NCBI GenBank assembly: GCA_018058545.1
Contig: JAGOZU010000002.1
Location: 6,231-70,230 of the forward strand
Reading direction: 5' to 3'
Source: Promineifilum sp.
Lineage (GTDB): Bacteria; Chloroflexota; Anaerolineae; Promineifilales; Promineifilaceae
DNA length: 64,000 nucleotides
A model generated the notes under the pieces. The model saw nothing but the letters and a program-made list of their open reading frames with translations. It had not been told where the DNA came from and did no database searches. Positions within the stretch are counted from its first letter, which is position 1, and each line of letters opens with the position of its first letter. The translations under genes were made by a program, and so were the position numbers. This document shows positions 1 to 64,000 of this stretch, one piece after another.

Positions 1-468
1 CAGGAAGATGGCCGGGATATGGGAATGACCCACCAGGCAGGCAGGCGTGTCGAAATAGGCGAAATTTTCCAGCGCCGTCTGCAAGTCGAGGATGTACTCC
101 CACACCGGATGGCGTGGGCTGGCATGAGCCAGAGTGAAGGGAGGAGCCACGCTCAAGGGCGGCAGTCCGTCAAGATAGGCCCGGTTCTCCGCGGTCAGCG
201 TCTTGCGCGTCCAGTTGACGGCCCAGCGCGCGTCGTCGTTGAACTCCTCGGTGTCCAGCTTGCCGAGCACGGCCCAGTCGTGATTGCCCGACAAAGCGAC
301 CGCCGGCTCCAGTTCGCACAGCCGCTCGACGCATTCATTAGGATTCGGGCCATAGCCGATCAGATCGCCCAGAAACCAAAGGCGTTCCCAACGGCCACGG
401 GCGTCTTCAAGCACGGCTTCAAGGGCGACCCAATTGGCGTGAATATCAGAGAGAATCAGGGTTCGCAT
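1..468 (-). CDS. Metallophosphoesterase (YfcE/calcineurin-like), 3' end runs off the window
   Basis: Not in the ORF track. My translation of the minus strand from ATG at 468 gives MRTLILSDIHANWVALEAVL...FLGDLIGYGPNPNECV...LSGNHD...HASP...GHSH, i.e. the DxH, GDxxxxG, GNHD and GHSH metallophosphatase motifs. Confidence 0.9.
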   Translation of the reverse strand, partial: MRTLILSDIHANWVALEAVLEDARGRWERLWFLGDLIGYGPNPNECVERLCELEPAVALSGNHDWAVLGKLDTEEFNDDARWAVNWTRKTLTAENRAYLDGLPPLSVAPPFTLAHASPRHPVWEYILDLQTALENFAYFDTPACLVGHSHIPAIFL

Positions 469-689
469 GAGAGTTAATGACTACCGGTTGACGATATGTG
501 TTCGATGAATAGCAGGTTGATGCGCCACGGTTCATTCTTCGGATGCGTATATCATACCATCAAAGTATAATTGACGATCAAGCTTGCGATAATGCCGGTT
601 TCATGGTCGGCTCATGTCGGCTCGCAACCGGGACAGGTTGCGCAAGAGTGACTATTATAAGGATAACGAGTTAGGGCTTTCTCAAGCAT

Positions 690-1190
690 ATGGCGATCCT
701 GGACGAGCGAACGCTGGATTTTGTCAGCACAAGCCTGGCCCAGACAGAGCGCCTGGGCATTCGCCTGGGCGAATTGCTGGAGCCGCGCGACTTTGTTTGC
801 CTGTCGGGAGAGTTGGGCGCGGGCAAGACGGCGTTGGCCCGAGGCATCGGTCGCGGCTGGGGGACCCCTCTGCGCGTCACCAGCCCGACGTTCGTGCTGG
901 TCAATGAATACCCCCGCCCCAACGATGGCTGCATTCTCTACCACATTGATTGCTACCGGTTGGAGCGCGCGGCCGATGTCGAAAGCGCCGGCCTGGTGGA
1001 TATCTTCGACAGCGACGCGGCGGTCATGGTCGAATGGCCGGAGCATATTGTCGATCTGCTGCCCGCCGACCGTCTGTGGATCGGCATGATCTATGACAGC
1101 CCCACGCGCCGCCGGATGCGCATCAGCGCCACGGGAGAGCGCTCGTCCGTCCTGCTCGTTGATTTTCGCAAGAACGCTTTTGGCGTCTGA
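690..1190 (+). CDS. tsaE: tRNA t6A biosynthesis ATPase TsaE
   Basis: GELGAGKT Walker A, SPTF, YHIDCYRL and VEW motifs; adjacent to tsaB. Confidence 0.95.
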   Translation: MAILDERTLDFVSTSLAQTERLGIRLGELLEPRDFVCLSGELGAGKTALARGIGRGWGTPLRVTSPTFVLVNEYPRPNDGCILYHIDCYRLERAADVESAGLVDIFDSDAAVMVEWPEHIVDLLPADRLWIGMIYDSPTRRRMRISATGERSSVLLVDFRKNAFGV

Positions 1191-1276
1191 GGCGCCGACC
1201 GATTCACTATGACACGTTTGATGCACGCTCCGCTTATGAACAATACACCTCACCAAGGGGCGCGACCGGAGGCTCG

Positions 1277-1936
1277 ATGATCCTGGCAATCGACACCGCC
1301 ACCGACTGGGTGGGATTGGCCCTGCACGACGGAGGCTCCGTCCTGGCCGAGTTCGGCTGGCGCAATCACCGCACGCAGACGATCGAGCTGGCGCCGGCGG
1401 TGGCCCAATTGTGGTCGCGCGCCGGCGTGACGTCCGACGATTTGGCCGCGGTCGCTGTCGCCATCGGCCCCGGCTCCTATACCGGCTTGCGGGTGGGACT
1501 GGCGGTGGCCAAGGGGATCGCGCTGGGCCAAAAGCTGCCGCTCATCGGCGTGCCCACGCTCGATATCGTCGCCACGGCCGTCCCCGCGGCCGATACAGAC
1601 CTGATCGTCGTCGGGCAGGCGGGCCGCACGCGCCTGTGGGCCGGGCAATATAGCTGGAACGCCAAACGCGGCTGGGAAGCGGTCGGCGATCCCGTCATCA
1701 CGCAATGGGATGATCTGCTGGGCCGGGTCCAGGTGCCGGTGACTTTCGCGGGCGAGATCGACGTCGCTGCCGCCAAATTGGTCCGTCGAATCAACCGCCA
1801 GGCCGTGATCGTCTCGCCCGCGGCCGGGACGAGACGGGCGGCCGTGCTGGCCGAGATCGGCTGGGGCCGCTGGAAGAAGCAGCAGGTGACCGACGCCGGC
1901 GACCTCGCGCCACTCTACTTCCGCGAGCCGGCCTGA
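1277..1936 (+). CDS. tsaB: tRNA t6A biosynthesis protein TsaB
   Basis: ILAIDTAT N-terminus and GPGSYTGLRVG signature. Confidence 0.95.
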   Translation: MILAIDTATDWVGLALHDGGSVLAEFGWRNHRTQTIELAPAVAQLWSRAGVTSDDLAAVAVAIGPGSYTGLRVGLAVAKGIALGQKLPLIGVPTLDIVATAVPAADTDLIVVGQAGRTRLWAGQYSWNAKRGWEAVGDPVITQWDDLLGRVQVPVTFAGEIDVAAAKLVRRINRQAVIVSPAAGTRRAAVLAEIGWGRWKKQQVTDAGDLAPLYFREPA

Positions 1937-1942
1937 CAGCGC

Positions 1943-2485
1943 ATGCTGATATTGCCGCCTCCCTATTCGCTGCGGCCGATGGCCGTAGCCGATATCCCCG
2001 CCGTTTTGGCCGTCGACCGCCTCTCTTTTCCGACGCCCGGCACCGAGTTGCTCTATACCAACGAGCTGGTTAATAACACGCTGGCCCACTATCAGGTCCT
2101 GGTGCGCCATGACGAAGCGGGCGATCAACTCGCCGGTCACGCCGGATACTGGCTTATCGCCGGGGAGATCCACGTCAGCACCATCGCCGTCCATCCCGAC
2201 GAGCGCGGCCGCGGCCGGGGGGAGTGGCTAATGCTCAACCTGCTGCTGGAGTCGCTGGTGCATGATCCAATTCTGGTGACGCTGGAAGTCAGGACAAGCA
2301 ACGAGGTGGCCCGGAATCTCTATCGCAAGTACCGGTTCGAAGAGGTCGGGTTGCGCAAACGCTACTATCGCGATACGAACGAGGATGCGATCCTGATGAC
2401 CGTCGACTTCGCCACGCAACCGGATTACCGGCTATGGCTTGAGGAGCAGGCCGAAGCTCTGGCGGCGCGAGCGTCGGCGGACTGA
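1943..2485 (+). CDS. rimI: Ribosomal-protein-alanine N-acetyltransferase RimI (GNAT)
   Basis: IAVHPDERGRGRGE acetyl-CoA motif, LEVRTSNEVARNLY, GLRKRYY; conserved tsaE-tsaB-rimI order. Confidence 0.9.
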   Translation: MLILPPPYSLRPMAVADIPAVLAVDRLSFPTPGTELLYTNELVNNTLAHYQVLVRHDEAGDQLAGHAGYWLIAGEIHVSTIAVHPDERGRGRGEWLMLNLLLESLVHDPILVTLEVRTSNEVARNLYRKYRFEEVGLRKRYYRDTNEDAILMTVDFATQPDYRLWLEEQAEALAARASAD

Positions 2486-2549
2486 ACCGGGCGAGACTGT
2501 ATAATCATGCAGGTTGAGCATTCAATCTGTGATATGACCGGGATAATCA

Positions 2550-3596
2550 ATGAACAACGAGAATATATTCATCACCGGCGGGGCCGGATTCATCGGCAGC
2601 AACAGCGCCGACCATTTTTTGCAGCTAGGCCACGCCGTCACCATCTATGACAACCTGTCGCGCCGGGGTGGCCGGGCCAATCTGGACTGGCTCCACGAGC
2701 GCCACGGCAGCGAGCGCCTGCGCGTCATCGAGGCCGACATTCGCGATTATGACCGGCTCAGCGCGGCCGTGGGCGAGGCCGCGCCGGACGTGGCGCTGCA
2801 TCTGGCCGGGCAGGTGGCGGTGACATCTTCCGTCGTCGATCCGCGCGAGGATTTCGAAATCAACGCGCTGGGCACGTTCAATGTGCTGGAGGCGGTGCGC
2901 ACCGGCGCGCCGGAGGCGGCCCTGCTCTATGCCTCCACCAACAAGGTCTATGGCGGCATGGAGGATGTGGGCATCGTGCGCCATGGCTCGCGCTACGCCT
3001 ATGCCGATTTTCCCTATGGCATCCCTGAGGGCCTGCCGCTTGACTTCCACTCGCCATATGGTTGTTCGAAAGGCGCGGGCGACCAGTACACGCGCGATTA
3101 TGCCCGCATCTACGGCCTGCGAACGCTGGTGCTGCGCCAGTCGTGCATCTACGGCAAGCGGCAGTTCGGCGTCGAGGATCAGGGCTGGGTGGCCCATTTC
3201 GTCATCGCCACGGTACTGGGACGGCCGATCTCCATCTATGGCGACGGCATGCAGGTGCGCGATGTGCTCTACATCGACGACCTGGTGGCGGCCTATCAGG
3301 CGGGGATCGACCGCATCGACGAGTTGAGCGGCGAGATATTCAACGTGGGCGGCGGCCCCGACAACACACTGGCCGTCTGGAGCGAGTTCGGGCCGCTGCT
3401 GGAGGAACTGGCCGGGCGGCAGGTGCCGATCCACTATGGCCCCTGGCGGCCGGGAGACCAGCGCGTCTTCGTGGCCGATATTCGGCGGGCAGAGCATCTG
3501 CTCGGCTGGCGGCCGAAGGTCGCCCCGGCCGAGGGCATCCGCGCGCTCTATGCCTGGGTGGCGGAGAATCCGGGACTGTTCGATCCGGCTCCCTGA
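2550..3596 (+). CDS. NAD-dependent nucleotide-sugar epimerase, CDP-paratose 2-epimerase (RfbE)-like
   Basis: TGGAGFIG, HLAGQVAVTSS, STNKVYG, YGCSK (YxxxK), EDQGWVAHF, GDGMQVRD. Confidence 0.8.
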   Translation: MNNENIFITGGAGFIGSNSADHFLQLGHAVTIYDNLSRRGGRANLDWLHERHGSERLRVIEADIRDYDRLSAAVGEAAPDVALHLAGQVAVTSSVVDPREDFEINALGTFNVLEAVRTGAPEAALLYASTNKVYGGMEDVGIVRHGSRYAYADFPYGIPEGLPLDFHSPYGCSKGAGDQYTRDYARIYGLRTLVLRQSCIYGKRQFGVEDQGWVAHFVIATVLGRPISIYGDGMQVRDVLYIDDLVAAYQAGIDRIDELSGEIFNVGGGPDNTLAVWSEFGPLLEELAGRQVPIHYGPWRPGDQRVFVADIRRAEHLLGWRPKVAPAEGIRALYAWVAENPGLFDPAP

Positions 3597-3681
3597 GCGA
3601 ACGTGCGGGGCTCCCGATTCATACCATCGCACCATCGAACGTGGTATCTTTAGATTAATTCATCCGATTGGAGACTTTCCC

Positions 3682-5733
3682 ATGACCGATAACCAAACAG
3701 CGGCCGCGCCTCGCATGGCGACGACCGATGATCTCTACTCCTTCCACGTCCCGGCCGACCCGCAGATTTCGCCCGACGGCCGCCATGTGGCCTTCACCGT
3801 CCAGCGCGTCGAGCGGGAGACGGAGAAGAAATATACCAATCTGTGGCTGGCCGGCGTCGATGACGGTCAACTGCGGCAGTTCACCTGGGGCAAGCAGTCC
3901 GACAGCCAGCCGCGCTGGTCGCCTGACGGCCGCGTCATCGCCTTTTTGTCCAATCGTGGCAGCGAGGAGCAGGCTCAACTTTATCTGCTTCCCGTGGACG
4001 GCGGCGAGGCTCGGCCGCTGACCGAACTGAAGGGCAGTGTCGGCAGCTACGAGTGGTCGCCCGACGGGACGAAGTTCGTGGCCCAGTTTCGCAAGAAGGA
4101 CGCTGACGCCCTGGAACGCGAGAAGGACGAGGGCAAGAAGAAGCTCGGCATTTCCTTCCGCCACATCACCCGCACCGACTATAAATTCGACGGGATGGGC
4201 TATCTGCCCAAGGAGCATTGGCACGTCTGGGTCATCGACGCCGCGACGGGCGAGGCGAAGCAACTGACCGAGGGCGACAAGGACGAGACGGAGCCGCACT
4301 GGTCACCCGACGGCCGCTCCATCCTGTTTAACTCCAATCGCAGCGAGCGGCCTGATATGGACATGGATGTCACGGAGCTGTACCTCATCCCCGCCGAGGG
4401 AGGCGAGATGCGCCAGATTGAGACGCGCCCCGGCCGCAAGTTCGCCGCGACCTTCTCGCCCGACGGCCAGCATTTGGCCTGGCTGGGTCGGGACAAGCCG
4501 GGTCGCTGGTATCAGAACGCGCGGCTCTATGTCGCTTCCGTCGACGGTGGCGAGGTGCGCGATGTCAGCGAGAGCATCGACCTCCACCTGTCCCCGTCCA
4601 CGAACGGCGACATTTTCAACGGATCCGGGCCATACGCGCTGGTTTGGTCGGCCGACGGCCGGCGGGTCTATTGCATCGCCTCCTGGCATGGCGACGAGCC
4701 GCTGGTCTCGCTGCCCGCGTTTGATTCGGACGGCGTGGGCGGGTCACAGACCCGCCCCTGTGATCAGGTCATTCCCGGGCCGGGCGTCGTCGGCGGTTAC
4801 ACCTTCGACCGCGATCGGCGGCGCGTGGCTTATCTCTGGGCCACGCTCGGCGATCCGGCCCAGTTGCTCATCCGGGACATCGACGAGAGTGGCGCGGCCG
4901 GCGAGCCGCGGGTACTGACGACGCTCAATCCCTGGCTGGCCGAGGTCGAGGCGGGGGAGATCGAGGAAGTGTGGGTCAAGACGGCCGACGGCTTTGATTT
5001 ACACGGCTGGATCCTCAAGCCGCCCGGCTTCGACCCGTCGCGCAAGTACCCGTCCATTCTGGAGATCCACGGCGGGCCGCAGACGCAGTACGGCAACATG
5101 TTCATGCATGAGTTTCACTATCTGGCCGCGGCCGGCTATGTCGTTTACTGGAGCAATCCGCGCGGCAGCCAGGGGTATGGCGAGGGCGTGACCGGTGCTA
5201 TCTATGGCCGCTGGGGCACGGTCGATTATGACGACGTGATGGCCTGGACCGATTATGTGGAGGCATTGCCCTACATAGACCCGGAGCGCATGGGCGTCAC
5301 TGGCGGCAGTTACGGCGGCTACATGACCACGCTCATCATCGGCCGCACCCATCGTTTCAAGGCCGCCGTGGCTCAGCGCGCGGTGAGCAATTTCATCAGC
5401 TTCTACGGCTCCAGCGACCTGAATTGGGGGCTGGAGAACCTGGCCGGGACGCCGCCGCCGTGGGAGGACATCGAGATGAACTGGGCGCAGTCGCCCATCA
5501 GCGCCATCGGCAACGCCAAAACCCCGACGCTGGTGATTCACAGCGAGAACGACTATCGTTGCGACCAGGAACAGGGCGAGCAGGTGTTTATCTCCTTGCG
5601 GAAGCTGGGTGTGGATACGGAGATGCTGTTGCTGCCCGGCGAATCCCACGGAGTCAGCCGCGGCGGGCGTACGGACCGGCGGGTGGCGCGGCTGGAGTAT
5701 ATGCTGGGGTGGTTCGAGAAGTATTTGAAGTAG
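3682..5733 (+). CDS. S9 family prolyl oligopeptidase / acylaminoacyl peptidase with TolB-like (WSPDG) propeller
   Basis: Repeated WSPDG motifs, IHGGP, GGSYGG nucleophile elbow, catalytic Asp (ENDYRC) and His (ESHG). Start placed at ATG 3682 after GGAG. Confidence 0.9.
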   Translation: MTDNQTAAAPRMATTDDLYSFHVPADPQISPDGRHVAFTVQRVERETEKKYTNLWLAGVDDGQLRQFTWGKQSDSQPRWSPDGRVIAFLSNRGSEEQAQLYLLPVDGGEARPLTELKGSVGSYEWSPDGTKFVAQFRKKDADALEREKDEGKKKLGISFRHITRTDYKFDGMGYLPKEHWHVWVIDAATGEAKQLTEGDKDETEPHWSPDGRSILFNSNRSERPDMDMDVTELYLIPAEGGEMRQIETRPGRKFAATFSPDGQHLAWLGRDKPGRWYQNARLYVASVDGGEVRDVSESIDLHLSPSTNGDIFNGSGPYALVWSADGRRVYCIASWHGDEPLVSLPAFDSDGVGGSQTRPCDQVIPGPGVVGGYTFDRDRRRVAYLWATLGDPAQLLIRDIDESGAAGEPRVLTTLNPWLAEVEAGEIEEVWVKTADGFDLHGWILKPPGFDPSRKYPSILEIHGGPQTQYGNMFMHEFHYLAAAGYVVYWSNPRGSQGYGEGVTGAIYGRWGTVDYDDVMAWTDYVEALPYIDPERMGVTGGSYGGYMTTLIIGRTHRFKAAVAQRAVSNFISFYGSSDLNWGLENLAGTPPPWEDIEMNWAQSPISAIGNAKTPTLVIHSENDYRCDQEQGEQVFISLRKLGVDTEMLLLPGESHGVSRGGRTDRRVARLEYMLGWFEKYLK

Positions 5734-5827
5734 CGGCCGGCTTATGGTTGTGTCTTCTGCAGGAAGGCACATAGCGCTCTGCAATCGTGACCTGATATCG
5801 TGCTATACTAATGCGAAGGGCAGCAAT

Positions 5828-6124
5828 ATGATTCGTACTTATGAAGCAATCGTTGACGATAAAGGCAATATCCGCGTGAAGGCCCCACTTCAACTCATAT
5901 CCGGCCATCGCGTGCTGGTCACGATTCTAGATGAGCCGGCTATCGAGGCGGCCGGGACTGCTCTGTTGAGCGAGGATGCGCTAGCAGATCGGAGCCGACC
6001 GGAGGAAGATACCGCATGGTTCAACCTCTTCACATATACACTTGGCGCTGCATATGGAGAAAACGAACCGGATTATCCGCTAACCTCCATCAAGGAACCA
6101 AATCCGACATATGAAGGAGGGTGA
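5828..6124 (+). CDS. Putative antitoxin of a PemK/MazF pair
   Basis: Small acidic protein overlapping the toxin start. N-terminus (YEAIVDDKGNIRV...RVLVTILDEP) parallels the protein at 37400-37627. Confidence 0.65.
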   Translation: MIRTYEAIVDDKGNIRVKAPLQLISGHRVLVTILDEPAIEAAGTALLSEDALADRSRPEEDTAWFNLFTYTLGAAYGENEPDYPLTSIKEPNPTYEGG

Positions 6125-6449
6125 TATTATCCTGACACCGCTCCCACAAGCGGACGGACAAGTAAAGAATCGCCCCGCCTTGTTTTTGCGCGTGATGCCG
6201 CCGTTTGGGGATGCGCTGGTATGTGGCATTAGCACCCAAATCCACCAGCAGGTCGGCGGGTTTGATGAGGTTATTTCCAGCCAGGATGAGGATTATACGG
6301 AGAGTGGTTTAATCTCTGATTCTCTCATACGCCTTGGCTTCCTCACCGTTGTTCCCCAAAATAAACTGATCGGCAGTATCGGCTCGATTTCGGTGGAACG
6401 ACACAGGCGATTAATTGAACGCCTCAGCGAGTATCTTCTTAATCATTGA
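6111..6449 (+). CDS. PemK/MazF family toxin
   Basis: GDIILTPLPQADGQVKNRPAL...VCGIST...SLIRLGFL, a PemK-like SH3-fold pattern. Confidence 0.8.
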   Translation: MKEGDIILTPLPQADGQVKNRPALFLRVMPPFGDALVCGISTQIHQQVGGFDEVISSQDEDYTESGLISDSLIRLGFLTVVPQNKLIGSIGSISVERHRRLIERLSEYLLNH

Positions 6450-6544
6450 CCTAATCGCATTCGATAAACCCAGTCATCATTTCAATAATTTCGCTGCCAA
6501 ACGATCTTGAACCGTCATGCTCCTTGATGAGCAACGTATAGACT

Positions 6545-7624
6545 ATGAACAACCTTTTCGACAAACTGGATAAAGTCGTCGATCGCTTCAATGAAATTGA
6601 GCGTCAGATGGCCGATCCTGACGTATTGGCCGACCATACCCGGCTGACGGAGCTGGCTCAGGAGCGCATGGACCTGAGCGACCTGGTGGACACCTACCGG
6701 GAGTACGGCCGGATGGGCGAGGAACTGGCCCAGGCGCGGGAAATGAGCGAGGCTGAGGAAGACGATGAGCTGGCCGCGCTGGCTGCCGACGAGATCGATC
6801 GCCTGTCGGCTGAGACGGAACGGCTGGAGGGCCGCTTGCGCTCGTTGCTCATCCCCAAGGACCCGCGCGACGAGAAGAACGTCTTCATCGAAATCCGCGC
6901 CGGGACGGGCGGCGACGAGGCCGGCATCTTCGCCGGCGATCTGCTGCGCATGTACATGCGCTATGCCGAAGGCCGTCGCTGGAAGACGGAGATCGTCGAT
7001 GAGAACGAGACCGGCGTCGGCGGCTACAAGGAAGTGATCGTGGCCGTGAAGGGCAAGGGGGCGTATTCGCGCCTGAAGTTCGAGAGCGGCGTCCATCGCG
7101 TGCAGCGCGTGCCGCAGACGGAATCGCAGGGGCGCATCCACACCAGCGCCGCGACGGTGGCCGTCATGCCCGAACTCGACCCGGTGGACATCACCCTCGA
7201 CGAGAAGGATTTGCAGATCACGGCCGAGTTTTCGTCCGGTCCCGGCGGCCAGCATATGCAGAAGAACGCCACGGCCGCGCGCGTGGTTCACAAGCCGACC
7301 GGCATGTTCGTCAAGATTCAGTCCGAGCGCAGCCTGAGCCAGAACAAGCAGGTGGCCCTGGCCATCATTCAGGCCCGGTTGGAAGAGATGGAGCAGTCCA
7401 AACAGAGTTCGGCCGCCGCCGCCGATCGCAAGGCGCAGGTGGGCAGCGGCGATCGCAGCGAGAAGATACGCACTTATAATTATCCACAGTCGCGCGTCAC
7501 CGATCATCGGGTGAGCTTCACCAGCTATAATCTGCCGGTGGTCATGGACGGCGATCTCGACCCGTTTATCGACGCGCTGATCCTGGCCGATGAGGCCGAG
7601 AAACTGGCCGCTGCTACGGAGTAA
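6545..7624 (+). CDS. prfA: Peptide chain release factor 1
   Basis: EIRAGTGGDEA, ESGVHRVQRVPQTE (PxT), GGQ, GSGDRSEKIRTYN. Confidence 0.97.
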   Translation: MNNLFDKLDKVVDRFNEIERQMADPDVLADHTRLTELAQERMDLSDLVDTYREYGRMGEELAQAREMSEAEEDDELAALAADEIDRLSAETERLEGRLRSLLIPKDPRDEKNVFIEIRAGTGGDEAGIFAGDLLRMYMRYAEGRRWKTEIVDENETGVGGYKEVIVAVKGKGAYSRLKFESGVHRVQRVPQTESQGRIHTSAATVAVMPELDPVDITLDEKDLQITAEFSSGPGGQHMQKNATAARVVHKPTGMFVKIQSERSLSQNKQVALAIIQARLEEMEQSKQSSAAAADRKAQVGSGDRSEKIRTYNYPQSRVTDHRVSFTSYNLPVVMDGDLDPFIDALILADEAEKLAAATE

Positions 7625-7683
7625 TCTACTGCGTCATCCGCGCCATTCATCTGTTTTCTACTGATATTATCAATGAGGAATCC

Positions 7684-8148
7684 ATGACCGAGCTTGTCTA
7701 CCAGCCCAAGGGACTGTACTTTGAGGACTTCACCGTCGGCACGCGGCTGCGCACGGCCGGGCGGACGATCACCGAGGCTGACATCGTCGGCTTCGCCGGG
7801 TTGTCGGGCGACTTTAACCAGATCCACACCAACGCCGTCCATGCCGCGGCCGATACCTTCGGCAAGCGCGTTGCCCACGGGCTGCTGGTGCAGTCCATCG
7901 CCACCGGTCTGGCGGTGCAGTCGGGCGTCATCGAAGGCACGGTGCTGGCTTTCCGCGAGCTGGATTGCAAGTTCAGCCTGCCGGTCTTCATCGGCGACAC
8001 CGTCCACGTGGAGATCGAGATCATCGAGACGAAGGCCCTGCCGCGACTGAAGGGCGGCAATGTGACGATGAAGCACACCGTCGTCAATCAGGACGGCGCG
8101 GCCGTGCAGCGGGGCAACTGGGTGATGCTGGTCAAGAGCAGAGGATAA
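7684..8148 (+). CDS. MaoC/PaaZ C-terminal family (R)-enoyl-CoA hydratase
   Basis: RTITEADIVGFAGLSGDFNQIH...RVAHG, PVFIGDT hot-dog motifs. Confidence 0.88.
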   Translation: MTELVYQPKGLYFEDFTVGTRLRTAGRTITEADIVGFAGLSGDFNQIHTNAVHAAADTFGKRVAHGLLVQSIATGLAVQSGVIEGTVLAFRELDCKFSLPVFIGDTVHVEIEIIETKALPRLKGGNVTMKHTVVNQDGAAVQRGNWVMLVKSRG

Positions 8149-8212
8149 ACGGCGAGCGGCCGTGGCCGGCGCATAAGGAACCCAATGGCATCGACCGGCG
8201 TCAAGTACGTGT

Positions 8213-11200
8213 ATGCAAGACGATAAGGACCGTAAATCGGAGCAGGAATCCACCGGCGAAGGGCGGCGCTCTTCCCCTCTGCAACCATACCAAAAACCGG
8301 CGAACCCGCCCGAAGAGCCGGAAACCATTTCTCTGCTCGATTTAATGGCGGAACAGGCGGAGGAACAAGGCCGGGAGACGCCTCCCCTGCCGCCGGAAGT
8401 CCAGACGGTGCAGTTGCCGCCGCTGGTGGTTTCCAATCCGCCAATCCGGCCGTCGGCGACGGATATCCCGGCCGACGACGACGATCAGAATACGCCGACG
8501 GCCACGATTCGGCCGCCCGGAGAGCAACGCCCCCCGGCGAGCCAGGGCCGCACCGAACGGCCGCTGGCCCAGGAAGAGCTTCGCCCGCCCGAAACGACGC
8601 CCACCATTGACGATACCGAGGCGACGAAAGTGCAGCCGCGCGTGGCCTTTCCCGGGGCGACCCAACTGCGGCCGCCCGGTGCATCCGTGCCGCCGGCGTC
8701 ACCCCCTACTGTGACGAAACCGCCGAGCGAAGAACCCACGCAGGTTCGCCCGCGGCCGGGCGCATCGCCGGCGAGACCGCAGCCACAACAGCCTCCGCAA
8801 GGGGAGTGGCCGCGGCAACCCGTCCGGGAACAACCGCAACGGCCGCCACAAGCACAACCGCAACGACAACAGCGGCCTCCCGCGCCTCCTCCCACACGTC
8901 CCCCTGCGCCCTCGCAGGCCGCGCCCTCGCGGGCCAAGTCCTCGCAGGCCGCGCCTCCGCCCGTCCACACCAAGGCCCGGCGGCCAATGACCATCGGGCG
9001 CATCTTTCGCGGTTTCCTCCTCACGCTGCTGGCGATCTTCGTCGGCGCGTTGCTGGTGGCATCTGGCGCGGCCATCATCTACAGCGTCGTGGCTCGCGAT
9101 CTGCCGCGGCCGTCGGAATTACGCAACCGGGCCAGCACCTTCGAGACGGCTCGCATCTACGATCGCGACGGTCAGTTGCTTTACGCCATGGCCGATCCCA
9201 GCACCGGCAACCGCACCTATGTGCCCCTGAGCCACATCTCGTCCTGGCTCATCCAGGCGACCATCGATACCGAGGATCAGCGCTTTTATGAGAATCCCGG
9301 CTTCGACGTCATCAGCCTCGTGCGCGCTGTCGTCATGGCCGCGCGCAACCAGGAGGCCGTCGCCGGAACGAGTACCATCACCCAACAACTCGTCCGCGCC
9401 ACGTTGCTGGGCGAGGACGAGCGCATCGAACGCACCTACCGACGTAAAGTGCGCGAGATCATCCTGGCCGCTGAAATCTCCCGTACCTACAGCAAGGATG
9501 AGATCCTGGAGCTGTACCTGAACGAGATCTATTACGGCAGCCTGGCATACGGGATCGAGGCCGCGGCAAACACCTTCTTCAACAAATCGGCCGCTGATCT
9601 GACGTTGTCGGAGGCGTCGTTGCTGGCCGGACTGCCCCAGTCTCCGGCACAATGGGACCCCTACACCGCGCCCGACAAAGCGCTCGGCCGCCAGCGCGAG
9701 GTGCTCAGCCTGATGGTGGCCAACGGTCATATCACCCTTGAGGATGCCCAGGCGGCTTTGGACGATATGGCCGCCCGCGTCAACAGTCTGGAGCGGCCGC
9801 AGGTCACTATTCGCCACCCGCATTTCACCTTCACCGTGCTGCAACAGGCGGAAGAGCTGCTGGGGGCGCAGTCGATCTATCGCGGCGGGTTGAGCATTCG
9901 CACGACGCTGGATCCCGGGGCGCAACAGCTGGCCGAGGAGGCCGTGGCCGCCCATCGCGACCTGCTGGCTTCCGGCGGAGCCAACAACGCCTCGCTTGTT
10001 GTCCTGCAGCCGCAGACGGGCGAGATAATGGCCATGGTCGGCAGCGCCGACTTCAACAATGAAGCCATCAGTGGCCAGGTCAACATGGCCCTCGCCCCGC
10101 GACAAGCCGGATCGGCCATCAAGCCGCTGGTCTATCTGTCGGCCTTCGAGCGAGGCTGGACGCCGGCGACACTGTTGTGGGACGTGCAGACCGAGTTCCC
10201 CGACGGGGCCAATCCGCCCTACATACCCAAGAATTACGACGATGAGTTCCACGGCCCGGTGCGCATCCGGCCGGCATTGGGCAACTCCTATAACATCCCG
10301 GCCGTCAAGGCGATGGAGTTCGTCGGCGTGTGCAATTTCATCAACAACATGCAGAAGGTCGGCATGACCAGCCTGCAGGATGACGGCTGTCTGGAGGCGG
10401 GACAGCCGCGCAGCCACGGGTTGTCGCTGGCGCTGGGGGCGGGGGAGTTGCCACCGCTGCAGATGGCCGGGGCGTTCGGCGCGCTGGCCAACGGCGGCCG
10501 CTATATCGCCCCCTATGCCATTACCCGCATCGAGGATCGCAACGGCAACGTTCTCTATGATAACCTGTCGCCGGCGGCCACCGCGCCCCAGGCCGTGCGG
10601 CCGGAACACGCCTTTTTGCTGAGCAGCATCCTCAGCGACAATAATGCGCGCCTGGAAGAGTTTGGCCCGAACAACCTGCTGGATATCCCCGGCTACCAGG
10701 TGGCGGTCAAGACGGGCACGAGCGGCACCTCGGCCGATGATGTGCGCGATGGCTGGACGGTCGGCTACGCGCCGCAGGTGCTGGCCACGGTCTGGGTGGG
10801 TAACACCGATAACCGGCCCATCGGCGCGGGGCAATCGGGTTACCGGTTAGCGGCCCCCATCTGGAACCGATTCATGACCTCCTATCTGGCCGGTCGCGAG
10901 GCGTTGGGTTTCGCGCGGCCGCCGGGCGTAGTCGACCGCGAGGTCTGTGCCGACACCGGCGTCGCCGTCGATGCCACGTCGACCTGCGTCGTTCGTGTCA
11001 ACGAGTCGTTTGCCGCCGACCAGCCACCGCAAAGCGCCTCGATGGGAATCACCCGCATGGCCATCGACCTGTGGACGGGACTGCAAGCCAACCCGGCATG
11101 CACCGAAGCCGTCTATGAGGGCACGTTCGGCGGCGGCGTGCCGGTCAACGGCAATCCGGATGTGCTGGAGCGAGAGCGCGCCCTGGCCACGAACTGGATG

Positions 11201-11836
11201 CAAACAACGGCCGCCGGGCAGCAGTGGGCCGCGGCAACGGGACAGAGTACGGCGACGATCTCGCCGCCGAGTCAGGCCTGCGACGGCAACACGCCACGAC
11301 CGCGAGCGGAGATCACCCGGCCGCGCAACGAAAACGACGCCCTCGACCGCGCCGCCATCGAGATCTGGGGCACGGCGCTGGGGCCAAACTATCAGGGTTA
11401 TCAGGTGGAGTTCGGTCTGGGACAGAATCCGGGCGGATGGGGGATGGTTCAGGAGCGGCGAGGCGAGTCGGTTCAGGACGGCTTGTTGGCGGTCTGGAAC
11501 GCTTCGCTGATCGACTATAGCGGCCCGGTGACTATCCGCGTCATCGTTTTCGGTCCGGACAATCCGTTCACGCCGGAGTTCGATCCGGTACAACAAGAGG
11601 GGCGCACGGTGTTTACCTTGCAGCCGGCGACACCCACGCCGACGGCCACCGCCACGGAGACGCCCACGGCGACGCCGACCGCGACGATGACGACGACGCC
11701 TTCACCCACGCCGACGGTCACCGAGACGCCGACGGCGACGATGACACTGCCGGTTCCGGCGACGCTGCCGGTGTCGACCCCGGAGCCGCCGACGGCCGAA
11801 CCGCCGACGGTCGTGCCGCCGACGGCGTATCCCTAA
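8213..11836 (+). CDS. Class A penicillin-binding protein (PBP1A-like) with long Pro-rich N-terminal tail and Pro/Thr C-terminal tail
   Basis: GT51 motifs EDQRFY, GTSTITQQL, RKVREI, YLNEIYYG. Transpeptidase motifs GSAIK (SxxK), SYN and KTG. One TM segment near residue 270. Confidence 0.92.
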   Translation: MQDDKDRKSEQESTGEGRRSSPLQPYQKPANPPEEPETISLLDLMAEQAEEQGRETPPLPPEVQTVQLPPLVVSNPPIRPSATDIPADDDDQNTPTATIRPPGEQRPPASQGRTERPLAQEELRPPETTPTIDDTEATKVQPRVAFPGATQLRPPGASVPPASPPTVTKPPSEEPTQVRPRPGASPARPQPQQPPQGEWPRQPVREQPQRPPQAQPQRQQRPPAPPPTRPPAPSQAAPSRAKSSQAAPPPVHTKARRPMTIGRIFRGFLLTLLAIFVGALLVASGAAIIYSVVARDLPRPSELRNRASTFETARIYDRDGQLLYAMADPSTGNRTYVPLSHISSWLIQATIDTEDQRFYENPGFDVISLVRAVVMAARNQEAVAGTSTITQQLVRATLLGEDERIERTYRRKVREIILAAEISRTYSKDEILELYLNEIYYGSLAYGIEAAANTFFNKSAADLTLSEASLLAGLPQSPAQWDPYTAPDKALGRQREVLSLMVANGHITLEDAQAALDDMAARVNSLERPQVTIRHPHFTFTVLQQAEELLGAQSIYRGGLSIRTTLDPGAQQLAEEAVAAHRDLLASGGANNASLVVLQPQTGEIMAMVGSADFNNEAISGQVNMALAPRQAGSAIKPLVYLSAFERGWTPATLLWDVQTEFPDGANPPYIPKNYDDEFHGPVRIRPALGNSYNIPAVKAMEFVGVCNFINNMQKVGMTSLQDDGCLEAGQPRSHGLSLALGAGELPPLQMAGAFGALANGGRYIAPYAITRIEDRNGNVLYDNLSPAATAPQAVRPEHAFLLSSILSDNNARLEEFGPNNLLDIPGYQVAVKTGTSGTSADDVRDGWTVGYAPQVLATVWVGNTDNRPIGAGQSGYRLAAPIWNRFMTSYLAGREALGFARPPGVVDREVCADTGVAVDATSTCVVRVNESFAADQPPQSASMGITRMAIDLWTGLQANPACTEAVYEGTFGGGVPVNGNPDVLERERALATNWMQTTAAGQQWAAATGQSTATISPPSQACDGNTPRPRAEITRPRNENDALDRAAIEIWGTALGPNYQGYQVEFGLGQNPGGWGMVQERRGESVQDGLLAVWNASLIDYSGPVTIRVIVFGPDNPFTPEFDPVQQEGRTVFTLQPATPTPTATATETPTATPTATMTTTPSPTPTVTETPTATMTLPVPATLPVSTPEPPTAEPPTVVPPTAYP

Positions 11837-12071
11837 GGGTTTACTGCCGCGAATCCCATGATATGACTCCCTGAATCTGCCTAAGCTGTATGCAATGGGA
11901 TGGATTCACGTTAAACCATGAAATCCATGAATCCTCGCTCGATCTCGCCGGAGCCGTGAGATAACCAGAGTTGAAAAAACTCAAACTTTTCCAGATCGTT
12001 AGCCGGTTTGTAAGTTTTGGTTGGTAAAAAGGAATTATGGTGCGGAAGACTCGGCCATTATCCTGATACCA

Positions 12072-12860
12072 ATGGACGAACTAGTGGACGAGAGGAAACT
12101 GAGCGAGATGGAAGAGCAAAAGGTTTTACAATGGACGATGGGTCCGGCGATTGATGCCCAAAACGCCGATCCTCAATCGATGTATTTTATTGCCAAGCGA
12201 GCGATGGATTTGATCATCGTCACCCTTTCGATGATCTTCCTGTTGCCGTTGATGGCCTTTATCGCCTTGCTTATCAAGTGGGATTCCCCCGGGCCGGCGA
12301 TCTTTAAACAGGAACGAGTGACCGCCAAACGGCGCATCCGCAACGGGCAAGTCTATTGGGAAGAAGTGCCCTTCACCATCTACAAGTTTCGCACCATGCG
12401 AATGGATGCGAAGTCGACTATCCATCGCCAATTCATCGAAGCCTATATCGCGGGGGATGAGGCGCGGATGGCCGAGCTGCAAACGGCTCCGAAGACCGAA
12501 GGCGTCAAATACAAGTTGGTGAAGGATCCGCGCGTCACGCCAATTGGCAGTTTCCTGCGAAAGACCAGCCTGGATGAATTGCCGCAATTCTGGAATGTTA
12601 TGATGGGTCACATGAGCCTTGTAGGCCCCCGGCCACCCATCCCCTATGAAGTCGACCTGTACCAGTATCACCATCACGACCGGCTGCGCACCGTGCCGGG
12701 AATCACCGGATGGTGGCAAGTGAGGGGCCGCAGCGCCACCAATTTCGAGGAAATGGTGCGCATGGATGTAGAATATATCCGGCAACAATCTTTGTGGCTG
12801 GATATCAAAATCATACTTATGACGGTTTTGGCCGTCGTCAACGCAAGAGGTGCTCGCTAA
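12072..12860 (+). CDS. Polyprenyl-phosphate sugar phosphotransferase (priming GT, WcaJ/PglC-like)
   Basis: [50 protein letters not shown]. Start uncertain (12021 TTG, 12072 or 12108 ATG). Confidence 0.92.
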
Positions 12861-12861
12861 T

Positions 12862-13935
12862 ATGACCGACCTCCGTATCGGCGCCATTGGCTGTGGCTAT
12901 TGGGGCCCAAACCTTATTCGAAACTTCATCGAGATCCCCGGCGCTCAAGTGATCGCCATTTCCGATCTGCAGCAGGAATCGCTCAATCGTGTGGCGCAAC
13001 GCTTCCCGCAGATCGAGGTTGCGACACGGGATTATCGCGACCTGTTTGAACTGAACCTGGATGCTGTGGTTATCGCCACGCCGCCGGCAACCCACTACGC
13101 GATTGCTCGCGATTGCATGGAGCACGGCCTGCACGTGCTGGTGGAGAAACCGATCACGCTCAACAGCGAAGACGCCGGGCAGTTGATCCAGGTGGCTAGC
13201 GAAAACGATGTTCGTTTGATGGTTGGCCACACGTTTGAATATAACTCGGCCGTGCGCGCCATCAAGCAGATGATTCAGGATGGCGAACTGGGTGACATTT
13301 ATTACATCGATGCCATCCGCGCCAGCCTTGGCCTCTTCCAGACGAAGGCCAATGTCGTATGGGACCTGGCTCCGCATGATATCTCCATCTTGCGCTATCT
13401 GCTGGATGCCGATCCCATATCCGTTAATACCCACGGTTCGTCATGCGTGCAGGAAGGCATTGAGGATGTAGCCTATACCACCCTTATGTTTCCTAAAAAC
13501 ATCATGGCTCATATCCGCTCCAGCTGGCTCGATCCGTCGAAACAACGGCGCATTACTGTCGTCGGCAGCGAGAAGATGGTCATGTATGACGATGTCGAAC
13601 CGCTGGAGAAGATCAAGATCTATGATAAGGGAGTGAAGGCCATCCGGCACACGGATACTTTTGGTGAATTCAGCTTCGCCTATCATTATGGCGATGTGAT
13701 CATCCCCTACATCCGCTTTGAAGAACCGCTTCGGGTGCAATGCCAACATTTTCTCGACTGCATCAACAAGGGCGAGCAGCCGCAGACGGATGGTCTGAAC
13801 GGGATGCGCGTCGTCCAGGTTGTTGAAGCGGCGCAACGTTCGATGAAGAACGGCGGAAATACGGTATTTGTGAATCAAAACGGGCACGGTGATCCGGCCG
13901 ATATCAAGCGCAGCAGGGAACTGACCAATGCCTGA
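12862..13935 (+). CDS. Gfo/Idh/MocA NAD-dependent sugar-nucleotide oxidoreductase (WlbA/WbpB/GnnA-like)
   Basis: IGCGYWG, EKP, MVGH, DLAPHD; precedes an acetyltransferase and a DegT aminotransferase. Confidence 0.85.
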   Translation: MTDLRIGAIGCGYWGPNLIRNFIEIPGAQVIAISDLQQESLNRVAQRFPQIEVATRDYRDLFELNLDAVVIATPPATHYAIARDCMEHGLHVLVEKPITLNSEDAGQLIQVASENDVRLMVGHTFEYNSAVRAIKQMIQDGELGDIYYIDAIRASLGLFQTKANVVWDLAPHDISILRYLLDADPISVNTHGSSCVQEGIEDVAYTTLMFPKNIMAHIRSSWLDPSKQRRITVVGSEKMVMYDDVEPLEKIKIYDKGVKAIRHTDTFGEFSFAYHYGDVIIPYIRFEEPLRVQCQHFLDCINKGEQPQTDGLNGMRVVQVVEAAQRSMKNGGNTVFVNQNGHGDPADIKRSRELTNA

Positions 13936-14578
13936 TATCTCCGAGAATGTCCTGCTGGAGGAACCCGGCACGATTGACGAGGGCGTGTCGTTGGGATATC
14001 CCACCGGTCGCGCCATCGCCGACCAAACCCTGCGTATCGGCAGCGGGGCCAACATTCGTTCCGGCACGACCATCTATGCCGGCACGACGATCGGCCGCGG
14101 CTTGCAGACCGGGCATAACGTCGTCATCCGCGAGGAAAACGTCATCGGCGATAACGTCGGTATCTGGAGCAATTCGGTCATCGACTATGGTTGCCGCATC
14201 GGCAATAACGTCAAGATCCACAGCAACGTCTATGTCGCTCAATTCACCACGATAGAGGACGATGCTTTTCTTGCGCCGGGGGTCAGCGTCGCCAACGATA
14301 TGCGGCCGCTGTGCGCCGAATGCACGCATGCCGGTGGGCCGACCATCAAACGCGGCGCGCGCATCGGCGTCAATGTGACCATTCTGCCCCGCGTGGTCAT
14401 CGGGGAGTATGCCCTGGTTGGCGCGGGCGCGGTCGTCACGAAGGATGTGCCGCCGCACGCGGTCGTCTATGGCAATCCGGCTCGCGTGGTGACGACGGTT
14501 GATGAGATCGACTGTCCGCTGCATCCCGGCGAGAAGGCTTACATTAACGGGCTGAGGCACGACTGCAGCGCACAATAA
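13928..14578 (+). CDS. Hexapeptide-repeat acyltransferase (WlbB/WbpD-like)
   Basis: Left-handed beta-helix repeats (IGSGANI, IGDNVGI, IGNNVKI), GAGAVVTKDVP, YGNPAR. Confidence 0.88.
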   Translation: MPDISENVLLEEPGTIDEGVSLGYPTGRAIADQTLRIGSGANIRSGTTIYAGTTIGRGLQTGHNVVIREENVIGDNVGIWSNSVIDYGCRIGNNVKIHSNVYVAQFTTIEDDAFLAPGVSVANDMRPLCAECTHAGGPTIKRGARIGVNVTILPRVVIGEYALVGAGAVVTKDVPPHAVVYGNPARVVTTVDEIDCPLHPGEKAYINGLRHDCSAQ

Positions 14579-14685
14579 GTGATTTGGAAAACAACGCAAG
14601 ATCGGTTCATTATATCGAACGTCAGCCCGTGGAAAAATCGAAAGCTTAACCCCCAAACCCTCAAACAGTAAGGTAGAGAAACCAC

Positions 14686-15825
14686 ATGGAAATCCCATTT
14701 GTCGATCTGAAAGCACAATATCGCCAGATAAAGGACGAAGTCGACCCGGCCGTGTTGGCAGTCATGCAGCGCGGCGACTTCGTGCTGGGTGGCGCCGTAT
14801 CCGAGTTTGAGCGTGAATTCGCCGAATATTGCAACACAGAGCACTGCGTCGGCGTTGATTCCGGTTATTCGGCGCTGGAGCTTATCGTGCGGGCATATGA
14901 TATCGGCCCCGGCGATGAGGTCATAACCGCCGCCAATACGTTCATCGCCACGACGCTGGCGATATCCAACACCGGTGCGACGCCGGTGCTGGTCGATTGC
15001 GACCCACAGACCTACAACATCGACCCGACCAAGATCGAAGCGGCCATCACGCCGCGAACGAAGGCCATCATGCCGGTGCATCTCTATGGGCAGACGGCCG
15101 ATATGGACGCCATTGTTGGTATCGCTCGCAAGCACGGCTTGTTCGTTTTTGAAGATGCGGCCCAGGCCAGCGGCGCGCGATACAAGGGGCGCCCGGCTGG
15201 AAGTCTGGGTGATGCCGCCGCGTTTAGCTTTTATCCCGGCAAGAACCTGGGGGCCTATGGAGACGGCGGGGCGGTGACCACGAGCGATGCCGCCATCGCC
15301 GAGAAAATTCGGCTGCTGCGCAATATCGGTCAGAAGGTGAAGTACTATCACGAGGTGAAGGGATTTAATCATCGTCTGGATACAGTGCAGGCAGCGGTGC
15401 TCAGGGTGAAACTGCCGTACCTTGATGGCTGGAACGCCAGTCGCCGCCGTGCCGCCGCCACATACGCCGAGATGCTGGCCGGGCTGCCGATCGTCGCGCC
15501 GGAAACGACCGATTATGCCGAGCATATCTTCCATCTCTATGTAGTTCGGGTGTCCGGAGGGCGCGAGGCGCTGATGGACCACCTGAAGGAGATGGGAGTT
15601 GCCACCGGCCTGCATTATCCGATTCCTATCCACCTGCAGCCGGCCTACACCGAGTTGGGCTATAAACGGGGGGACTTTCCGGTGACGGAGGCTTATGCCG
15701 AGGAGATTGTATCTCTGCCGATTTTTCCGGAACTGGATGACGAGAAGGTGAGCTACGTCGTCAACGCCATTCGCGCGTTCATGGCGGAACATGAGAACTT
15801 GCCTGAGGCGGTAGCGGTCGGCTAG
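14686..15825 (+). CDS. DegT/DnrJ/EryC1/StrS PLP aminotransferase
   Basis: [34 protein letters not shown] (PLP lysine), NHRLD. Confidence 0.93.
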
Positions 15826-15889
15826 AAATATCGGTATACGTAGGGAATGGGCGGCACGGTGGATGTGTCGCCCACCCTCTGATCCTGTC

Positions 15890-17284
15890 ATGAGAAGCAC
15901 GGTTGAACAAGATAGTCCCTATCGAGGGATAGCAGCACCCCGATCAAGGCAACGAGCGGAACCAAAATACCCGTGGATGGGTGAGTGGTGGTTTCTCCTG
16001 TTGGCGTTCCTGTTCCTGGCCGAGTCATTTGTCCCGTTCCTTCGATGGCCTCTTGGGCTACCTAAAGCCGTGGAAATCAGTATTCACGGATTCACCGGGC
16101 TAATCTTATTGGCCGCCTTTGCGATTATGTTGAAAGAGGACAGGATTCCCAAAGGCATATTGGTTGTTTTAGGTATCACCTTTATCTGGGGCATCGTGGC
16201 CTTTTATGAGGGACAATCTATCCCTGCATTTATATGGGGGTGGTATCGGATGTTCAAGTATCCGCTTATCGGTTTATTTGCCTACTTGGTCATCGATGAT
16301 CCTAGGGACTTTGCCAAATGGTTTTTAAGATTTTGCCTGGCGTTTTTGGCGTTTCAGGTTAGCGTGCAGGTCATCATGTATGCATTAGGGTTTCCGACCG
16401 GCGATGCGATGGGAGGCACGTTCGGCTGGAAAGGGTCTGCCCCTTTTCTTATGTTGGTGTTCTTCATCACCAGCATAATGTTAGGACAATGGTTGGCAAC
16501 GCGCAGTGTGAAATATCTGGCGCTCGTTTTAGTGCTGGGTTTTTTGGGAAGCATCTTGAGCATAACCAAGTTCTACTTAATCGGATTGATTCTAATGCTT
16601 GGAGTAGCTGCCTTGATTCAGATCATTTGGAGCGGCAAGCTACGTCAGTTTTTGGTATTTCACCTGCTTTTTATCGTAATCGGAGCCGTCTTCCTGCCTA
16701 TTTATAATAATTTTCTGGTTCAACAAGGTATGTCGACAATCCAGGAATTTCTGCAAGACGACAAATTAGAGGCATACTTGTTTACCGTAAACGAAAATGT
16801 TGGCGGGAATTATTATTTGGGGCGTGGTCAGTCAATCGTCTATGGTTGGCAACAAATACAACGTGACTCTGTCACGACTATGTTCGGCCATGGATTAGGT
16901 AGCCGATCCAATAGCTCTTTCCTGGGAATAGGTGGAATCCGTTATCAGGACGATGTGTATGGTGGCGTTTCAAGTTCGGGTTTGGGGACCTGGATTCAGG
17001 AATATGGGTTGATTGGATTGATGGTGTTCCTGTTAATTGTAGTCCTGATTAACATGCGATTATTTAAGATCACACGTCGGATCACAGATCCCTATCAACT
17101 CTCACTCACATATGGCTTGATCCTTTTCACTTCCTGTTTGCCGGTCTGGTTATTCTATATTGATCTCACGGTCGCCAGTGCAATGGCGATTTTATACTGT
17201 GTATCTCTTGGCTATATTTTCCGCCTGGGTGCGCGGCCTGCCACGTCCACCATCCATTCGATACCTGGTCGTCTACAGCGATAG
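15890..17284 (+). CDS. Multi-TM O-antigen polymerase/ligase-like protein (Wzy/WaaL-like)
   Basis: About 10-12 hydrophobic segments, large loop, FGHGLG...WIQEYGLIGL Wzy_C-like pattern, AT-rich codon use, position in a glycan cluster. Confidence 0.65.
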   Translation: MRSTVEQDSPYRGIAAPRSRQRAEPKYPWMGEWWFLLLAFLFLAESFVPFLRWPLGLPKAVEISIHGFTGLILLAAFAIMLKEDRIPKGILVVLGITFIWGIVAFYEGQSIPAFIWGWYRMFKYPLIGLFAYLVIDDPRDFAKWFLRFCLAFLAFQVSVQVIMYALGFPTGDAMGGTFGWKGSAPFLMLVFFITSIMLGQWLATRSVKYLALVLVLGFLGSILSITKFYLIGLILMLGVAALIQIIWSGKLRQFLVFHLLFIVIGAVFLPIYNNFLVQQGMSTIQEFLQDDKLEAYLFTVNENVGGNYYLGRGQSIVYGWQQIQRDSVTTMFGHGLGSRSNSSFLGIGGIRYQDDVYGGVSSSGLGTWIQEYGLIGLMVFLLIVVLINMRLFKITRRITDPYQLSLTYGLILFTSCLPVWLFYIDLTVASAMAILYCVSLGYIFRLGARPATSTIHSIPGRLQR

Positions 17285-17545
17285 TCGATTGACCACTCCA
17301 TAGCCTCGGGCGCCATGTGAGCCGTGGCTCGGGTTTTCCGGGTTATGTGGATGATCTGGGATTATGTGGTTATTCCCGACTGGCCGCATCGCCTGTTCTT
17401 GCCGTTCCCTTTAGTTTTGTCGTAAGTCGCAGAGCCTATAATTTATTAGCTGGAGTCTGGGCGCAAACGCCACAAGTTTGCGGCGACAACAGGTATTTTC
17501 CGAGTCTGTGTCGGCTGATTCCGGAGTTTGTTGCTGGAGAATTAC

Positions 17546-18664
17546 ATGAGGAAAAAGAAGATCGCCTTCATTGGAGTTAAAGCATTACCCGCCAAAGCGG
17601 CCGTTGACGCTGTTGTGCAAAGAATCGCCACCTCCTTTGATCATGAGCGATTCGAGCCAACCGTTTATGTCAGCAATAAAGAGGTGGCTGAGGGGACGGT
17701 CGTGCCCGGCGTGCGTCTCATTCGAGTTCCAAGCGTACCAGGTAAGTTCACCCGGGCCACGGTTACTTTTCTAATGGCCGCCCTGCATGCGCTATTCCTG
17801 GGTGATTATGACCTTATCAATATCCACAGTGTGGAAACTGGTTTTGTGCTGCCGTTGTTACGCTTGCGCTATAAGGTGATCGCGACGTCGCATGGATTGC
17901 ACAGTTTGGTTCCCGTAGAGTACAACCAATGGGGGTTGGCAAGGTACTTCTTCAAGGCGTGTGAATATCCGTTCATGTATCTTTCGACTGTTCGAACCAG
18001 CGTTTCGCTGCCGGACGCGAATTTTCTGGAGGAGAGATATGGTCGTGATGTCAGGTATCTGCCTAACGGTATCCAGCTGGAGGAACTGAAGATCAAGGAA
18101 GCCCGTGATTTTTTGGCAGGCCAGGGCTTGCAGCCGGGCAACTATATGATTTTCACCGCGGGCCGAAATATCCCGCGCAAGGGCTGTCATTATGTCCTCC
18201 AGGCCATGCAGCAGATCGAGGATGATTTGCCGCTGCTTATCCTGGGCGACCCGGCATTTGATCTAAAGTATCATCAGCAACTTTTGTCGCTGGCTGATGG
18301 GCGGACGCGATTTGGCGGGTTTGTTTCCGATAAGGGATTGCTCTTCGCGCTGATGCAGATGTCCCGCCTCTTCCTGTTTCCGACTACCTATGAAGCGATG
18401 GCTATCACCCTGCTGGAAGTTGCCGCGCTGAAAACGCCACTCCTTGCCAGTGACCTGCCGGAGAATCGCGCTGTTTTGCCGGAGGAGGCGTTATTTTTCA
18501 AATCGGGCGATGTGGATGATTTGCGTGAGAAGATGATCTGGGCTTTGAGCCATCCGGATGAGATGCGTGATTTGGCGGAACGCGCCGAGAATGTCGTGCG
18601 CGAGCATTTCCAGTGGCGGCATGTGGTCGACCAATATGAAGAGGTGTACGAGGCTTTGCTATAG
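17546..18664 (+). CDS. Glycosyltransferase family 4
   Basis: GT-B pattern; YEAMAITLLE (ExxxxxxxE) and ASDLP motifs. Confidence 0.88.
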   Translation: MRKKKIAFIGVKALPAKAAVDAVVQRIATSFDHERFEPTVYVSNKEVAEGTVVPGVRLIRVPSVPGKFTRATVTFLMAALHALFLGDYDLINIHSVETGFVLPLLRLRYKVIATSHGLHSLVPVEYNQWGLARYFFKACEYPFMYLSTVRTSVSLPDANFLEERYGRDVRYLPNGIQLEELKIKEARDFLAGQGLQPGNYMIFTAGRNIPRKGCHYVLQAMQQIEDDLPLLILGDPAFDLKYHQQLLSLADGRTRFGGFVSDKGLLFALMQMSRLFLFPTTYEAMAITLLEVAALKTPLLASDLPENRAVLPEEALFFKSGDVDDLREKMIWALSHPDEMRDLAERAENVVREHFQWRHVVDQYEEVYEALL

Positions 18665-18820
18665 GCGGCCTGCTCGTGCAACCGGTGGATCACGCAAGAC
18701 ATCGCATGATTTGGTTGGCTTATGCGGAAAGCGCTCCCTATTTTCATGGATGATCGATGATATGGCCGGACAGTTTATGCCTTTTGTGAACGGTCTCTCC
18801 AGGAAGTGGACAGGATTGAA

Positions 18821-20047
18821 ATGAAAATTCTAATGGTTAACAGCTTTAACTATATGCGGGGAGGCGCCGAACGTTGTTTCTTCGACCTATCTGACTTACT
18901 TCGCAGTCATGGCCATGAGGTTATCCCTTTTTGCATGGACCATCCGCAGAATCTCCCCTCGGAATTCAGCGATGATTTTGTAAGCTATATTGACTTTCCA
19001 ACCGAGATGGGAAAGCCCGGCATCAGCTCCAAAGTACGCGTGTTGGAGCGGGTGCTCTATTCCCGAGAAGCGAAGCGAAAGGTTGAGGCGCTGATCGATA
19101 GGGTGAAGCCCGACCTGATACATATCCACGGCTTTATCCACGAGATGTCGACCTCGATCCTGCCGGCGATGAAGTCGGCCGGGTTGCCGGTGGTTCAGAC
19201 TTTGCACGATTATAAAATCGTCTGCCCGAATACATCTTTTGTGTCACACGGCCATATTTGTGAGGCCTGCAAAGGGGGCAAGTATTACAACATGACCCGC
19301 TATCGCTGCAAGCGTGGGTCGCTTAGCGCCAGTCTGCTGGCATCTGTGGAGATGTATTTCCACGAAGCCTTTCGCCTGTACGAGCCCAATGTTGATCTGT
19401 TCATCGCGCCCAGCCAGTTCTTAGCCGACAAAGTCGTTGAGCATGGTGTTCGCAAGCCGCTCACCGTCATCCCAAACTTCATTCGTCCGGACAGTTTTCA
19501 ACCCGCCTATGAAGCGGATAACTACTTTGTCTTTGCCGGACGCCTTGTACGCATGAAGGGGGTTCTCACCCTGTTGGAGGCGGTGCGTCGGGTGAAAACC
19601 GATGCCGAGCTGGTCATCGCCGGCGCGGGTGAACTGGAACCTGAATTGCATCAGTTTGTGGAAGATAACCATCTGACAAATGTGAGGTTTGCAGGGCATC
19701 TGAATACGGCCGACCTGGCTAAACTTGTCCAGCGAGCCATCTTCACCGTGATAGCGTCGGAAGGGTATGAGAATTATCCGATGACCGTCATCGAATCCTT
19801 TGCCTGCGGCACGCCGGTAATTGGTTCCAGGATCGGCGGCATTCCCGAACAGATCATCCACGGCGAAAACGGCCTCCTGTTCGAGCCGGGTGACGCCGCC
19901 GGTCTGGCGGAGCAGATGCAACGGTTGCTGGATAATCGCGCCGAGGCGCTGGAGATGGGCCGCGCCGGACGCAAACAAACGCAGGAACTTAATGGTCCTG
20001 TAGCCCATTATGAGCAGACTATCGCAGCTTACCAATCGGTCCTTTGA
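18821..20047 (+). CDS. Glycosyltransferase family 4
   Basis: MKILMVN..GGAE, TLHDYKIVCP, YENYPMTVIESFACGTPVIGSRIGGIPE. Confidence 0.92.
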   Translation: MKILMVNSFNYMRGGAERCFFDLSDLLRSHGHEVIPFCMDHPQNLPSEFSDDFVSYIDFPTEMGKPGISSKVRVLERVLYSREAKRKVEALIDRVKPDLIHIHGFIHEMSTSILPAMKSAGLPVVQTLHDYKIVCPNTSFVSHGHICEACKGGKYYNMTRYRCKRGSLSASLLASVEMYFHEAFRLYEPNVDLFIAPSQFLADKVVEHGVRKPLTVIPNFIRPDSFQPAYEADNYFVFAGRLVRMKGVLTLLEAVRRVKTDAELVIAGAGELEPELHQFVEDNHLTNVRFAGHLNTADLAKLVQRAIFTVIASEGYENYPMTVIESFACGTPVIGSRIGGIPEQIIHGENGLLFEPGDAAGLAEQMQRLLDNRAEALEMGRAGRKQTQELNGPVAHYEQTIAAYQSVL

Positions 20048-20288
20048 GGTGCCATCATCCGCACGTAAGAGGCGTTGTAAGCCAATCTGTATACTCTTGA
20101 GACGTAAGAGACAGGGTGTCTCAAGATAGATATGCGTTATCATATTGGGAGATTGGTGGCATTAAGCCAAACAGGGCAAGTATTCGAAATGGGTCAAGCG
20201 TTGCATCGCCTTGACCTAACATGTCTGGCTTGCTCCAGGGATAAGGCATTGAGCGTTTAACGAAGGACCACACCGGAATTATTGTCGT

Positions 20289-21311
20289 ATGAAAATGTTA
20301 CACATGACCAAAGAGCGCAAGGGGAAGTTCCATCCCGAACACATCAGAAATGTGGTGCGTCGCCGCTATTACCTGGACCTGTCGTCGGACTATCGGGACT
20401 CGCTGGTCCTTGCCGGAACAGGACGCAGCGGCACCACCTGGATATCCGAGGTTATTAACTATCGTAACGAATATCGGCTGATGGATGAGCCTGACCGTAA
20501 TGTTCGAATCGAAGCCTTCGCGCATTTCAACGCGATCCAGTACATCCGCCCCGATGACGATAACCCCGCCTGGATTGAGCCGGTGGGTCTGTCGCTATCC
20601 GGTCGATTGCGAAACGATTGGTCCGACCGCTTTAACACGCGCATCATATCCAATAAGCGACTGATCAAGTTCATTCGCGCCAGCTTGTATCTCAAGTGGA
20701 TGGTAAACCACTTTCCAGGCCTAAAAGTGGCCTTCCTGATGCGCCACCCATGCGCTGTTTGTCTCTCCCAGTCACGGCTCGAATGGGAAATAGACCTGAG
20801 CGATATTTTACTTGTCCAGCCGCAACTTATGGAAGATTTCCTGGAGCCGTTCCGCACCCAGATTGCTGCGGCCGATACGCTGTTCGAGAAGCGACTGTGG
20901 ATGTGGTGCGTCGATAATTATGTCGCGCTTTCTCAATTGGAAACCGGAGACGTACATCTGGCATTCTATGAATCATTCTGCGAGGAGCCGGAGCAAGAGA
21001 TCGAGCGCTTGTTCAACTTCTATGACAAGCAATGGGATATCTCGGTCTATGAGGCCATGCGGAAGCCATCGAATTCAAGCAAGCCCGACAGCGCCATCGT
21101 CACAGGTAAGAACCGTGTCGACAGCTGGATGAAGCATATCACCGATGAACAGCGTGAACTGGCTCGACGTATGTTGCATCAGTTTGGCCTGGATACCATT
21201 TACTCGGTTGATTCACCTTTGCCTGATACTGACGCTGCTTGGGAAATGTTGGCGCGCCCGGCGCAACCTGTCGCCTTCCAACCGCCCGCCCGCCAGCACT
21301 CTGGCTCGTGA
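20289..21311 (+). CDS. Sulfotransferase (Sulfotransfer_1/3-like)
   Basis: 5'-PSB loop LAGTGRSGTTW, 3'-PB MRHPCAVCLS, YESFCEEPEQEIERLFNF, and a terminal WMKH..DEQ pattern. Confidence 0.85.
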   Translation: MKMLHMTKERKGKFHPEHIRNVVRRRYYLDLSSDYRDSLVLAGTGRSGTTWISEVINYRNEYRLMDEPDRNVRIEAFAHFNAIQYIRPDDDNPAWIEPVGLSLSGRLRNDWSDRFNTRIISNKRLIKFIRASLYLKWMVNHFPGLKVAFLMRHPCAVCLSQSRLEWEIDLSDILLVQPQLMEDFLEPFRTQIAAADTLFEKRLWMWCVDNYVALSQLETGDVHLAFYESFCEEPEQEIERLFNFYDKQWDISVYEAMRKPSNSSKPDSAIVTGKNRVDSWMKHITDEQRELARRMLHQFGLDTIYSVDSPLPDTDAAWEMLARPAQPVAFQPPARQHSGS

Positions 21312-21347
21312 GCGAATTCTGAAACCTTTATGAGGAGTTGACGCCGT

Positions 21348-22118
21348 ATGAAAGTAGGGATTCTTGCCGGCGGCCACGGCACACGGCTGGCCGAAGAAAC
21401 GGAGATTAAACCCAAGCCTATGGTGGAGATCGGCGGCCGTCCGATTCTCTGGCATATCATGATGCATTATGCCCATTACGGCCATGAAAATTTTGTCGTG
21501 GCTCTGGGCTATAAGGGCGAGGTCATCAAGCGCTACATGGTCGACTACTGTTCACTGAACAGCAATTTGACGGTGAGCCTTAAGGACGGCCGTGTCGAGC
21601 AGCACGGCAACAACGGCATCCAGGATTGGACGGTTGAGCTGATCGACACCGGTCTGAACACCATGACCGGCGGCCGCATCAAGCGTCTGCAACCCTATAT
21701 GGGCGATTCGACGTTTATGCTTACCTGGGGCGACGGCGTCTCGACGGTCGATCTGGATCGCCTTCTGGCTTTCCATCGCCATCACGGCCGTTTGCTCACC
21801 ATGACCGCCGTGCGACCGCCCGCCCGCTATGGGCACATGGAGTTCGACGGCGACCGCATCCGCGAGTTCACCGAGAAGCCACAAACGGCCGAGGGATGGA
21901 TCAATGGCGCGTTCTTCGTCGTCGAGCCGCAGGTGTTTGACTATATCGACGGCGACGATACCCAATTTGAGAAGGAACCTCTGGAACGTCTGGCGGCCGA
22001 CGGCGAATTGATGGCCTACAAACATGAAGGGTTCTGGCAATGTATGGACACCCGGCGCGACAAGTATGTGCTGGAAAAATTGTGGGACAGCGGGCAAGCC
22101 CCCTGGAAGATTTGGTAG
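21348..22118 (+). CDS. rfbF: Glucose-1-phosphate cytidylyltransferase
   Basis: ILAGGHGTRLAEETEIKPKPMVEIG, TMTGGRIKR, FTEKP, GFWQCMDTRRD. Confidence 0.92.
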   Translation: MKVGILAGGHGTRLAEETEIKPKPMVEIGGRPILWHIMMHYAHYGHENFVVALGYKGEVIKRYMVDYCSLNSNLTVSLKDGRVEQHGNNGIQDWTVELIDTGLNTMTGGRIKRLQPYMGDSTFMLTWGDGVSTVDLDRLLAFHRHHGRLLTMTAVRPPARYGHMEFDGDRIREFTEKPQTAEGWINGAFFVVEPQVFDYIDGDDTQFEKEPLERLAADGELMAYKHEGFWQCMDTRRDKYVLEKLWDSGQAPWKIW

Positions 22119-22135
22119 GAGCTAAGTGAACTAAA

Positions 22136-23176
22136 ATGCGTGTATTAGTGACTGGTCATAACGGTTACGTGGGCACGGTTCTGGTGCCTATGCTTTTGGA
22201 AGCGGGTCATGATGTCGTTGGTCTGGACACGAATCTGTTCCAGGAGGCGACGTTCGGCGATGATGTCACCGCCGCTATTCCGGCCATCAACAAGGATGTG
22301 CGCGATGTGACTCACGCGGATGTCGACGGCTTCGACGCCATCCTCCATCTGGCCGGCCTCTCCAACGATCCGTTGGGAGACCTGAACCCCGAGTTGACGT
22401 ATGAGATCAACCATCGGGCTTCGGTTCGACTGGCGGAGATCGCCAAGGAGTTGGGCGTCGAGCGGTATATCTTCTCGTCTTCGTGCAGCAACTACGGCGC
22501 AGGGGTGGATGATTGGCTCAATGAGGAGTCGGCATTCAATCCGGTGACGCCTTACGGCCGTTCCAAGGTCATGGTCGAGCAAGATGTCGCCAAGCTGGCC
22601 GACGATAATTTCAGCCCAACCTTCCTGCGCAGCTCGACCGCCTATGGCGTATCGCCCCGGTTGCGTTTCGACCTGGTGATCAACAACCTGACCGCCTGGG
22701 CCTACACTACCGGACTGGTTTACCTGAAAAGCGACGGCACGCCCTGGCGGCCGGTGGTCCACATCGAGGACATGGCCTTGGCCTTCGTGGCCGCACTCCA
22801 TGCGCCGCGCGAGTTGATCCATAACGAGGCGTTCAACGTCGGCCGCCCGGAAGAGAACTATCGCATCCGCGAGTTGGCCGAGATCGTCGCCGAGGTCGTT
22901 CCCGGCAGCCGTGTCGAGTTCGCCGAGGGCGCCAGCGCCGACAAGCGCAACTATCGCGTCGACAGCAGCAAGATCGCCCGCACCCTGCCTGAATTCAAGC
23001 CCAAGTGGACGGCGCGCAAGGGCGCCCAGGAACTCTACGAGGCTTATCAGAAGATCGGCCTCCAGGTTGAGGAGTTCGAAGGACCTCGCTACCGTCGCAT
23101 CGACCACATCAAGATGCTTATTAATGAAGGGCGTCTTGATGAGCGGTTGCGCTGGCGCACCGCCGTGCCTGTCTGA
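22136..23176 (+). CDS. Extended SDR nucleotide-sugar dehydratase/epimerase/reductase
   Basis: TGHNGYVG, HLAGLSNDPLG, SSCSNYG, YGRSK, RFDLVIN. Confidence 0.85.
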   Translation: MRVLVTGHNGYVGTVLVPMLLEAGHDVVGLDTNLFQEATFGDDVTAAIPAINKDVRDVTHADVDGFDAILHLAGLSNDPLGDLNPELTYEINHRASVRLAEIAKELGVERYIFSSSCSNYGAGVDDWLNEESAFNPVTPYGRSKVMVEQDVAKLADDNFSPTFLRSSTAYGVSPRLRFDLVINNLTAWAYTTGLVYLKSDGTPWRPVVHIEDMALAFVAALHAPRELIHNEAFNVGRPEENYRIRELAEIVAEVVPGSRVEFAEGASADKRNYRVDSSKIARTLPEFKPKWTARKGAQELYEAYQKIGLQVEEFEGPRYRRIDHIKMLINEGRLDERLRWRTAVPV

Positions 23177-23260
23177 CAGCCGGTGGGGTCAAGAATTCCG
23201 GCTCGTTCCGCGCAAGCGCTCACCGATGGCCGGGGCAGGTTATCATCCCGCCCCGGCAAC

Positions 23261-24508
23261 ATGAAGAAAATTATGTCAATCTATAAAAATGAAACCACGG
23301 ACCGCATCTCCGGTTCTTCCAACCTGGAGACGATCATCGCTTTCGGCGAGACGCCACTGGCCGATCGGTTGCTTCGGGCCGATCAGCTTGACGAGCCGGA
23401 CTTGATGGCGCCGTTGACGCTGGTCTTCTGCCCCGACACATCGCTGGCCCAGATCCGCGAGACGGTCAATCCCGAGATTCTGTTTTACGCAGAATATCCC
23501 TATTTCTCATCCGTTTCGCCGTCGCTCCTGAAGCATTTCCGTGAGAGCGCCGAATACATCATGGACACGCGGCCGCTTGGCCCCGATAGCCTGGTAATGG
23601 AAGCGGCCAGCAACGACGGTTACATGCTGAAGAACTTCGCCGAACGAGGCATCCCCGTGCTGGGTATCGATCCGTCGGTCGCCCCGGCCACGGCGGCCCA
23701 GGAAGCCGGCATCCCCACGATGATCACCTTCTTCACCCGCGACCTGGCCCGGCAATTGGTGGATGAGGGCAAGGCGGCCGATGTCTTCCTGGCCAATAAT
23801 GTTTTGGCCCATGTGCCCGATCTCAACGGTTTTGTGGCCGGCATCAAGACCGTGCTGAAGCCGGCAGGGGTGGCCGTCATCGAGTGCCCCTACGTCGTCG
23901 ACCTGGTTGACCATGTGGAGTTTGACACCATCTATCATCAGCACCTCTGCTATTATTCGGTGACGGCGCTGGACAAGCTGTTTCGTCGGCATGGTCTGTA
24001 TCTGAACGACGTCAAGCGGACGAAGATCCATGGCGGGTCGCTGCGGCTGTTTGTCGAGCCGCAGGAGAACGTCAGCCCGGTTGTGCGGGAGCTTCTGGCT
24101 ACCGAGCGCGAGCGCAAGGTGGATCGCATCGACTATTACCTTGATTTCGCCGATCGAATACAGAATGTCAAGGACAACCTGCTGGCTATCCTGCGCGATC
24201 TGAAGGCGCAAGGCTGCCGAATCGCCGCCTATGGCGCTGCGGCCAAGGCCACGACGATGCTGGCCTATTGCGAGATCGATTCGTCGCTGGTCGACTATGT
24301 CGTCGATCTGAACAAATACAAGCACGGCCGCTACATGGGTGGCAACCACCTGCCAATCTATCCGGTCGAAAAACTCCTGGAGGATCAGCCAGACTATGTC
24401 CTGATCCTGGCCTGGAACTTCGCCGAAGAGATCATGCGCCAGCAGTCTGCCTATCGCGAGGCTGGGGGCAAGTTCATCATCCCCATCCCTGAACCGCATA
24501 TCGTTTGA
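23261..24508 (+). CDS. NDP-hexose 3-C-methyltransferase-like (class I SAM, C-methyltransferase C-terminal domain)
   Basis: [56 protein letters not shown]. Confidence 0.88.
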
Positions 24509-24523
24509 AATGAGTGTTGGAAC

Positions 24524-25501
24524 GTGACATCGACTACACAGCAAGCTGGAACATCGAACAACGAGGGGCGCACTTTGCATAAATGGCTCCGTAAATTGAG
24601 GGCAATCGGCAAGCAGTTTGTCCTCACTGTTATCGGCGAAGATCGTTTCCTGCGGCGACGCGCTGCACGACAGATTGCGAGCGGTAAGCCGTTGTTACTC
24701 GTACATACGATGGGTAAGGTGGGGTCAACCTCCATTGCCGCCTCGCTGAAAGCCAGCGATCTGCGACGGACGATGACGATTTACCAGCCTCACTTCCTCA
24801 GTGATGAGGGCATCGCCTTTGCCGAAGCGCTGGCCATCAGTAACGCCGGCAGTTGGGACAATCTGACCCAAAAAGGTCGAGCGGGGTATCTGCGCAACCG
24901 CTTGCTAAATGATGAGTTGCTCCGGTTGCGGGCGGCAGGCGGTCGAGTCAAGATCATTACTGTCGTACGCGACCCGCTGGCGACCAATGTCTCCGGCTTC
25001 TTCCATAACTCTCGCTGGTGGCCGGCCGAGCTAAACGCTCGTTGCCAATCGGCCACACCGGACTGCCTGGCTGCCCTGGAACGCTATTTTCTGGATCACT
25101 ATACCCATGATGTACCCAATACATGGTTTGATATGGAAGTGAAGGCGCTCTACGGCATTGACGTGTTCGCTGAGCCGTTTGATATCGCTCGTGGGTATAC
25201 TATCTACCGTAATGACTTCGCTGATGTTCTGGTCATGAAGCTGGAGCGGATGAACGAGTGTGTCGCCGACGCTATGCATGACTTCCTTGGCCTGAAGAAC
25301 TTCCAATTGATGGAGAGCAACACGGCCGATGATAAAGGATACGCCGATGTCTATGTTGCTTTCCGCAAGCGAGTGGCGCTGCCGGAATCCTATCTTGACC
25401 GCATGTACACCTCACGCATTGCCCGCCAATTTTACTCGCCGGAAGAGATCGCTGCCTTTCGTCAAAAATGGTCAGTGGCTCGCGTTCCGGAGGTTAAGTA
25501 A
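24524..25501 (+). CDS. Sulfotransferase-like capsular polysaccharide synthesis protein
   Basis: HTMGKVGSTSI (PAPS-loop-like), IITVVRDPLATNVSGFF, WFDME...GIDVF. Confidence 0.72.
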   Translation: MTSTTQQAGTSNNEGRTLHKWLRKLRAIGKQFVLTVIGEDRFLRRRAARQIASGKPLLLVHTMGKVGSTSIAASLKASDLRRTMTIYQPHFLSDEGIAFAEALAISNAGSWDNLTQKGRAGYLRNRLLNDELLRLRAAGGRVKIITVVRDPLATNVSGFFHNSRWWPAELNARCQSATPDCLAALERYFLDHYTHDVPNTWFDMEVKALYGIDVFAEPFDIARGYTIYRNDFADVLVMKLERMNECVADAMHDFLGLKNFQLMESNTADDKGYADVYVAFRKRVALPESYLDRMYTSRIARQFYSPEEIAAFRQKWSVARVPEVK

Positions 25502-25507
25502 GCCCAA

Positions 25508-26338
25508 ATGCCTCGATCGTCGCTGCGGCAAAGCGTCACGCGCGTCACGATGCGCACCTACCATACGTTGCGACATCAAGCTCAGGATAGTGGGCTGCTC
25601 CCGGCTTCGACTGATTACACCCGCTTTCTGTGTGTCGGCAATCCACGCACCGGCTCCACCTTACTCATGCGCTCGCTCAACAACCACAGCCGCATTGTTG
25701 GCTATGGCGAGATCGTCAAGGATATTGACCGCTACCCCGGTCATTACCACGAGTTTGGCAATGGTGAGACAATCTTCCAGCGCGATCCGGCGGCTTTTCT
25801 GGAGACCAGAGTATTTTGTAAGTATCCGCCAATCGTTGATGCAGTGGGCTTTAAAATATTCTATCATCATGCGCCACGCGACACGGCCTGGGGACAGGCC
25901 GTATGGGATTATGTGCTGGGTCAACCCAATCTGAAAATTCTGCATCTCAAGCGCCACAACCTGCTTAAAGTATTTTTGTCCAGGAAGCAGGCTCGCCGTT
26001 CGGGAGAGTATATAAAATACTCCAATGACGTTGATGACGCGATGGAGCTTGACCCAGACGAAGCCAGGGAATTTTTTGAATACATGCGAGCGAGTGAGGC
26101 GGAGTATGATGTCCTACTGAGCGGACGGCCGCTGATGGAGGTCATTTACGAGGAGCTATCTCGTGATTATGACGGCATCATGCGCGACATCCAGTCATTC
26201 CTGGGGGTCAACTATGAAGATGTGAAGCACGGCACTGAGAAGCGTCACAAACGCTCGCTGGCTTCCCAGATCAAGAACTACGCTGAGTTAAAAGATCGCT
26301 TTCTTGGCTCACCCTGGGAATCGTTCTTCACTGAATGA
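25508..26338 (+). CDS. Stf0/NodH-like sulfotransferase
   Basis: VGNPRTGSTLLMRSLNNH...GE, GFKIFYHH, ILHLKRHNLL..FLS, YEELS. Confidence 0.82.
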   Translation: MPRSSLRQSVTRVTMRTYHTLRHQAQDSGLLPASTDYTRFLCVGNPRTGSTLLMRSLNNHSRIVGYGEIVKDIDRYPGHYHEFGNGETIFQRDPAAFLETRVFCKYPPIVDAVGFKIFYHHAPRDTAWGQAVWDYVLGQPNLKILHLKRHNLLKVFLSRKQARRSGEYIKYSNDVDDAMELDPDEAREFFEYMRASEAEYDVLLSGRPLMEVIYEELSRDYDGIMRDIQSFLGVNYEDVKHGTEKRHKRSLASQIKNYAELKDRFLGSPWESFFTE

Positions 26339-26387
26339 ATTGGCGCGGTCCAGTGAACCGTCCGGCCATCGATCGCAAATAACAACC

Positions 26388-27698
26388 ATGAAACGATCTG
26401 CCCTTCTCCTGACCATGCTGCTCCTGGCGACCATCCTGCCCGCGCGGCTGTGGGCCGAACCGGCCACATCTCTCGCCAACATCCCGCCTTCCGCCTTTTT
26501 CCCCATCTACGAGACCGGCGCAGGTTGGGACGCGAAAGAGTACACGACGGCCATCGCCTTTGGCGACGTGGACGGCGACGGCCGCGACGAGGCGGTGATC
26601 GGCCGCCACGGGGCGACCGGTCCGCGCCTGTTAATGATCGATGACGCCGCGGCCGGGTATGCCTTGCTATGGACTTTCGGGGAAGGGTGGGGTGTGGCCG
26701 CCTGGCCAACAGCCGTGGCTTTCGGTGACCTGGACGGCGACGGCCGCGACGAGCTGGCTGTGGCCCGATTCACGGGTTATAACGAGCGCGTCCTGGTCTT
26801 CGATGACGCGACGGCCGGCTTCGCTCTTCTGGCTCAGTTCGGCAAGGAATGGTCTTCGGCGGTTCACGCCACCGACATCGCCCTGGGGGATATCGACGGC
26901 GACGGGCGCGACGAGCTTGGTATCGCCACCAATGCCACCGAGGGGCCGCGCATCTTCATCCATGAGGATGCCGAAGTCGAATTTGCACCGCTGTGGAGCA
27001 CCGGCGAGACCTGGGGCGCGGCGGCGATGGCCACGGCGATAGCTTTCGGCGATGCCGACGGCGACGGCGTGGATGAGATCGCCATTGGCCGCAACCACGA
27101 TGCCCACGCGCGCTATTTCGTCCATAACGGCGCGCCGGATTTCGGGCTGCTGCTGCAGGCGGGCGAGACCTGGGGGCCAGGTCCCTACACCACTGATGTC
27201 GCATTCGGCAATGTGGACGACGACCCGGCCGAGGAGCTGGGCGTGACCCGCAAAGCCAGCCTCAATGCGCGCGCTTTTATCTACGATGACGCCGCCGCCG
27301 GATTTGCCCTCCTGACGCAGTTTGGACAGACATGGGCTTTCAACGCCTACGCGACGAGCATCGCCTTTGGTGATGTGGACGGTGACGGCCGCGACGAGAT
27401 CGGGCTGGCGCGGGTGGCCACGATCAACGAGCGGTTCGCCGTGTTTGACGACGCCATGCCCGGCGGCAGATTGCAACCATTCGATGAGCTATGGGGCGGC
27501 GGCGACGAGTGGCCGGGAGAACATTATGCGACGTCGATCGCCTTTGGGCATGTCGATCCGGCCACCCCGGAGGCGGAACTGGGCGTGGGTCGCTTCGCGG
27601 ATAGTGAGGCGCGCTATTTCATCCTGTCGCGCGGCTGGACGGGATGGGCGCCATTTGTGGGTGGGTCGACCATGGCGGAAGGGCCGTTGAACCCTTAA
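26388..27698 (+). CDS. Secreted FG-GAP/VCBS repeat beta-propeller protein
   Basis: Signal peptide MKRSALLL...LWA. Seven repeats of roughly 57 aa with T(A/S/D)(I/V)A(F/L)GD.DGDG.DE Ca-binding loops. Confidence 0.85.
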   Translation: MKRSALLLTMLLLATILPARLWAEPATSLANIPPSAFFPIYETGAGWDAKEYTTAIAFGDVDGDGRDEAVIGRHGATGPRLLMIDDAAAGYALLWTFGEGWGVAAWPTAVAFGDLDGDGRDELAVARFTGYNERVLVFDDATAGFALLAQFGKEWSSAVHATDIALGDIDGDGRDELGIATNATEGPRIFIHEDAEVEFAPLWSTGETWGAAAMATAIAFGDADGDGVDEIAIGRNHDAHARYFVHNGAPDFGLLLQAGETWGPGPYTTDVAFGNVDDDPAEELGVTRKASLNARAFIYDDAAAGFALLTQFGQTWAFNAYATSIAFGDVDGDGRDEIGLARVATINERFAVFDDAMPGGRLQPFDELWGGGDEWPGEHYATSIAFGHVDPATPEAELGVGRFADSEARYFILSRGWTGWAPFVGGSTMAEGPLNP

Positions 27699-27747
27699 AT
27701 CGGCCGCCGGCTTGTCCGGCCCATATTTGTCGCGAGGTATCCGGCAT

Positions 27748-29379
27748 ATGGCTGTTGCTATGATGAACCTGAAGGATTTACTGGCGAGCTGGAAAGCGGC
27801 CGTCGATGGCACAACCCACCCGCAGCCTCCGGACTATGGCGGGCCGGACGTCATGTTCGATCGCTTCACGGAGAAGTCGGGCGAGGTCGAGACGGGCGCG
27901 TGTTTCGTGGCTCGCGTGCGCACCGGCAGCGACGGACATCCCTACATCGGGCAAGCCATCGAGCGCGGCGCGCGCCTGATCCTGGCCCAACGGCCGGCGG
28001 CCGAGGTGGGGGTCATCGTGCCGGAGGACGTCGGCTATCTGCTGGTGGAGGACACGGCCGAGGCGCAGGCGTGGCTGGCCGCCGCTGCGGAACGCTTCCC
28101 CAGCCGGGAGCTGATGATGATCGGCATCACCGGCACGGACGGCAAGACGACGACGGCCAATATCCTGTTCAATATATTGCGGGCGGCGGGGATTCAGGCC
28201 GGGTTGCTGAGCACGATCAAGGCCGACATCGGCGGGGCGGAGGAGCTGCTGGAGCTGCACGTGACCACGCCGGAGTCGCCAGTGGTGCAGCGCTATTTGC
28301 GACGTATGGCCGACGCAGGTCTGACTCATTGCGTGCTGGAGGTGACATCGCACGCGCTGGCGCAGCACCGGGTGGCCGCTGTGGATTTCGATATGGCCGT
28401 GGTGACCAACATCACCCACGAACATCTGGACTATCATGGCAGCTACGAGGCCTATTTCGCCGCCAAGCGGAGGCTGTTTGAGTATCTGTCGGCCGATTTC
28501 ATCCATGTCCCCACGCACAACAGAGACAAGATCGAGCTGAGGCGAACGGCCATCCTGAACCGCGACGACCGCTCTTTTGGGCCATTGGATGAGTTCCTGG
28601 CGGGCCTACCGGTGGAGGTGGTCACCTACGGCCTGGATGCCGAGGCAAACGTGACGGCGAGCGACATCGTGTATGGGCCGTATGAGACGGCGCTGACGGT
28701 GCGCGTGGACGGGAAGTCGCTGCTGGTGCGCGCGCCACTGCCGGGATCTTTCAACGTTCATAACATGCTGGCGGCGTCGGCCGCGGCGTCGGCGTTGGGC
28801 GTCGCGCCGGAGACGATCCGCGAGGGGCTGGAAGGAATGGGGACACTGAGCGGCCGCATGGAGCGCATCGACCGTGGGCAGCCGTTTCTGGTGGTGGTGG
28901 ATTTTGCCCACACCCCCAACGCGCTGGAACGGGCGATTGGGGCGGCGCGGGGGATGATCGATGGCGGCCGGGTCATCGCCGTGTTCGGCAGCGCGGGCAA
29001 GCGGGACGTGGCCAAGCGACGTTTGATGGCCGAGGCGTCGGCGCGAACGGCCGACTTGTCGGTGCTGACGGCCGAGGACCCGCGCACGGAGTCGCTGGAC
29101 GAGATTCTGGCGATGATGGCCGGGGCGGCCGAGGCGACGGGGGGCGTCGAAGGTGAGACATTCTGGCGGGTTCGCGACCGGGGGCGGGCGATTCATTTCG
29201 CGCTGGGGCTGGCGCGGCCGGGGGATGTGGTGCTCATCTGCGGCAAGGGACACGAGCAGTCGATGTGCTTTGGCGTGGTGGAATATCCCTGGGACGACCG
29301 GCAGGCGACGGTGACGGCGCTGGAAGCATTTCTGGCGGGCGGGGAGATGGCCGACCTGGGCCTGCCGACATTTGATTAG
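27748..29379 (+). CDS. murE: UDP-MurNAc-tripeptide synthetase MurE
   Basis: GITGTDGKTT, HVTTP, EVTSH, TNITHEHLDYH, GRME, VDFAHTP, EDPR, GKGHE. Confidence 0.95.
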   Translation: MAVAMMNLKDLLASWKAAVDGTTHPQPPDYGGPDVMFDRFTEKSGEVETGACFVARVRTGSDGHPYIGQAIERGARLILAQRPAAEVGVIVPEDVGYLLVEDTAEAQAWLAAAAERFPSRELMMIGITGTDGKTTTANILFNILRAAGIQAGLLSTIKADIGGAEELLELHVTTPESPVVQRYLRRMADAGLTHCVLEVTSHALAQHRVAAVDFDMAVVTNITHEHLDYHGSYEAYFAAKRRLFEYLSADFIHVPTHNRDKIELRRTAILNRDDRSFGPLDEFLAGLPVEVVTYGLDAEANVTASDIVYGPYETALTVRVDGKSLLVRAPLPGSFNVHNMLAASAAASALGVAPETIREGLEGMGTLSGRMERIDRGQPFLVVVDFAHTPNALERAIGAARGMIDGGRVIAVFGSAGKRDVAKRRLMAEASARTADLSVLTAEDPRTESLDEILAMMAGAAEATGGVEGETFWRVRDRGRAIHFALGLARPGDVVLICGKGHEQSMCFGVVEYPWDDRQATVTALEAFLAGGEMADLGLPTFD

Positions 29380-29488
29380 CGCCGTTTATTCGATCTCTTA
29401 TTTCGTATCCGCTCATTTGTGTTACAATGGCCGCATTATTGCGAGGCTGCAATAGTGCGCCGGAAACAGCAAGTCATCGAGGGGTCTC

Positions 29489-30037
29489 ATGATCGAGGTT
29501 ATAATCGACAGCATACGCGTCAGCCTGGTGTCCCAGCATCGGATTGTGCTCCTGCGCGAGATGGACAGCGACCGACAACTTCCCATTTGGATCGGGCCTT
29601 GTGAGGCGGACGCCATCACCATCGAATTGCAGGACGTCAAGGTGGCGCGTCCATTGACCCAGGATTTACTCAAGATCGTCATCACCGAATTGGGCGGCAC
29701 GCTCTCCCATGTGCTGATTAAGGAACTGAACGAGAGCGTCTTCCATGCTCGCCTGTTCATCAATATGGAGGACGAGGACGAGCCGCGCGAGATCGATTGC
29801 CGTCCGTCGGATGCCATCGCCCTGGCCGTGCGGGCCAAGGTGCCGATCTTCATCTCCGAGGAGGTCATGAATGTGGCCGGCGTGGAGCCGGAGCCGGATA
29901 TTCAGACAGCCGGAGATGAATCGGGCGAGGAACTGATCGATGCCGCCGACCTGGATGCCTTCAGTGACTTCCTTAACACACTGGATTTCGGCGACTTTGG
30001 CGGCGAACCGGACGAGCCGGGCGACGACCCGCTCTGA
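29489..30037 (+). CDS. Bifunctional nuclease family protein (DUF151/BFN)
   Basis: LPIWIGPCEADAI, RPLTQDL, DCRPSDAIALA; acidic tail. Confidence 0.9.
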   Translation: MIEVIIDSIRVSLVSQHRIVLLREMDSDRQLPIWIGPCEADAITIELQDVKVARPLTQDLLKIVITELGGTLSHVLIKELNESVFHARLFINMEDEDEPREIDCRPSDAIALAVRAKVPIFISEEVMNVAGVEPEPDIQTAGDESGEELIDAADLDAFSDFLNTLDFGDFGGEPDEPGDDPL

Positions 30038-30147
30038 GCGACCGGCCGGAATCATCGGCGGATGCGTGCCGCCGCCTGTTGTTATGCGGTCTGTGACGTG
30101 AAACGCGCCCCATTTGGCCCGCGCGTTCCACGTCTTGTTTTTCTCTG

Positions 30148-31491
30148 ATGGATACGATAGAAGAACGCCTGCCCCCCCATAGCGTCGAGGCCGAGGAAGC
30201 CGTCCTGGGTTCCCTGATCATCGATCCCGATGCGATATTCGAGGTATCCGGTTTTCTGAAGCCGGAGGCCTTCTATCGCGCCCAAAACCGCTGGATCTAT
30301 GAATCGATCCTGGCCCTGAACGAGCGACGGGTCCCCCTCGACGTGGTTACGCTAATCGAGGAACTGCGCCGCCGCGAGCAACTGAACGAGATCGGCGGCG
30401 AGCCGACGGTGATCAACCTGCTGAACGCCGTGCCGACGTCGATCAACGTCGAGGCCTACGGCAGGATGGTGGACGCGGCCGGCATCCGGCGCAAGCTCCT
30501 CCTGGCGGCCGGGTCCATCGCCCGGCTGGCCTACGACGAGGCTGAGGATATCAACGTCGTACTCGATCGGTCGGAGCAGGCGCTATTCAGCATCAGCGAG
30601 CAGCGCACCGACCGCGCTCTGAAGCCGGTGAAGGAGATCGCCGGGGAGTATCTGGAGCGCATCGAGCTGTTGCGGGAGCGGGGCGACGAGTTTATCGGCA
30701 TTCCCACGGGCTTCATCGAACTGGACCGGATGCTGAGCGGCCTGAACAAATCCGATCTGATTATCATCGCCGCGCGGCCGGGTATGGGCAAGACGGCGCT
30801 GCAGAACGCGGTGGCCCTTCACGCGGCGCGACGCTACGACAAGCGGGTGGCCATGTTCAATCTGGAGATGAGCGGCGAGCAGCTGGTGCAGCGCATGATC
30901 GCCGCCGAGACGCGCATCGATTCCCAGCGCTTGCGGCGGGGTGATCTGGCCGATCATGAGTGGGCCATCTTCCTGGAGGCGCTCGGCCGTCTGAGCGAGT
31001 CGAAGATCTTCATCGATGATACCCCGTCGATCACCCCCATGCAGCTGCGGACGAAGTGCCGCCGGCTGTATGCCGAGCACGGGCTTGATTTGGTGATGAT
31101 CGACTACTTGCAGTTGATGCAGGCCGAGCATCCGACCAGCAATCGGGTGCAGGAAGTCAGCGAGATTTCGCGCGAGCTGAAGGGGTTGGCCCGCGAGCTG
31201 AATGTGCCGGTGGTGGCCGCGGCGCAGCTCAGTCGAGCGGTGGAGTCGCGGCAGAACAAGCGGCCGGTGTTGTCTGACCTGCGTGATTCGGGAAGTATCG
31301 AACAGGACGCCGACGTGGTCATGTTCATCTACCGCGATGATTACTATAATCCGGAGACATCGGAACGGCCGAATGTCGCCGAGGTCAACGTGGCCAAGCA
31401 TCGTAACGGCCCGACGGGGGCCATCGACCTGTTTTGGCACGGCCAGCTGGCGACCTTCCGTAATTTGCACCGGCAGGAAGTTGAACTATAA
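30148..31491 (+). CDS. dnaB: Replicative DNA helicase
   Basis: PPHSVEAEEAVLGS, ARPGMGKT, LEMS..QL, IDYLQL, QLSR, DLRDSGSIEQDAD, KHRNGP. Confidence 0.97.
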   Translation: MDTIEERLPPHSVEAEEAVLGSLIIDPDAIFEVSGFLKPEAFYRAQNRWIYESILALNERRVPLDVVTLIEELRRREQLNEIGGEPTVINLLNAVPTSINVEAYGRMVDAAGIRRKLLLAAGSIARLAYDEAEDINVVLDRSEQALFSISEQRTDRALKPVKEIAGEYLERIELLRERGDEFIGIPTGFIELDRMLSGLNKSDLIIIAARPGMGKTALQNAVALHAARRYDKRVAMFNLEMSGEQLVQRMIAAETRIDSQRLRRGDLADHEWAIFLEALGRLSESKIFIDDTPSITPMQLRTKCRRLYAEHGLDLVMIDYLQLMQAEHPTSNRVQEVSEISRELKGLARELNVPVVAAAQLSRAVESRQNKRPVLSDLRDSGSIEQDADVVMFIYRDDYYNPETSERPNVAEVNVAKHRNGPTGAIDLFWHGQLATFRNLHRQEVEL

Positions 31492-31516
31492 ATCGAATCG
31501 AGGTTCATAGGTTCTT

Positions 31517-31551
31517 CATTCGAAATTCGACATTCGTCATTCGTCATTGGG
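31517..31551. repeat. Heptamer tandem array between dnaB and dnaD
   Basis: cattcga aattcga cattcgt cattcgt cattggg. Confidence 0.85.
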
Positions 31552-31561
31552 AAGTCATGAT

Positions 31562-32290
31562 ATGTCCGGTTCACTAGCAATGCAGGGTTTTGCCGGCTTC
31601 CCCGATGGAAAGCAACGGCTCACGCTTGTCCCGAATCTGTTCTTCAGCGACCTGCTGCCCGCGATCGACAATCTGGCCGAACTGAAGGTGACGCTCTATG
31701 CCTTCTGGGCGTTGGGGCGGCGCGAGGGAGATCTGCGCTACCTGCGGTTGCCGGACTTCATGAACGATCCCGTTCTGCTGAAGGCGATGGGCGAGGCGAA
31801 CATCCAGTCGGGCGTCGAGATGCTGCTGGACGGCATCGAGCGCGCCGTGGCTCGCGGCACGTTTCTGCAGGTTACGATAGAGGGGGCCGGCGGGCAGATG
31901 GAGCTGTATTTCCTGAATACAGAGCGGGGCCGGGCGGCCGTCGAAGGCATCAGCCGTGGCGAGTGGCGGCCGTCGCCCGACGACGAGGAGCCGATCACCC
32001 TGCTGGTGGAGCGGCCCAATATATTCGTCCTTTATGAACAAAACATCGGCGCACTGACGCCGATGATCGCCGAAGAGCTGCGCGAGGCGGAGCAAACCTA
32101 CTCGCCCCAATGGATTGAGGAAGCCATCCGGCTGGCGGTCACCAACAACGTGCGTCGCTGGCGTTATGTCCAGAGCATTCTGGAGCGCTGGCGGCAGGAA
32201 GGAAAGCAAGATGCGCTCGGCCAACGAGATTCTCAACGGGACCTCAAACGGCAAGTCCCGCCCGAATATGACGACATCGTCAAACGCTAA
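31562..32290 (+). CDS. DnaD domain replication protein
   Basis: C-terminal NIFVLYEQNIGALTPMIAEEL...WIEEAIRLAV.NNVRRWRYVQSILERW, the DnaD/DnaB_2 YxxxILxxW motif. Start 31562 or 31580. Confidence 0.85.
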   Translation: MSGSLAMQGFAGFPDGKQRLTLVPNLFFSDLLPAIDNLAELKVTLYAFWALGRREGDLRYLRLPDFMNDPVLLKAMGEANIQSGVEMLLDGIERAVARGTFLQVTIEGAGGQMELYFLNTERGRAAVEGISRGEWRPSPDDEEPITLLVERPNIFVLYEQNIGALTPMIAEELREAEQTYSPQWIEEAIRLAVTNNVRRWRYVQSILERWRQEGKQDALGQRDSQRDLKRQVPPEYDDIVKR

Positions 32291-33674
32291 CCCCGATGGT
32301 GGCCGTCGGGACGACGGCGGCCATCGCAACGATGGCGACCATCGCAACGATGGCGACCATCGCAACGATGGCGGCATCGGCCGGCCGGACTGCCCCCACT
32401 GCGGCGGCCTGGGTTACGTCCTGCCCGCCGTGGGGCCGGATGACCCGGGCTTTGGTCGTGCCGTGGTCTGTGTCTGCCGCGCGGCCGATCTGGAGAGCAA
32501 GCGCCTCCGGGATGTCATTGGCGTCACCCAGGCGGGCATGCTGGAGGAGATGACTTTCGATAGCTTCATGACCGATCCCGGCGGTCTGACGGCGGCCGAA
32601 AAAAACAGTCTGAAGATGGCCCGACGCGAGGCCGAGGCCTTCGCCGAGAACCCGGCGGGCTGGTTGCTATTGCGTGGCGGCTACGGCTGCGGCAAGACCC
32701 ATTTGGCGGCGGCCGTCGCCAACTATCGCCTGCAACATGGTCAGGTGGTGCTCTTCCTGACCGCGCCCGATTTGCTCGACCATCTGCGGGCTACGTTCGG
32801 CCCCGATTCGGCCGTCAGCTATGACGATCGATTTGAACAGGTTCGCAACGCGCCGCTGCTTATCCTCGACGACTTTGGCGCACAGAGCAACACCGCCTGG
32901 GCCGACGAAAAATTCTATCAGATCATCAACCATCGCTATGTCCTGCGCCTGCCGACAGTCATCACCACCAATCTCGATGAAGAGGATTTCGAGCCACGTT
33001 TGCGCTCGCGCCTGGGGCATGTCGGCAATCAGGGCGTGGTGAAACTGGTGGAGATCAGCTCGCGCGATTTCCGTCACGGCACGCATCTGTCCGACCTGTC
33101 GACGCTGAATCTCCATGCCGACAAGACCTTCAATACGTTCGACCTTCGCGAGACCGAGCTGCCGAAGGCGCAGGCCGATAATCTGCGGCGAGCGCTGGAG
33201 CTGGCGGTGGCTTTTGCCGACCAGCCGGAAGGTTGGCTGGTGTTTAACAGTGTGGCCTATGCCAACGGCAAGACTCATCTGGCGGCGGCCATCGCCAACT
33301 ATGTGGCCGATGACGGCGAGCCGGTGCTGTTTGTGGTTGTGCCCGACCTGCTGGACTATCTGCGGGCGTCCTTCAGCCCCAGCAGCCAGAGCCGGCTGGA
33401 CAAGCGGTTCGATGAGGTGAAGCGCGCGCCGCTGCTGGTGCTGGACGATTTGGGCACGGAGAGCGCCACGGCCTGGGCGCGCGAGAAGCTCTACCAGCTC
33501 TTTAACTATCGCTATAACGCGCAACTGCCGACGGTGATCACCACGGCCGTGCCGATTGAGCAGATCGATCCGCGTCTGGCGTCACGGATGCTGGACGGCC
33601 GCCGCTGCACGTTCTTCGTACTGGAGGCCCCCAGCTATCGCGGAAAGGGCAAGCAAAAGCCAAGAAGACGATAG
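32211..33674 (+). CDS. DnaC/DnaI/IstB-like helicase-loader ATPase with Zn-binding N-terminus and two tandem AAA+ domains
   Basis: CPHCGG...CVC. Domain 1: GGYGCGKT, LILDDFG, ITTN. Domain 2: AYANGKT, LVLDDLG, ITT. Start placed at ATG 32211 (SD-like GGAAGG); 32268 is the alternative. Confidence 0.85.
   Translation: MRSANEILNGTSNGKSRPNMTTSSNANPDGGRRDDGGHRNDGDHRNDGDHRNDGGIGRPDCPHCGGLGYVLPAVGPDDPGFGRAVVCVCRAADLESKRLRDVIGVTQAGMLEEMTFDSFMTDPGGLTAAEKNSLKMARREAEAFAENPAGWLLLRGGYGCGKTHLAAAVANYRLQHGQVVLFLTAPDLLDHLRATFGPDSAVSYDDRFEQVRNAPLLILDDFGAQSNTAWADEKFYQIINHRYVLRLPTVITTNLDEEDFEPRLRSRLGHVGNQGVVKLVEISSRDFRHGTHLSDLSTLNLHADKTFNTFDLRETELPKAQADNLRRALELAVAFADQPEGWLVFNSVAYANGKTHLAAAIANYVADDGEPVLFVVVPDLLDYLRASFSPSSQSRLDKRFDEVKRAPLLVLDDLGTESATAWAREKLYQLFNYRYNAQLPTVITTAVPIEQIDPRLASRMLDGRRCTFFVLEAPSYRGKGKQKPRRR
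32311..32379. repeat. 18-bp minisatellite (~3.8 copies) in the dnaC-like 5' region
   Basis: acgacggcggccatcgca acgatggcgaccatcgca acgatggcgaccatcgca acgatggcggcatcg. Confidence 0.92.
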
Positions 33675-33686
33675 AGGCGCGCTCCC

Positions 33687-33721
33687 CATTCGTCATTCGT
33701 CATTCGTAATTCGTAATTTCC
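33687..33721. repeat. Heptamer tandem array after the dnaC-like gene
   Basis: cattcgt cattcgt cattcgt aattcgt aatttcc. Confidence 0.9.
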
Positions 33722-35494
33722 CTAGTGTGACAGGATAACCCAGGTCGGCCCGCGCATTTCCAGCACCAGACTGGTCAGCCGGTTCTGCGGGGGTTGGGTA
33801 GCGACGGCCTGGGCTTTGTCGCCCATCAGATCGACCTGTTGCAGCACATAGCCGTATTCGGCCGCCGCCCGCACGATCCCCAAATAGCTCGTGGCCATCG
33901 GGTCGATGATCGCGCCGTTGTTGTCGAGAATATTGGCGACGCTGTCGAGAATGACGTTGGCCTTGTCGTAGCGGCCCTGTCGCAGGGCGGCGTCGGCCGC
34001 GGCCAGCATCACTTCCAGCATGATGTTGATCTCTTCCTCCGGTCGCCGCGTCAGGTCGGCCGGGTTGCCGAACTCGCGCACTTGCGTCGGATGGGGCAGC
34101 CAGGCGCTCAGGTAGTGGGCCGTCGGGTCGTACATCTCCTGATAGCGCCGAGCCACATTGTAGTAGCGGATCGTCGTCCGCAAGTCCTCCACCACGGCCG
34201 GATCGGGCGGGGCGCTTTGCAGCATGTTCAGCCATTCGGCCTCGAGTTGGGCTAGCGATGCCCCGTAGTAATGCTGCAGGTTGACATCGACGGCATCGGC
34301 CAATGTAGGTCCGTCTCCGGCCGAGATGTCGCTGTAGAACTCCCTGAAGGTGTTCCAGCCGGATCGGTCGATGAGATAGGTGATGAACCCCGCCGCCTCC
34401 AGATAGCCGATCTCGTGCTGGATGGGGTAGAAGTCGTTGATGAGCGTGGCCAGCGGCACATATTGGTTCAAGGCCACCAGCGCGGCCGAACGTTTGGTCA
34501 GGTCTTCCGGCTTGTAATGGCCGCCACTGACCCACACCGCCAGCCCTTCGGCCAAAAACGACAGACGGCGCGGGGCAAACTGCTGGTCGAGGATGTGGGT
34601 GGCCTCATGGACGAGCAGTTCATAGATGCCGCCGCCCGCATAGCGTCGGTCGACGTAGGAGACGACGATGTCCGTGCCGGCAAAACCGCCCTGGCCCACG
34701 ACGCGGTCGATGAAGTAGACGTGGAGCTTCTGGCTGGGCTGCACCGAGAGCCGGTTGGCCGCCTGCTGCACGGCCGACTCCAGCAGCGGAGCCAGCGACG
34801 GCAGATCGCGGGCCGCGGCCGTGTCGCTGACGACGTGGATGAAGCAGCAGTCGATCTCCCTGGTCTGCCAGCCGGCGGCGGCGTCGCGGGCCGCCTGTCC
34901 GGTGGGGATGTTCACCGTGGCGGTGATGACGGTGGCGTTGTTGGCCGGGTCGTCGTCACCGGCCTGGATGGTGTCGAACGGATCGAGGACGACCTCGATG
35001 CGATAGTCGCCCGACAGGCCGGTGGTGTCCCAGGCCCATTCATAGATGCCTTCGGCCTGGCCGTTCCAGTTGCGGCGATCGAGCGGCCCGCCGGCCACTT
35101 GCACCCCGTCGACTAGGATGGTGGCGGTCACGTCGCTGACCTGGACGCCCGCGGGCACGAACGGCAGGAGCTGGAAGGTTACTTTGTCCCCGGCGTAGAT
35201 GACGGGCACGGGGTACAGGACGACGTCGGTATGATTCAGCGACAGGTCGGCGGCATCCGTTGGGTCGGGCGGAATCGTCGGCAAGGATTCCGGACTGGGT
35301 GGCGGAGGCTGGGTATCGGTGGGCAGGGCGGGCACGGTGGCCGGGTCGGTGGGGGGAACGGCCTCGGCCGCCGGGAGGACGGAAACGGGGACGGCCGTCG
35401 CGACGGCGGGGGGAGAAGTCGCGGCGGTCGAGCCGTTGCAAGCAACCAGCCCCAAGGTGATCATGGCCAGGACGACGAGCGTGATCCGGTGCAT
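33722..35494 (-). CDS. Lipoprotein with Pro/Thr linker, CARDB-like domain and zincin (peptidase MA-like) domain
   Basis: Lipobox LVAC; VVLDPFDTI..GDDDPANN; HEATH plus downstream LAEGLA. Confidence 0.7.
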   Translation of the reverse strand: MHRITLVVLAMITLGLVACNGSTAATSPPAVATAVPVSVLPAAEAVPPTDPATVPALPTDTQPPPPSPESLPTIPPDPTDAADLSLNHTDVVLYPVPVIYAGDKVTFQLLPFVPAGVQVSDVTATILVDGVQVAGGPLDRRNWNGQAEGIYEWAWDTTGLSGDYRIEVVLDPFDTIQAGDDDPANNATVITATVNIPTGQAARDAAAGWQTREIDCCFIHVVSDTAAARDLPSLAPLLESAVQQAANRLSVQPSQKLHVYFIDRVVGQGGFAGTDIVVSYVDRRYAGGGIYELLVHEATHILDQQFAPRRLSFLAEGLAVWVSGGHYKPEDLTKRSAALVALNQYVPLATLINDFYPIQHEIGYLEAAGFITYLIDRSGWNTFREFYSDISAGDGPTLADAVDVNLQHYYGASLAQLEAEWLNMLQSAPPDPAVVEDLRTTIRYYNVARRYQEMYDPTAHYLSAWLPHPTQVREFGNPADLTRRPEEEINIMLEVMLAAADAALRQGRYDKANVILDSVANILDNNGAIIDPMATSYLGIVRAAAEYGYVLQQVDLMGDKAQAVATQPPQNRLTSLVLEMRGPTWVILSH

Positions 35495-35752
35495 CGCGCT
35501 CGATGGTAACTGGTTGTTGTCGGTACTACTCAACGGCAATCAGTTCCTTACTCAACCCTCAATATTCTATACGCCAACGATCGGCCGCCGTTGCAGGGGA
35601 ATGGGATGTTCACTGTTTATTAAGCAACAGGAGGTTGCTTGTCTTTACCCAAACCGGCCAAACTGGCGTATAATCACCACGCTTGCATATATAACACTTG
35701 TTGCGCCCAAAAAGTACGCTCAACAACAAAATAGTCAGGAGACCTTTGAACC

Positions 35753-36994
35753 ATGCCGTTTAAGAATATTCAAGTGCCTGCCGGCGAAAAAATAACTTAT
35801 GAGAATGGCCGGATCCATGTGCCGGATCATCCGATCGTCGCCTTTATCGAGGGCGACGGCATAGGCGTTGACATCACACCCGCTTCCATCATGGTATGGG
35901 ACGCCGCTGTCGAGAAAGCTTACGGCGGCAAGCGCCAGATCGCCTGGATGGAGATCTATGCCGGGGAGAAGGCGGCTGACAAGTATGACGGCAACTATAT
36001 GCCCGAAGAGACCTTCGACGCCATGCGGGAGTATATCGTCGGCATCAAGGGGCCGCTGACCACGCCCATCGGCGGCGGCTTCCGCAGCCTCAATGTGACC
36101 CTGCGCCAGGTGCTTGATCTCTACGCCTGCGTGCGGCCGGTGCGCTACATCCCCGGCACGCCCAGCCCGGTGAAGCATCCGGAGAAGATGGATATCGTCA
36201 TCTACCGCGAGAACACCGAGGACGTCTATTCCGGCATCGAGTGGGAAGCCGAGTCCGACGGGGCCAAGGCGGTCATCGAGTTCATCAACGGCAAACTGGG
36301 CAAGAACATTCGCGAAGGCTCGGCCATCGGCATCAAGCCGGTCTCTGAGTTCGGCAGCAAGCGGCTGGTGCGCCAGGCGATTCAGTACGCCGTCGACCAC
36401 CAGCGGCCGTCGGTGACGTTCGTCCACAAGGGCAACATCATGAAGTTCACCGAGGGGGCGTTCAAGAACTGGGGCTATGAGGTGGCGGCGCAGGAATTTG
36501 GCGACTACACCGTGACCGAGGACGACCTCTGGAACAAGTATGACGGCAAGGCGCCCGAGGGCAAGATCGTCATCAACGACCGCATCGCCGACAACATGCT
36601 GCAGCAGATGTTGACCCGCACCGACGAGTACAGCGTGCTGGCCACGCTGAACCTGAACGGCGACTACATCAGCGACGCGGCCGCGGCGCAGGTGGGCGGG
36701 CTGGGCATGGCTCCCGGCGGCAACATCGGCGACGGCGTGGCCCTGTTCGAGGCCACCCACGGCACGGCCCCCAAGTACGCCGGCAAGGACATGGTCAACC
36801 CCGGCAGCCTCATCCTGAGCGGGGCGATGATGCTGGAGTACATGGGCTGGCAGGAAGCGGCCGACCTGGTGGCCGAGGCAATGGCCAAGACCATCCAGGA
36901 CAAGGTCGTGACGTATGACCTGCACCGGCAGATCGAAGGGGCGACGAAGGTGGGCTGCTCGGGGTTTGCGAAGGCGATTGTGGGGAATATGTAA
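35753..36994 (+). CDS. icd: NADP-dependent isocitrate dehydrogenase
   Basis: [53 protein letters not shown]. Confidence 0.97.
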
Positions 36995-37035
36995 TTATTT
37001 GGGGCAAGATTTCCAGCTTGCCGTTTGAAAGAAAA

Positions 37036-37072
37036 AAGACCTCTGGGGTTTTCGGCAAACCTCAGAGGTCTT
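37036..37072. repeat. 16-bp-stem palindrome (REP-like), probable bidirectional terminator between convergent icd and mazF
   Basis: aagacctctggggttt-tcggc-aaacctcagaggtctt pairs fully with one G-U; A-tract before, T-rich after. Confidence 0.85.
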
Positions 37073-37088
37073 AATTTTTGTGGCTGAA

Positions 37089-37433
37089 TTAATTGGGCAT
37101 GTTGCGCCGCAGAGATTCGATTGTCACAGTCAAAATTGCTTTGAATGTGTCGTTATCCAGTATGGCGACACGGCGGACAATCAGATCGATATTGGCCGTA
37201 AACAGTTTCATGGGACGCGCAAAACTATCGACGTTCAATGAACCTTCTTTCAAGTTAGCATTCGTCAATCGTACAACAGTTAGATCGATGGGCGCTCGAC
37301 TTGTAATTTGACACAAGAGCCAATCATCTTGCCCCGTGGCAGCCAAGACAACGGCCGGCCGGAGTTTTGTGGCCGACAAATCAGAGAACGGAAACGGTAT
37401 CACAACGATGGAAGCTGGACCAAGTGTGACCAT
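37089..37433 (-). CDS. PemK/MazF family toxin
   Basis: VVIPFPFSDLSATKLRPAVV...LCQITS...SFARPMKLFT. Confidence 0.88.
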   Translation of the reverse strand: MVTLGPASIVVIPFPFSDLSATKLRPAVVLAATGQDDWLLCQITSRAPIDLTVVRLTNANLKEGSLNVDSFARPMKLFTANIDLIVRRVAILDNDTFKAILTVTIESLRRNMPN

Positions 37434-37627
37434 GCTTCATCCTCCTCGGGCAGATCCCAGTCCCGTGCCAGGGCCGGTTCGCTCAATAGAGTAAAATAGT
37501 GGGCTTCATCTTCCGGTTCTTCATCCAGAATTGTAATGAGTACCCGGCGTGATTTGGAGAACTTGACCTGATCAAGCAGCCGGAGTTTACCATCCGGATC
37601 AATGATGCCTTCGAAAGTTTGCAACAT
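37400..37627 (-). CDS. Putative antitoxin
   Basis: 75 aa, overlaps the toxin start, acidic tail LLSEPALARDWDLPEEDEAW; SD CAGGAG upstream. Confidence 0.75.
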   Translation of the reverse strand: MLQTFEGIIDPDGKLRLLDQVKFSKSRRVLITILDEEPEDEAHYFTLLSEPALARDWDLPEEDEAWSHLVQLPSL

Positions 37628-37637
37628 AACACACGCT

Positions 37638-37667
37638 CCTGATTTCAGATTATACCTGAAAATCAGG
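37638..37667 (-). promoter_or_regulatory. TA autoregulatory operator overlapping a -10 box
   Basis: Inverted repeat cctgatttcag / ctgaaaatcagg brackets a minus-strand TATAAT (37649-37654) just upstream of the antitoxin. Confidence 0.6.
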
Positions 37668-37718
37668 TTCTTCGAGGGTCTTGAGGTTTCGGCTCAGTCA
37701 AGTTATTTTCGGGTATCG

Positions 37719-39074
37719 TTATTCCATAATTATATGATAACAGTTCGTCCATTGGTTGTTCGAATCCAGACCAACGGCTTCAGAGAGATCTACTACTTTT
37801 TTTCGCATACCGTCATCAAAGCTGACCAAATAGATTCCCTCATAGTCAGTCACCAGCAGATGCGCGCCATCAGGCGTGAAACCGCAGACCTCATCTCCCC
37901 TATTGAGAGGGGCAGTGCTCACAGCTACCCCATCTGAAATTCGCACAAGAGTGACATAATCGTCAGTTACAGTTAGGTTTCCATTGTCAATAGACTCCGC
38001 TAATATAACGGCAACGTGGGTACCTTCAGGATTCCAGTAAATCGCGTCACCACGGAGACTCCAATCCATGGAATTGGCTAGTTCATCATCAGTATGAAAA
38101 TGGGGCAAACGACTGACAAGCCTGGGTGACGTTATTTCACTGTCCTCTGCATCGGTCACAAACAGTAGATCTTTCCAGTTTAAGGCCATCAAGCTTTGAT
38201 CGGGAGAAGCGGAGAAGGAATCAAGATTGGGTGTATACTGCCTGCTGGCTTCTCGTCTCCCCAATGGTCTGTCTTCGCTCGGTGTATATGCACCAAACGC
38301 CTCTAGATTGAGTGGCTTTATGCTGGTTCCATCTATGTTCGCCATCCACTGATCTCTACCATCTCGCCGTGTGTAGTAAACTTTTGAGCCATCCGCAGAA
38401 AAGCCGATGTCTCGCCCATCAAAACCAGCGCTGATCACTACAGGATCTTCCCCATTGATCGGTTGAAATCCAAGTGTTCCACTAGAACTCCTGAGGAGTA
38501 TCAAATTCCCGTCGGGTGAGAAACTCTCGAAGTATAGATCCCCCGTGTTAATGCTTCGCGTGATCTGCCAGTCTTCGGTAACGGCGTGAAGTCCATTAAG
38601 GGTCATCAGAAAGCCTTGATTGTTGTTCACTTGGTAGCTGGCAAACCAGTCATAGTGATCACCCAGAATCTCCTTCAACTGTGTTCGTGATAGAATCTGT
38701 GTCAGTTGGGAACCATCGGAGTGAACGCTCCACACGCCGTCAATATCGCTTTCTGGTTTTCCGCGCCATGGGTTTATGGAAAAGATAACAATTCCGTTCC
38801 CTCCCCCCATCGGCGTCGGCGTAGGCGATGGCGTCTCCGTGGCCGTCGGCATCGGCGTCAGGGTCGGCGTCGCCGTGTCGGTTGGGATGGGAGTTGGTGT
38901 CGGTGTCGCCGTCGGTTCGGCCGTAGCGGTGGCTGTCGGCGCGGCGGCGGTCTGGGCGGTGGTCGTTTGAGTGACGGCGGCAACTTCCGTCGCAGCCGGA
39001 TCGATTTGCGAACTCCCGCAGCCCATCATTATAAAGCTCAATGCGATTAGAAATGCAAACCATATTTGTCTCAC
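37719..39074 (-). CDS. Lipoprotein with Pro/Thr linker and TolB/WD40-like beta-propeller
   Basis: GTG start with GGAGG SD, lipobox MMGC, (PT)n linker, repeated FSPDG/FSADG/SPDQ/WNPEG/FTPDG motifs; AT-rich. Confidence 0.72.
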   Translation of the reverse strand: MRQIWFAFLIALSFIMMGCGSSQIDPAATEVAAVTQTTTAQTAAAPTATATAEPTATPTPTPIPTDTATPTLTPMPTATETPSPTPTPMGGGNGIVIFSINPWRGKPESDIDGVWSVHSDGSQLTQILSRTQLKEILGDHYDWFASYQVNNNQGFLMTLNGLHAVTEDWQITRSINTGDLYFESFSPDGNLILLRSSSGTLGFQPINGEDPVVISAGFDGRDIGFSADGSKVYYTRRDGRDQWMANIDGTSIKPLNLEAFGAYTPSEDRPLGRREASRQYTPNLDSFSASPDQSLMALNWKDLLFVTDAEDSEITSPRLVSRLPHFHTDDELANSMDWSLRGDAIYWNPEGTHVAVILAESIDNGNLTVTDDYVTLVRISDGVAVSTAPLNRGDEVCGFTPDGAHLLVTDYEGIYLVSFDDGMRKKVVDLSEAVGLDSNNQWTNCYHIIME

Positions 39075-39455
39075 GCTGATCACCCTCCGTTTTGACCGGT
39101 TCACCAAAGACTTGTCGAGTTGACGACGTGGATCATATGAAACTGCCCCGACCGGGGTCAAGGCGGCTCTAACTATCAAACTCACAGTGTAGCACATACG
39201 CAAAAAACAAGAGGCGGCAACCTTAAAATATGACTCTATATCCATGAGATATACGGCCGCGCCCGGCAATATTACTTGACCCGACTGGAGCATGCCGACG
39301 ATCTTGGCATGGAAGGACAGATCGACGTTAGCTGCAACGAACTCCATGAGCGATAATCCTCGACAGGCGGTACGGTCGGACGATCAAACTATTTTCTCCT
39401 TGAATTTCTATGAAGCCGCTTCGCTCCGCATCGAGAAAAGCGCTATACTTTGAGA

Positions 39456-39734
39456 ATGGAGTATGAATGGGATACCAACAAGGCAGCCGCGGATTTGCAC
39501 AAGCATGGCGTTTCTTTTGATAAAGCCGCGACGGTTTTGTCGGACCCATTATCGATTACAGTCCCTGACCCGGGTCATTCGAGTGAAGAAGATCGATACA
39601 TTACGGTTGGTCTATCAGCCAATCAACGCTTGCTCATTGTGGCCCACACGGAGCGCGACTTGAGTATTCGGCTCATTAGTGCGCGGGAATTAACCGCGAC
39701 CGATCGAAGTGCATATGTACACGGAAACTTCTGA
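39456..39734 (+). CDS. BrnT family toxin
   Basis: EYEWDTNKA...KHGVSF..AA...DP.HS.EEDRYITVG...IRLISAR. Confidence 0.88.
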   Translation: MEYEWDTNKAAADLHKHGVSFDKAATVLSDPLSITVPDPGHSSEEDRYITVGLSANQRLLIVAHTERDLSIRLISARELTATDRSAYVHGNF

Positions 39735-39912
39735 CATCGATGATGATTTGCTTCCCGAATACGACTTGACCATTTTGCTGGCGGGTGGAGTTCGCGGCAA
39801 ATATGCTGACGCCTATGCTCGAGGTACGAACCTCGTACTCCTGGCCCCTGATGTGGCAAAGGCATTTCCAACAGAGGAATCGGTGAACGAGGCATTGCGG
39901 CTCGTCATGTGA
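39715..39912 (+). CDS. BrnT-partner antitoxin (possibly C-terminally truncated)
   Basis: PEYD...GVRGKYA..Y..GTNLVLLAPDVAKAFP...VNEALR; overlaps the brnT end. Confidence 0.7.
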   Translation: MYTETSDIDDDLLPEYDLTILLAGGVRGKYADAYARGTNLVLLAPDVAKAFPTEESVNEALRLVM

Positions 39913-40092
39913 TTGGCCGAGATGCCTGTTGCTCGGCCGTAACTCGTCGATTTCCCCTTTCCCCCTCCCTGGTCAGCCGAACAATTGGAGGCGGCCCGTG
40001 GCTGAACGCGGCAAGATATTGCGACCTGGTTCTTCATATCCTCCTCATCGCCATCCCTAACTCCGACGGCCGCCACGCGACAATCCCACCCG

Positions 40093-41658
40093 ATGAAACG
40101 TCTCTTCCTTCTCCTGATCATCATGTTGGCCATCCTGCCGGCCTGTCGACGAGCCGCTCCCGCCTTACCGGCCGGACCGAAGACCACCCCTGCGACCCAA
40201 ACGGCCACGGCCGTCCCGGCCCTGCCCACGGCCGACCGGCCGCAGCAGCCGACCGCGCAGGCATCCCCCCTCGACGCATCGCCCGACGACCGCAGCGTCT
40301 ACGCCTCCGGGCTGGTCACCGCCGAGCGGGGCGTGCTGGAGGCGTTGCCGGGCGCGCCGGTCTATCATCTGGAGTTTACCATCGCCGACTCCCTCGACGC
40401 ACTCGAAGGGCGACAGACAGTGAACTACACCAATCGGGAAGATGTGACTCTGGAGGAGGTCTACTTCCATCTGCATCCCAAGACGCTGGGCGGGGCGATG
40501 GCCGTCAGCGATGTCACCGTCGATGGTCAGGTGTTTGAGGCCGCGGTGGAGGATACCGTCTTGCGCGTGCCGCTGCCTGCGCCGCTGCCGCCGGGCGAGA
40601 CGATCGACATCGCCATGCGGTTTCAGACGACCGTGCCCACGGAGATCGGCCGTAACTATGGCGTTCTGGCCTATTTCGACGATATCCTGGCCCTGGCCCA
40701 TTTCTACCCCATGTTGGCCGTCTACGATGACGAGGGCTGGAATCTCACTCCGCCGGACATTCAGGGCGATCTGACCTACAGCGACGCCGCTTTCTATCTG
40801 GTGCGCGTCACGGCTCCGGCGGAGCTTGTCCTGGTCGGCTCCGGCGTGGCCGTGGCCGAGGAGAGCGACGGCGACCGGCAGACCATCACCTACGCTCTCG
40901 GCCCGGCCCGCGACTTCTTCCTGGCCGCGGGCGACTTCGCCGTCACCAGCGGCCGGGTGGGTGAGACGACGATCAACAGCTACGCGCCGGCCGCTCTGGC
41001 CGAGGGCGCGGCCGCGGCCCTCGACGTGGCTTCGGCGGCCCTGTCGGACTTCAGCGAGCGCGTGGCTCCTTATCCTTACACCGAACTCGACATCGTCACC
41101 ACGCCTACGAGCGCCCTGGGTATCGAGTATCCCGGCCTCATCGTGGGTACGTTAAGGATGTACGATCTGGATGGCGCGACGGCGGACGGCCGACCCTATG
41201 TGACCAATCTGGAATCGACCACCGCTCATGAGGTGGCGCATCAATGGTTCTATAACCTCGTGGGTAACGACCAACTCGACGAGCCGTGGCTGGATGAGTC
41301 GCTGGTTTCCTACTCCACCTATCGCTACTTTCTGTCACGCTATGGGGCGAGTGTGGCCGATAGCTACTTCCGGCGGTACTACGATCGTTTTGCCCAGGCG
41401 AGCGAGGAGTTGCCCATCGGCCTGCCGGTGGCCGCCTATCGCGGCGGCGAATATGGCGCGTTTGTCTACGGCCGTGGGCCGGTCTTTCTGCGCACGCTGG
41501 AGGAGTTCATGGGACGCGACGTCTTTGATGCCTTCCTGAGAGATTACAGTCGCCGCTACCGGTGGCAAATCGTCGATACGGAGGCGTTTCGCGCGCTGGC
41601 CGAGGAGCATTGCGGCTGCGATTTGGGTCCGATGTTCGCGGAATGGGTCTATGAGTAA
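40093..41658 (+). CDS. M1 family (gluzincin) aminopeptidase lipoprotein
   Basis: Lipobox LPAC, GIEYPG (GxMEN variant), HEVAHQW...WLDES, VYGRG. Confidence 0.87.
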   Translation: MKRLFLLLIIMLAILPACRRAAPALPAGPKTTPATQTATAVPALPTADRPQQPTAQASPLDASPDDRSVYASGLVTAERGVLEALPGAPVYHLEFTIADSLDALEGRQTVNYTNREDVTLEEVYFHLHPKTLGGAMAVSDVTVDGQVFEAAVEDTVLRVPLPAPLPPGETIDIAMRFQTTVPTEIGRNYGVLAYFDDILALAHFYPMLAVYDDEGWNLTPPDIQGDLTYSDAAFYLVRVTAPAELVLVGSGVAVAEESDGDRQTITYALGPARDFFLAAGDFAVTSGRVGETTINSYAPAALAEGAAAALDVASAALSDFSERVAPYPYTELDIVTTPTSALGIEYPGLIVGTLRMYDLDGATADGRPYVTNLESTTAHEVAHQWFYNLVGNDQLDEPWLDESLVSYSTYRYFLSRYGASVADSYFRRYYDRFAQASEELPIGLPVAAYRGGEYGAFVYGRGPVFLRTLEEFMGRDVFDAFLRDYSRRYRWQIVDTEAFRALAEEHCGCDLGPMFAEWVYE

Positions 41659-41844
41659 TAATACTCAAGATAAATGACGGATTTTGCGGATATACAAAAT
41701 GCCCATTCCGATCTATAAATTGCTCTGTATCTTGTTGTGGATTTTGGCCATAGCAACCAACAACGAAGTCACATCAAGGCCAACATAGCAGCATCAACAC
41801 AGCATCATAGACGCCAACCAGAGCGCACACGAGATATAAGAAGA

Positions 41845-41872
41845 CCGGGCATAACCCGGCCTTTTTATTTTC
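41845..41872. terminator. Bidirectional intrinsic terminator
   Basis: ccggg-cataa-cccgg stem; ctttttattttc follows on +, tcttctt follows on -; lies between convergent genes. Confidence 0.7.
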
Positions 41873-41892
41873 CGATCTGGTCCCGCCCCCCG

Positions 41893-42330
41893 CTACGCCA
41901 CCAGATGATCGAGCAGGGCCATCAGGCCCAGCCGGTAGCTGTGGCGGCCGAAGCCGCTGATCTGCCCCAGGCAGACCGGCGCGATGACAGAGTTGCGCCG
42001 AAACTCCTCGCGGGCGTGGATATTGGACAGATGTACCTCGACCGCCGGCAGCCCGACCGCGGCGATGGCGTCGCGCAGGGCGTAGCTGTAGTGCGTCAGC
42101 GCGCCGGGGTTGATGAGAATGCCGTCGCCCCAGCTCTGTGCGTCCTGTATGGCGTCGATGAGCGCGCCCTCGCTGTTCGATTGCAGGAACCGCATCTCAG
42201 CGCCGGCGGCCCGGGCCTGCTCCAGTAGCATGTCGTCGATCTCCGCCAGCGTCCAGCGGCCGTAGATCTCCGGCTCGCGGCGGCCCAGCAGGTTCAGGTT
42301 GGGGCCATGCAGGACAAGGATGCGCATCAT
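41893..42330 (-). CDS. aroQ: Type II 3-dehydroquinate dehydratase
   Basis: [47 protein letters not shown]. Confidence 0.96.
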
Positions 42331-42348
42331 GTATCTCCTTAATTGCGG

Positions 42349-43959
42349 TCAGCGATCGGCCGTGGCTCGCGTGGCCTCTAGCGTCGCCATCACCAATTCA
42401 TCGGGCACGTCGCCGCGCACGAATACCTCGCCGATATTGCGGATGAGGACGAACCGCAGGCGGCCCGACTGCCGCTTCTTGTCCGTGCTCATCGCCGCGT
42501 GGAGCGCCATCGGGTCGAGCGCGCGAGGGATACGCACCGGCAGGCCCAGGCGGGACAAAACCGCCTCCACCTCGCCCGGCACGGCGGGGGACGACTCCCC
42601 CAGCGCGGCCGACAGATGGGCCGCGACGACCAGTCCCATCGCCACCGCCTCCCCGTGCCGGACGACATAGCCCGAAACCTGCTCGATGGCGTGGCCGAAG
42701 GTGTGGCCCAGATTCAGCACGGCCCGTCGCCCGGCCTCGAACGGGTCTTCCTCCACCACGTCGCGCTTGACGCGGATGGCGCGGGTCACCAGCGATTGCA
42801 CGTCGGCGCGCAGCAGCCGGTCGTCGGCAAGCCGGCGCGGGTCGATGGCCCAATCCTCGGCCGTCAATCGCTGCCACAGGACGGGATCGGCGATGAAGCC
42901 GTGTTTGGCCACTTCGGCCATGCCCGCGGTGAACTCAACGGCCGGCAGCGTCGCCAGTGTGGCGATGTCGGCCACTACCAGCCGCGGCTGCTTGAACGCG
43001 CCCACCAGGTTCTTGCCTTGCGGCAGGTCGACGCCGGTCTTGCCGCCGATGCTGGAATCGACCATCGACAGCAGGGTGGTGGGGCAAAGCACGAAGTCGA
43101 CGCCGCGCAGGAAGGTGGCGGCCACAAAACCGGCCACGTCGCCGGCCACTCCGCCGCCCAGGGCGATGATCGTCCCGTCGCGGCCGATCCCGGCTTGCAG
43201 CAGCCCGTCATAGAGCGCGCGAACGGTGTCGAGATGCTTGTGGCCTTCGCCGGCGGGAAAGGTCAGGACGGGCGGCCCGGCGTTGTCCCCTCGCCGGATG
43301 CGTGCCGCGTGCAGCGGCCCGACCTCGCTGTCGGTGATGATCGCCACCGGCCCGTCGACGCCCGCCCGCTCCAGGACGCGCTCCAGCAATCCTTCACCGA
43401 CGACGACGTCGTATTGGCCCTCCGGATGGCGCACCGGAAGCGTGTCGCGTAGCCCGCCCGCCAGCGCGTCGAGGATGGTCTGGGCCACGTCGCCCGCCGC
43501 CAGCCCGCCGGTATCGATGGCGCGGAAGCGGGCGTAAGCGGGAGCGCGTTGTCGCAGCAAGGTCGCGATATTCGCCGCCGCGTCGCCCACGGCAAGCAGC
43601 GGTCGCGGTTCCTCCCCGGCGGCTGCTCGCTGGAGGATATCGGCCGGATCGGCCGACAGACAGAACACGGGGCCGGTCGCGCCTAATACGGTGACGTTAG
43701 CCGGGTCAAGCATCAGCCCCCCGCCGGTGGCGATGACCAGTCCACGCCGCTGCGCCAGTTCGGCCGCCGTTTGCCGCTCCAGTTCCCGGAAGCGCGCCTC
43801 GCCGTCCTCGCGGAAGATGGCGGCGATGGAGCGGCCGTCACGCGCGACGATCAGCGTGTCGGTGTCGACGAAGTTACGACCGAGCCGTTGGGCCAGCTCG
43901 CGCCCGACGGCCGTCTTGCCGGTGGCCATGAAGCCGGTGAGGATGATGTTGTCGCTCAT
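42349..43959 (-). CDS. aroKB: Bifunctional shikimate kinase / 3-dehydroquinate synthase (AroK-AroB fusion)
   Basis: N-terminal GFMATGKT, DTD and IATGGG. C-terminal GGGVAGD, PTTLLSMVDSSIGGKTG, KNLVGAF, LNLGHTFGHA. Confidence 0.93.
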   Translation of the reverse strand: MSDNIILTGFMATGKTAVGRELAQRLGRNFVDTDTLIVARDGRSIAAIFREDGEARFRELERQTAAELAQRRGLVIATGGGLMLDPANVTVLGATGPVFCLSADPADILQRAAAGEEPRPLLAVGDAAANIATLLRQRAPAYARFRAIDTGGLAAGDVAQTILDALAGGLRDTLPVRHPEGQYDVVVGEGLLERVLERAGVDGPVAIITDSEVGPLHAARIRRGDNAGPPVLTFPAGEGHKHLDTVRALYDGLLQAGIGRDGTIIALGGGVAGDVAGFVAATFLRGVDFVLCPTTLLSMVDSSIGGKTGVDLPQGKNLVGAFKQPRLVVADIATLATLPAVEFTAGMAEVAKHGFIADPVLWQRLTAEDWAIDPRRLADDRLLRADVQSLVTRAIRVKRDVVEEDPFEAGRRAVLNLGHTFGHAIEQVSGYVVRHGEAVAMGLVVAAHLSAALGESSPAVPGEVEAVLSRLGLPVRIPRALDPMALHAAMSTDKKRQSGRLRFVLIRNIGEVFVRGDVPDELVMATLEATRATADR

Positions 43960-43968
43960 CCGCGGCCG

Positions 43969-44925
43969 TCACTCCACCGTCAGCCCGGCCACCAGTAAAT
44001 AGAGCGCGGTCAGCAGGTCGGCCTTGCCTGTTTTGGCGTCGACGTCGATGTCCAGCAGGCGGCCGTAGATTTGTTCCAGTTGCGGCAGGGTGTAGTTGCG
44101 GGCTTGCCGCACCAGCTTGTCGGCCACAAACGGCCGCTGCTTCAGCTGCTCGGCGATCCTTGCCGGACGCTCGCCCGTTTCCAGCAGCGACTTGGTCTGG
44201 AGCAGCAGCCGGAACTGGCGAATGAACATCGAGAACAGGTAAAACGGGTCGACACCCTCGTTGATTTTCTTGTGGAACAGTTCGGCGGCGCGAGCGGCCT
44301 GGCGGTTGCCGAGCGCATCGACCAGATCAAAGATACTGCTCTCGGCGGCGTAGGGGGAGAGCAACTCGACGTCGGCCGCCTCGATGGTCCCTTCCTCGCC
44401 CTTGTAGAGCACCAGTTTCTCGATCTCGTTGGTCATCGCCGGCAGATTGCCGCCGACGTTGACGGCCAGCATATTGACCGCCTGAGGGGTGATGCGGCCG
44501 CCGCGCTCGGCCACGTGATCGCGCACCCATCGCTCCAGCTCGTTCCCCTGCGGCAGCTCGAACTTTCGCACATAGCCGATGCGCTCTTTTTCGGCCAGCC
44601 GGATGATGCGATGCGAGTCCGACAGCGCTTGCGACTCCAGGAAGATCAGGCGCGTCGTCCCCGGCAACTGGGGCAGATAGGCCTCCAGTTTGTCCATGAA
44701 CGCCTTGTCGGGGATGCTCGTGAACAGATTTTCCACCAGCACGACGCGGACCCGGGCCAGGAACGGCATGGCATCGCAGGCGCCTTGCAGCTCGGAGAAG
44801 GTGACCCTGGCGTCCAGCCGGGTCGTATTGAGCGACAGCATGTCGGCGTCCCCCTCCTTGGCCAGCAGTCCGGCCAACGTCTCCCGCTGCGAGTATCCGT
44901 CCGGGCCGTGGAAGAGGTGGAACAT
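43969..44925 (-). CDS. holA: DNA polymerase III subunit delta
   Basis: FHLFHGPD, AMPFLA..RVV, NEIEKL.LY, IFDLVDA, DVDAKTG. Confidence 0.9.
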   Translation of the reverse strand: MFHLFHGPDGYSQRETLAGLLAKEGDADMLSLNTTRLDARVTFSELQGACDAMPFLARVRVVLVENLFTSIPDKAFMDKLEAYLPQLPGTTRLIFLESQALSDSHRIIRLAEKERIGYVRKFELPQGNELERWVRDHVAERGGRITPQAVNMLAVNVGGNLPAMTNEIEKLVLYKGEEGTIEAADVELLSPYAAESSIFDLVDALGNRQAARAAELFHKKINEGVDPFYLFSMFIRQFRLLLQTKSLLETGERPARIAEQLKQRPFVADKLVRQARNYTLPQLEQIYGRLLDIDVDAKTGKADLLTALYLLVAGLTVE

Positions 44926-44946
44926 GGCGATGGGGAATGGCCCGGT

Positions 44947-45528
44947 TCAGCCGTCGCCGCCGGCGGTCTGGACGAAGTACGATTTGGCCTGTAGCTCAGA
45001 GTTGCCGCCGGTCAGCAGCAGATGAAAAAGGCGGGTGATGGGCGAGGGCGGGATCCGGCGCACAGAGACGACCTCCAGATCGCGCAGATCGCCGTCGACG
45101 GTGTAGCGTTCCTGCAGTTGGACGCCCAACGGCCGTCCCACGATGAGAGCGACGACGACGGCCACGATCGCGCCGGGCATGGCATTGAGGAAAGACGCCG
45201 GTCCCACTCGTCCCGCTTTGGGTTCGCGCCAATTCTCGACGGCCAGGACGGTCTGCGCCGCCAGTGTGGCCAGCGCGGCCGTCGTCACCAGCACTGTGCC
45301 GCAGTTGGGGTGCACGGCCAGATGATGCTCGCCCGCGTTCAGGCGACGATGGGCTTCGGCGACGGCCGCGGCCACTTCCGCCTCGGTCACATCGCCGTAG
45401 ACGTTCAGATGGAAGCCGCGATGATCGGAGTTGCCCTGGGCGCTGAAGCGCTTTTGGCCCTCCGACAGGACGTGGATGGTGGCGTGTTCCAGGCCGTGGT
45501 TACGGCGGATACGAGAAAGGACCGACAT
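44947..45528 (-). CDS. DUF6391-like membrane-associated protein
   Basis: RRNHGLEHATIHVL...LAVHPNCGT pattern with hydrophobic segments; family recalled from memory. Confidence 0.65.
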   Translation of the reverse strand: MSVLSRIRRNHGLEHATIHVLSEGQKRFSAQGNSDHRGFHLNVYGDVTEAEVAAAVAEAHRRLNAGEHHLAVHPNCGTVLVTTAALATLAAQTVLAVENWREPKAGRVGPASFLNAMPGAIVAVVVALIVGRPLGVQLQERYTVDGDLRDLEVVSVRRIPPSPITRLFHLLLTGGNSELQAKSYFVQTAGGDG

Positions 45529-45536
45529 AATGGTTG

Positions 45537-45959
45537 TTACTTGACCAGCCTGGCGTTCAGGGTGATCTCCGAGACGGCCGCCAGGGCCTTCGACACCGGG
45601 CAGTTCATCTTGGCCCGGTTAGCATACTCCTGGAACGCGGCATCGTCCAGCCCGGGGATGTTCGCCTCAACCTCAAGGTCGATCTTGGTGATGGTGGGGC
45701 CGTCGCCCAGATGGACAGACGATTTGGCGTCGATGCGCGTCGGCGTGATGTTATCCTTGGTCAGAATGGCCGACAGGAACATGGCATAGCAGCCGGCATG
45801 GGCCGCGCCGACCAGTTCTTCGGGGTTCGTGCCCCGGCCGTCGGCGAAACGGCCGGCCCAGGTGTAGGGACCGGAATAGACGCCGCTCTCCAGGCTCAGG
45901 TAGCCGCCACCTTCTTTTAACGAGCCTTCCCAACGGGCTTCTGCATAACGAATAGCCAT
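45537..45959 (-). CDS. osmC: OsmC family peroxiredoxin
   Basis: AEARWEGSLKEGGG, TNPEELVGAAHAGC, CPVSKAL; start placed at ATG 45959. Confidence 0.92.
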   Translation of the reverse strand: MAIRYAEARWEGSLKEGGGYLSLESGVYSGPYTWAGRFADGRGTNPEELVGAAHAGCYAMFLSAILTKDNITPTRIDAKSSVHLGDGPTITKIDLEVEANIPGLDDAAFQEYANRAKMNCPVSKALAAVSEITLNARLVK

Positions 45960-46103
45960 AACGAGCATTCTCCTTAATTGTGTAAAACGATTATCGGCAA
46001 TGGAGAGTTGATTCTGCCATCGCCGCCTCAAATCTTAAATAAGTTTCGGCCGGGAATCAAGCCGGTAGCAGATTATAAGCCCGTCCCGACCAAGGGCAAG
46101 GAT

Positions 46104-46121
46104 TTGTGAATAATTGCACAA
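46104..46121. promoter_or_regulatory. Rex operator (ROP) upstream of ndh
   Basis: TTGTGAA-TAAT-TGCACAA, one mismatch from the consensus TTGTGAA-N4-TTCACAA. Confidence 0.75.
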
Positions 46122-46223
46122 TCGGGGTAAGATTCGCCCAGGGCGAAACATCAAGCGGATAGAGGTAATGATGAGATCATCGCGACCCGGCCCATTCGGC
46201 GGGGTCGCCGAGGCAGAAGAGAG

Positions 46224-47573
46224 ATGAGTGCGAAACGAAAAGATGAAGTCGTGATTATCGGCGGGGGCTTCGGCGGTCTGTATACGGCCCACGCCATGCG
46301 CCATGCGCCGGTGAATGTGACGCTCATTGACCGGCGAAACTTCCATTTGTTCCAGCCCCTGCTTTATCAGGTGGCGACCGGAGGCCTGTCCCCCGAGGAT
46401 ATCGCCTCCCCCCTGCGCGCCGTGTTGAAGAAGGCGAAGAACACCCGCGTGCTGACCGGCCAGGTGGTCGATATCGATCCGGCGCGACAGGTTGTGGTGC
46501 TTGAGGATGGCGATGAGATCGCCTACGATGACCTGATCGTGGCCACGGGATCGAGTCACCACTACTTCGGCCGCGATGCCGAGTGGGAGGGGCTGGCCCC
46601 CGGCCTGAAGACCATCGAGGACGCTGTCCGCATTCGCCGTCAGGTATTGCTGGCGTTTGAGGCGGCCGAGCGCGAGCCTGATCCCGATCGACGGCGGGCC
46701 TTGCTGACTTTCGTCATCGTCGGCGGCGGGCCGACGGGCGTCGAGCTGGCCGGCGCGATGGGCGAGCTGTCGCGCACGACCTTGCCCGGCGAGTTCCGTA
46801 CGTTCGATCCGGCCGAGGCGCAGATATTTCTGGTAGAGGGGATGGATCGCATCCTGACGGCGTACCCCGAGGATCTGTCGGCCGCGGCCACGAAGGCGCT
46901 GGTCGGGCTGGGCGTGACGGTCAAAACCAACACGCTGGTCACCGACGTCACCGAGGATTACGTCATTGTGAAGGATACGCGCTCGGAGGAGCGGACGCTC
47001 ATCCCCACGCGAACGGTGCTGTGGGGCGCGGGCGTCAAGGCGTCGCCGCTGGCCGGAGTGCTGGCGCGGCAGGCGAACGCCGAGCAGGATCGCATGGGGC
47101 GCGTCATCGTCCAGCCCGATCTGACCCTGCCCGATCATCCCAATATCTTCGTCATCGGCGACCTGGCCCATTATGCCCACCAGACGGGCGAACCGCTGCC
47201 GGGCGTGGCCCAGGTGGCGATGCAGATGGGCGAGTATGTGGCCGATGTCTTGCGGCGGCGGCGCTTGGGGAGGAACATCCGGCCGTTCCATTATCGGGAC
47301 AGGGGGCTGCTGGCGGTCATCGGCCGCAACAAGGCGGTGGCCGACATCGGCGATCTGCATTTCTCCGGCTTCCCGGCCTGGCTCATCTGGGTTTTCGTCC
47401 ATATCCACTTCCTGATCGAGTATGACAACAAGCTGAAGGTGATGACCCAGTGGGCCTGGAGCTACCTGACGCGACGGCAGGGCGCCCGGCTCATCACCGG
47501 CGAAGCCCACCCGGTGTGGATGGATCTGCCTATCGAGCATGTTCACCTCCCCGAAAAGGTCGAGGTGGACTAG
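46224..47573 (+). CDS. ndh: Type II NADH dehydrogenase
   Basis: GGGFGG, FQPLLYQVATG, GGGPTGVELAG, IFVIGD, AQVAMQ. Confidence 0.92.
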   Translation: MSAKRKDEVVIIGGGFGGLYTAHAMRHAPVNVTLIDRRNFHLFQPLLYQVATGGLSPEDIASPLRAVLKKAKNTRVLTGQVVDIDPARQVVVLEDGDEIAYDDLIVATGSSHHYFGRDAEWEGLAPGLKTIEDAVRIRRQVLLAFEAAEREPDPDRRRALLTFVIVGGGPTGVELAGAMGELSRTTLPGEFRTFDPAEAQIFLVEGMDRILTAYPEDLSAAATKALVGLGVTVKTNTLVTDVTEDYVIVKDTRSEERTLIPTRTVLWGAGVKASPLAGVLARQANAEQDRMGRVIVQPDLTLPDHPNIFVIGDLAHYAHQTGEPLPGVAQVAMQMGEYVADVLRRRRLGRNIRPFHYRDRGLLAVIGRNKAVADIGDLHFSGFPAWLIWVFVHIHFLIEYDNKLKVMTQWAWSYLTRRQGARLITGEAHPVWMDLPIEHVHLPEKVEVD

Positions 47574-47748
47574 GCTTATCGTCGCCGATTAAGCCCTCTC
47601 TCATGCTCCGCGCGAATTTTGGTATTAGCTCCTAACTGCTGCTACCATAGCGTGTTGCTTATTCGGGCGTTCAGAACGACCCATCCGGCCCGCCGCCCGT
47701 CTGTTGACCAAGGGGTGGTGGTCCTTATCTAGGAGATTAGGTAGTAAA

Positions 47749-48627
47749 ATGCGCAAGACATACCTGCCGCTTTTGGCTGCGCTTGGCCTGCTGTTAGCCG
47801 GCCTGATCACTTTTGCCGGGCCTGCCCAGGCTCAGGACCAGCCGGCCCCCACCGCAGTGCCGGGGACGCGACCCGACGGATCGATCGTCCACGTCGTGAA
47901 GGAGGGCGAATCCCTGTGGTTGATCGCCATCCAGTATGCCGAGGTGTTGGGTATGTCGGCCGAGGACGCGCTGCCCTACCTGCAGGAACTGAACAACAAC
48001 CCGGCGTTCATCAATCCGGGGGATGAGATCCTCATCCGCGCGGGCAACCCCGCCACCCCGACGGAGGCCAGCGGGGGAGAAGCAACCCCCGAGCCGACCG
48101 TGGCGCCCCCCACCGAGGTGCCCACCGAACCCCCGCCCACGGAGCAAATCGCCGGGACCATTTGCGTGGGCGCATTCCATGACGCCAACGGTGACGGCCA
48201 GCGCAATCAGGACGAGGCGCTGGTGGCCGACGCCGCCATCGCCATCTCCCGCACGGGCGCGACTGTCTCCACCTATATCACCGATGGCGAGAGCGAGCCG
48301 TTCTGCTTCGAGCTGACCGAGGCCGACTCGTATCAATTGCAACTGTATCCGCCCGCGGGCTTCACGGCGACCACCGAGGATAACTGGGCCGTCTCCATCG
48401 CCAATGGCGAGTCCTACACGGTCCTGTTCGGGTTGAGCGATGTCCAGGCTCCGGCCGATGCAGCCCCGACCGACGCGGCCGATCCCGGCCAAACGGCCCC
48501 GACCGGGGAGGCGGCTCCGGCCGCGAGCGGCGGTTTGCCCGGCAATCTGGGGCTAATCATCCTGGGCGTGGTGGTCGTACTTGTGGTGCTGGCGGTGATC
48601 GGCGTGGTGTTGCTGCGTCGCGGGTGA
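47749..48627 (+). CDS. Secreted LysM + SdrD-B-like domain protein with C-terminal TM anchor
   Basis: Signal peptide; HVVKEGESLWLIA...I.PGDEILI (LysM); FHDANGDGQRNQDE (SdrD-B-like); hydrophobic C-terminus followed by RR. Confidence 0.78.
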   Translation: MRKTYLPLLAALGLLLAGLITFAGPAQAQDQPAPTAVPGTRPDGSIVHVVKEGESLWLIAIQYAEVLGMSAEDALPYLQELNNNPAFINPGDEILIRAGNPATPTEASGGEATPEPTVAPPTEVPTEPPPTEQIAGTICVGAFHDANGDGQRNQDEALVADAAIAISRTGATVSTYITDGESEPFCFELTEADSYQLQLYPPAGFTATTEDNWAVSIANGESYTVLFGLSDVQAPADAAPTDAADPGQTAPTGEAAPAASGGLPGNLGLIILGVVVVLVVLAVIGVVLLRRG

Positions 48628-48660
48628 GTTGGTTTTGCGCTATTAGCCGGATCGATTCAA

Positions 48661-48690
48661 AGGGGAGCCTTCGAGGCTCCTCTTTTTATT
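48661..48690 (+). terminator. Intrinsic terminator
   Basis: ggggagcc-ttcga-ggctcctc followed by tttttattt. Confidence 0.85.
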
Positions 48691-48834
48691 TACCCAAATT
48701 CAGCGATGAAATTACAAACCGGTCATTTCATCGCCTTAGCATCGACTAAACGTTTCCCCGGCGCATAGCAGCACTTCATGCTATCTTCTACACTGGAAGA
48801 TGGAACCAATTGACTTGCTTAATTCGTCTCTATC

Positions 48835-51630
48835 ATGATGCAGAATAATCCTCAACCTCCCGTTCAATATATCCCCGCCACGCCGCCACCGGCGCGTCCG
48901 AAGCGCGGCTGCGGCTGCGTAGGCGGCGCGATTCTGGGCATCATCGCCCTGATCCTGATCGTCGTGGTCGGTGGCGCGGCGGCCGCCGGCGGTCTGGTCT
49001 ATGCCAACTGGTCGCGCGAGATCGAGTCCGGCATCGCCGCTCTCGACACGGCTCGCGACCGCGAAACCTTCGAGACGACCCGGATCACCGACCGCAACGG
49101 CGAATTGTTGTGGGAGATATTCGGGGAGGGCAAGCGCACGGCCGTGCCTCTCGACCAGATTCCGGCCCATCTCATTGCCGCCACCGTCTCTGTGGAAGAC
49201 GACACCTTCTACGAGAATATCGGTCTCGACGCCCCCTCGCTGGCAGCGGCCATCCTGGCCAACCTCCGTAACTCCGACAGCCGGCCGGTCGGCGGCAGCA
49301 CCATCACCCAGCAAATCGTCCGCCATATCGCCTTTGATTATGAGGAGCGCACCTCCGTCTCCTATGAGCGCAAGATCAAGGAGATCGTGCTGGCCTGGAT
49401 GATGAACCGGGATTTCACCAAGGACGAGATCCTGGAGATGTACCTGAACGAGATCTATTACGGCAACCTGGCCTATGGCATCGAGGCGGCCGCCAACACC
49501 TACTTCGGCAAGAGCGCGCGAGACCTGACGTTGGGTGAGGCGAGCCTGCTGGCCGGGCTGCCGCAAAGCCCCGTCGAGCTGGACCCGTTCACCAATCTTG
49601 AGGGGGCCAAGGAGCGCCAGTGGCTGGTGCTCAATCTGATGATCAGCGAAGGCTACATCGATCGGGCGCAGGCCGAAGCCGCCTATCTGGAGCCGCTTCG
49701 TTTCGCGGCCCAGGAGGTCAGCCTGGACGCGCCGCATTTCGCCATTTACGTGCGCCAGCTGCTGGAGGAGCAGTACGGGGCGGAGATGGTGGCCAACGGC
49801 GGCTTGCGGGTGACGACCTCGCTGGACATGGGTTTCCAGCGTCTGGCCGAAGATCTGGCGCGGCAGCATGTCGGCGCGGTTGACCCGGCCAAAAATTTGA
49901 ACAACGCCGCGCTGGTGGCCATGAAGCCGGGCAGCGGCGAGATTCTGGCCATGCTGGGCAGCGTGGATTATCGCAACGAGGCCATCGACGGCCATGTGAA
50001 CGTGACCTTGTCCCCCCAGCAACCGGGCAGCGCCATCAAACCCCTGACCTATGCCGCGGCGCTGTCGCCCACGGACCCGGCCGGTCCCGCCGGCGGCGAA
50101 CCGCGCTGGACGGCGGGCGATATTCTGTGGGACGTGCCGGTGGAGTACAAGCAGTTCAACGGGGAGAGCTATGCGCCGGTCAATTACGACGGCGTCTTCC
50201 ACGGCCCGGTGCGGCTGCGCGCGGCGCTGGCCAACAGCTACAACATCCCGGCCGTGCTGCTGCTGCAAGACATCGGCGTGCCGCGCCTGCTGGAGTTCGG
50301 CCGCTCGCTGGGTCTCGACTCCTGGACCGGCGACTCCAGTCAATATGGCCTGTCGCTGACGCTGGGTGGCGGCGAGGTGACGCCGCTGGAGCTGACGACG
50401 GCTTACGCGGCCCTGGCCAACGGCGGCATGAAGGTCGCGCCGGTCGCCATCCTGCGCGTGGAACGCACCAACGGCGAGGTGCTCTATGAGTACCAACCGG
50501 CCGAATCGCAACGGGTCATCGACGAGCGCGTGGCCTATCTGATCGGCAATATCCTCGATGACGACCGGGCGCGCATCCCGGCTATGGGGTCGCCCAATCC
50601 GATGGAGCTGCCCTTCCCGGCCGCGGCCAAGACGGGCACGACCAACGACTTCCGCGATAACTGGACGATGGGCTACACGCCGGGGCTGGTCGTCGGCGTG
50701 TGGACGGGTAACACCGACAACAGTCCCATGGTCGGGGTTAGCGGTCTGGAGGGAGCGGCGCCGTTGTGGGGCAGTTATATGCAGGGGGTGTACAGCAATG
50801 GCGGCTTGGTGGCGCGGCTGGAGGTGAACGGGCTGGTGCCGCCGACGGAGTTCGTCCGTCCGGCAGGCGTCGTCGAACGGCCGCTTTGTGCGCTGACCAG
50901 CGCGACCGTCGGCTCATTTGACTGCCAACCCGGAGGCAATGAGCTGTTTCTGGAGAGTGCTGCGGCCCCCACGCCGGTGCCGACCGTCGATCGGCCGTCG
51001 GCTTTTTGGGAGAAGCTCGACCCGGCCATGTGGCGCGCCGTGGCCGTGCCGCTGCCGCCGCCCACGCCGGAACAGATAGCGCTCATCTCGCCGGAACAGC
51101 TGGAGGACCAATTGCCGCCGCAGCTCTTCTGCCACTTTGCCGAGGGCACGGCGCTGGAACTGTTGCCGCCGGAGGCCGTGCCGCAGATCTTTCTGGTCCC
51201 GCCGCGCAACGAGGAGAGCCTGAAATCGGCCCATGAATGGGCGCAGGCCAACAACATCGCCATCCTGCCGGCCTCGATCTGCACCGAGGAGTTGCTGGCG
51301 CAAGGGGTGGGGGAAGGGCAGACGGCCGTGTGGCGCATCACCTCTCCAGCCAACGGCGATACCGTCAGCGGTGACGTGCCCATCATCGGCACGGCCAGCT
51401 TTGACCCAGCCGTGGTGGAGTTCTACAAGGTCGAGTTGGGCATCCCCAACGGTGGGGAAATTCAGTGGCTGACGCTGGGGGAGACGCACAACACGCCCGT
51501 GGTCAATGGGGTGCTGGAGGTGTTGCAGTCGGGTGGCCTGGCGCCGGGGGTTTATTACCTGCGGCTGATCGTCATTGAGGACAGCAATTACGTGGGCGAA
51601 CCGCACCAGATTCAGATCATGGTTGAGTAG
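48835..51630 (+). CDS. Class A penicillin-binding protein (second PBP1A-like paralogue)
   Basis: EDDTFY, GGSTITQQ, RKIKE, YLNEIYYG, GSAIK, SYN, KTG; C-terminal Ig-like domain. Confidence 0.92.
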   Translation: MMQNNPQPPVQYIPATPPPARPKRGCGCVGGAILGIIALILIVVVGGAAAAGGLVYANWSREIESGIAALDTARDRETFETTRITDRNGELLWEIFGEGKRTAVPLDQIPAHLIAATVSVEDDTFYENIGLDAPSLAAAILANLRNSDSRPVGGSTITQQIVRHIAFDYEERTSVSYERKIKEIVLAWMMNRDFTKDEILEMYLNEIYYGNLAYGIEAAANTYFGKSARDLTLGEASLLAGLPQSPVELDPFTNLEGAKERQWLVLNLMISEGYIDRAQAEAAYLEPLRFAAQEVSLDAPHFAIYVRQLLEEQYGAEMVANGGLRVTTSLDMGFQRLAEDLARQHVGAVDPAKNLNNAALVAMKPGSGEILAMLGSVDYRNEAIDGHVNVTLSPQQPGSAIKPLTYAAALSPTDPAGPAGGEPRWTAGDILWDVPVEYKQFNGESYAPVNYDGVFHGPVRLRAALANSYNIPAVLLLQDIGVPRLLEFGRSLGLDSWTGDSSQYGLSLTLGGGEVTPLELTTAYAALANGGMKVAPVAILRVERTNGEVLYEYQPAESQRVIDERVAYLIGNILDDDRARIPAMGSPNPMELPFPAAAKTGTTNDFRDNWTMGYTPGLVVGVWTGNTDNSPMVGVSGLEGAAPLWGSYMQGVYSNGGLVARLEVNGLVPPTEFVRPAGVVERPLCALTSATVGSFDCQPGGNELFLESAAAPTPVPTVDRPSAFWEKLDPAMWRAVAVPLPPPTPEQIALISPEQLEDQLPPQLFCHFAEGTALELLPPEAVPQIFLVPPRNEESLKSAHEWAQANNIAILPASICTEELLAQGVGEGQTAVWRITSPANGDTVSGDVPIIGTASFDPAVVEFYKVELGIPNGGEIQWLTLGETHNTPVVNGVLEVLQSGGLAPGVYYLRLIVIEDSNYVGEPHQIQIMVE

Positions 51631-51702
51631 GCTTATTCAACTTTGTCCAGTATGTCCGGGGATTGCTGAAAGCAGGAATATCCTGAGAAATTCGAATTCT
51701 TG

Positions 51703-51734
51703 AACGCGGGGTTGTCTGCCCCGCGTTTTATTTT
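51703..51734 (+). terminator. Intrinsic terminator
   Basis: aacgcgggg-ttgtctg-ccccgcgtt followed by ttatttt. Confidence 0.85.
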
Positions 51735-51737
51735 CCC

Positions 51738-51784
51738 TTGACGGGCTGGAGTATTAGTTGCATAATGGTTCCAATATGGAACCA
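51738..51784 (+). promoter_or_regulatory. Sigma70-type promoter with palindromic operator for vapBC
   Basis: TTGACG-17 nt-CATAAT; perfect inverted repeat TGGTTCCA-ata-TGGAACCA at 51766-51784. Confidence 0.85.
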
Positions 51785-51798
51785 CGTCGGAGATACAG

Positions 51799-52041
51799 AT
51801 GACTACAATCACGGTAAAAAATATCCCTGAAGATCTTTATATGCTCCTAAAAGAAACTGCCGCGGCCAATCGCCGCAGCATCAACAGCGAGATCATCGCC
51901 TGCCTCGAGCGTAGCGTCAGGGCGAGGCCGGTTGATATCGATGAGTTCCTCGAACGCGCCCGCGAACTGCGAGAGTTAACGGCTGACTACGTTATCACCG
52001 ACGACAAGTTGACCGAGGCCAAAAACACGGGCAGGCCATGA
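51799..52041 (+). CDS. Arc/FitA-type ribbon-helix-helix antitoxin
   Basis: MTTITVKNIPEDLY..LKETAAANRRSINSEII..LE; ATGA overlap with the PIN gene. Confidence 0.88.
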   Translation: MTTITVKNIPEDLYMLLKETAAANRRSINSEIIACLERSVRARPVDIDEFLERARELRELTADYVITDDKLTEAKNTGRP

Positions 52042-52439
52042 TCATCACCGACACAAACGTTATCGCCTATCTGTTGCTCACAGGCGAATACTCGGCCCAA
52101 GCTGAAAAGGCGCTCCGATTAGACCCTGTCTGGGCCGCGCCGATACTCTGGCGCAGCGAGTTTCGCAACGTGCTTGCTCTCTACATACGAAAAAAAAGCC
52201 TGACCGTTGGTCAGGCAATTCAGATATTCGACAGGGCGGATGCGCTCCTGGACGGGCGAGAATACACGTTGTCATCGCGTTCGGTGCTTGAACTGGTAGC
52301 CCGGAGCAATTGCTCTGCCTATGATTGTGAGTTCGTAGCTCTGGCTCAGGACCTTGGCGTCTCGATGGTCACGGTTGATAAACGAATTCCGGCCCAGTTC
52401 CCCGATGTAGCCGTCTCGCTTGTGGATTATATCGCTTGA
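52038..52439 (+). CDS. VapC PIN-domain toxin
   Basis: IITDTNV, SEFRNVL, SAYDCEFVALA, VTVDK acidic PIN residues. Confidence 0.9.
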   Translation: MIITDTNVIAYLLLTGEYSAQAEKALRLDPVWAAPILWRSEFRNVLALYIRKKSLTVGQAIQIFDRADALLDGREYTLSSRSVLELVARSNCSAYDCEFVALAQDLGVSMVTVDKRIPAQFPDVAVSLVDYIA

Positions 52440-52443
52440 TGAA

Positions 52444-53034
52444 TTAGCGCCCCTCCGCGCCCCACACATCTTCCAACATCTTCTGCACCGCTTCCGGCAA
52501 TGACCAGGCGACATGAGCGCCTTGCTCATCGCGCATGACCAGCCCCTGGGAGGACAGCTGGTCCAGCGCCACAAGGACCGTGGAACGGGTCAGTCCGCTC
52601 TTGAGACTGATCTTCCGCGTCACCGCCGGCAGGGGCAGCAACCCCATCGTCAGCACGACCTTGAGTTGTGTGCCCGACAGCCGGCGAACCAGCGTCTCCA
52701 GTTTCAGGGGATCCGGTTCGTATTCGTTGTTCAATCGTCTTTCCTTGCGATAGGCGCTCAGGTCGACGCCCACCGGCAGCAGATCGTCCGGCAAGTTAAA
52801 CACCTGTAGCGTCGTGCGATAGACGGGGGAGCGAGCGAAGTAGAGGGCGGCGCTCATTTGTTCCGACGGATCGTCGCCGAAATAGTCGATGACCGACTGG
52901 CGAAGGATGGCCAGCAACAGGCGTCTGTCGGGCGACAGATTGCCGGGGATATCGAGATCGAGCAGGAACTGAATCCAGGCATCGGTCCCGTCATCGTTGG
53001 TATCATCCATGTGGTCCATATAGTTCATCGCCAT
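52444..53034 (-). CDS. Hypothetical protein with C-terminal winged-HTH-like domain
   Basis: C-terminal ISLKSGLTRSTVLVALDQLSSQGLV. N-terminal PDRRLLLAILRQSVIDY...AALYFARS motif. Start 53034 (GGGTG SD) or GTG 53043. Confidence 0.6.
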   Translation of the reverse strand: MAMNYMDHMDDTNDDGTDAWIQFLLDLDIPGNLSPDRRLLLAILRQSVIDYFGDDPSEQMSAALYFARSPVYRTTLQVFNLPDDLLPVGVDLSAYRKERRLNNEYEPDPLKLETLVRRLSGTQLKVVLTMGLLPLPAVTRKISLKSGLTRSTVLVALDQLSSQGLVMRDEQGAHVAWSLPEAVQKMLEDVWGAEGR

Positions 53035-53141
53035 TTGAAGCACCCACTTCGAAAAATTTCAATAAACATTGTATATGGAAACAGAACATTTGTGCTATTC
53101 AATTTTCGACACATTTTCGAAATTGGTTACAATTGCCGCCT

Positions 53142-53747
53142 ATGTTGACCTATCGAGTACGGCGACTGCCGACGGCCGAGGATGAAGATGCCCGGCGGTA
53201 TCATCTGTTCGACCGTTCGGACCAATTGTTGCTGGTGGCCGATCAGGGCAGCGCCTGGCTGCCCGACGGCGAAGCGCCGCAAGTGCGTTTCTCCGGGCCG
53301 GGCGGCACACGTCGCGCCTCGATGGACCTGCCGCGCTCGGGGGACCATCGCCAGGGCAAGAAGCAGAATTTCGCCATCATCTTTGAGCATGCCGTCTACG
53401 CGCTGATCACGGCAATGGATCTGTCCAGCGGCACAAGTCCGCTGATCCCGCAACCGTCGACGACCGGCAAGTTCGATCGGCTGTCGATCGAGGTGGAGGG
53501 CAACCGCTGGCTGGCCTTGCGCGGGATCGGTGGGGAAGAAGGGCCGTTATTGACCCTGTATGACGCGGACGCGGCCGACCTGTCCGTGACTGTTGACCCC
53601 GAATCGGCCGATCTGCCCGAACCGATTGGCCTCATCGAGAAAGAGACAGGCGACTATCAGTTTGGCCTGACGCTGCCTGCCGGGCGGCTGGCGCAAGGAC
53701 CATTGTTGGGATTGGCGCTGGTCTATCTGATCGACAGCAGGGATTGA
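53142..53747 (+). CDS. Hypothetical protein
   Basis: Open frame with plausible codon use; ends LGLALVYLID like tubby/LURP-type barrels (weak). TCGACA/TACAAT promoter just upstream. Confidence 0.55.
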   Translation: MLTYRVRRLPTAEDEDARRYHLFDRSDQLLLVADQGSAWLPDGEAPQVRFSGPGGTRRASMDLPRSGDHRQGKKQNFAIIFEHAVYALITAMDLSSGTSPLIPQPSTTGKFDRLSIEVEGNRWLALRGIGGEEGPLLTLYDADAADLSVTVDPESADLPEPIGLIEKETGDYQFGLTLPAGRLAQGPLLGLALVYLIDSRD

Positions 53748-53825
53748 CCTTTCGGCCGACACCTGACCCCCAATTGCTGTTCCCGCTCTGCTGACAAAGC
53801 AAACGTATAACGGTACAATCAGGCC

Positions 53826-54602
53826 ATGTCGTTTCGCCAGATGCTCCCCTTCCTGTTTCTGAACGTGGTCGTCTCCGCCCTGGTCGTGCTGTCCATCCTG
53901 TTCTGGTGGGAAAACCGCGACCGGCGAGGCGAGTTGGCGGCCGGGCCTACAGCGGCCGCTATCACCGATGGCGGGCTGCCGACGCCCAACATCGCCGCGC
54001 CGCCCTCCGGCACGATCCCCGCCGCGCCCGAGGCCCAATCGGGCGGCGAGGAGCCGGTCACCCATGTCGTCCAGGCGGGCGAGACGCTCAACATCATCAG
54101 CCAACGGTATGACGTCAGCGTCGAAGACATCATGCAGGTCAACGGAATGGACAATCCGAACTTCATCGCCGTCGGCCAATCGTTGACCATTCCCGTGGGC
54201 GGCATCCCCGAACCGACGGCCGCTCCCACCGAGACGACCGTGGCCTTGCCGTCGCCCATCCCCACCGAACCGGCGGCCGCCGGCGGCAGCGGGCGAATCG
54301 GCGTCGCGGCCGTCCTCGATCCCGGCATCCTGGAGACGGAAGTCGTGGAGCTGGTCAACAGCGGGACCGAGCAGCAATCGCTGGCGGGCTGGAAGATACG
54401 CGACGAGGACAGCAATGTCTACACCTTCGGCAACGTCACGGTCTTTGGCGAGGGGGCGGGCATCCGGCTACTCACCCGGGCGGGCGCTGATACCTCCGGC
54501 GAATTGCATTGGGGGCTGGGCGAAGCGGCCTGGCGCAGCGGCGAGATGTTGACGCTTTGGGACGCGGCCGGGCAGGTGGTCGCCACGTTTGTTGTCCCCT
54601 AG
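53826..54602 (+). CDS. Membrane-anchored LysM + lamin-tail domain protein
   Basis: N-terminal TM; THVVQAGETLNIISQRYDVS..DIMQVN...GQSLTIP (LysM); EVVELVN...SLAGWKIRD...YTF (LTD). Confidence 0.82.
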   Translation: MSFRQMLPFLFLNVVVSALVVLSILFWWENRDRRGELAAGPTAAAITDGGLPTPNIAAPPSGTIPAAPEAQSGGEEPVTHVVQAGETLNIISQRYDVSVEDIMQVNGMDNPNFIAVGQSLTIPVGGIPEPTAAPTETTVALPSPIPTEPAAAGGSGRIGVAAVLDPGILETEVVELVNSGTEQQSLAGWKIRDEDSNVYTFGNVTVFGEGAGIRLLTRAGADTSGELHWGLGEAAWRSGEMLTLWDAAGQVVATFVVP

Positions 54603-54741
54603 AAGCTCGCGTTCACGCTTGACCGCAGGCAGGCGAGAAACGGGATCCTCGTCGCCTCGCGGCCTTTCTCATTTGTCTCCAATCCGGCTCTGGTATAGTG
54701 GTAATGTGCTTGACATGACAAACGGCAATGGAGGTGAAACC

Positions 54742-54966
54742 ATGCGCGGAATAGTCAGCCCCAAGGGCGAACAGTTCGGCTACATCATCGGCGACACGCT
54801 CTACACGCTGGATGACGAACCCAGCGGCCGTATCCGGGGCGAGGTTGTGGTTGATATGGCCGGCAACCCCGTTTGGCGAATCGTCGGCGACGGCCTCTAC
54901 TCCCTGAACGGCATGGAGACCATCGGCTATATGACCGGCGCGCGGATCGACGAGTACGATCGGTAA
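54742..54966 (+). CDS. Small beta-repeat (beta-flower-like) hypothetical protein
   Basis: Strong SD GGAGGTG; about four repeats of 16-17 aa (G.x.x.G.I.GD.LY). Confidence 0.65.
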   Translation: MRGIVSPKGEQFGYIIGDTLYTLDDEPSGRIRGEVVVDMAGNPVWRIVGDGLYSLNGMETIGYMTGARIDEYDR

Positions 54967-55067
54967 CGATCTGCGCCGCCATCGAAACGAGCAGGCGATG
55001 GGGAATCGTCCCCTTCGCCTGTTTCAACGAGCAAATCTAACGTTGAAGCAACAAGAGGTAATGACTC

Positions 55068-55943
55068 ATGCGACTTGGCGCACACATTAGCGCGGCCGGT
55101 GGGGCGTATAAGGCTTTTCAGCGCGCCCGCGAGGCCACTTGTGACTCTTTTCTCATCTTCACCAAAAGCAATCGACAATGGGCGGCCAAGCCGCTGAGCG
55201 ACGAGGATATCGCGCTCTACAAAGAGGCCGCGGCCGAAAATGCCGACCTGTATCCGGTGGCGGTTCATGCCGCCTATCTGATCAATGTGGCCTCGCCGGA
55301 TGAGACGCTTTGGGAGAAGTCATATTTGGCGCTGAAGGATGAGATCGAGCGCGCGGCCGCTCTGGGCATCGGCATGGTCACCTTCCATCCCGGCTCCTAC
55401 ATGGCCGGCGACGAGACAACCGGGCTGGATGCCATCGCCCGGGCCATGCGTCGCCTGCTGGACGAGACGGCCGCGAGCGCTCCCGACACGGCCGTGTGTC
55501 TGGAGACGATGGCCGGGCAGGGCACGAACCTGGGCGGCCGCTTTGAGCATCTGGCCCATATCATCCGGCAGGTCGGGCCGGACGAGCGGCTGCGGGTCTG
55601 CTTCGACACCTGCCATGTCTTCGCCGCCGGCTATGACATCCGCACCCCGGAGACTTACGCGGCCACGATGGCTGAGTTCGACCGGGTAGTCGGCCTCGAC
55701 AAAATCCGCTGTTTTCATTTCAACGACAGCAAACACGATCTGGGCGAAGGCAAGGACCGCCACGAGCATATCGGCCAGGGCCGGATCGGGCTGGAGGGCT
55801 TTGCCAACTTCGTCAATGACCCGCGCTGGGCTGACTTTCCCGCCCATCTGGAGACGCTGCCGACCGAAGAGGCCGAGGACGGGACGACGATCGATATGAA
55901 TCAGATCAATCTGGCGACCTTGCGATCGTTGATGCGCGCCTAG
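55068..55943 (+). CDS. nfo: Endonuclease IV
   Basis: GAHISAAGG, HAAYLIN, FHPG, ETMAG, DTCH, HFNDS, DRHEHIG. Confidence 0.96.
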   Translation: MRLGAHISAAGGAYKAFQRAREATCDSFLIFTKSNRQWAAKPLSDEDIALYKEAAAENADLYPVAVHAAYLINVASPDETLWEKSYLALKDEIERAAALGIGMVTFHPGSYMAGDETTGLDAIARAMRRLLDETAASAPDTAVCLETMAGQGTNLGGRFEHLAHIIRQVGPDERLRVCFDTCHVFAAGYDIRTPETYAATMAEFDRVVGLDKIRCFHFNDSKHDLGEGKDRHEHIGQGRIGLEGFANFVNDPRWADFPAHLETLPTEEAEDGTTIDMNQINLATLRSLMRA

Positions 55944-56101
55944 GGCGGTTGGCTGTGCTTCGACAAATCCAACGAGCTTCCGGAATTTGACATAACGCCG
56001 GAAATTTATCCCGGGCCGCCCGCAGCCGGATTGGCTGTGCGACAGGCGGCCGGCCAAACCCACACCGACCGATCAGATGACCGGCCACCAGGAGTTGATC
56101 C

Positions 56102-57157
56102 ATGTTCATCGTTGATTCTCATCTCGACCTCGCTTATAACGCCATCGTTAAGGGGCGCGATCCACGTCTGGGCGTGGCCAAAATCCGCGCCGCGGAAGGA
56201 CCCACGGCCAAGAACTTGGCCACGGTTGGCCTGCCGGAGATGCGGCGGGCGGGCGTCGGCCTCATCTTCGGCACCGTTTTTGTCTCCCCGGCGACGGCTT
56301 TGTTCGATCCCGATCCGCCTGAATTCGCCTACGACACCCCGGACAAGGCGCACAAGCTGGGCATGGAGCAGGTCGACTATTACCGGCGGCTGGTCGATGA
56401 AGAGGAAGACCTGCGGCTGGTGACGAACACGGCCGAGCTGGATGAAGTCGTGAAGAGCCACGAAGAGGGCAACGACCCGCTGCTGGGCATCGTGATACTG
56501 ATGGAGGGGGCCGATTACATCCGCAAGCCGGAGGAAGCGGCGCTGTGGTACGAGCGCGGCGTGCGGCTCATCGGCCCGGCTTGGGACGACACCCGCTATT
56601 GCGCCGGGGCCTGGCGCGACAGCAAGCAAGGACTAACCAAAGAAGGCTACGCGCTGCTGGAGGTGATGGCCGGGCTGGGGATGATCCTCGACCTGACGCA
56701 CATGAGCGAGGTCGGCACCTTTCAGGCGCTCGATGCTTACCCCGGGGCGATCGTGGCCACCCATGCCAACGCCCGGGCCATCGTGCCCCGCGAGCGACAG
56801 CTGAACGACCGGCAGATCCGGCTCATCGGCGAGCGGGACGGGATAGTCGGCGCGGTGCTGGCCAACTTTTTCCTGAAGGCGGATTATGAGCGCGGCCGCA
56901 AGGAGAGCGTGCCCGTGGCGCAACTGGTGGCCCATATCGACCACGTCTGCCAGGTCATCGGCGACGCCCGTCACGCCGGTATCGGAAGCGATCTGGACGG
57001 CGGCTTCGGCATGCGCGACATACCGGACCCGATGGACAGCATCGCCGACCTGCCGCTTATCGCCGCCGGATTGCGGGAAAAGGGCTATACCGATGAGGAT
57101 ACGGCCGGGATCATGGGCGGCAACTGGGTGAATTTGTTGCGGCGGGTGTGGGGTTGA
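56102..57157 (+). CDS. M19 membrane (renal-type) dipeptidase
   Basis: VDSHLD, MEGA, LDLTHM, THAN, IDH, GIGSDLDG, MGGNW. Confidence 0.9.
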   Translation: MFIVDSHLDLAYNAIVKGRDPRLGVAKIRAAEGPTAKNLATVGLPEMRRAGVGLIFGTVFVSPATALFDPDPPEFAYDTPDKAHKLGMEQVDYYRRLVDEEEDLRLVTNTAELDEVVKSHEEGNDPLLGIVILMEGADYIRKPEEAALWYERGVRLIGPAWDDTRYCAGAWRDSKQGLTKEGYALLEVMAGLGMILDLTHMSEVGTFQALDAYPGAIVATHANARAIVPRERQLNDRQIRLIGERDGIVGAVLANFFLKADYERGRKESVPVAQLVAHIDHVCQVIGDARHAGIGSDLDGGFGMRDIPDPMDSIADLPLIAAGLREKGYTDEDTAGIMGGNWVNLLRRVWG

Positions 57158-57183
57158 GCGATCGGCAGCATCGTGGTGGCGAC

Positions 57184-59058
57184 ATGTTGAAGGAAATCGG
57201 TGAGAACATCAGGAAAGTCCTGAGCGGCCGCTTCAAGGCCTACGATCGCAGCAAGCGGCCGTCGCTCAAGGCCGGCATGGGCCCGATCGCCCACGAGCGA
57301 GGGACGACGTTCCGGGTGTGGGCGCCCCATGCCGATGCGGTGCACGTCGTGGGAACCTTCAACGAGTGGAACGAGCGGGCCAACCCGCTGGCGCACGAGG
57401 TCGACGGCTACTGGTCGACCGACGTGGCCGGGGCGCGGCCGGGCCATGAATATAAATACCTCATCGTCAACGGCAAGCAGAAGCTCTACCGGCTCGATCC
57501 CTATTCGCGACAGGTGACGAGCACGGTGGGCAACAGCCTCATCCACGACCCAAATTTCGATTGGGGCGACGATGACAGCTTCCGCAGTCCCAACTGGAAC
57601 GAGCTGATCATCTATGAGATGCATATCGGCACGTTTAACCCGGCGGCCGACGGCCAGGTGGGCACGTTCCAGCGCGCGGCCCGGAAGCTGTCCTACTTGC
57701 GAGCGCTGGGGGTGAACGCGGTGCAGATCATGCCGCCCATGGAGTTCCCCGGCGGCCGCTCATGGGGCTATAACCCGGCGCTGCCCTTTGCCGTGGAGAC
57801 GGACTACGGCGGGATGCTGGGTCTGAAGCAGTTTGTGAAGACGGCCCACAAGCACGGCATCGCCGTCATCCTCGATGTGGTCTATAACCATTTGGGGCCG
57901 GGCGATCTGGACTTGTGGCGTTTCGACGGCTGGTGGGAGAACGACGGGGGCGGCATCTACTTCTATAACGACCGGCGCAGCGAGACTCCCTGGGGACACA
58001 CGCGACCCGACTACGGCCGCCCCGAAGTCCGCCAGATGTTGCGGGATAACGCCCTGTCATGGCTCCACGAGTATCACATCGACGGGTTGCGCTGGGACGC
58101 TACGGCCTACATCCGCAACGTCCTCGGCAACGATAACGAACCGGCCAACGATCTGCCCGACGGCTGGAGCCTGATGCAGTGGATCAATGCCGAGGTCAGC
58201 GAGTTCGCCCCCAATCATCTGACCATTGCCGAAGACCTGAAGAACAACGAATGGCTGGTGAAGGACGATAGCGTGGGCGGGGCGGGCTTTGGCTCGCAGT
58301 GGGACGCCAACTTCGTCCATCCGGTGCGGACGGCGATCATCACCAATGATGATCAAAGCCGTGATATGGAGGCCGTGCGGGACGCGCTGACCTTTCGGTA
58401 CAACGGCGACGCCTTCAAGCGCGTAATCTATACCGAATCCCATGACGAGGTGGCCAACGGCAAGGCGCGCGTTCCGGAGGAGATATGGCCAGGCAACAGC
58501 CGCCACTGGTTCGCCAAGAAGCGCTCCACGATGGGGGCCGTGCTGGTCTTCACCGCGCCGGGCATCCCCATGATCTTCCAGGGGCAGGAGTTTCTGGAGG
58601 GCAAATGGTTCAGCGACACCGACCCGCTGGACTGGGAGGAAGCCAAGGCGCAGGAGGGCATCCTCTATCTCTACCGCGACCTGATGCGCCTGCGGCGCAA
58701 TTTGGAGGGGACGACGCGCGGGCTGACCGGCCAACATATCAGGGTCTACCACGTCGATCAGGCCAACAAGGCGCTGGCCTTCCAACGCTGGTATGACGGC
58801 GGTCCCAACGATAGCGTCGTGGTCGTGATGAACATGGCTAACCGGACGATAACGAATTACACCGTCGGCTTTCCGGCCGAGGGACTGTGGTCGTTGCGCT
58901 TCGACAGCCACGCGACCGCCTATAGCGCCGATTATGAGGGACAGGTCAGCGTGGATGTGGTGGCCAGGGCGGGCGAATACGACGGCCTGCCCGCCCACGG
59001 CAAGGTCTCCCTGGGGCCATACAGCGGGGTCATCTTCTCGCAAGGTTCCAGGTCCTAG
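57184..59058 (+). CDS. GH13 alpha-amylase family protein with CBM48 (TreZ/GlgB-like)
   Basis: FRVWAPHA, YEMHIGTF, SWGY, DVVYNH, GLRWDAT, IAED, SHDE, PMIFQGQE. Confidence 0.88.
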   Translation: MLKEIGENIRKVLSGRFKAYDRSKRPSLKAGMGPIAHERGTTFRVWAPHADAVHVVGTFNEWNERANPLAHEVDGYWSTDVAGARPGHEYKYLIVNGKQKLYRLDPYSRQVTSTVGNSLIHDPNFDWGDDDSFRSPNWNELIIYEMHIGTFNPAADGQVGTFQRAARKLSYLRALGVNAVQIMPPMEFPGGRSWGYNPALPFAVETDYGGMLGLKQFVKTAHKHGIAVILDVVYNHLGPGDLDLWRFDGWWENDGGGIYFYNDRRSETPWGHTRPDYGRPEVRQMLRDNALSWLHEYHIDGLRWDATAYIRNVLGNDNEPANDLPDGWSLMQWINAEVSEFAPNHLTIAEDLKNNEWLVKDDSVGGAGFGSQWDANFVHPVRTAIITNDDQSRDMEAVRDALTFRYNGDAFKRVIYTESHDEVANGKARVPEEIWPGNSRHWFAKKRSTMGAVLVFTAPGIPMIFQGQEFLEGKWFSDTDPLDWEEAKAQEGILYLYRDLMRLRRNLEGTTRGLTGQHIRVYHVDQANKALAFQRWYDGGPNDSVVVVMNMANRTITNYTVGFPAEGLWSLRFDSHATAYSADYEGQVSVDVVARAGEYDGLPAHGKVSLGPYSGVIFSQGSRS

Positions 59059-59090
59059 TTGTCGGAAGGCCCGGATGAAACCACGTTCCC

Positions 59091-61226
59091 TTAGGGCACG
59101 ACAACCAGCGGCGGTGATGGCGCCGAGGTTTCACTGCCGTTTGCTACCGGCAATCGCACCTCCGAGGCGCGGTCATACAGGCCGACAATGACGGCGTAAT
59201 CGCCGGGCGCGGCCGATTCCGGCACGCGCATCGGGTGAATCTGGGCGATCAGCTCGCCCGTACGCCAGGCCCATGACGGCGCGTCCAGCCGGTCGCTCTG
59301 GGCCAGGATGCCGCCCGCGCCGTCGAGCACGTGGGCGAACATCACCGCGTCGGTGGTGAAGCTGGGGGGCACGACCGGCCCGGCTCGTGTCGGGTCGAGC
59401 ACGCGCCAGACGGTCAGCAGTTCGGCCGTCTCCCCCGGGCGGACGCTATCCGACAGCCAGCGCGCGGCCGTCAGTTCAATCGCCCCGTTGAAATCGACCG
59501 GTTGGGCCAGCGCACTCCCGGCCGTTAATGTCGTCGCCGCCGGCGAGCCGTCGAGCCGGTAGAGTGTGAAGCGCGGATCGAGATCGTCCGGCCGCAGATC
59601 GACGGTTTCGATGGCTTGCAGCAGGGGGATGAACGCCGGATGCGGCGGCGTGGAGGCGGGGATGACGGCCAGCGTTCGCGCCGGCGGCAATACCAGCGCG
59701 TAGCGACCATCGACCCAGCGGGCTGTCTCGCCGACGGGCGGATGGTCGGCGGCCGTGACCAGGGCGATGGATGAGTCGTGGGCCGGGCCGGGATAGACGG
59801 TGGAGAAGAGGACAGGGTCGGCGTCGGAGTAGTTGGCCGTCACATGCCGGATCGACTCAACCAGTGTGTGCTGGTAGGCCCCGCGAACCTCGGGCGACTC
59901 GCCCCAGCGTATGAAATAATCGCGCCCGGAGACAAAAGCGACCCAAAGAACCAGGAGGAGAGAGAGGGAGACGGGGAGACGGGGAGCTGGGGAGCGGGGG
60001 AGCGGAGGAGCGCCCCTGCCCCTCTGCTCCTCTGCTCCCCAGCCCCTCATCACTCCTGCAGCGACGATTAAATACACCGCCGGCAGCGCGGCCATGTTAC
60101 GCGTGGTGTTGGCCGTCGGGCCGGTGACGAGCGACGGGACGATGCCCGCCAGAAACCACAGCAGCAGAAAGGCATGGGCCGGCTGCCGCAGGCGCACGAG
60201 GCAAACGACCAGCCCGATGACGAAGAAGACGGCCGAGACGATATCCAGCACCGGCCGCCCGGGGATATTGTAGGCCAGGAACGTATCGCCAAAGCCGGGC
60301 CAGACGAAGGCCAGCAGCGCGTCGCGGACATTGAGCAGGATGGGGACGAAGTTGCCCGCGCGGACGGCTCCCAGCGGGCCGTCGAACATGTCCAGCCGCG
60401 TCTGCATCTCCGGATGGGCGCGCAGGTAAAGGAACATCGGCGCGACCAGCAGCCCGGCCAGCAACAGCCCCGCCAGCACCGGCCGCCATGACCGACGGAA
60501 GGCCGATCGATGGAACAGCGCCAGATAGGCCATGAACGCCGGAAACATCAGCCAGCTCACCCGCGCCGCCAGATAGGTGTGGAACGTCAGGGCGACGGCC
60601 AGGCCAAAGAGGATGACGAATGACGAGCGACGAGTGACGAGCGGGGAACGGGGTGTGGAAATGCTCCCCTGCTCCTCCGCTCCCCTGCTCCCGCGCTCAT
60701 TCGTCATTCCGAGAATTTTCCAAAAGGCCCACACCGCCAACAGGGTGAAGAACGGCAACATGCCGACCCGCAGCGCCTCGCGGCTGGAAGCCAGCGGCCA
60801 GAAGGAGACAGCCATCAGCGCCGAAGCCAACAGAGCCGTGGCGCGGCCGAACCGCGGGGAGGCCCAGGCACAGGTCAGAGCGATGGCCAGCGTGCCGAAG
60901 GCGACGTTGACCAGCCGCAGGGCGAACAAGCCACGGCCGAACAGAGCCATGAACAGGGCCACGGTATAGCTGTAGAGCGGCTCGCTGCCGTAGTTGAGCG
61001 GGAAGAAGTAGAGGAGGACGCCGTTGAGGATGCCGATGGCCTCGCGGCCGTGGTTGGCCTCGTCGTGGGTCAGCCCCGGCGGGATTCCGGTCAGGTTCCA
61101 GACGCGCAGGGCGAAGGCGACGAGAAGAATGATGAGGAGCAGAGGAGCAGGGGAACGGAGGAGAGAGGAACTAACTGCTCTCCCTTTTCTCCCTTCACCG
61201 CTTTCCCTCCGCGCCCCATGCGTCAT
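59091..61226 (-). CDS. GT39/ArnT-like (PMT-type) multi-TM glycosyltransferase
   Basis: ALRVWNL...PPGLTHDEA.HG, R...A.FGTL, multiple TMs, and a C-terminal FAHVLD...QSD...W..GE domain. Confidence 0.8.
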   Translation of the reverse strand: MTHGARRESGEGRKGRAVSSSLLRSPAPLLLIILLVAFALRVWNLTGIPPGLTHDEANHGREAIGILNGVLLYFFPLNYGSEPLYSYTVALFMALFGRGLFALRLVNVAFGTLAIALTCAWASPRFGRATALLASALMAVSFWPLASSREALRVGMLPFFTLLAVWAFWKILGMTNERGSRGAEEQGSISTPRSPLVTRRSSFVILFGLAVALTFHTYLAARVSWLMFPAFMAYLALFHRSAFRRSWRPVLAGLLLAGLLVAPMFLYLRAHPEMQTRLDMFDGPLGAVRAGNFVPILLNVRDALLAFVWPGFGDTFLAYNIPGRPVLDIVSAVFFVIGLVVCLVRLRQPAHAFLLLWFLAGIVPSLVTGPTANTTRNMAALPAVYLIVAAGVMRGWGAEEQRGRGAPPLPRSPAPRLPVSLSLLLVLWVAFVSGRDYFIRWGESPEVRGAYQHTLVESIRHVTANYSDADPVLFSTVYPGPAHDSSIALVTAADHPPVGETARWVDGRYALVLPPARTLAVIPASTPPHPAFIPLLQAIETVDLRPDDLDPRFTLYRLDGSPAATTLTAGSALAQPVDFNGAIELTAARWLSDSVRPGETAELLTVWRVLDPTRAGPVVPPSFTTDAVMFAHVLDGAGGILAQSDRLDAPSWAWRTGELIAQIHPMRVPESAAPGDYAVIVGLYDRASEVRLPVANGSETSAPSPPLVVVP
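59963..60048. repeat. Inverted arrays of an 8-mer inside the GT39 CDS
   Basis: acggggag acggggag ctggggag cgggggag cggaggag | cgcccctg cccctctg ctcctctg ctccccag. Confidence 0.85.
60611..60709. repeat. Composite 7-mer/8-mer element inside the GT39 CDS (99 bp)
   Basis: atgacga x2, gcgacga, gtgacga, then gctcccct-type 8-mers x4, closed by cattcgtcattc (inverse of the left end). Confidence 0.85.
61134..61217. repeat. Degenerate inverted 8-mer arrays at the GT39 5' end
   Basis: gaggagca gaggagca ggggaacg gaggagag ... ctgctctc ccttttct cccttcac cgctttcc ctccgcgc. Confidence 0.7.
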
Positions 61227-62053
61227 TTCCGAGTGGTTGCCACAGCAAATACCTCGCGCTCGAAGAACCAGCGGAACGGCGGTACGTCGAAAGCCAGACG
61301 TCGTAACCCGGCCATCAGAGCCGACTCGTCGCGGTTCTGCGGCGGCGAATCAAGCCAGACCTTGATGCCGGTGTAGCCCGCCTGCTTCAGCCCCTGCCGC
61401 ATGCGAATCAGGTCTTGCTCGTTGACATGAACGTCCTGGTTCACCGGGGTGATGGCGCGCGGGTCCTTGGGATAGGCGTCGCCCTGTCCCATGAGCATGC
61501 GCACGCGGCGCACCCAGGGGTAGGCGTAGGCGTCGTACCAGCGATTGGGGGCGGTATGGATGATCAGGCGGCCGCCCGGCTTCAGCACGCGGCCGATCTC
61601 CAGATAGGCCTGGTGCAGCTCCCACGGGAAGAGGTGCTCCACCACGTCGAACATCAGCGCACGGTCAAAATAGTTGCTGGGGAAGGGCAGGCTCTTGGCG
61701 TCGGCCTGCAGCACGCCGGGTTGCATCGACGGCCGCTCGTCTCCGGATTCCGATCGCTGCAACTCCGCGGCGACGACATCGCGCGACATCCGGGCGGCGG
61801 CGACGGCGTAGTCCATGCCGTGGGCCTCCACGCCGAGGCGCATGCAGTGGCGCAGGATTTCGCCGCGGCCGCAGCCCACATCGAGCACGCGCATGCCCGG
61901 CCGGACGTCGGCCAGCGCGAAGGCATCGTGCAAGCGGCGCGACAGATGCGCGCCTTCCGATTCGATGAATACGTCATAACCCTCGCACGCCGTCAGGAAG
62001 TATTCTTCCGTATAGAGCGAGGACGGCAAGGACTTTCTTTCTGTTTCACTCAT
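61223..62053 (-). CDS. Class I SAM-dependent methyltransferase
   Basis: VLDVGCGRGE, ADAKSLPF, DVVEHL, LKPGG. Confidence 0.9.
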   Translation of the reverse strand: MSETERKSLPSSLYTEEYFLTACEGYDVFIESEGAHLSRRLHDAFALADVRPGMRVLDVGCGRGEILRHCMRLGVEAHGMDYAVAAARMSRDVVAAELQRSESGDERPSMQPGVLQADAKSLPFPSNYFDRALMFDVVEHLFPWELHQAYLEIGRVLKPGGRLIIHTAPNRWYDAYAYPWVRRVRMLMGQGDAYPKDPRAITPVNQDVHVNEQDLIRMRQGLKQAGYTGIKVWLDSPPQNRDESALMAGLRRLAFDVPPFRWFFEREVFAVATTRK

Positions 62054-62211
62054 GGATTCTCTATCGCCGAGGCCGTCGGGCATGGCGCCACGGCCTGTAC
62101 CGATTCTATACCTGGGGTGATTTTATCAGCATGTCGGCCGCCGGTCATACTCTTGGCATAAACGTTTTTCTAACAATCGACCTTCATACTCACAAGTTGG
62201 AACAGGGCTGC

Positions 62212-62238
62212 GAAACCTTCGGTCATGTTCTCCGTATA
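62212..62238 (+). promoter_or_regulatory. ECF (sigmaW-type) promoter, probable autoregulation
   Basis: GAAAC-16 nt-CGTATA matches the TGAAAC-N16-CGTA architecture. Confidence 0.7.
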
Positions 62239-62267
62239 GAATGGTGAAGACACAGGAGATTGGAACG

Positions 62268-62852
62268 TTGAATGATGAGCAGGCCTGGCTTGAACAAGCC
62301 AGGCGCGGCGACAAAAACGCATTCGGTCAGCTGATTCAGGCCTATATGGGCCCGGTCTATAACCTTGCCTATCGTATGTTGGGAAATTCGGGAGAAGCTG
62401 AAGAAGCCGCTCAGGAAGCGTTCATCCGGGTCTATACCCGGCTGGACAGCTATGACCCTGAGCACAAGTTCAGCACCTGGGTTTTATCGATCACGTCGAA
62501 CTACTGCATCGACCAGATTCGCAAGCGACGGGCCGTCCTGTTGTCCATCGACGAGCCGCTGCCGCCCCACCCGGCGCTGCATAGCGACAACAGTAAGGGG
62601 CCGGAAGCGGAATATATGGCTCAGGAACGGGAAGAACTGGTGCAAGGCTTGCTGAACACGCTGCCCGAGGAATACCGGCACGCGGTCGTTCTGCGCTACT
62701 GGTACGACATGTCCTATGAGGAGATCGCCGACGTGCAGGCGACGACGGTCAGCGCCGTGAAATCGCGCCTGTTTCGTGCCCGCCGGTTGCTGGCCGATGC
62801 CGGACTCGAAAGAGGCATGGTCGCCCCGGCTGAGGTGGCCGTGCCCGCCTGA
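62268..62852 (+). CDS. ECF RNA polymerase sigma factor (SigW-like)
   Basis: GDKNAF, AEEAAQEAF, FSTWV..I..NYCID, SYEEIA, VKSRLFRAR. TTG start at 62268 with GGAG SD preferred over ATG 62241. Confidence 0.92.
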   Translation: MNDEQAWLEQARRGDKNAFGQLIQAYMGPVYNLAYRMLGNSGEAEEAAQEAFIRVYTRLDSYDPEHKFSTWVLSITSNYCIDQIRKRRAVLLSIDEPLPPHPALHSDNSKGPEAEYMAQEREELVQGLLNTLPEEYRHAVVLRYWYDMSYEEIADVQATTVSAVKSRLFRARRLLADAGLERGMVAPAEVAVPA

Positions 62853-62898
62853 TTGAGAGCGAGCGAAAGGATGAGAAGGGTTTCGATGGAGAGATGCC

Positions 62899-63450
62899 AT
62901 GGAGCATGAAGAACGATTCTATACGATGATGATGGACGCGCTCGACGACAAGCTGGCGCCCGGCGAACAGACCGAGCTGGAAGCTCACCTGCGCACGTGC
63001 ACGGACTGCACCCAGGAGTGGCGCGCTCTGGTGGCCATCGAAATGCTGTTTCGACAGACGCCGATGCTGATGCCGGCGGTGGACTTTGCCGAGCGCACGC
63101 TGGCCCGCCTGCCCAATCGCCGGACACGCCGCATGGCCCTGGGGGCGATATATACCATCCTGCTGTTGAGCGGCATATTCCCGTTGCTCATCGGCGTCTT
63201 CCTGGCGATTCGCTACGCGCCTATCCTGAGCCAACCGGCGCTGTTGGGCGGCATCTGGGCCTCTGTTTCCGGCATCGGCCGGGCCTTTGCCACGGTTATC
63301 GGGGCGTTGTTCGCCGGCGCGGGCCATCTTGTTATTGAGCAACCGGCCGTGATCGGCTGGTTTATCGTCCTGGCAGGTCTTGTATTCCTGTGGGGCGGCG
63401 TTTTCCAGCGGCTGCTTGTGCAACCTTTGGACGCCTCCTCACGTAACTGA
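62899..63450 (+). CDS. ZAS (zf-HC2) membrane anti-sigma factor
   Basis: HLRTCTDC (HxxxCxxC) followed by several TM segments, directly after the ECF sigma gene. Confidence 0.88.
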   Translation: MEHEERFYTMMMDALDDKLAPGEQTELEAHLRTCTDCTQEWRALVAIEMLFRQTPMLMPAVDFAERTLARLPNRRTRRMALGAIYTILLLSGIFPLLIGVFLAIRYAPILSQPALLGGIWASVSGIGRAFATVIGALFAGAGHLVIEQPAVIGWFIVLAGLVFLWGGVFQRLLVQPLDASSRN

Positions 63451-63498
63451 TTACAGGACGCAGGAGTAATGGAAACATGATCTGCAAGGAGCAGTGAA

Positions 63499-64000
63499 AT
63501 GAGTAAACGTGTCCTGATATCATTGGTGGCGGTGCTGTTGTTTATCACGGCGCTAACCCCCGTGGTGCTTGCCGCCCCATTGGCCGATACGATCGTCGGC
63601 GAAAACGAGGTCGTCAATAACGACGTCGTGGTGTTCGACGGCGATCTGGAAGTCCGGGAAGGGGCCGTGGTCAACGGCGACGTGGCCGTGTTCAACGGCG
63701 ACGCCATCATCGACGGCCAGATCAATGGCAGCATGACGCTGTTTAACGGCGATCTGGTGGCCGGAAGCAACGCCGCTATCTCCGGTGAATGTGTGTTGCT
63801 GAACGGCGAAGTGACCGGGGACGGCGCGACGTCGAGACAAAGCGCCTGCACCGCCATCTCCAATATGGAGCTGGCGCCTCTGGCCGGATTGGCCCCGGGC
63901 ATGTTCAAAAACTTTGAGAACCTGCCCGATCTTGCGCCCGTGCCTACTGTGCCCGCGATACCGGATATGCCCGCCGCGCCGGAACCGCCGGTCGTGCCGC
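63499..64000 (+). CDS. Signal-peptide protein with bactofilin-like (polymer-forming cytoskeletal) beta-helix repeats; truncated by window end
   Basis: Not in the ORF track because it has no stop in the window. My translation: MSKRVLISLVAVLLF...DVVVFDGDLEVREGAVVNGDVAVFNGDAIIDGQINGSMTLFNGDL... Confidence 0.72.
   Translation, partial: MSKRVLISLVAVLLFITALTPVVLAAPLADTIVGENEVVNNDVVVFDGDLEVREGAVVNGDVAVFNGDAIIDGQINGSMTLFNGDLVAGSNAAISGECVLLNGEVTGDGATSRQSACTAISNMELAPLAGLAPGMFKNFENLPDLAPVPTVPAIPDMPAAPEPPVVP

What the first reader, a model, noticed from the sequence alone, without database searches (positions are those of the whole stretch)
12072..26338. Putative sulfated surface polysaccharide locus with three unrelated sulfotransferases
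A priming phosphotransferase, a Wzy-like protein and two GT4s are co-oriented with three distinct PAPS-loop proteins (20289-21311, 24524-25501, 25508-26338). Sulfated bacterial glycans are established in only a few groups (e.g. cyanobacterial synechan, rhizobial and mycobacterial sulfated glycolipids). I am not aware of a characterised Chloroflexota pathway. Three enzymes suggest position-specific multi-sulfation, relevant to sludge and granule EPS. No flippase, Wzz/Wzc or PAPS-synthesis gene is in the window.
Basis: partly seen in the sequence, partly recalled or inferred. Interest (0 to 1): 0.75.

Follow-up and report, generated by a model that had tools for sequence, protein, structure and literature searches.

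The report
Sulfated surface-glycan locus in Promineifilum
An uncultured filamentous wastewater bacterium (Promineifilum group, Chloroflexota) carries genes that very probably build a cell-surface sugar polymer and add sulfate to it at several positions; such loci are already known in cyanobacteria, so this is a new example rather than a new kind, though it names a possible source of the unexplained sulfated polymers in sludge.

Summary
Fourteen co-oriented, tightly packed genes (12021-26338) encode a priming phosphoglycosyl transferase, a three-enzyme 2,3-diamino-sugar cassette, a multi-pass polymerase-like membrane protein, two GT4s, a CDP-glucose/C-methyltransferase cassette and three mutually dissimilar sulfotransferase-type proteins. 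All three keep both PAPS-binding motifs, which are invariant across their homologues.

- A Sat-CysC fusion plus a second CysC lies on contig C62.
- Wzc, a fourth sulfotransferase, more GTs, Wzx and large surface proteins lie on contig C122.
- In the closest relative (G517), the window genes and the C122 block form one colinear locus of about 46 kb. The window therefore holds the two outer parts of a split cluster.

The genome lacks CysH and sulfite reductase, so activated sulfate probably serves sulfation only.

The second sulfotransferase (NKWYS family) always follows the CDP-sugar cassette. It occurs in 19 of 23 genus genomes; the other two are variable.

Closest known system: the synechan xss cluster. 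I found no description for Chloroflexota, but similar loci are common in this scan. Verdict: new member of a known kind, moderate interest.

The parts
12021..12860 (+). Small priming polyprenyl-phosphate sugar-phosphate transferase (PGT, Bac_transf)
   Evidence: PF02397, 211 bits. NCBIfam EPS_sugtrans, 277 bits, covering the C-terminal catalytic part only and below cut-off. 79% identical to the G517 orthologue.
12850..13935 (+). WbpB-like NAD sugar 3-dehydrogenase (GFO/IDH/MocA)
   Evidence: PF01408 and PF22725. Best NCBIfam hit is UDP-GlcNAc 3-dehydrogenase, 201 bits, below cut-off.
13928..14578 (+). Hexapeptide-repeat sugar N-acetyltransferase (WbpD-like)
   Evidence: PF00132, 92 bits. NeuD/PglB/VioB-type hit below cut-off.
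14686..15825 (+). DegT/DnrJ/EryC1 sugar aminotransferase (WbpE-like)
   Evidence: PF01041, 427 bits.
15863..17284 (+). Multi-pass membrane protein, candidate Wzy-type polymerase (or ligase). The called start is probably M39 at 15977.
   Evidence: No Pfam or NCBIfam hit, even at E=10. About 10-12 hydrophobic segments and an external loop of about 85 aa. Only 45 homologues, all unnamed. The AF2 model (pLDDT 82) best matches RodA and FtsW, with probability 1.0 and TM 0.43-0.51.
17528..18664 (+). GT4 glycosyltransferase a
   Evidence: PF00534 and PF13439.
18806..20047 (+). GT4 glycosyltransferase b
   Evidence: PF00534, 126 bits, and PF13439.
20289..21311 (+). ST1, a soluble PAPS-type sulfotransferase from a large uncharacterised bacterial family
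   Evidence: PF00685 38.7 bits and PF13469 32.5 bits, both above cut-off. R46, G48, R152, P154 and S160 are invariant in 43 homologues. The family profile hits many solved sulfotransferases at E 1e-9 to 1e-6. No TM segment. dN/dS 0.04 against G517.
21348..22118 (+). Glucose-1-phosphate cytidylyltransferase (RfbF)
   Evidence: NCBIfam equivalog TIGR02623, 362 bits against a cut-off of 300.
22136..23176 (+). SDR epimerase/dehydratase-family enzyme of the CDP-sugar cassette (not the canonical CDP-glucose 4,6-dehydratase)
   Evidence: PF01370, 152 bits. TIGR02622 scores only 31.8 bits against a cut-off of 278.
23183..24508 (+). NDP-hexose C-methyltransferase (Zn-binding N domain, SAM domain, C-methyltransferase C domain)
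   Evidence: PF08484 201 bits, PF08421 57 bits, PF13489.
24524..25501 (+). ST2, an NKWYS-family protein and putative carbohydrate sulfotransferase tied to the CDP-sugar cassette
   Evidence: PF10364, 96.9 bits. K65, V66, G67, S68, R149, P151 and S157 are invariant in 49 homologues. The profile's best PDB hits are heparan sulfate 3-O- and 2-O-sulfotransferases, E 0.006-0.02. It follows the C-methyltransferase gene in all five relatives' loci. Present in 19 of 23 genus genomes. The fold search was uninformative.
25508..26338 (+). ST3, a NodH/Stf0-like carbohydrate sulfotransferase
   Evidence: PF13469, 58.2 bits. The family profile hits PDB 9vki 'LPS sulfotransferase NodH' at E 1e-17 over nearly its full length, and Stf0 (1tex) at E 1e-6. 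R47, G49, S50, R149 and S158 are invariant. Present in 15 of 23 genus genomes.
26388..27698 (+). Secreted FG-GAP beta-propeller protein (possible accessory; membership uncertain)
   Evidence: PF01839 and PF13517. Signal peptide after M29. Relatives carry much larger FG-GAP proteins next to the same module, on the opposite strand.

Best explanation
The window holds two of the three pieces of a Wzx/Wzy-type surface-polysaccharide cluster whose product is sulfated.

Proposed mechanism (inferred unless marked):
1. The small PGT loads a sugar phosphate onto polyprenyl phosphate at the cytoplasmic face.
2. The dehydrogenase, aminotransferase and acetyltransferase trio supplies a 2,3-diacetamido-2,3-dideoxy-hexose.
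3. RfbF makes CDP-glucose (family assignment shown). The SDR and C-methyltransferase convert it to a C-methyl branched hexose.
4. The GT4s, plus a GT2 and a GT4 on contig C122, build the repeat unit.
5. The soluble sulfotransferases ST1-ST3, and ST4 on C122, transfer sulfate from PAPS to different hydroxyls while the unit is still cytoplasmic. ST2 most likely acts on the C-methyl sugar.
6. The C122 genes finish the job. Wzx flips the unit, the SEDS-fold protein at 15863-17284 polymerises it, and Wzc sets chain length.

PAPS comes from the Sat-CysC fusion and the extra CysC on C62.

The polymer probably coats the filament, perhaps together with the large Flg_new_2/LamG-like/FG-GAP proteins encoded in the ancestral locus.
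For: Gene content and tight co-orientation:
- Gaps between genes range from -11 to 243 bp.

Sulfotransferases:
- PAPS motifs are present and invariant in all three families.
- ST3 matches solved NodH and Stf0 carbohydrate sulfotransferases. ST1 matches many solved sulfotransferases.
- All three lack TM segments.
- All three are under purifying selection, with dN/dS 0.04-0.14.

Cluster unity:
- Relative G517 has one colinear locus: PGT...GT4b-Wzc-ST4-GT2-GHMP-SIS-HAD-SDR-GT4-Wzx-large surface proteins-ST1-large protein-RfbF-SDR-CMT-ST2-ST3.
- G001 shows the same organisation, with extra sulfotransferases and sulfatase-family genes.
- In this genome the middle block is intact on C122. It includes Wzx (PF13440, 227 bits) and Wzc (Wzz+GNVR+AAA_31).

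Sulfate supply:
- The genome has Sat-CysC plus CysC and three SulP transporters.
- It has no PF01507 (CysH) and no PF01077 (sulfite reductase) at 98% completeness. PAPS therefore has no evident use other than sulfation.
- At least nine sulfotransferase ORFs occur genome-wide.

Distribution:
- RfbF-SDR-CMT-ST2 is invariant in five relatives.
- In the genus, ST2 occurs in 19 of 23 genomes, ST3 in 15 of 23 and ST1 in 10 of 23. This fits modular, serotype-like decoration.
- Distant NKWYS members also sit in polysaccharide loci with other sulfotransferases.
Against: - No chemical, expression or read-level evidence exists.
- ST2 is tied to sulfotransferases only by motifs, a sub-threshold Pfam hit and weak PDB profile hits. 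Its confident AF2 model found no solved sulfotransferase by Foldseek. hhalign against the ST3 family aligns only the P-loop, with 2% probability.
- The polymerase assignment rests on context and a SEDS-like fold. No Wzy family model matches.
- The SDR is not the canonical 4,6-dehydratase, so the C-methyl sugar route is uncertain.
- The cluster is split across contigs. Co-regulation, and even correct assembly of the junction at 20047-20289, are unverified.
- Sugar identities, acceptor positions and the timing of sulfation are inferences.
Confidence: 0.7

Rival explanations
1. The glycan is made as described, but it is not a free capsule or EPS. It is a short glycan ligated to the large surface proteins (S-layer or sheath glycoprotein) or to the cell wall. 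The 473-aa membrane protein would act as a ligase or oligosaccharyltransferase rather than a polymerase. Sulfation still occurs.
For: In relatives, the sugar and sulfotransferase genes are interleaved with 850-1500-aa Flg_new_2/DUF1349/He_PIG/Big_9 proteins and flanked by FG-GAP giants. The membrane protein matches no Wzy model and has a SEDS/GT-C-type fold shared by ligases and polymerases. In this genome the locus lies between a PBP1A gene and a Mur ligase gene.
Against: A Wzc-type co-polymerase with a tyrosine-kinase domain belongs to the ancestral cluster; this is typical of high-molecular-weight polymers. In this genome the large proteins have moved away, or one has been lost, without loss of the glycan genes.
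Confidence: 0.2
2. The sulfotransferases act on non-glycan acceptors. Candidates are tyrosines of the neighbouring large secreted proteins (RaxST/TPST-like), a lipid, or a small metabolite. Their position next to sugar genes would then be incidental.
For: The ST1 family profile hits protein-tyrosine sulfotransferases and cytosolic SULTs about as well as any carbohydrate enzyme. In relatives, ST1 lies between two large surface-protein genes. Some other sulfotransferases of the genome are not in glycan loci (C70 and C62; C97 lies next to a 1601-aa protein).
Against: ST3 is NodH/Stf0-like. ST2 is fixed after the CDP-sugar cassette in every relative, with gaps of a few bases. When the cluster split, ST1 stayed with the sugar genes rather than with the large proteins. 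Distant NKWYS members sit in polysaccharide loci.
Confidence: 0.08
3. The locus is a decaying remnant. After the rearrangement that removed Wzc, Wzx and other genes, the window's genes no longer form a working pathway.
For: The cluster is split between C78 and C122, and one large gene is lost. The genome is small for the genus, 3.6 Mb against about 5 Mb.
Against: All 14 ORFs are intact. dN/dS against G517 is 0.04-0.14 for every gene that could be measured. The C122 block is also intact. The PAPS genes are retained although sulfate reduction genes are absent.
Confidence: 0.05

Closest known systems
Synechan (xss) cluster of Synechocystis sp. PCC 6803 (Maeda et al. 2021, PMC8205485)
   Same: A Wzx/Wzy/PCP-dependent heteropolysaccharide cluster that contains sulfotransferases of distinct subfamilies next to the glycosyltransferases. 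Sulfation is thought to occur on the repeat unit before export. Part of the machinery is encoded elsewhere in the genome.
   Different: - Different phylum: monoderm-type Chloroflexota, so no OPX is expected.
- Four sulfotransferases instead of two, one of them from the NKWYS family.
- Cassettes for a diamino sugar and a CDP-derived C-methyl sugar.
- Large surface-protein genes interleaved in the ancestral locus.
- No XssQ/S/R regulators were looked for.
- Synechan's sulfate content was measured; here nothing has been measured.
wps-1 cluster of Actinoplanes missouriensis (PMC13390465)
   Same: A Gram-positive-type Wzx/Wzy/Wzz cluster with two sulfotransferases of different families and a methyltransferase. 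It is proposed, but not proven, to make a sulfated polysaccharide.
   Different: Its genes were disrupted and gave a sporangium phenotype. It has no CDP-sugar C-methyl cassette and no NKWYS protein is reported.
Sulfated capsular polysaccharide cluster of Cobetia marina KMM 1449 (PMC11766843)
   Same: A bacterial surface polysaccharide with sulfotransferase and PAPS-synthesis genes assigned to it.
   Different: It uses the ABC-transporter (kps) pathway, PAPS genes lie inside the cluster, the structure was solved by NMR, and the organism is a Gammaproteobacterium.
NodH / Stf0 carbohydrate sulfotransferases (PDB 9vki, 1tex)
   Same: The ST3 family aligns with both over most of its length. It shares the RxG-type 5'-phosphosulfate loop and the 3'-phosphate motif.
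   Different: Those enzymes sulfate a lipo-chitooligosaccharide and trehalose. The ST3 acceptor is unknown, and identity is low.

Membership tests
PAPS-dependent sulfotransferase superfamily (ST1, ST2, ST3) | 5'-phosphosulfate-binding loop (K/R-x-G-S/T-S/T after strand 1) | tested here: met
   The loops are GRSGTT, GKVGST and PRTGST. Invariant residues in family alignments are R46/G48 for ST1, K65-S68 for ST2 and R47/G49/S50 for ST3.
PAPS-dependent sulfotransferase superfamily (ST1, ST2, ST3) | 3'-phosphate-binding motif (R-x-P/N ... S at the start of a helix after a strand) | tested here: met
   Invariant residues are R152/P154/S160 in ST1, R149/P151/S157 in ST2 and R149/N151/S158 in ST3. ST2's RDPxxxxxS aligns with that of heparan sulfate 3-OST.
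PAPS-dependent sulfotransferase superfamily (ST1, ST2, ST3) | Score above the curated cut-off of a sulfotransferase Pfam family | tested here: inconclusive
   ST1 and ST3 pass (PF00685 38.7 bits; PF13469 32.5 and 58.2 bits). ST2 fails PF00685 (16.6 bits against 22) and is assigned to PF10364 NKWYS instead.
PAPS-dependent sulfotransferase superfamily (ST2 only) | Sulfotransferase fold by structure comparison | tested here: inconclusive
   The AF2 model has pLDDT 91. Foldseek against the PDB gave no match at E<=0.001 and only meaningless TM scores. The order of strands and motifs in the model fits the fold, but this was not shown by superposition.
PAPS-dependent sulfotransferase superfamily | Sulfate transfer from PAPS to an acceptor | not testable with these tools
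   This needs an enzyme assay.
Wzx/Wzy-dependent polysaccharide pathway | Initiating polyprenyl-phosphate sugar-phosphate transferase | tested here: met
   PF02397, 211 bits.
Wzx/Wzy-dependent polysaccharide pathway | Wzy polymerase | tested here: inconclusive
   No Wzy, Wzy_C or EpsG model matches. The protein is multi-pass with an external loop, and its model resembles RodA and FtsW. Its position in the locus is conserved.
Wzx/Wzy-dependent polysaccharide pathway | Wzx flippase | tested here: met
   It is absent from the window. It is present at C122 (PF13440 227 bits, PF01943 104 bits). It is 59% identical to the Wzx that lies inside the single colinear locus of G517.
Wzx/Wzy-dependent polysaccharide pathway | Polysaccharide co-polymerase (Wzz/Wzc) | tested here: met
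   C122 encodes a 506-aa protein with Wzz, GNVR and AAA_31 domains. It is 72-75% identical to the Wzc inside relatives' loci.
Synechan-type sulfated EPS cluster | Two or more sulfotransferases of different subfamilies inside a Wzx/Wzy cluster | tested here: met
Synechan-type sulfated EPS cluster | Ester sulfate demonstrated in the polymer | not testable with these tools
PAPS supply | ATP sulfurylase and APS kinase in the genome | tested here: met
   C62 encodes a 590-aa PUA_2 + ATP-sulfurylase + APS_kinase fusion and a 187-aa APS kinase.

The most novel reading that the evidence does not exclude
ST2 (NKWYS family) is dedicated to the product of the adjacent CDP-glucose/C-methyltransferase cassette. 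The polymer would then carry a sulfated C-methyl branched hexose, a sugar type I know of in no described glycan. This sulfated coat, together with the LamG-like, FG-GAP and Flg_new_2 giant proteins encoded in the ancestral locus, would form the filament surface matrix of Promineifilum. It would also be a major source of the 'sulfated glycosaminoglycan-like' material measured in activated and granular sludge.
Probability: 0.2. Interest if true: 0.7.

Novelty: new member of a known kind. Interest (0 to 1): 0.45.

Why it matters
Sulfated glycoconjugates are measured in the EPS of aerobic and anaerobic granular sludge, but the producers and enzymes are unknown. BLAST with reference sulfotransferases found few hits in dominant genera (PMC10483923). 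Ca. Promineofilum is among the most abundant Chloroflexota genera in treatment plants worldwide (PMC10746286).

A genus-wide cluster with several sulfotransferases, in a genome that activates sulfate but apparently cannot reduce it, gives a concrete and testable candidate producer. It also supplies marker genes (the ST2/NKWYS module) for metagenomes.

It extends predicted sulfated-polysaccharide synthesis to Chloroflexota; a survey of mat MAGs found no sulfotransferase in its two Chloroflexi MAGs (PMC9723792). It also gives the uncharacterised Pfam family NKWYS a working functional hypothesis.

Tried and rejected
- Foldseek of the confident ST2 model against the PDB gave no usable match. The fold could not be confirmed that way.
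- hhalign of the ST2 family against the ST3 family aligned only the P-loop.
- phmmer of ST2 and of the Wzy-like protein against PDB sequences gave nothing.
- Pfam at E=10 and NCBIfam gave nothing for the Wzy-like protein.
- The promoter and terminator scan was at chance level, so I make no operon-boundary claim.
I therefore have no expression evidence and no read-level check of the junction at 20047-20289.
- I considered that the nucleotidyltransferase could be the missing HddC of the heptose-like genes on C122. I rejected this: it scores 362 bits as glucose-1-P cytidylyltransferase against 65 bits as HddC.
- I considered that Sat-CysC serves sulfur assimilation. This is unlikely, because CysH and sulfite reductase families are absent.
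- Only one of the five relatives' records fetched by the look-up of encoding contigs could be searched as a whole genome.

Full report
**What is there**

Between a PBP1A gene (8213-11836) and a Mur-ligase gene (27712-29379) lie fourteen co-oriented ORFs on the plus strand. Gaps between them range from -11 to 243 bp. Their G+C is 0.47-0.61, against about 0.66 in the flanks.

Pfam and NCBIfam assign them as follows:
- A small Bac_transf priming transferase.
- A GFO/IDH/MocA dehydrogenase whose best hit is UDP-GlcNAc 3-dehydrogenase, a hexapeptide acetyltransferase, and a DegT aminotransferase. This is the classical trio for a 2,3-diacetamido-2,3-dideoxy sugar; the sugar identity is inferred.
- A 473-aa multi-pass membrane protein with no family hit.
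- Two GT4s.
- ST1.
- A glucose-1-phosphate cytidylyltransferase (equivalog TIGR02623, 362 bits against a cut-off of 300), an SDR, and a three-domain C-methyltransferase.
- ST2 and ST3.

A secreted FG-GAP propeller gene follows. Its true start is at 26388 and it has a signal peptide.

**Are the three proteins sulfotransferases?**

ST1 passes the cut-offs of PF00685 and PF13469, and ST3 passes PF13469. ST2 belongs to PF10364 (NKWYS, "putative capsular polysaccharide synthesis protein") and misses PF00685 with 16.6 bits.

All three have a 5'-phosphosulfate loop and a 3'-phosphate motif. These exact residues are the invariant columns of alignments of 43, 49 and 25 homologues.

Profile searches against PDB sequences gave:
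- ST1 family: many sulfotransferases at E 1e-9 to 1e-6.
- ST3 family: "LPS sulfotransferase NodH" (9vki) at E 1e-17 over nearly its full length, and Stf0 at E 1e-6.
- ST2 family: heparan sulfate 3-O- and 2-O-sulfotransferases as best hits, but only at E 0.006-0.02.

A confident AF2 model of ST2 (pLDDT 91) found nothing in the PDB by Foldseek. ST2 therefore rests on motifs, weak profile hits and context.

The three proteins are not recognisably similar to one another by BLAST or hhalign beyond the motifs. None has a transmembrane segment. Against their orthologues in relative G517, dN/dS is 0.04, 0.14 and 0.085.

**The missing parts are in the genome, and they belong to the same cluster**

Homologues of ST2 and ST3 carry the names Promineifilum or Candidatus Promineofilum.

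In five relatives' contigs, RfbF-SDR-CMT-ST2 is always present in this order:
- ST3 follows in three of the five.
- ST1 lies upstream in three of the five. There it is separated from RfbF by a roughly 1300-aa Flg_new_2/He_PIG/Big_9 protein.
- The module is flanked by other large Flg_new_2/DUF1349 proteins and by FG-GAP giants.

In the same-genus genome G517, a single colinear stretch of about 46 kb reads as follows: PGT-WbpB-WbpD-WbpE-Wzy-like-GT4a-GT4b-Wzc-ST4-GT2-GHMP kinase-SIS-HAD-SDR-GT4-Wzx-large surface proteins-ST1-large protein-RfbF-SDR-CMT-ST2-ST3.

Another genus member (G001) has the same plan, with three further sulfotransferases and sulfatase/phosphodiesterase-family genes inserted.

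In the window's genome, the middle block (Wzc through the large proteins) sits intact on another contig, C122:23.5-38.3 kb. The He_PIG protein has no orthologue.

The window therefore holds the two outer parts of a split cluster. Both blocks are internal to long contigs, so a true rearrangement is likely.

**PAPS supply**

- Contig C62 encodes a PUA_2/ATP-sulfurylase/APS-kinase fusion and, next to it, a second APS kinase.
- Three SulP transporters are present.
- The families that contain APS/PAPS reductase (PF01507) and sulfite reductase (PF01077) are absent from this 98%-complete genome. The same searches ring in 14 and 11 of the 14 control genomes.
- Sulfate is thus activated but apparently not reduced, which leaves sulfation as the evident use of PAPS (inference).
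- The genome has at least nine sulfotransferase ORFs. Two are in a second Wzx locus with a WecA-type primer on C134.

**The membrane protein**

It has about 10-12 hydrophobic segments and an 85-aa external loop. It has only 45 homologues in the large protein collection, none of them named. Its AF2 model (pLDDT 82) best matches the SEDS polymerases RodA and FtsW, with probability 1.0 and TM about 0.45-0.5.

From my own knowledge, that fold class also includes O-antigen ligases and is predicted for Wzy. I read it as a Wzy-type polymerase. A ligase role cannot be excluded.

**Distribution**

- NKWYS is rare in the phylum: 3 of 401 sampled genomes.
- The ST2 orthologue is in 19 of 23 genomes of the genus, and the four without it are incomplete.
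- ST3 is in 15 of 23 genus genomes, and ST1 orthologues are in 10 of 23.
- Between relatives, the nucleotide-sugar genes are 84-94% identical. Wzy (41-46%), the GTs and ST2 (61-73%) diverge most. This is the pattern of serotype-determining genes.
- Distant NKWYS proteins in other phyla also lie in polysaccharide loci with other sulfotransferases, Wzx, Wzy_C or a CysQ-like gene.

**Mechanism, with its status**

Shown:
- Family assignments, motifs, synteny, and presence or absence of pathway genes.

Inferred:
- A lipid-linked repeat unit is built in the cytoplasm from a diacetamido sugar, a CDP-derived C-methyl hexose and other sugars.
- It is sulfated there by three or four soluble enzymes using PAPS.
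- It is then flipped, polymerised and length-controlled by the C122 genes.
- ST2's fixed position, 6-15 bp from the CDP-sugar genes, suggests that it acts on that sugar.
- The SDR is not the canonical CDP-glucose 4,6-dehydratase, so the route to the methylated sugar is open.

**Comparison and novelty**

The closest characterised system is the synechan xss cluster. It is Wzx/Wzy/PCP-dependent and has two sulfotransferases of distinct subfamilies (PMC8205485). Similar predictions exist for Actinoplanes (PMC13390465), and solved sulfated capsules exist in marine Gammaproteobacteria (PMC11766843). A 2024 review counts six bacterial genera with sulfated polysaccharides (PMC11625862).

I found no paper that links Promineofilum with sulfotransferases. 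A mat study found none in its Chloroflexi MAGs (PMC9723792).

This scan's own notes list more than 1000 similar loci in many phyla (unchecked AI notes). That lowers the surprise.

I therefore class this as a new member of a known kind. Its practical interest is that sulfated glycoconjugates in sludge EPS lack known producers (PMC10483923), and Ca. Promineofilum is abundant in treatment plants (PMC10746286).

Noticed in passing
genome contig C62:12.2-14.6 kb; whole genome: The genome has a Sat-CysC fusion, a second CysC and three SulP transporters. It has no member of PF01507 (APS/PAPS reductase) or PF01077 (sulfite reductase) at 98% completeness. Sulfate is activated but apparently not reduced.
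   Followed up: partly
genome contig C134:58-73 kb: A second sulfotransferase-bearing glycan locus. Its genes are a WecA-type Glycos_transf_4, a 1309-aa TPR protein, three GT4-type genes, a GT2, two sulfotransferases, Wzx and an SDR.
   Followed up: partly
genome contig C122:23.5-38.3 kb: The translocated middle of the cluster carries GHMP kinase, SIS and HAD genes (a heptose-phosphate-like route) without a nucleotidyltransferase of its own. It also carries a fourth sulfotransferase.
   Followed up: partly
window 22136-23176: The SDR lies between a true glucose-1-P cytidylyltransferase and a C-methyltransferase, yet it is not the canonical CDP-glucose 4,6-dehydratase (31.8 bits against a cut-off of 278). 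It is GalE-like. How the keto intermediate needed for C-methylation arises is unclear.
   Followed up: no
window 15863-17284: A membrane-protein family with no Pfam or NCBIfam model and only 45 homologues. Its predicted fold is SEDS-like (RodA/FtsW). It may be an undescribed Wzy or ligase lineage.
   Followed up: partly
L033:5716-9505 and 12428-13792 (relative G001): Sulfatase and phosphodiesterase-family genes are inserted inside the same biosynthetic locus in a relative, next to extra sulfotransferases. This hints at trimming or turnover of sulfate esters.
   Followed up: no
window 20047-20289 and 21311-21348: These are the junctions where, compared with relative G517, a block of about 23 kb (Wzc to the large proteins) and a large-protein gene of about 4 kb are missing. 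I did not search for a repeat or mobile element there.
   Followed up: no
window 37719-39347 (-): A 542-aa lipoprotein-like protein with a Pro/Thr-rich linker and no Pfam hit, in a second low-G+C island (0.52-0.55).
   Followed up: no
G523:C17:95102-95914 (same genus): The ST3 orthologue there carries two in-frame TGA codons and is only 36% identical. It is possibly a pseudogene, which fits the variable sulfotransferase content in the genus.
   Followed up: no

Follow-up and report, generated by a model that had tools for sequence, protein, structure and literature searches.

A putative helicase loader with two AAA+ modules encoded beside dnaB and a DnaD-like gene in Promineifilum sp. (Chloroflexota)

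The dnaB-dnaD-loader locus

The window analysed here is a 64,000-nucleotide stretch of a Promineifilum sp. contig. At 30148-33674 its + strand carries dnaB, a DnaD-like gene and a gene for a DnaC/DnaI-family loader; this order had been proposed in a first-pass annotation and is borne out by three + strand ORFs at these coordinates, which match the corresponding family models. dnaB (30148..31491, +) encodes a 447-aa replicative helicase with PF00772 and PF03796 domains; it passes the DnaB equivalog model TIGR00665 (558.7 bits, cut-off 385.25) as well as NF004384 (539.9 bits, cut-off 525). A whole-genome search with PF03796 returned this gene and one partial 28.9-bit match on contig C87; the window dnaB is the sole replicative helicase gene of the genome.

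The DnaD-like gene (31547..32290, +) is the only DnaD-domain gene in the genome. Its likely start is ATG 31580, because the family consensus N-terminus reads 'MxxFxGFPxGK'. The product joins an N-domain that may be a winged helix to a C-terminal DnaD domain at residues 162-219 (PF07261, E 3.9e-11, 42.9 bits, cut-off 22; TIGR01446, 47.5 bits, cut-off 24.95), and has a sequence match to PDB 2zc2 (E 7.8e-6). In the AF2 model (pLDDT 85.7) the N-domain is a helix/beta-hairpin fold; the best PDB fold match is full-length DnaD (9a5c_B, E 3.5e-5). The B. subtilis DnaD N-domain 2v79 is matched with prob 0.85 and TMt 0.47, values at which many PadR/MarR winged helices score alike.

The tandem-AAA+ helicase loader gene (32211..33674, +) encodes 487 aa from ATG 32211; the mechanical ORF spans 32115-33674 and opens at TTG 32115. 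ATG 32211 is the most likely start, because GGAAGGAAAG lies 4 nt upstream and the N-terminus MRSANEIL fits a motif conserved in distant homologues. From this codon the gene overlaps the 3' end of dnaD by 80 nt; an equal 80-nt overlap is found in a distant relative (L021). On its other side the loader borders an unannotated ORF of 605 aa, which runs on the opposite strand.

Upstream of dnaB lies a conserved neighbour, a gene with a bifunctional nuclease domain (29489..30037, +; PF02577, E 3.6e-38). It stands 5' of dnaB in 7 of 18 relatives' loci (L024-L027, L033 and L034 included) and in 55 of 80 named loci; dnaD is present in 78 and dnaB in 72 of these 80. Sixteen of the 18 relatives' loci have the dnaB-dnaD-loader order; the remaining two (L035, L037) are one-module loci that lack a dnaB match inside the stretch examined. 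The full order nuclease-dnaB-dnaD-loader is seen again in Anaerolineae and Dehalococcoidia.

Two heptamer arrays are also present. One, [C/A]ATTCG[T/A] (31512..31548, +; TRF period 7, 5.3 copies), lies in the dnaB-dnaD spacer and the other, CATTCGT (33687..33718, +; TRF period 7, 4.6 copies, 96% matches), past the loader stop codon. The pattern has 246 overlapping matches across the genome, versus 0 for the reversed pattern; the spacer array belongs to a genome-wide repeat family and is outside the loader system.

Two AAA+ modules in one chain

In the loader, a single N-terminal Cys4 domain precedes two AAA+ modules that directly adjoin each other. PF01695 finds two separate IstB/DnaC-type AAA+ stretches (E 2.4e-32), and the loader-type model NF005992 scores 224.8 bits (cut-off 189). 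The two halves align with 51% identity over 155 residues (E 1e-52), far beyond chance. Across 195 tandem proteins, the gap between module HMM envelopes has a median of 5 residues. The AF2 model has a mean pLDDT of 89.0 and a pTM of 0.76.

An 18-nt in-frame tandem repeat encoding (HRNDGD)x3 (32311..32373, +; TRF period 18, 3.5 copies, 95% matches) falls in a disordered N-terminal region (model residues 1-34, pLDDT <50); it is not found in aligned homologues such as P0010 and P0052. It is followed by the Cys4 motif CPHC...CVC (32391..32477, +), which occurs once per chain and presumably marks a zinc-binding helicase-interaction domain. C42, C45, C68 and C70 (numbered from the Met at 32268) vary little or not at all across the family, and the region is modelled as a beta hairpin and then a long helix (pLDDT >90). 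The sequence of this domain has no detectable match to DnaI-N or the DnaC N-domain; helicase binding by it is therefore only assumed.

Module 1 (32541..33077, +; residues ~92-270) contains GGYGCGKT, LLILDD, sensor I N235, RLRSR (R248) and DFR; module 2 (33123..33647, +; residues ~286-460) contains SVAYANGKT, LLVLDD, Ala427, RLASR (R440) and SYR. Both modules have matches among the structures of DnaC, DnaI and IstB. The structural matches of module 1 include DnaC (3ec2/3ecc), DnaI (2w58) and DnaBC (6qem_G), while module 2 matches DnaI 2w58 (E 2.7e-14) and IstB 5bq5 over 178 residues. DnaC is matched by phmmer with E 9.6e-16 for module 1 and 1.7e-11 for module 2, and single-module TMt values are 0.58-0.79. 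Two-ring type II AAA+ proteins (p97/NSF/ClpB type) were rejected as relatives of the whole chain: the best whole-chain alignments reach TMq 0.26-0.34 with rmsd 13-19 Å.

The ATPase activity of DnaC needs the Walker A Lys, Walker B acid, sensor I Asn, Arg finger and sensor II Arg, and is abolished by the sensor I substitution N203A (PMC8213410). Module 1 has all five motifs (K143, D201/D202, N235, R248, R269). The loader had initially been described as having two complete AAA+ domains; two modules in one chain are indeed present, but the second is not fully canonical. Module 2 has K335, D393/D394, R440 and R458, but its sensor I position is Ala427 and its P-loop is altered; in the window's clade this loop is longer by one inserted residue and no longer has its first Gly. 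Among 95 diverse tandem proteins, the Walker A Lys is kept in 93 (module 1) and 94 (module 2) and the Arg finger in 88 and 89. The sensor I Asn is present in 51/95 for module 1 and 12/95 for module 2. Since module 1 itself is without this residue in 44/95, the assignment of catalytic and structural modules is not uniform.

E. coli DnaC contacts ssDNA through K143, F146, S177 and Y179 (PMC8213410). This tetrad aligns to R174/F177/T209/W211 in module 1 and, via the alignment of the two modules, to R366/F369/T401/W403 in module 2. R174, R366 and W403 do not vary across 108 sequences, and conservation of W211 and F369 is 90% or higher.

Module 2 might be a regulatory pseudo-ATPase, held on the oligomerisation face of module 1 until binding of DnaB, DnaD or ssDNA releases it; it would then tune the timing of loading from outside the spiral. 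The absence of the sensor I Asn from module 2 in 83/95 representatives and the P-loop of the window's clade are in keeping with this, as is the control of loader activity via the AAA+ oligomerisation face described in PMC4887207. However, the Walker A Lys, Walker B Asp, Arg finger and DNA contacts of module 2 are conserved like those of module 1, and a pure pseudo-enzyme is not expected to retain the DNA patch. A purely regulatory second module is improbable.

Distribution and residence in the genome

One continuous two-module match is found in 75 of 401 phylum genomes, with a split match in further genomes; the tandem architecture, whose phylogenetic spread had been raised as a check, is thus widespread in the phylum. 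Across orthologues the two modules are about equally conserved (44% identity for module 1, 41% for module 2). The genome is a metagenome assembly of 185 contigs (97.9% complete), and near-identical repeated modules in a few relatives (P0122, P0140) look like assembly problems; the two-module ORF could on these grounds be an artefact in which adjacent loader genes were joined by sequencing error. Comparative data refute this and leave it a negligible probability: the architecture is uninterrupted in hundreds of independent assemblies, single-contig genomes among them, and the chain has a single N-domain, with neither a start nor a stop signal where the modules meet. At only 51% identity, the modules are too different for repeat collapse to be a concern.

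The domain tree fits one ancient internal duplication: constraining module 2 to a single clade is not rejected (p-AU 0.73), and doing so improves the tree by 18 lnL. In other Chloroflexota, the loaders with one module cluster with module 1 at ~50% identity; in this unrooted tree they fit either a second module that was never present or one that was lost. A four-module orthologue (L119) occupies the equivalent dnaB-dnaD-loader position, and loaders at orthologous positions thus have 1, 2 or 4 modules. The earlier statement that characterised loaders have one or no AAA+ domain agrees with the structures and papers examined. No paper on a tandem loader architecture was found in the literature, and the two-module form appears to be undescribed.

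IstB/DnaC-type matches across the genome comprise the two halves of the loader, a match in a 490-aa frame on C72, which is probably dnaA, and one sub-threshold match. Neither DciA (best E 0.19) nor a lambda-P homologue was found in this 97.9%-complete genome. A check for dciA suggested at the outset gave the same answer for the window's class, with none in 47/47 genomes. In the sample of 401 phylum genomes, 119 have DciA over the cut-off; these contain no loader match better than 7.7e-11, and their weak matches are presumed to represent different AAA+ proteins, for example DnaA. The loader behaves as a resident single-copy gene replacing DciA. Brezellec 2016 lists Chloroflexi entries with one dna[CI] gene and no dciA.

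Alternatively, the genes could be a module from a mobile element (prophage replication or IS21 IstB), domesticated or still resident, which chromosome replication could do without. Among PHROGs the best matches are phage loader families, DnaC-like and DnaD-like, and Brezellec et al. 2016 regard bacterial dna[CI] genes, those of Chloroflexi included, as domesticated phage genes; the latter bears on ancient origin only. Against this, no phage or transposase gene lies nearby, the flanking genes have housekeeping functions (MurE, bifunctional nuclease, an isocitrate dehydrogenase-like gene) with a GC of 0.62 that resembles the surroundings, gene order is kept across two classes and the loader is the only one in the genome. 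An identity as IS21 IstB helper was rejected: NF038214 scores 138.6 bits, under its cut-off of 200, and there is no IstA neighbour. The first-pass annotation had named a prophage or IS21 derivation with a separate canonical loader as grounds for abandoning its proposal; housekeeping flanks, conserved order and the lack of a second loader of known type in the genome contradict this, and a dispensable mobile module is very improbable.

Proposed loading mechanism and comparison with known systems

The architecture is unusual and conserved, and an uncharacterised loading mode is a reasonable reading of these sequences. The interpretation that we favour, and hold to be rather probable, is that the trio is the chromosome's own and only helicase-loading module and that the duplicated loader forms the DnaB spiral from pre-joined pairs, with three chains per hexamer as the likeliest number.

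The proposed mechanism is modelled by analogy on E. coli DnaC and Bacillus DnaI. The DnaD-like protein would recruit the system to the DnaA-opened origin, and the Cys4 domain would dock on the C-terminal tier of DnaB. With ATP, the AAA+ modules would form a spiral like that of DnaC, keeping DnaB open and binding ssDNA. Both modules are expected to join this spiral, since in sequence each retains the Walker A Lys, Walker B Asp, arginine finger and all four ssDNA-contact positions. One chain would then fill two adjacent spiral positions, so that modules would outnumber chains; with three chains on a DnaB hexamer, there would be six AAA+ positions and three helicase-binding domains. Hydrolysing and mainly binding ATP sites would alternate. 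Module 1, usually complete, may be the hydrolytic trigger for release; module 2 may serve chiefly in ATP and DNA binding and in keeping the assembly together, since it usually lacks the sensor I Asn needed for DnaC ATPase. A merely passive module 2 fits poorly, however, with the window's clade, where it is the more conserved module in the comparison with L040 (76% identity versus 60%). Threefold precedents are DnaI, three dimers of which bind one DnaB ring (PMC3791466), and the DnaB6-DciA3 complex described in PMC13696075.

The clade of the DnaC/DnaA-type modules is known for open-ended helical assemblies, and 3ecc and 2hcb are among the structure matches of the loader modules. Six chains might therefore bind each DnaB hexamer, as with DnaC: module 1 would form the canonical six-position spiral, and module 2 would be an extra tier, a filament extension on ssDNA or a contact for DnaD or DnaA, so that duplication adds a function and chain number is not lowered. 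An extendable filament would accommodate 1, 2 or 4 modules more easily than a fixed hexamer, and the grouping of one-module loaders with module 1 may mean that module 1 holds the ancestral job. Yet module 2 keeps the Arg finger and ssDNA patch as module 1 does, which is expected of equivalent spiral positions; there is almost no linker between the modules, which makes two independent rings sterically awkward; and no two-tier chain (p97, NVL, Cdc48) superposes on both modules (TMq <=0.34, rmsd 13-19 Å). Six chains are an unlikely arrangement, though less so than a regulatory module 2.

Spiral assembly from pre-joined pairs can be extended to the phylum: Chloroflexota may load their helicase via concatenated protomers, with two modules (one or four in some lineages) per helicase-binding domain and with different jobs, one hydrolytic and the other mainly holding, for the ATP sites inside a chain and those between chains. 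This wider proposal is tentative. As four does not divide six, the four-module L119 means that a strict rule of three chains to a hexamer fails family-wide. If protomers are concatenated, some of the six docking sites on DnaB could stay empty, and the loader would amount to a 'linked-subunit' experiment that nature has made within the initiator/loader AAA+ clade.

The number of loader protomers and ATP sites needed to open and close the DnaB ring is still debated, and known complexes vary (DnaC 6:6, DnaI three dimers, DciA three copies). Two covalently joined, non-identical AAA+ modules with one helicase-binding domain fix the subunit order; ATP sites, Arg fingers and DNA patches could thus be mutated position by position, which is hard with homo-oligomeric DnaC. 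In addition, the replication-initiation set-up of a large phylum (a DnaD-like protein and a tandem loader, no DciA) is not represented by model organisms. Dehalococcoidia are used in bioremediation, and Anaerolineae are abundant in sludge and sediments.

Each module matches the structures of DnaC from E. coli (6QEL/6QEM) and Aquifex aeolicus (3EC2/3ECC), which belong to the same AAA+ loader clade. Walker A/B, the RLxSR box VII with its Arg finger, sensor II and the ssDNA tetrad are recognisable in common, and both are resident single loaders in genomes without DciA. Unlike DnaC, the tandem loader has two AAA+ modules and one N-terminal domain per chain, a Cys4 motif in place of a helical N-domain, a DnaD-like partner encoded with it and a module 2 that is mostly without the sensor I Asn.

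In the Bacillus/Geobacillus set of DnaI, DnaD and DnaB(Bsu) (4M4W, 2W58, 2K7R, 2V79, 8OJJ), DnaI likewise has a cysteine-rich N-domain before its AAA+ part, which binds zinc and is required for helicase binding, and a DnaD-family partner. Its three dimers on DnaB present the geometry that a covalent tandem pair would hard-wire; only in the tandem loader is the pair covalent. The ligand patterns differ (CxxC...CxC versus Cys67/Cys70/His84/Cys101 in DnaI). In contrast to Bacillus, there is a single DnaD-domain gene with no second DnaB(Bsu)-type co-loader, and the dnaD and loader genes directly follow dnaB.

The one-module Chloroflexota loaders hold the orthologous position after dnaD (L036 and L038 also after dnaB) and have a matching Cys4 N-domain region; they differ in having no second module. 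IS21 IstB (5BQ5, 8Q3W) has PF01695 in common, and module 2 aligns with its whole AAA+ domain; unlike IstB, the tandem loader stands in a dnaB-dnaD context with no IstA neighbour. Type II AAA+ proteins (p97/Cdc48/NVL) also have two modules per chain, often with a hydrolytic site in one and a mainly structural site in the other. Their AAA+ clade is a different one, and they arose by an independent duplication; the loader modules, unlike theirs, are without a full lid domain.

The dnaB-dnaD-loader cluster

The source genome of the Promineifilum window (G000; 3.6 Mb in 185 contigs, 97.9% complete) carries it at positions 6231-70230 of contig C78. Three co-directional ORFs make up the region of interest. 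The first, dnaB (30148-31491, +), encodes a canonical replicative helicase (TIGR00665, 558.7 bits). It is followed by a dnaD-like ORF (31547-32290, +) with a DnaD C-terminal domain (PF07261 and TIGR01446) and by the loader gene (32211-33674, + strand, counted from its ATG), a member of the DnaC/DnaI/IstB family with two AAA+ stretches. The family consensus N-terminus 'MxxFxGFPxGK' puts the probable start of the dnaD-like gene at ATG 31580. Its product is modelled by AF2 (pLDDT 85.7) with an N-domain resembling a winged helix; in the PDB, full-length DnaD (9a5c_B, E 3.5e-5) is matched best, and the N-domain of B. subtilis DnaD (2v79) is matched with a probability of 0.85.

The loader most likely starts at ATG 32211. 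The sequence GGAAGGAAAG lies 4 nt 5' of this codon, and the N-terminus MRSANEIL... fits the 'M..L.EIL' motif of homologues sharing only 32-47% identity. This start yields a protein of 487 aa and an 80-nt overlap with dnaD (32211-32290), in which the 5' end of the loader gene and the 3' end of dnaD are read in different frames. The overlap is also 80 nt long in L021, a locus from a complete 1.75-Mb genome of another class (4908-4987), and is 44 nt long in L024, another locus from a relative. These overlaps suggest a dual-coding constraint and a conserved coupling of translation. Below, residues are numbered from the Met at 32268; numbers for the 487-aa protein are 19 higher.

Of 18 loci fetched from other Chloroflexota families, single-contig genomes of 1.5-5.8 Mb among them, 16 show the order dnaB-dnaD-loader; the remaining two (L035 and L037) have no dnaB match within the fetched stretch. 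Among 80 named loci, dnaD is present in 78 and an upstream dnaB in 72, the rest being limited by contig ends. A bifunctional-nuclease-domain gene (PF02577, 29489-30037) lies directly 5' of dnaB. It may belong to the same conserved cluster; it precedes dnaB in 7 of the 18 fetched loci and 55 of the 80 named ones.

Tandem heptamers, [C/A]ATTCGT, fill both gaps flanking dnaD-loader (31512-31548 and 33687-33718). They can be dismissed as a local regulatory or origin feature because the array is found all over the genome: a 19-nt pattern of the family has 246 overlapping matches in G000, compared with 0 for the reversed control, and arrays of more than 100 bp occur on other contigs (e.g. C49:11619-11749, C67:7082-7191, C69:16680-16796). 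The repeats resemble the cyanobacterial STRR heptamers.

Directly 3' of the loader gene, and convergent with it, is a 605-aa ORF (33722-35539, -). Its N-terminus resembles a signal peptide or transmembrane segment and is followed by a Pro/Thr-rich linker; there is no Pfam match at E 0.01. Two small overlapping ORFs of 114 and 75 aa (37089-37627, -), in a stretch of lower GC content (0.52-0.55), look by eye like a MazF/PemK-type toxin-antitoxin pair.

Resident role and distribution

On the following evidence, the tandem protein is the cell's own loader. The genome contains one dnaB, the second PF03796 match being partial (28.9 bits), and one DnaD-domain gene. DciA is absent (best E 0.19, below the cut-off), with control genomes behaving as expected, and a lambda-P homologue was not found in the genome. 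Nor does the genome have a further IstB/DnaC-type gene; the remaining matches are one below threshold and one inside a 490-aa frame on contig C72, which is probably dnaA. The genes around the cluster are housekeeping genes (a Mur ligase, the nuclease-domain protein and, by eye, an isocitrate-dehydrogenase-like ORF), and GC content is even across the region.

The first-pass annotation had proposed the cluster, with two AAA+ modules in one chain, and had named a prophage or IS21 origin with a separate loader elsewhere as the finding that would overturn it. The cluster is real and conserved. Such an origin was looked for and is rejected on the housekeeping context, the conserved gene order, an IS21 model score below cut-off and the lack of a second loader. 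An assembly artefact is likewise rejected, given hundreds of independent occurrences, some of them in single-contig genomes.

The loader is matched in 310 of 401 sampled genomes of the phylum. In 75 of these the match runs continuously across both modules. In further genomes the first module lies within an open frame of 449-592 aa; the two checked (G258 and G043) have two modules. An all-against-library search gave 634 representatives at E <= 1e-30, and among the best 150 of these, 94 are 400-520 aa long. The nearest named relatives of the loader gene are in MAGs of Ardenticatenia, Ardenticatenaceae and Promineifilaceae, all of the phylum Chloroflexota; among the named carriers are Anaerolinea thermophila, Longilinea, Leptolinea, Caldilineaceae, Thermoflexus, Ardenticatenaceae and many Dehalococcoidia. 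In other families the loader has one module (about 270-350 aa) and lies directly after dnaD, and after dnaB as well in the two loci with a dnaB match (L036 and L038).

DciA exceeds the cut-off in 119 of the 401 genomes, and the best loader match among those 119 is 7.7e-11; such weak matches probably stem from other AAA+ proteins, for instance DnaA. The absence of dciA extends to all 47 genomes of the window's own class. According to Brezellec et al. (2016), dna[CI] replaced dciA once in Chloroflexi; the distribution seen here fits this single replacement.

Two AAA+ modules in one chain

Residues 1-34 of the loader are predicted by AF2 to be disordered. This stretch holds an in-frame 18-nt repeat (32311-32373; 3.5 copies, 95% matches) that encodes (HRNDGD)x3. 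The repeat is absent from aligned homologues such as P0010 (72% identical) and P0052, and therefore looks like a recent coding-repeat expansion. At residues 42-70 there is a CxxC...CxC motif, invariant or nearly so across the family, and after it a long helix. Module 1 covers approximately residues 92-270 and module 2 approximately residues 286-460; over 155 residues they share 51% identity (E 1e-52). By family consensus each begins with its own 'L..L...TF..F' lead-in, and across 195 tandem proteins the HMM envelopes of the two lie next to each other, a median of 5 residues apart.

The AF2 model of the loader is confident (pLDDT 89.0, pTM 0.76). Single modules match the fold of E. coli DnaC in the DnaBC complex (6qem_G), Aquifex DnaC (3ec2/3ecc, TMt 0.76-0.79), DnaI (2w58, 5he8) and IstB (5bq5, 8q3w); no chain in the PDB fold search matched both modules simultaneously. 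A type II two-ring AAA+ arrangement is unsupported, as two-ring proteins align only at rmsd 13-19 A (TMq <= 0.34).

E. coli DnaC requires K112, E170, N203, R220 and R237; its ssDNA patch consists of K143, F146, S177 and Y179, R216 is a coupling residue, and loss of the sensor I Asn abolishes ATPase activity (PMC8213410). The motifs of module 1 are complete: Walker A GGYGCGKT (K143), Walker B LLILDD, sensor I TTN (N235), box VII R244-L-R-S-R248 and sensor II DFR (R269). Module 2 has LLVLDD, R436-L-A-S-R440 and SYR (R458) at Walker B, box VII and sensor II. Its Walker A, SVAYANGKT (K335), has lost the first Gly and gained one residue, and sensor I is TTA (Ala427); the initial description of two complete AAA+ domains goes slightly too far for module 2. 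The unusual P-loop is restricted to the organism's clade, with SV[AG][YF]GNGKT in close homologues. The ssDNA patch corresponds to R174/F177/T209/W211 in module 1 (alignment to 6qel_G) and to R366/F369/T401/W403 in module 2 (alignment of the modules to each other); of these, R174, R366 and W403 do not vary among 108 sequences.

In 95 diverse tandem proteins (representatives of 50%-identity clusters), the Walker A Lys is kept in 93 first and 94 second modules, the first Walker B Asp in 95 and 91, and the Arg finger in 88 and 89. The sensor I Asn is present in 51 first and 12 second modules, and 90 of the second modules have a normal GxxGxGKT. Compared pairwise, orthologues share on average 41% identity in module 2 and 44% in module 1, an equal level of conservation on which the idea of a decaying module 2 is rejected; within the organism's own clade module 2 is the better conserved.

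When 155 single modules are placed in one tree, the 'module 1' and 'module 2' labels cluster strongly (none of 500 shuffles was as low); the four verified one-module loaders fall together as a clade on the side of module 1. With a cleaned set of 108 rows, a tree holding all module 2 rows together beats the free-search tree by 18 lnL (p-AU 0.73); the simplest history is thus one duplication before the Anaerolineae-Dehalococcoidia split. The tree is unrooted and compatible with one-module lineages being primitive or having lost module 2.

Module number varies across the family. One protein of 827 aa (P0121) has one Cys4 domain and four distinct modules; its operon (L119, 1433-6484, on the 64-kb Logan contig DRR538840) is orthologous, and the gene follows an intein-bearing dnaB and dnaD. 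Two of the modules in a three-module protein of 792 aa (P0122) are nearly identical, and this protein may be an assembly artefact. Near-identical repeated modules with frame-shifted tails are seen in both P0122 and P0140 (564 aa); they reflect either very recent duplication of modules or assembly errors induced by the repeats.

Proposed assembly on DnaB and comparison with known loaders

Judged by alignment, both modules keep the residues with which DnaC binds ATP, completes the ATP site of its neighbour and grips ssDNA; the sensor I Asn is mostly absent from module 2, and a single putative helicase-binding domain accompanies the two modules. The modules would take consecutive positions in a DnaC-like spiral on DnaB, so that six positions would be filled by three chains, which would bring only three docking domains. 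ATP hydrolysis at module 1 sites would trigger release, and module 2 sites would chiefly bind ATP and DNA. Precedents are DnaI, which binds DnaB as three dimers whose protomers are not equivalent (PMC3791466), and DciA, for which a DnaB6-DciA3 complex is described (PMC13696075).

Two observations count against a strict rule of three chains to six positions: the orthologue at L119 has four modules, which do not divide six, and the sensor I Asn is missing from module 1 in 44 of the 95 representatives. The main rival explanation has six chains per ring, with module 2 serving as an extra tier or lengthening the filament; a second would make module 2 auto-regulatory. The arrangement of three chains per hexamer remains the preferred one.

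That Chloroflexi have a resident dna[CI] gene is already published: Brezellec et al. (2016) list E8N2B4_ANATU and Q3Z917_DEHE1 in the supplement and count the Chloroflexi genes as one dna[CI] domestication. In the main text and the supplements covered, 'tandem', 'duplicat' and 'two AAA' are not used of the loader. Database annotation of the loader proteins goes no further than 'ATP-binding protein' or 'DNA replication protein DnaC', and full-text literature searches, which covered papers outside subscription-only access, found no description of a tandem-AAA+ DnaC/DnaI loader. This conserved loader is apparently undescribed. By sequence, fold and genomic role it belongs to the same family as DnaC/DnaI and probably works alike; its two AAA+ modules per chain set it apart from every characterised member.

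Follow-up and report, generated by a model that had tools for sequence, protein, structure and literature searches.

What are short tandem repeats doing inside a conserved gene, and where do they come from? The question is raised by a membrane glycosyltransferase gene of Promineifilum that contains three in-frame segments built from 7- and 8-nucleotide units. These had been proposed, from the letters of the window (the whole 64,000-nucleotide stretch analysed), to be micro-mobile or self-expanding elements that remodel membrane-protein loops. The host gene is conserved and intact. Its product belongs to the GT39/GT-C enzymes, with a PMT_2 profile match (26.3 bits, just over the 26.1 cut-off; E=9.9e-6), a GT-C fold in the AF2 model (pTM 0.73; AglB, ArnT 5f15 and STT3 matched with Foldseek E 1e-8 to 1e-7) and an acidic motif in the first extracytoplasmic loop; T53-H-D-E-A-N-H-G-R-E-A63, after TM1, is invariant in the orthologue alignment. 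The fold search was needed because a PDB sequence search with the orthologue profile returned nothing at E below 0.001. There are 635 homologues, the top one at 94% identity, with GT39/ArnT family names in Promineifilum MAGs, and orthologues match PF02366 and PF13231. The gene barely clears PMT_2, and many orthologues have no precomputed Pfam match. An Rfam gathering scan of the window gave 0 matches, and the window contains no rRNA.

Table 1. Positions of the host gene, its repeat elements and arrays, and the intergenic heptamer arrays in the window.
Feature	Position	Strand	Description
Host gene, GT-C (GT39/PMT_2, ArnT-like) membrane glycosyltransferase	59091..61226	minus	Intact 711-aa ORF
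Element at site 3, residues ~391-424, octamer hairpin	59955..60056	minus	Codes for RGWGAEEQRGRGAPPLPRSPAPRLPV
Period-8 array	59966-60012		GGGGAGCG
Period-8 array	60016-60048		CTGCCCCT
Element at site 2, residues ~174-206, nested composite hairpin, 99 nt	60611..60709	minus	Codes for MTNERGSRGAEEQGSISTPRSPLVTRRSSFV
Period-7 array	60614-60641		Unit TGACGAG
Period-8 array	60662-60698		TGCTCCCC
Element at site 1, residues 1-32 including start codon ATGACGC	61131..61226	minus	Codes for MTHGARRESGEGRKGRAVSSSLLRSPAPLL
Period-8 array	61134-61169		GAGGAGCA x4.6
Heptamer array TTCGTCA x5.3, intergenic	31512..31548	+	Abuts downstream + strand start codon
Heptamer array CATTCGT x4.6, intergenic	33687..33718	+	Stop codon just before

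The three segments are genuine tandem repeats. TRF and a repeat finder delimited the arrays listed in Table 1, whose unit consensuses are GRGGAGCN for the octamers and ATKACGA for the heptamers. With at most two mismatches, GRGGAGCNGRGGAGCNGRGGAGC has 10 matches in the window, 10/10 of them within the gene (expected 0.00 from 100 shuffles). Three ATKACGA units with at most three mismatches have 9 matches in the window, at 31513-31554, 33683-33717 and 60613-60640 (expected 0.00, 100 shuffles). The low-complexity peptides quoted in the original prediction are present in the translation, and the intergenic arrays that it placed near 31517 and 33687 are real; the array at the former belongs to the same family as the outer arms of the site 2 element.

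Each segment had also been described as a purine-rich arm followed by a pyrimidine-rich or inverted arm, which holds overall, with the N-terminal hairpin the weakest and its pyrimidine arm loosely octameric. At site 3, a G-rich arm on the + strand (GGGGAGNN x6, ~59963-60012) is followed by a C-rich arm (CTGCYCCY x4-5, ~60013-60056); the inverted repeat comprises arms of 39 nt each at 59973-60011 and 60018-60056, 77% complementary and separated by a 6-nt gap. The site 2 element has heptamers as its outer arms (ATGACGA ... TCGTCAT), octamers inside them (GGGGAGCA ... CCCCGYT) and a loop of 8-12 nt. On the gene strand, site 1 begins with a purine-rich stretch, continues with loose TGCTCCYC octamers and codes for a peptide that leads into TM helix 1. 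Single-strand folding gave -27.3 kcal/mol for site 2 (z = -3.9; 0/200 shuffles as good), -28.8 kcal/mol for site 3 (z = -1.9) and a weak -17.5 kcal/mol for the N-terminal element (z = -1.4).

Judged from the open frame, the arrays are read through as low-complexity linker peptides, and the predicted peptides include RGWGAEEQR and GSRGAEEQGSISTPR. The structural model places the elements in the N-terminal tail and in two loops between TM helices, predicted to be disordered and permissive; AlphaFold pLDDT is below 50 at residues 1-23, 178-195 and 400-413 (sites 1, 2 and 3, respectively). By the positive-inside rule, the loops carrying elements are probably cytoplasmic.

An alignment of 120 homologues of the host protein identifies the GT39 segments as lineage-specific insertions relative to distant orthologues, so the expectation that they would prove to be indels was borne out. 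Orthologues at about 60-61% identity or more, which form the Promineifilum clade, carry repeat-derived peptides at the three sites, with site lengths of 27-94 aa (ITNYELRITNEE, MTNDELR, SSFVTRHSS, RGAGEQRSRG and SPAPLLP, and further DTKYEIRDTK, HAKDAKGAK...LRSWRE and TADGRPPT). Those at <=60% identity nearly all have short plain loops of 19-40 aa. Site 3 is 38-40 aa long in distant orthologues, 47 in this gene and as much as 94 in congeners, and the N-terminus is 14 aa in the outgroup (MTRKLLP...) against 36 aa here. Turnover is fast: in congeners the three sites are occupied by other unit families, and the number of units per arm varies by strain. At site 2, the relative L119 (95% nucleotide identity) differs in the loop alone, by +9 nt, and L120 and L121 retain the outer heptamer arms around changed inner content, which indicates nesting. 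DNA of the latter two at the same sites contains other units (AGACCAC, GTTACGA, ATTACGA with TCGTATC, and GACGRAC). On these comparisons, new arrays appear nested at the centre of older hairpins, with heptamers outside and octamers or other families inside. The shared sites may reflect insertion on several occasions, or a single old element whose units have been replaced. The orthologue P0122, 94% identical and with a wholly different N-terminal element, was rejected as proof of element replacement; because its adjacent 60 residues differ too and its N-terminus is that of P0012, recombination or a chimeric contig is as likely.

The repeats extend far beyond this gene. A genome scan recovered many coding and intergenic copies, which came to ~126 elements across a draft of 3.6 Mb; 47 fall inside ~40 genes predicted with a crude codon-usage caller. 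The commonest TRF units are AATGACG (42 arrays), AATTACG (25), AGCAGGGG (14) and AGAGGAGC (11), and further period-7 units include ACGAGTG (13 arrays) and AATTAGG (12). Although the genome is 88% coding, only 33/100 heptamer arrays lie in coding sequence (p = 2e-37), the remaining 67/100 being in the intergenic 12%; for octamer arrays, the coding fraction is 27/38. Sense exceeds antisense orientation within coding sequence for heptamers (25:8, p = 0.005) and octamers (20:7, p = 0.02), and paired arrays are convergent at a ratio of 27:3. The hosts are real enzymes in which the inserts fall between Pfam domains, including ABC-transporter linkers, an MFE-2-like enzyme, a YqeC-MobA fusion and an RlmI-like methyltransferase. 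Remodelling of membrane-protein loops is therefore too narrow a description, since inter-domain linkers of soluble enzymes are hosts as well. Coding lengths divisible by 3, which had been suggested as a test, are uninformative because ORF survival forces them. The elements would be near-neutral passengers that purifying selection leaves only in loops, linkers, termini and intergenic DNA; within genes, selection would favour the orientation coding for hydrophilic peptides (TNDELR, RGAGEQ).

It is highly improbable that the segments are codon-driven low-complexity loops, or that they are REP/REPIN elements whose spread depends on the genome's own RAYT (Y1 transposase) genes. The peptides are indeed of low complexity, but the periodicity is 7 and 8 nt rather than 3, and between genes these units build long, pure arrays that reach 20 units. 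A search for a linked RAYT/HUH transposase had been suggested, and a Y1_Tnp search of the draft did find two RAYT-like genes, at C156:158-802 (PF01797, E = 2.9e-6) and C110 ~215-850. However, each is flanked by its own unrelated REP-like repeat (~6 copies each, all gene-adjacent) and adjoined by no heptamer or octamer array, and both were rejected as mobilisers. A MITE- or RPE-type model was likewise set aside. Inspection by eye of the listed elements revealed no shared internal sequence, the spacers and loops all differing and the tandem units alone being common, and no direct repeats suggestive of target-site duplication at the fuzzy array edges. Inverted arms are present, but for these two reasons the elements are unlikely to be discrete MITE/RPE-like copies.

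The original prediction had also compared the segments with Rickettsia palindromic elements (RPEs). RPEs, which Ogata reportedly described in 2000 as inserting in frame into protein genes, are discrete copies of ~100-150 nt with one consensus. As with RPEs, palindromic and seemingly selfish DNA that is absent from orthologues is tolerated in frame in conserved genes and adds surface or loop peptides. Unlike RPEs, the elements here have variable-length tandem arms, unique spacers, no shared unique sequence and no full-length consensus, and the two are unrelated in sequence.

It could also be supposed that the arrays are adaptive, as contingency loci that switch a surface-glycosylation enzyme by frameshift, as mRNA hairpins (RNase III sites) tuning expression, or as loop diversifiers. 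We consider this improbable. In its favour, neither unit length, 7 or 8 nt, is divisible by 3, and the envelope, which GT-C enzymes modify, is often subject to phase variation. At least four further GT-C paralogues in the genome contain arrays too, one of them at the site-2 equivalent. The orthologue in one Promineifilum MAG (IPH95) is split into 491-aa and 303-aa ORFs, with the frameshift beginning within the site-3 element (P0166 and P0165 versus P0036). However, nearly all orthologues are intact, and this MAG, which is presumably long-read-based, is the only one with a split gene in the cluster examined in detail; it may contain assembly or sequencing errors. Slippage rates would also be lowered because the coding arrays are imperfect, the commonest unit making up only ~42-53% of their units. 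The same elements occur in housekeeping enzymes and intergenic DNA without a functional theme, and site content is not conserved. That the stems of intervening sequences (IVSs) are RNase III substrates (PMC4990558) would suit a role in expression.

By sequence matching, the GT39 arrays are part of a family that is both genome-wide and cross-phylum. Exact (ATKACGA)4 arrays were found at more than 118 loci in at least eight phyla, namely Cyanobacteria, Verrucomicrobiota, Planctomycetota, Acidobacteriota, Bacteroidota, Chloroflexota, Bacillota and Patescibacteria. The original prediction knew of no such family in Chloroflexota, and our literature search found no description of such repeats in Chloroflexota or Anaerolineae; the family, however, is not specific to that phylum. 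The closest known systems are the STRRs of heterocystous cyanobacteria and LSSRs with 5-11-nt units, reportedly described by Mazel in 1990 and Mrazek in 2007 as tandem heptanucleotides at many loci. This work is cited in PMC4679880. The suggested likeness to STRRs proved close, as the identical unit forms arrays in Nostocales: ATTACGA/ATGACGA arrays, that is (ATKACGA)n, occur in Nostoc, Calothrix and Anabaena, and also in Planktothrix. Both systems consist of dispersed tandem 7-nt units, mostly intergenic near gene ends and strain-variable in number. The differences lie in the Promineifilum-like Chloroflexota host, the octamer families beside the heptamers (outside a strict 7-nt definition), a physically linked IVP cassette, common and nested convergent hairpin pairs, and the ~40% of elements that lie in frame within conserved genes.

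A second precedent is the TAACTGA heptamer, whose direct repeats occur in Beggiatoaceae, Cyanobacteria and Bacteroidetes and have been proposed to act in translational regulation (MacGregor 2015, PMC4679880). It resembles the present repeats in being a single heptamer spread across unrelated phyla without a known transfer mechanism, in having copies that shortly precede start codons or coincide with stop codons, in having a minority of copies within ORFs, at the protein periphery, and, like ATGACGA, in providing stops in all frames of its forward orientation. Here, in contrast, the unit is another, the arrays are paired in inverted orientation and accompanied by octamers, and conserved enzymes carry them in internal loops as well as in linkers between domains. 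Translational regulation is a poor fit to the in-frame copies.

A physical link to an IVP gene bears on origin. The only IVP gene of the draft, at C179:1806-2210, encodes a PF05635 protein (E = 1.1e-29) of the 23S-rRNA-intervening-sequence type, a four-helix bundle, and has GT39-type octamers around it, of which nine are G-rich and five C-rich. The orthologous spacer between the GCV_T and amino-oxidase genes is filled in L122, L124 and L127/128 and empty (22-23 nt) in L123 and L125. The C179 protein is 70-72% identical to Nostoc IVPs, which share its arm layout, and in both Promineifilum and Nostoc the arms adjoin the start and stop codons of the IVP in the same manner. An identical Nostoc IVP is found in two unrelated contexts; in both the arrangement is [G-rich 8-mers]-ORF-[C-rich 8-mers], and unit numbers are specific to the strain. 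IVP cassettes with heptamer arms occur in Planctomycetota, Rikenellaceae, Acutalibacteraceae and Dolichospermum; none was found in the draft. Of the forward heptamer arrays, 12/67 end in ATGAAGAG, which is the IVP ORF start in L091 and L099; this cap could be a unit variant, as ATGAAGA is one base off ATGACGA.

The 23S rRNA IVSs of Leptospira and Coxiella likewise enclose a PF05635 four-helix-bundle ORF (S23p/IVP) between terminal inverted repeats that pair into a long stem, and are regarded as selfish, of unknown origin and mobility (PMC4990558). The C179 cassette corresponds to them in its inverted arms around such an ORF, but lies between protein genes rather than in rRNA and has tandem octamers as arms. 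The GT39 elements share with the cassette inverted arms able to make a long stem; their loops are 6-12 nt and contain no PF05635 ORF, so they can at most be ORF-less IVP derivatives, and in contrast to IVSs they would be translated rather than excised.

Taken together, these links suggest that the GT39 segments are probably passenger hairpins that contain no gene and are translated with their host, belonging to a repeat class that resembles STRRs and is linked to IVS cassettes. With moderate support, their arms would be those found around the mobile IVP/S23p (PF05635) cassette; the hairpins would be miniature ORF-less derivatives of it or solo arm pairs, which would then lengthen or shorten via slipped-strand mispairing. 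Mobility is indicated only indirectly, by nesting, same-site turnover, presence and absence, and the IVP cassette with the same arms in two contexts. The convergent 27:3 bias of gene-less pairs is not fully explained, because both arm orders occur among IVP cassettes elsewhere. A telomerase-like 3'-end addition had nothing for it beyond this polarity and was set aside, because ORF deletion is the simpler account of the polarity and of the ATGAAGAG cap.

The arrays may instead be independent self-propagating simple-sequence repeats (STRR/LSSR), with polymerase slippage, template switching driven by hairpins, or gene conversion both producing them and keeping them uniform; IVP cassettes and insertion sequences would then only insert preferentially into hairpin centres, and the GT39 elements would not derive from IVP cassettes. 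We hold this to be unlikely, although several observations agree with it. Most arrays have no IVP nearby (none within 8 kb at 111/118 cross-phylum loci), the draft has a single IVP gene, and older hairpins have nested arrays at their centres. At four contig ends, convergent (AATTAGG)n arrays have an IS3-like element precisely between them, which shows that other mobile DNA is drawn to hairpin centres; IVP genes and this IS3-like element might do no more than target hairpins already in place, without being their source. The nested small dispersed repeats (SDR) of Nostoc, reportedly described by Elhai in 2008, offer one analogy. Another is IS1397/ISKpn1 of the IS3 family, which insert into REP palindrome loops (cited in PMC3116915, refs 41-42). 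Both liken hairpin centres to favoured insertion sites and concern targeting only; they do not explain how arrays originate. Heptamer repeats have also been treated in print as slippage-prone LSSRs with no evident transfer mechanism (PMC4679880). However, slippage alone cannot explain the same 7-mer at ~100 loci and in many phyla, and the equal abutment of arms on IVP start and stop codons in Promineifilum and Nostoc, the identical Nostoc IVP with the same arms in two contexts and the identity of the forward-arm cap with the IVP ORF start all point to the cassette.

A wider reading of the passenger-hairpin explanation is tentative, and we hold it to be rather doubtful: short tandem arrays across phyla (STRR, TAACTGA and the heptamer/octamer hairpins) would be arms, footprints and ORF-less derivatives of one horizontally mobile IVP/S23p cassette class with an Avd-like four-helix bundle, the same element as the 23S rRNA IVS, which would routinely colonise coding sequence, its arms being translated and supplying start codons, linkers and TM-helix ends. 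If the explanation is correct, short repeat hairpins would continually supply variation in protein length, both in Promineifilum and in many other phyla. The arm-IVP link, at ~70% identity between Chloroflexota and Nostoc, offers a testable lead on why the same heptamers and octamers recur in unrelated phyla and on the origin of rRNA intervening sequences. In practical terms, such segments lower Pfam scores in annotation, break contigs in assembly and appear as disordered inserts in structure prediction. In this draft, ~40 genes are affected, and a single enzyme has three independent hot spots that differ between congeners.

The host of the three elements is a GT-C-like glycosyltransferase gene whose protein barely exceeds the Pfam PMT_2 threshold (26.3 versus 26.1 bits). 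Its nearest homologues among 635 come from Candidatus Promineifilum/Promineofilum MAGs and are labelled 'glycosyltransferase family 39' or 'ArnT family'. An AlphaFold2 model based on 23 orthologues (pTM 0.73) resembles the GT-C enzymes AglB, ArnT (5f15/5ezm), STT3, EmbB and Pmt1-Pmt2, and T53-HDEANHGREA-63, which follows the first TM helix, is invariant in the homologue alignment. The three repeat stretches originally noticed in this gene are real: TRF and a repeat finder recovered tandem arrays there, and a three-unit octamer pattern (GRGGAGCN-type, at most two mismatches) matched ten times in the 64-kb window, always within the gene. The three-unit heptamer pattern (ATKACGA-type) matched in the gene and at 31.5 kb and 33.7 kb; shuffle expectation was 0.00 for each pattern. 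A purine-rich arm, a short spacer and a pyrimidine-rich arm follow one another in all three elements, in the order originally claimed. Element 2 folds far better than its shuffles (z = -3.9), element 3 has arms of 39 nt with 77% complementarity (z = -1.9), and the N-terminal element 1 is weak as a hairpin (z = -1.4). The three elements coincide with three stretches of low model confidence (pLDDT <50 at residues 1-23, 178-195 and 400-413). The start codon falls within an ATGACGC unit of element 1, whose pyrimidine arm now encodes the beginning of TM1 (SPAPLLLIILLV). By the positive-inside rule, all three sites are probably cytoplasmic, because site 1 forms the cytoplasmic N-tail, site 3 precedes the last TM helix ahead of the extracytoplasmic C-domain, and sites 2 and 3, when empty, are rich in Arg.

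Features of the window and of other contigs (C, source draft genome) and loci (L, other genomes)
Feature	Location	Strand	Details
GT39 host ORF	59091-61226	minus	intact, 711 codons
Octamer arrays	59966-60012, 60016-60048, 60662-60698, 61134-61169		TRF and repeat finder
Heptamer array	60614-60641		TRF and repeat finder
Element 2	60611-60709	minus	99 nt; nested, outer heptamers and inner octamers
Minisatellite	32294-32379		18 nt (36 nt), ACGATGGCGACCATCGCA x3.5, 95% matches; coding region
Period 12/18/24/30 repeats	11625-11740		overlapping, CCACGCCGACGG-type; coding region
IVP gene	C179:1806-2210		PF05635 E = 1.1e-29; weak bAvd-like match; sole IVP gene of the draft
IVP cassette with octamer arms	C179:1713-2246		between GCV_T and amino-oxidase genes
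Empty-site spacers	L123:4201-4222, L125:4204-4226		contain GGAGTGGAGGAGCA or CAGGAGCA
RAYT-like Y1 transposase gene	C156:158-802	minus	PF01797 E = 2.9e-6
RAYT-like Y1 transposase gene	C110:~215-850	plus	
IS3-like element ends	C29:1-175, C38:1-180, C108:1-205, C136:1-170		contig starts
Reverse-transcriptase fragment	C96:17862-18572	minus	IGNLTSQ and RYVDDF motifs; adjoins PIN-like toxin gene pair

Judged by an alignment of 120 homologues, the GT39 elements are insertions at three hot spots, in line with the indels anticipated. Nearly all homologues of 60% identity or less carry short, repeat-free segments there (~14 aa at the N-terminus, ~19-40 aa at site 2, 38-40 aa at site 3). Within the Promineifilum clade (~61% identity or above) the segments are long, up to 94 aa, and their peptides are frame translations of short tandem DNA units (ITNYELRITNEE, MTNDELRMTNEE, TSDELRVTSEE, SSFVTRHSS, DTKYEIRDTKEE, RGAGEQRSRG, LLPFSPAP, HAKDAKGAK...SLRSWRE, TADGRPPTADRR). 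This repeat origin was confirmed in the DNA of three orthologues. One (L119, 95% nt identity) shares all three elements, the sole change being a replaced element 2 loop (+9 nt); at these sites L120 and L121 carry different unit families, namely (GTTACGA)n with octamers, (AGACCAC)n, (GACGRAC)n and (ATTACGA)4-ATGAAGAG-spacer-(TCGTATC)4. At site 2, outer ATGACGA...TCGTCAT arms recur across many orthologues while the inner content varies, and therefore new arrays arise or insert in the centres of older hairpins. A homologue that clusters with the GT39 protein at 90% (P0122) shares 94% identity with it overall, and its sites 2 and 3 are the same. The N-terminal 65 residues of P0122 deviate, include another repeat element (MSDLNTKNEIRDTKRTRAS...) and match a 70%-identity lineage (P0012), which suggests that the 5' end was recombined or that the contig is chimeric there.

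Genome-wide, these are very probably dispersed repeat hairpins that evolve fast and whose in-frame insertion is tolerated. TRF on the 3.6-Mb draft (185 contigs, 61% GC), in which the window spans C78:6231-70230, found mainly the heptamers AATGACG (42 arrays), AATTACG (25), ACGAGTG (13) and AATTAGG (12) and the octamers AGCAGGGG (14), AGAGGAGC (11), AGCGGGGG (7) and AGCGGAGG (7). Genes were called with our own codon-usage caller, which reproduces the window ORFs (2948 genes, 88% coding). On the proposed genome scan, copies are many and both coding and intergenic: merged arrays gave 126 elements, 47 lying entirely within ~40 called genes. Coding sequence holds 33 of 100 heptamer arrays, a strong depletion (p = 2e-37), and 27 of 38 octamer arrays, a mild one (p = 0.004); intergenic arrays lie a few bases from start or stop codons. 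Within genes the purine-rich strand is mostly sense (heptamers 25:8, octamers 20:7), giving hydrophilic TNDELR or RGAGEQ peptides. Coding heptamer arrays intersperse ATTACGA or ATGTCGA units with a 21-nt period, as read from the sequence, because pure ATGACGA has TGA in every frame. The hosts are ordinary enzymes with inserts between Pfam domains: four further PMT/PMT_2/DUF2142-like GT-C proteins, including a paralogue with an octamer hairpin at the site-2 equivalent, two ABC exporters (between TMD and NBD), an SDR-hydratase (MFE-2-like) enzyme, a YqeC-MobA fusion and an RlmI-like methyltransferase. Given these hosts, the elements are not specific to membrane loops, contrary to what had been supposed; the pattern is consistent with purifying selection acting after insertion. 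The minisatellite in the window has internally palindromic units unrelated to either family. The repeats at 11625-11740 resemble low complexity that follows the codon period; with periods divisible by 3, they serve as a useful foil for the 7- and 8-nt arrays.

It is unlikely that the arrays are adaptive for the GT39 gene, as they are imperfect and unrelated housekeeping genes carry such elements too. In favour of such a role, one Promineofilum MAG has a frameshift-split orthologue (P0165 + P0166 versus P0036; ORFs of 491 aa and 303 aa on a 243-kb contig) whose frame change begins within the site-3 element, owing either to genuine slippage or to misassembly of the repeat; the MAG may contain errors.

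A linked RAYT had been named as something to look for near the arrays. The two RAYT-like genes are each embedded in their own tandem REP-like repeats (units of ~40 nt and ~107 nt, ~6 copies each) unrelated to heptamers or octamers, and this candidate was rejected. RPE-like copying of a master sequence was likewise rejected, because the spacers are all different. MITE-like copying is unlikely on the same ground, and inspection by eye showed none of the target-site duplications sought at the fuzzy array edges in the draft or in L119-L121.

Exact (ATKACGA)4 was scanned for in 185,579 species genomes, giving at least 118 loci; those among the matches listed fall in Cyanobacteria, Verrucomicrobiota, Planctomycetota, Acidobacteriota, Bacteroidota, Ignavibacteriales, Chloroflexota, Bacillota and Patescibacteria. 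The original interpretation has partial support: the family is dispersed, STRR-like and tolerated in coding sequence, but has no RAYT link and is limited neither to membrane proteins nor to Chloroflexota. Many listed loci show convergent pairing like that in the source genome (27 convergent and 3 divergent pairs, both sets together; p = 8e-6). Cross-phylum TAACTGA heptamers, some at the ORF periphery and with a transfer mechanism not known (PMC4679880), GGGNATC repeats in Xanthomonas and Nostoc (PMC4692102) and an excess of heptanucleotide LSSR (Mrazek 2007, as cited in PMC4679880) have been described. A literature search on Chloroflexi or Anaerolineae found nothing on such repeats, in agreement with the original prediction. 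The GT39 arrays are an especially clear example within a known but poorly understood class: one enzyme's three sites display nesting and turnover, and their arms are tied to a candidate mobile cassette.

That cassette encodes a 23S-rRNA-intervening-sequence protein (IVP) with an atypical coding score (11.7 versus >130 for its neighbours), and its gene lies between an arm of nine G-rich octamers (GGGTGCAG/GGGAGCAG) and an arm of five C-rich ones, of the same unit family as the GT39 elements. The G-rich arm resembles a tandem Shine-Dalgarno sequence. The orthologous GCV_T/amino-oxidase spacer is occupied in L122 (96% identity), in L124 (83%) and in contigs of the Ca. P. breve type (L127/128), and empty in L123 (87%) and L125 (82%), where 22-23 nt remain (e.g. 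GGAGTGGAGGAGCAAC). The Shine-Dalgarno-like motifs in these empty spacers resemble one to two octamer units and could be a seed or footprint of the cassette. The encoded protein shares 70-72% identity with IVPs from Nostoc, Gloeothece and Anaerolineae, on sequence comparison far above expectation for vertical descent between phyla, which suggests transfer. One identical Nostoc IVP occupies two unrelated contexts, beside a CheB-like gene in one and flanked by PAAR and gp25 genes in the other, with the layout stop-[G-rich 8-mers]-ATG...TAA-[C-rich 8-mers] in both; Nostoc strains carrying it vary in the number of units per arm, as L127 and L128 do. The PAAR/gp25 context is a contractile-injection-system locus, and L134-L137 were among the IVP loci examined.

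The GT39-type hairpins might be ORF-less derivatives of such cassettes, an origin we hold tentatively, at somewhat less than even chances: internal deletion of [arm]-ORF-[arm'] would leave a gene-less hairpin. An IVP-like ORF occurs at 7 of the 118 listed (ATKACGA)4 loci, and at five of these it has inverted heptamer arrays on either side (L060, L091 (Planctomycetota), L099 (Rikenellaceae), L102 (Acutalibacteraceae) and L111 (Dolichospermum)). The ORF starts with ATGAAGAG in L091 and L099, and exactly ATGAAGAG closes 12 of the 67 forward heptamer arrays in the source genome, with near variants at ~21; the cap stands only at the forward arm's inner end. This polarity and the convergent bias are the expected remnant of internal cassette deletion. 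Alternatively, IVP genes may simply target hairpin centres, as the IS3-like element may. Two of its four contig ends (C29, C38) carry the rve-type C-terminus ...YNYDRPHLALGYRVPAEVH, the others (C108, C136) the reverse-strand orfA start MKRYSEAFKRQVV; the terminal sequence TGATGTCAATCT(T)ATTTTAGGAC is common to all four, and each adjoins an outward-reading (TAATTCC)n array, which places the element exactly between convergent AATTAGG arrays, similarly to IS1397 in REP loops. The derivation from cassettes is also weakened by the lack of a nearby IVP at most arrays, by both arm orders among gene-bearing cassettes, and by ATGAAGA being one substitution from ATGACGA. The origin and mobility of 23S rRNA intervening sequences are an unsettled question in the literature (PMC4990558). 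The motifs of the reverse-transcriptase fragment on C96 look like the diversity-generating-retroelement type by sequence; an adjacent Avd gene was not noticed.
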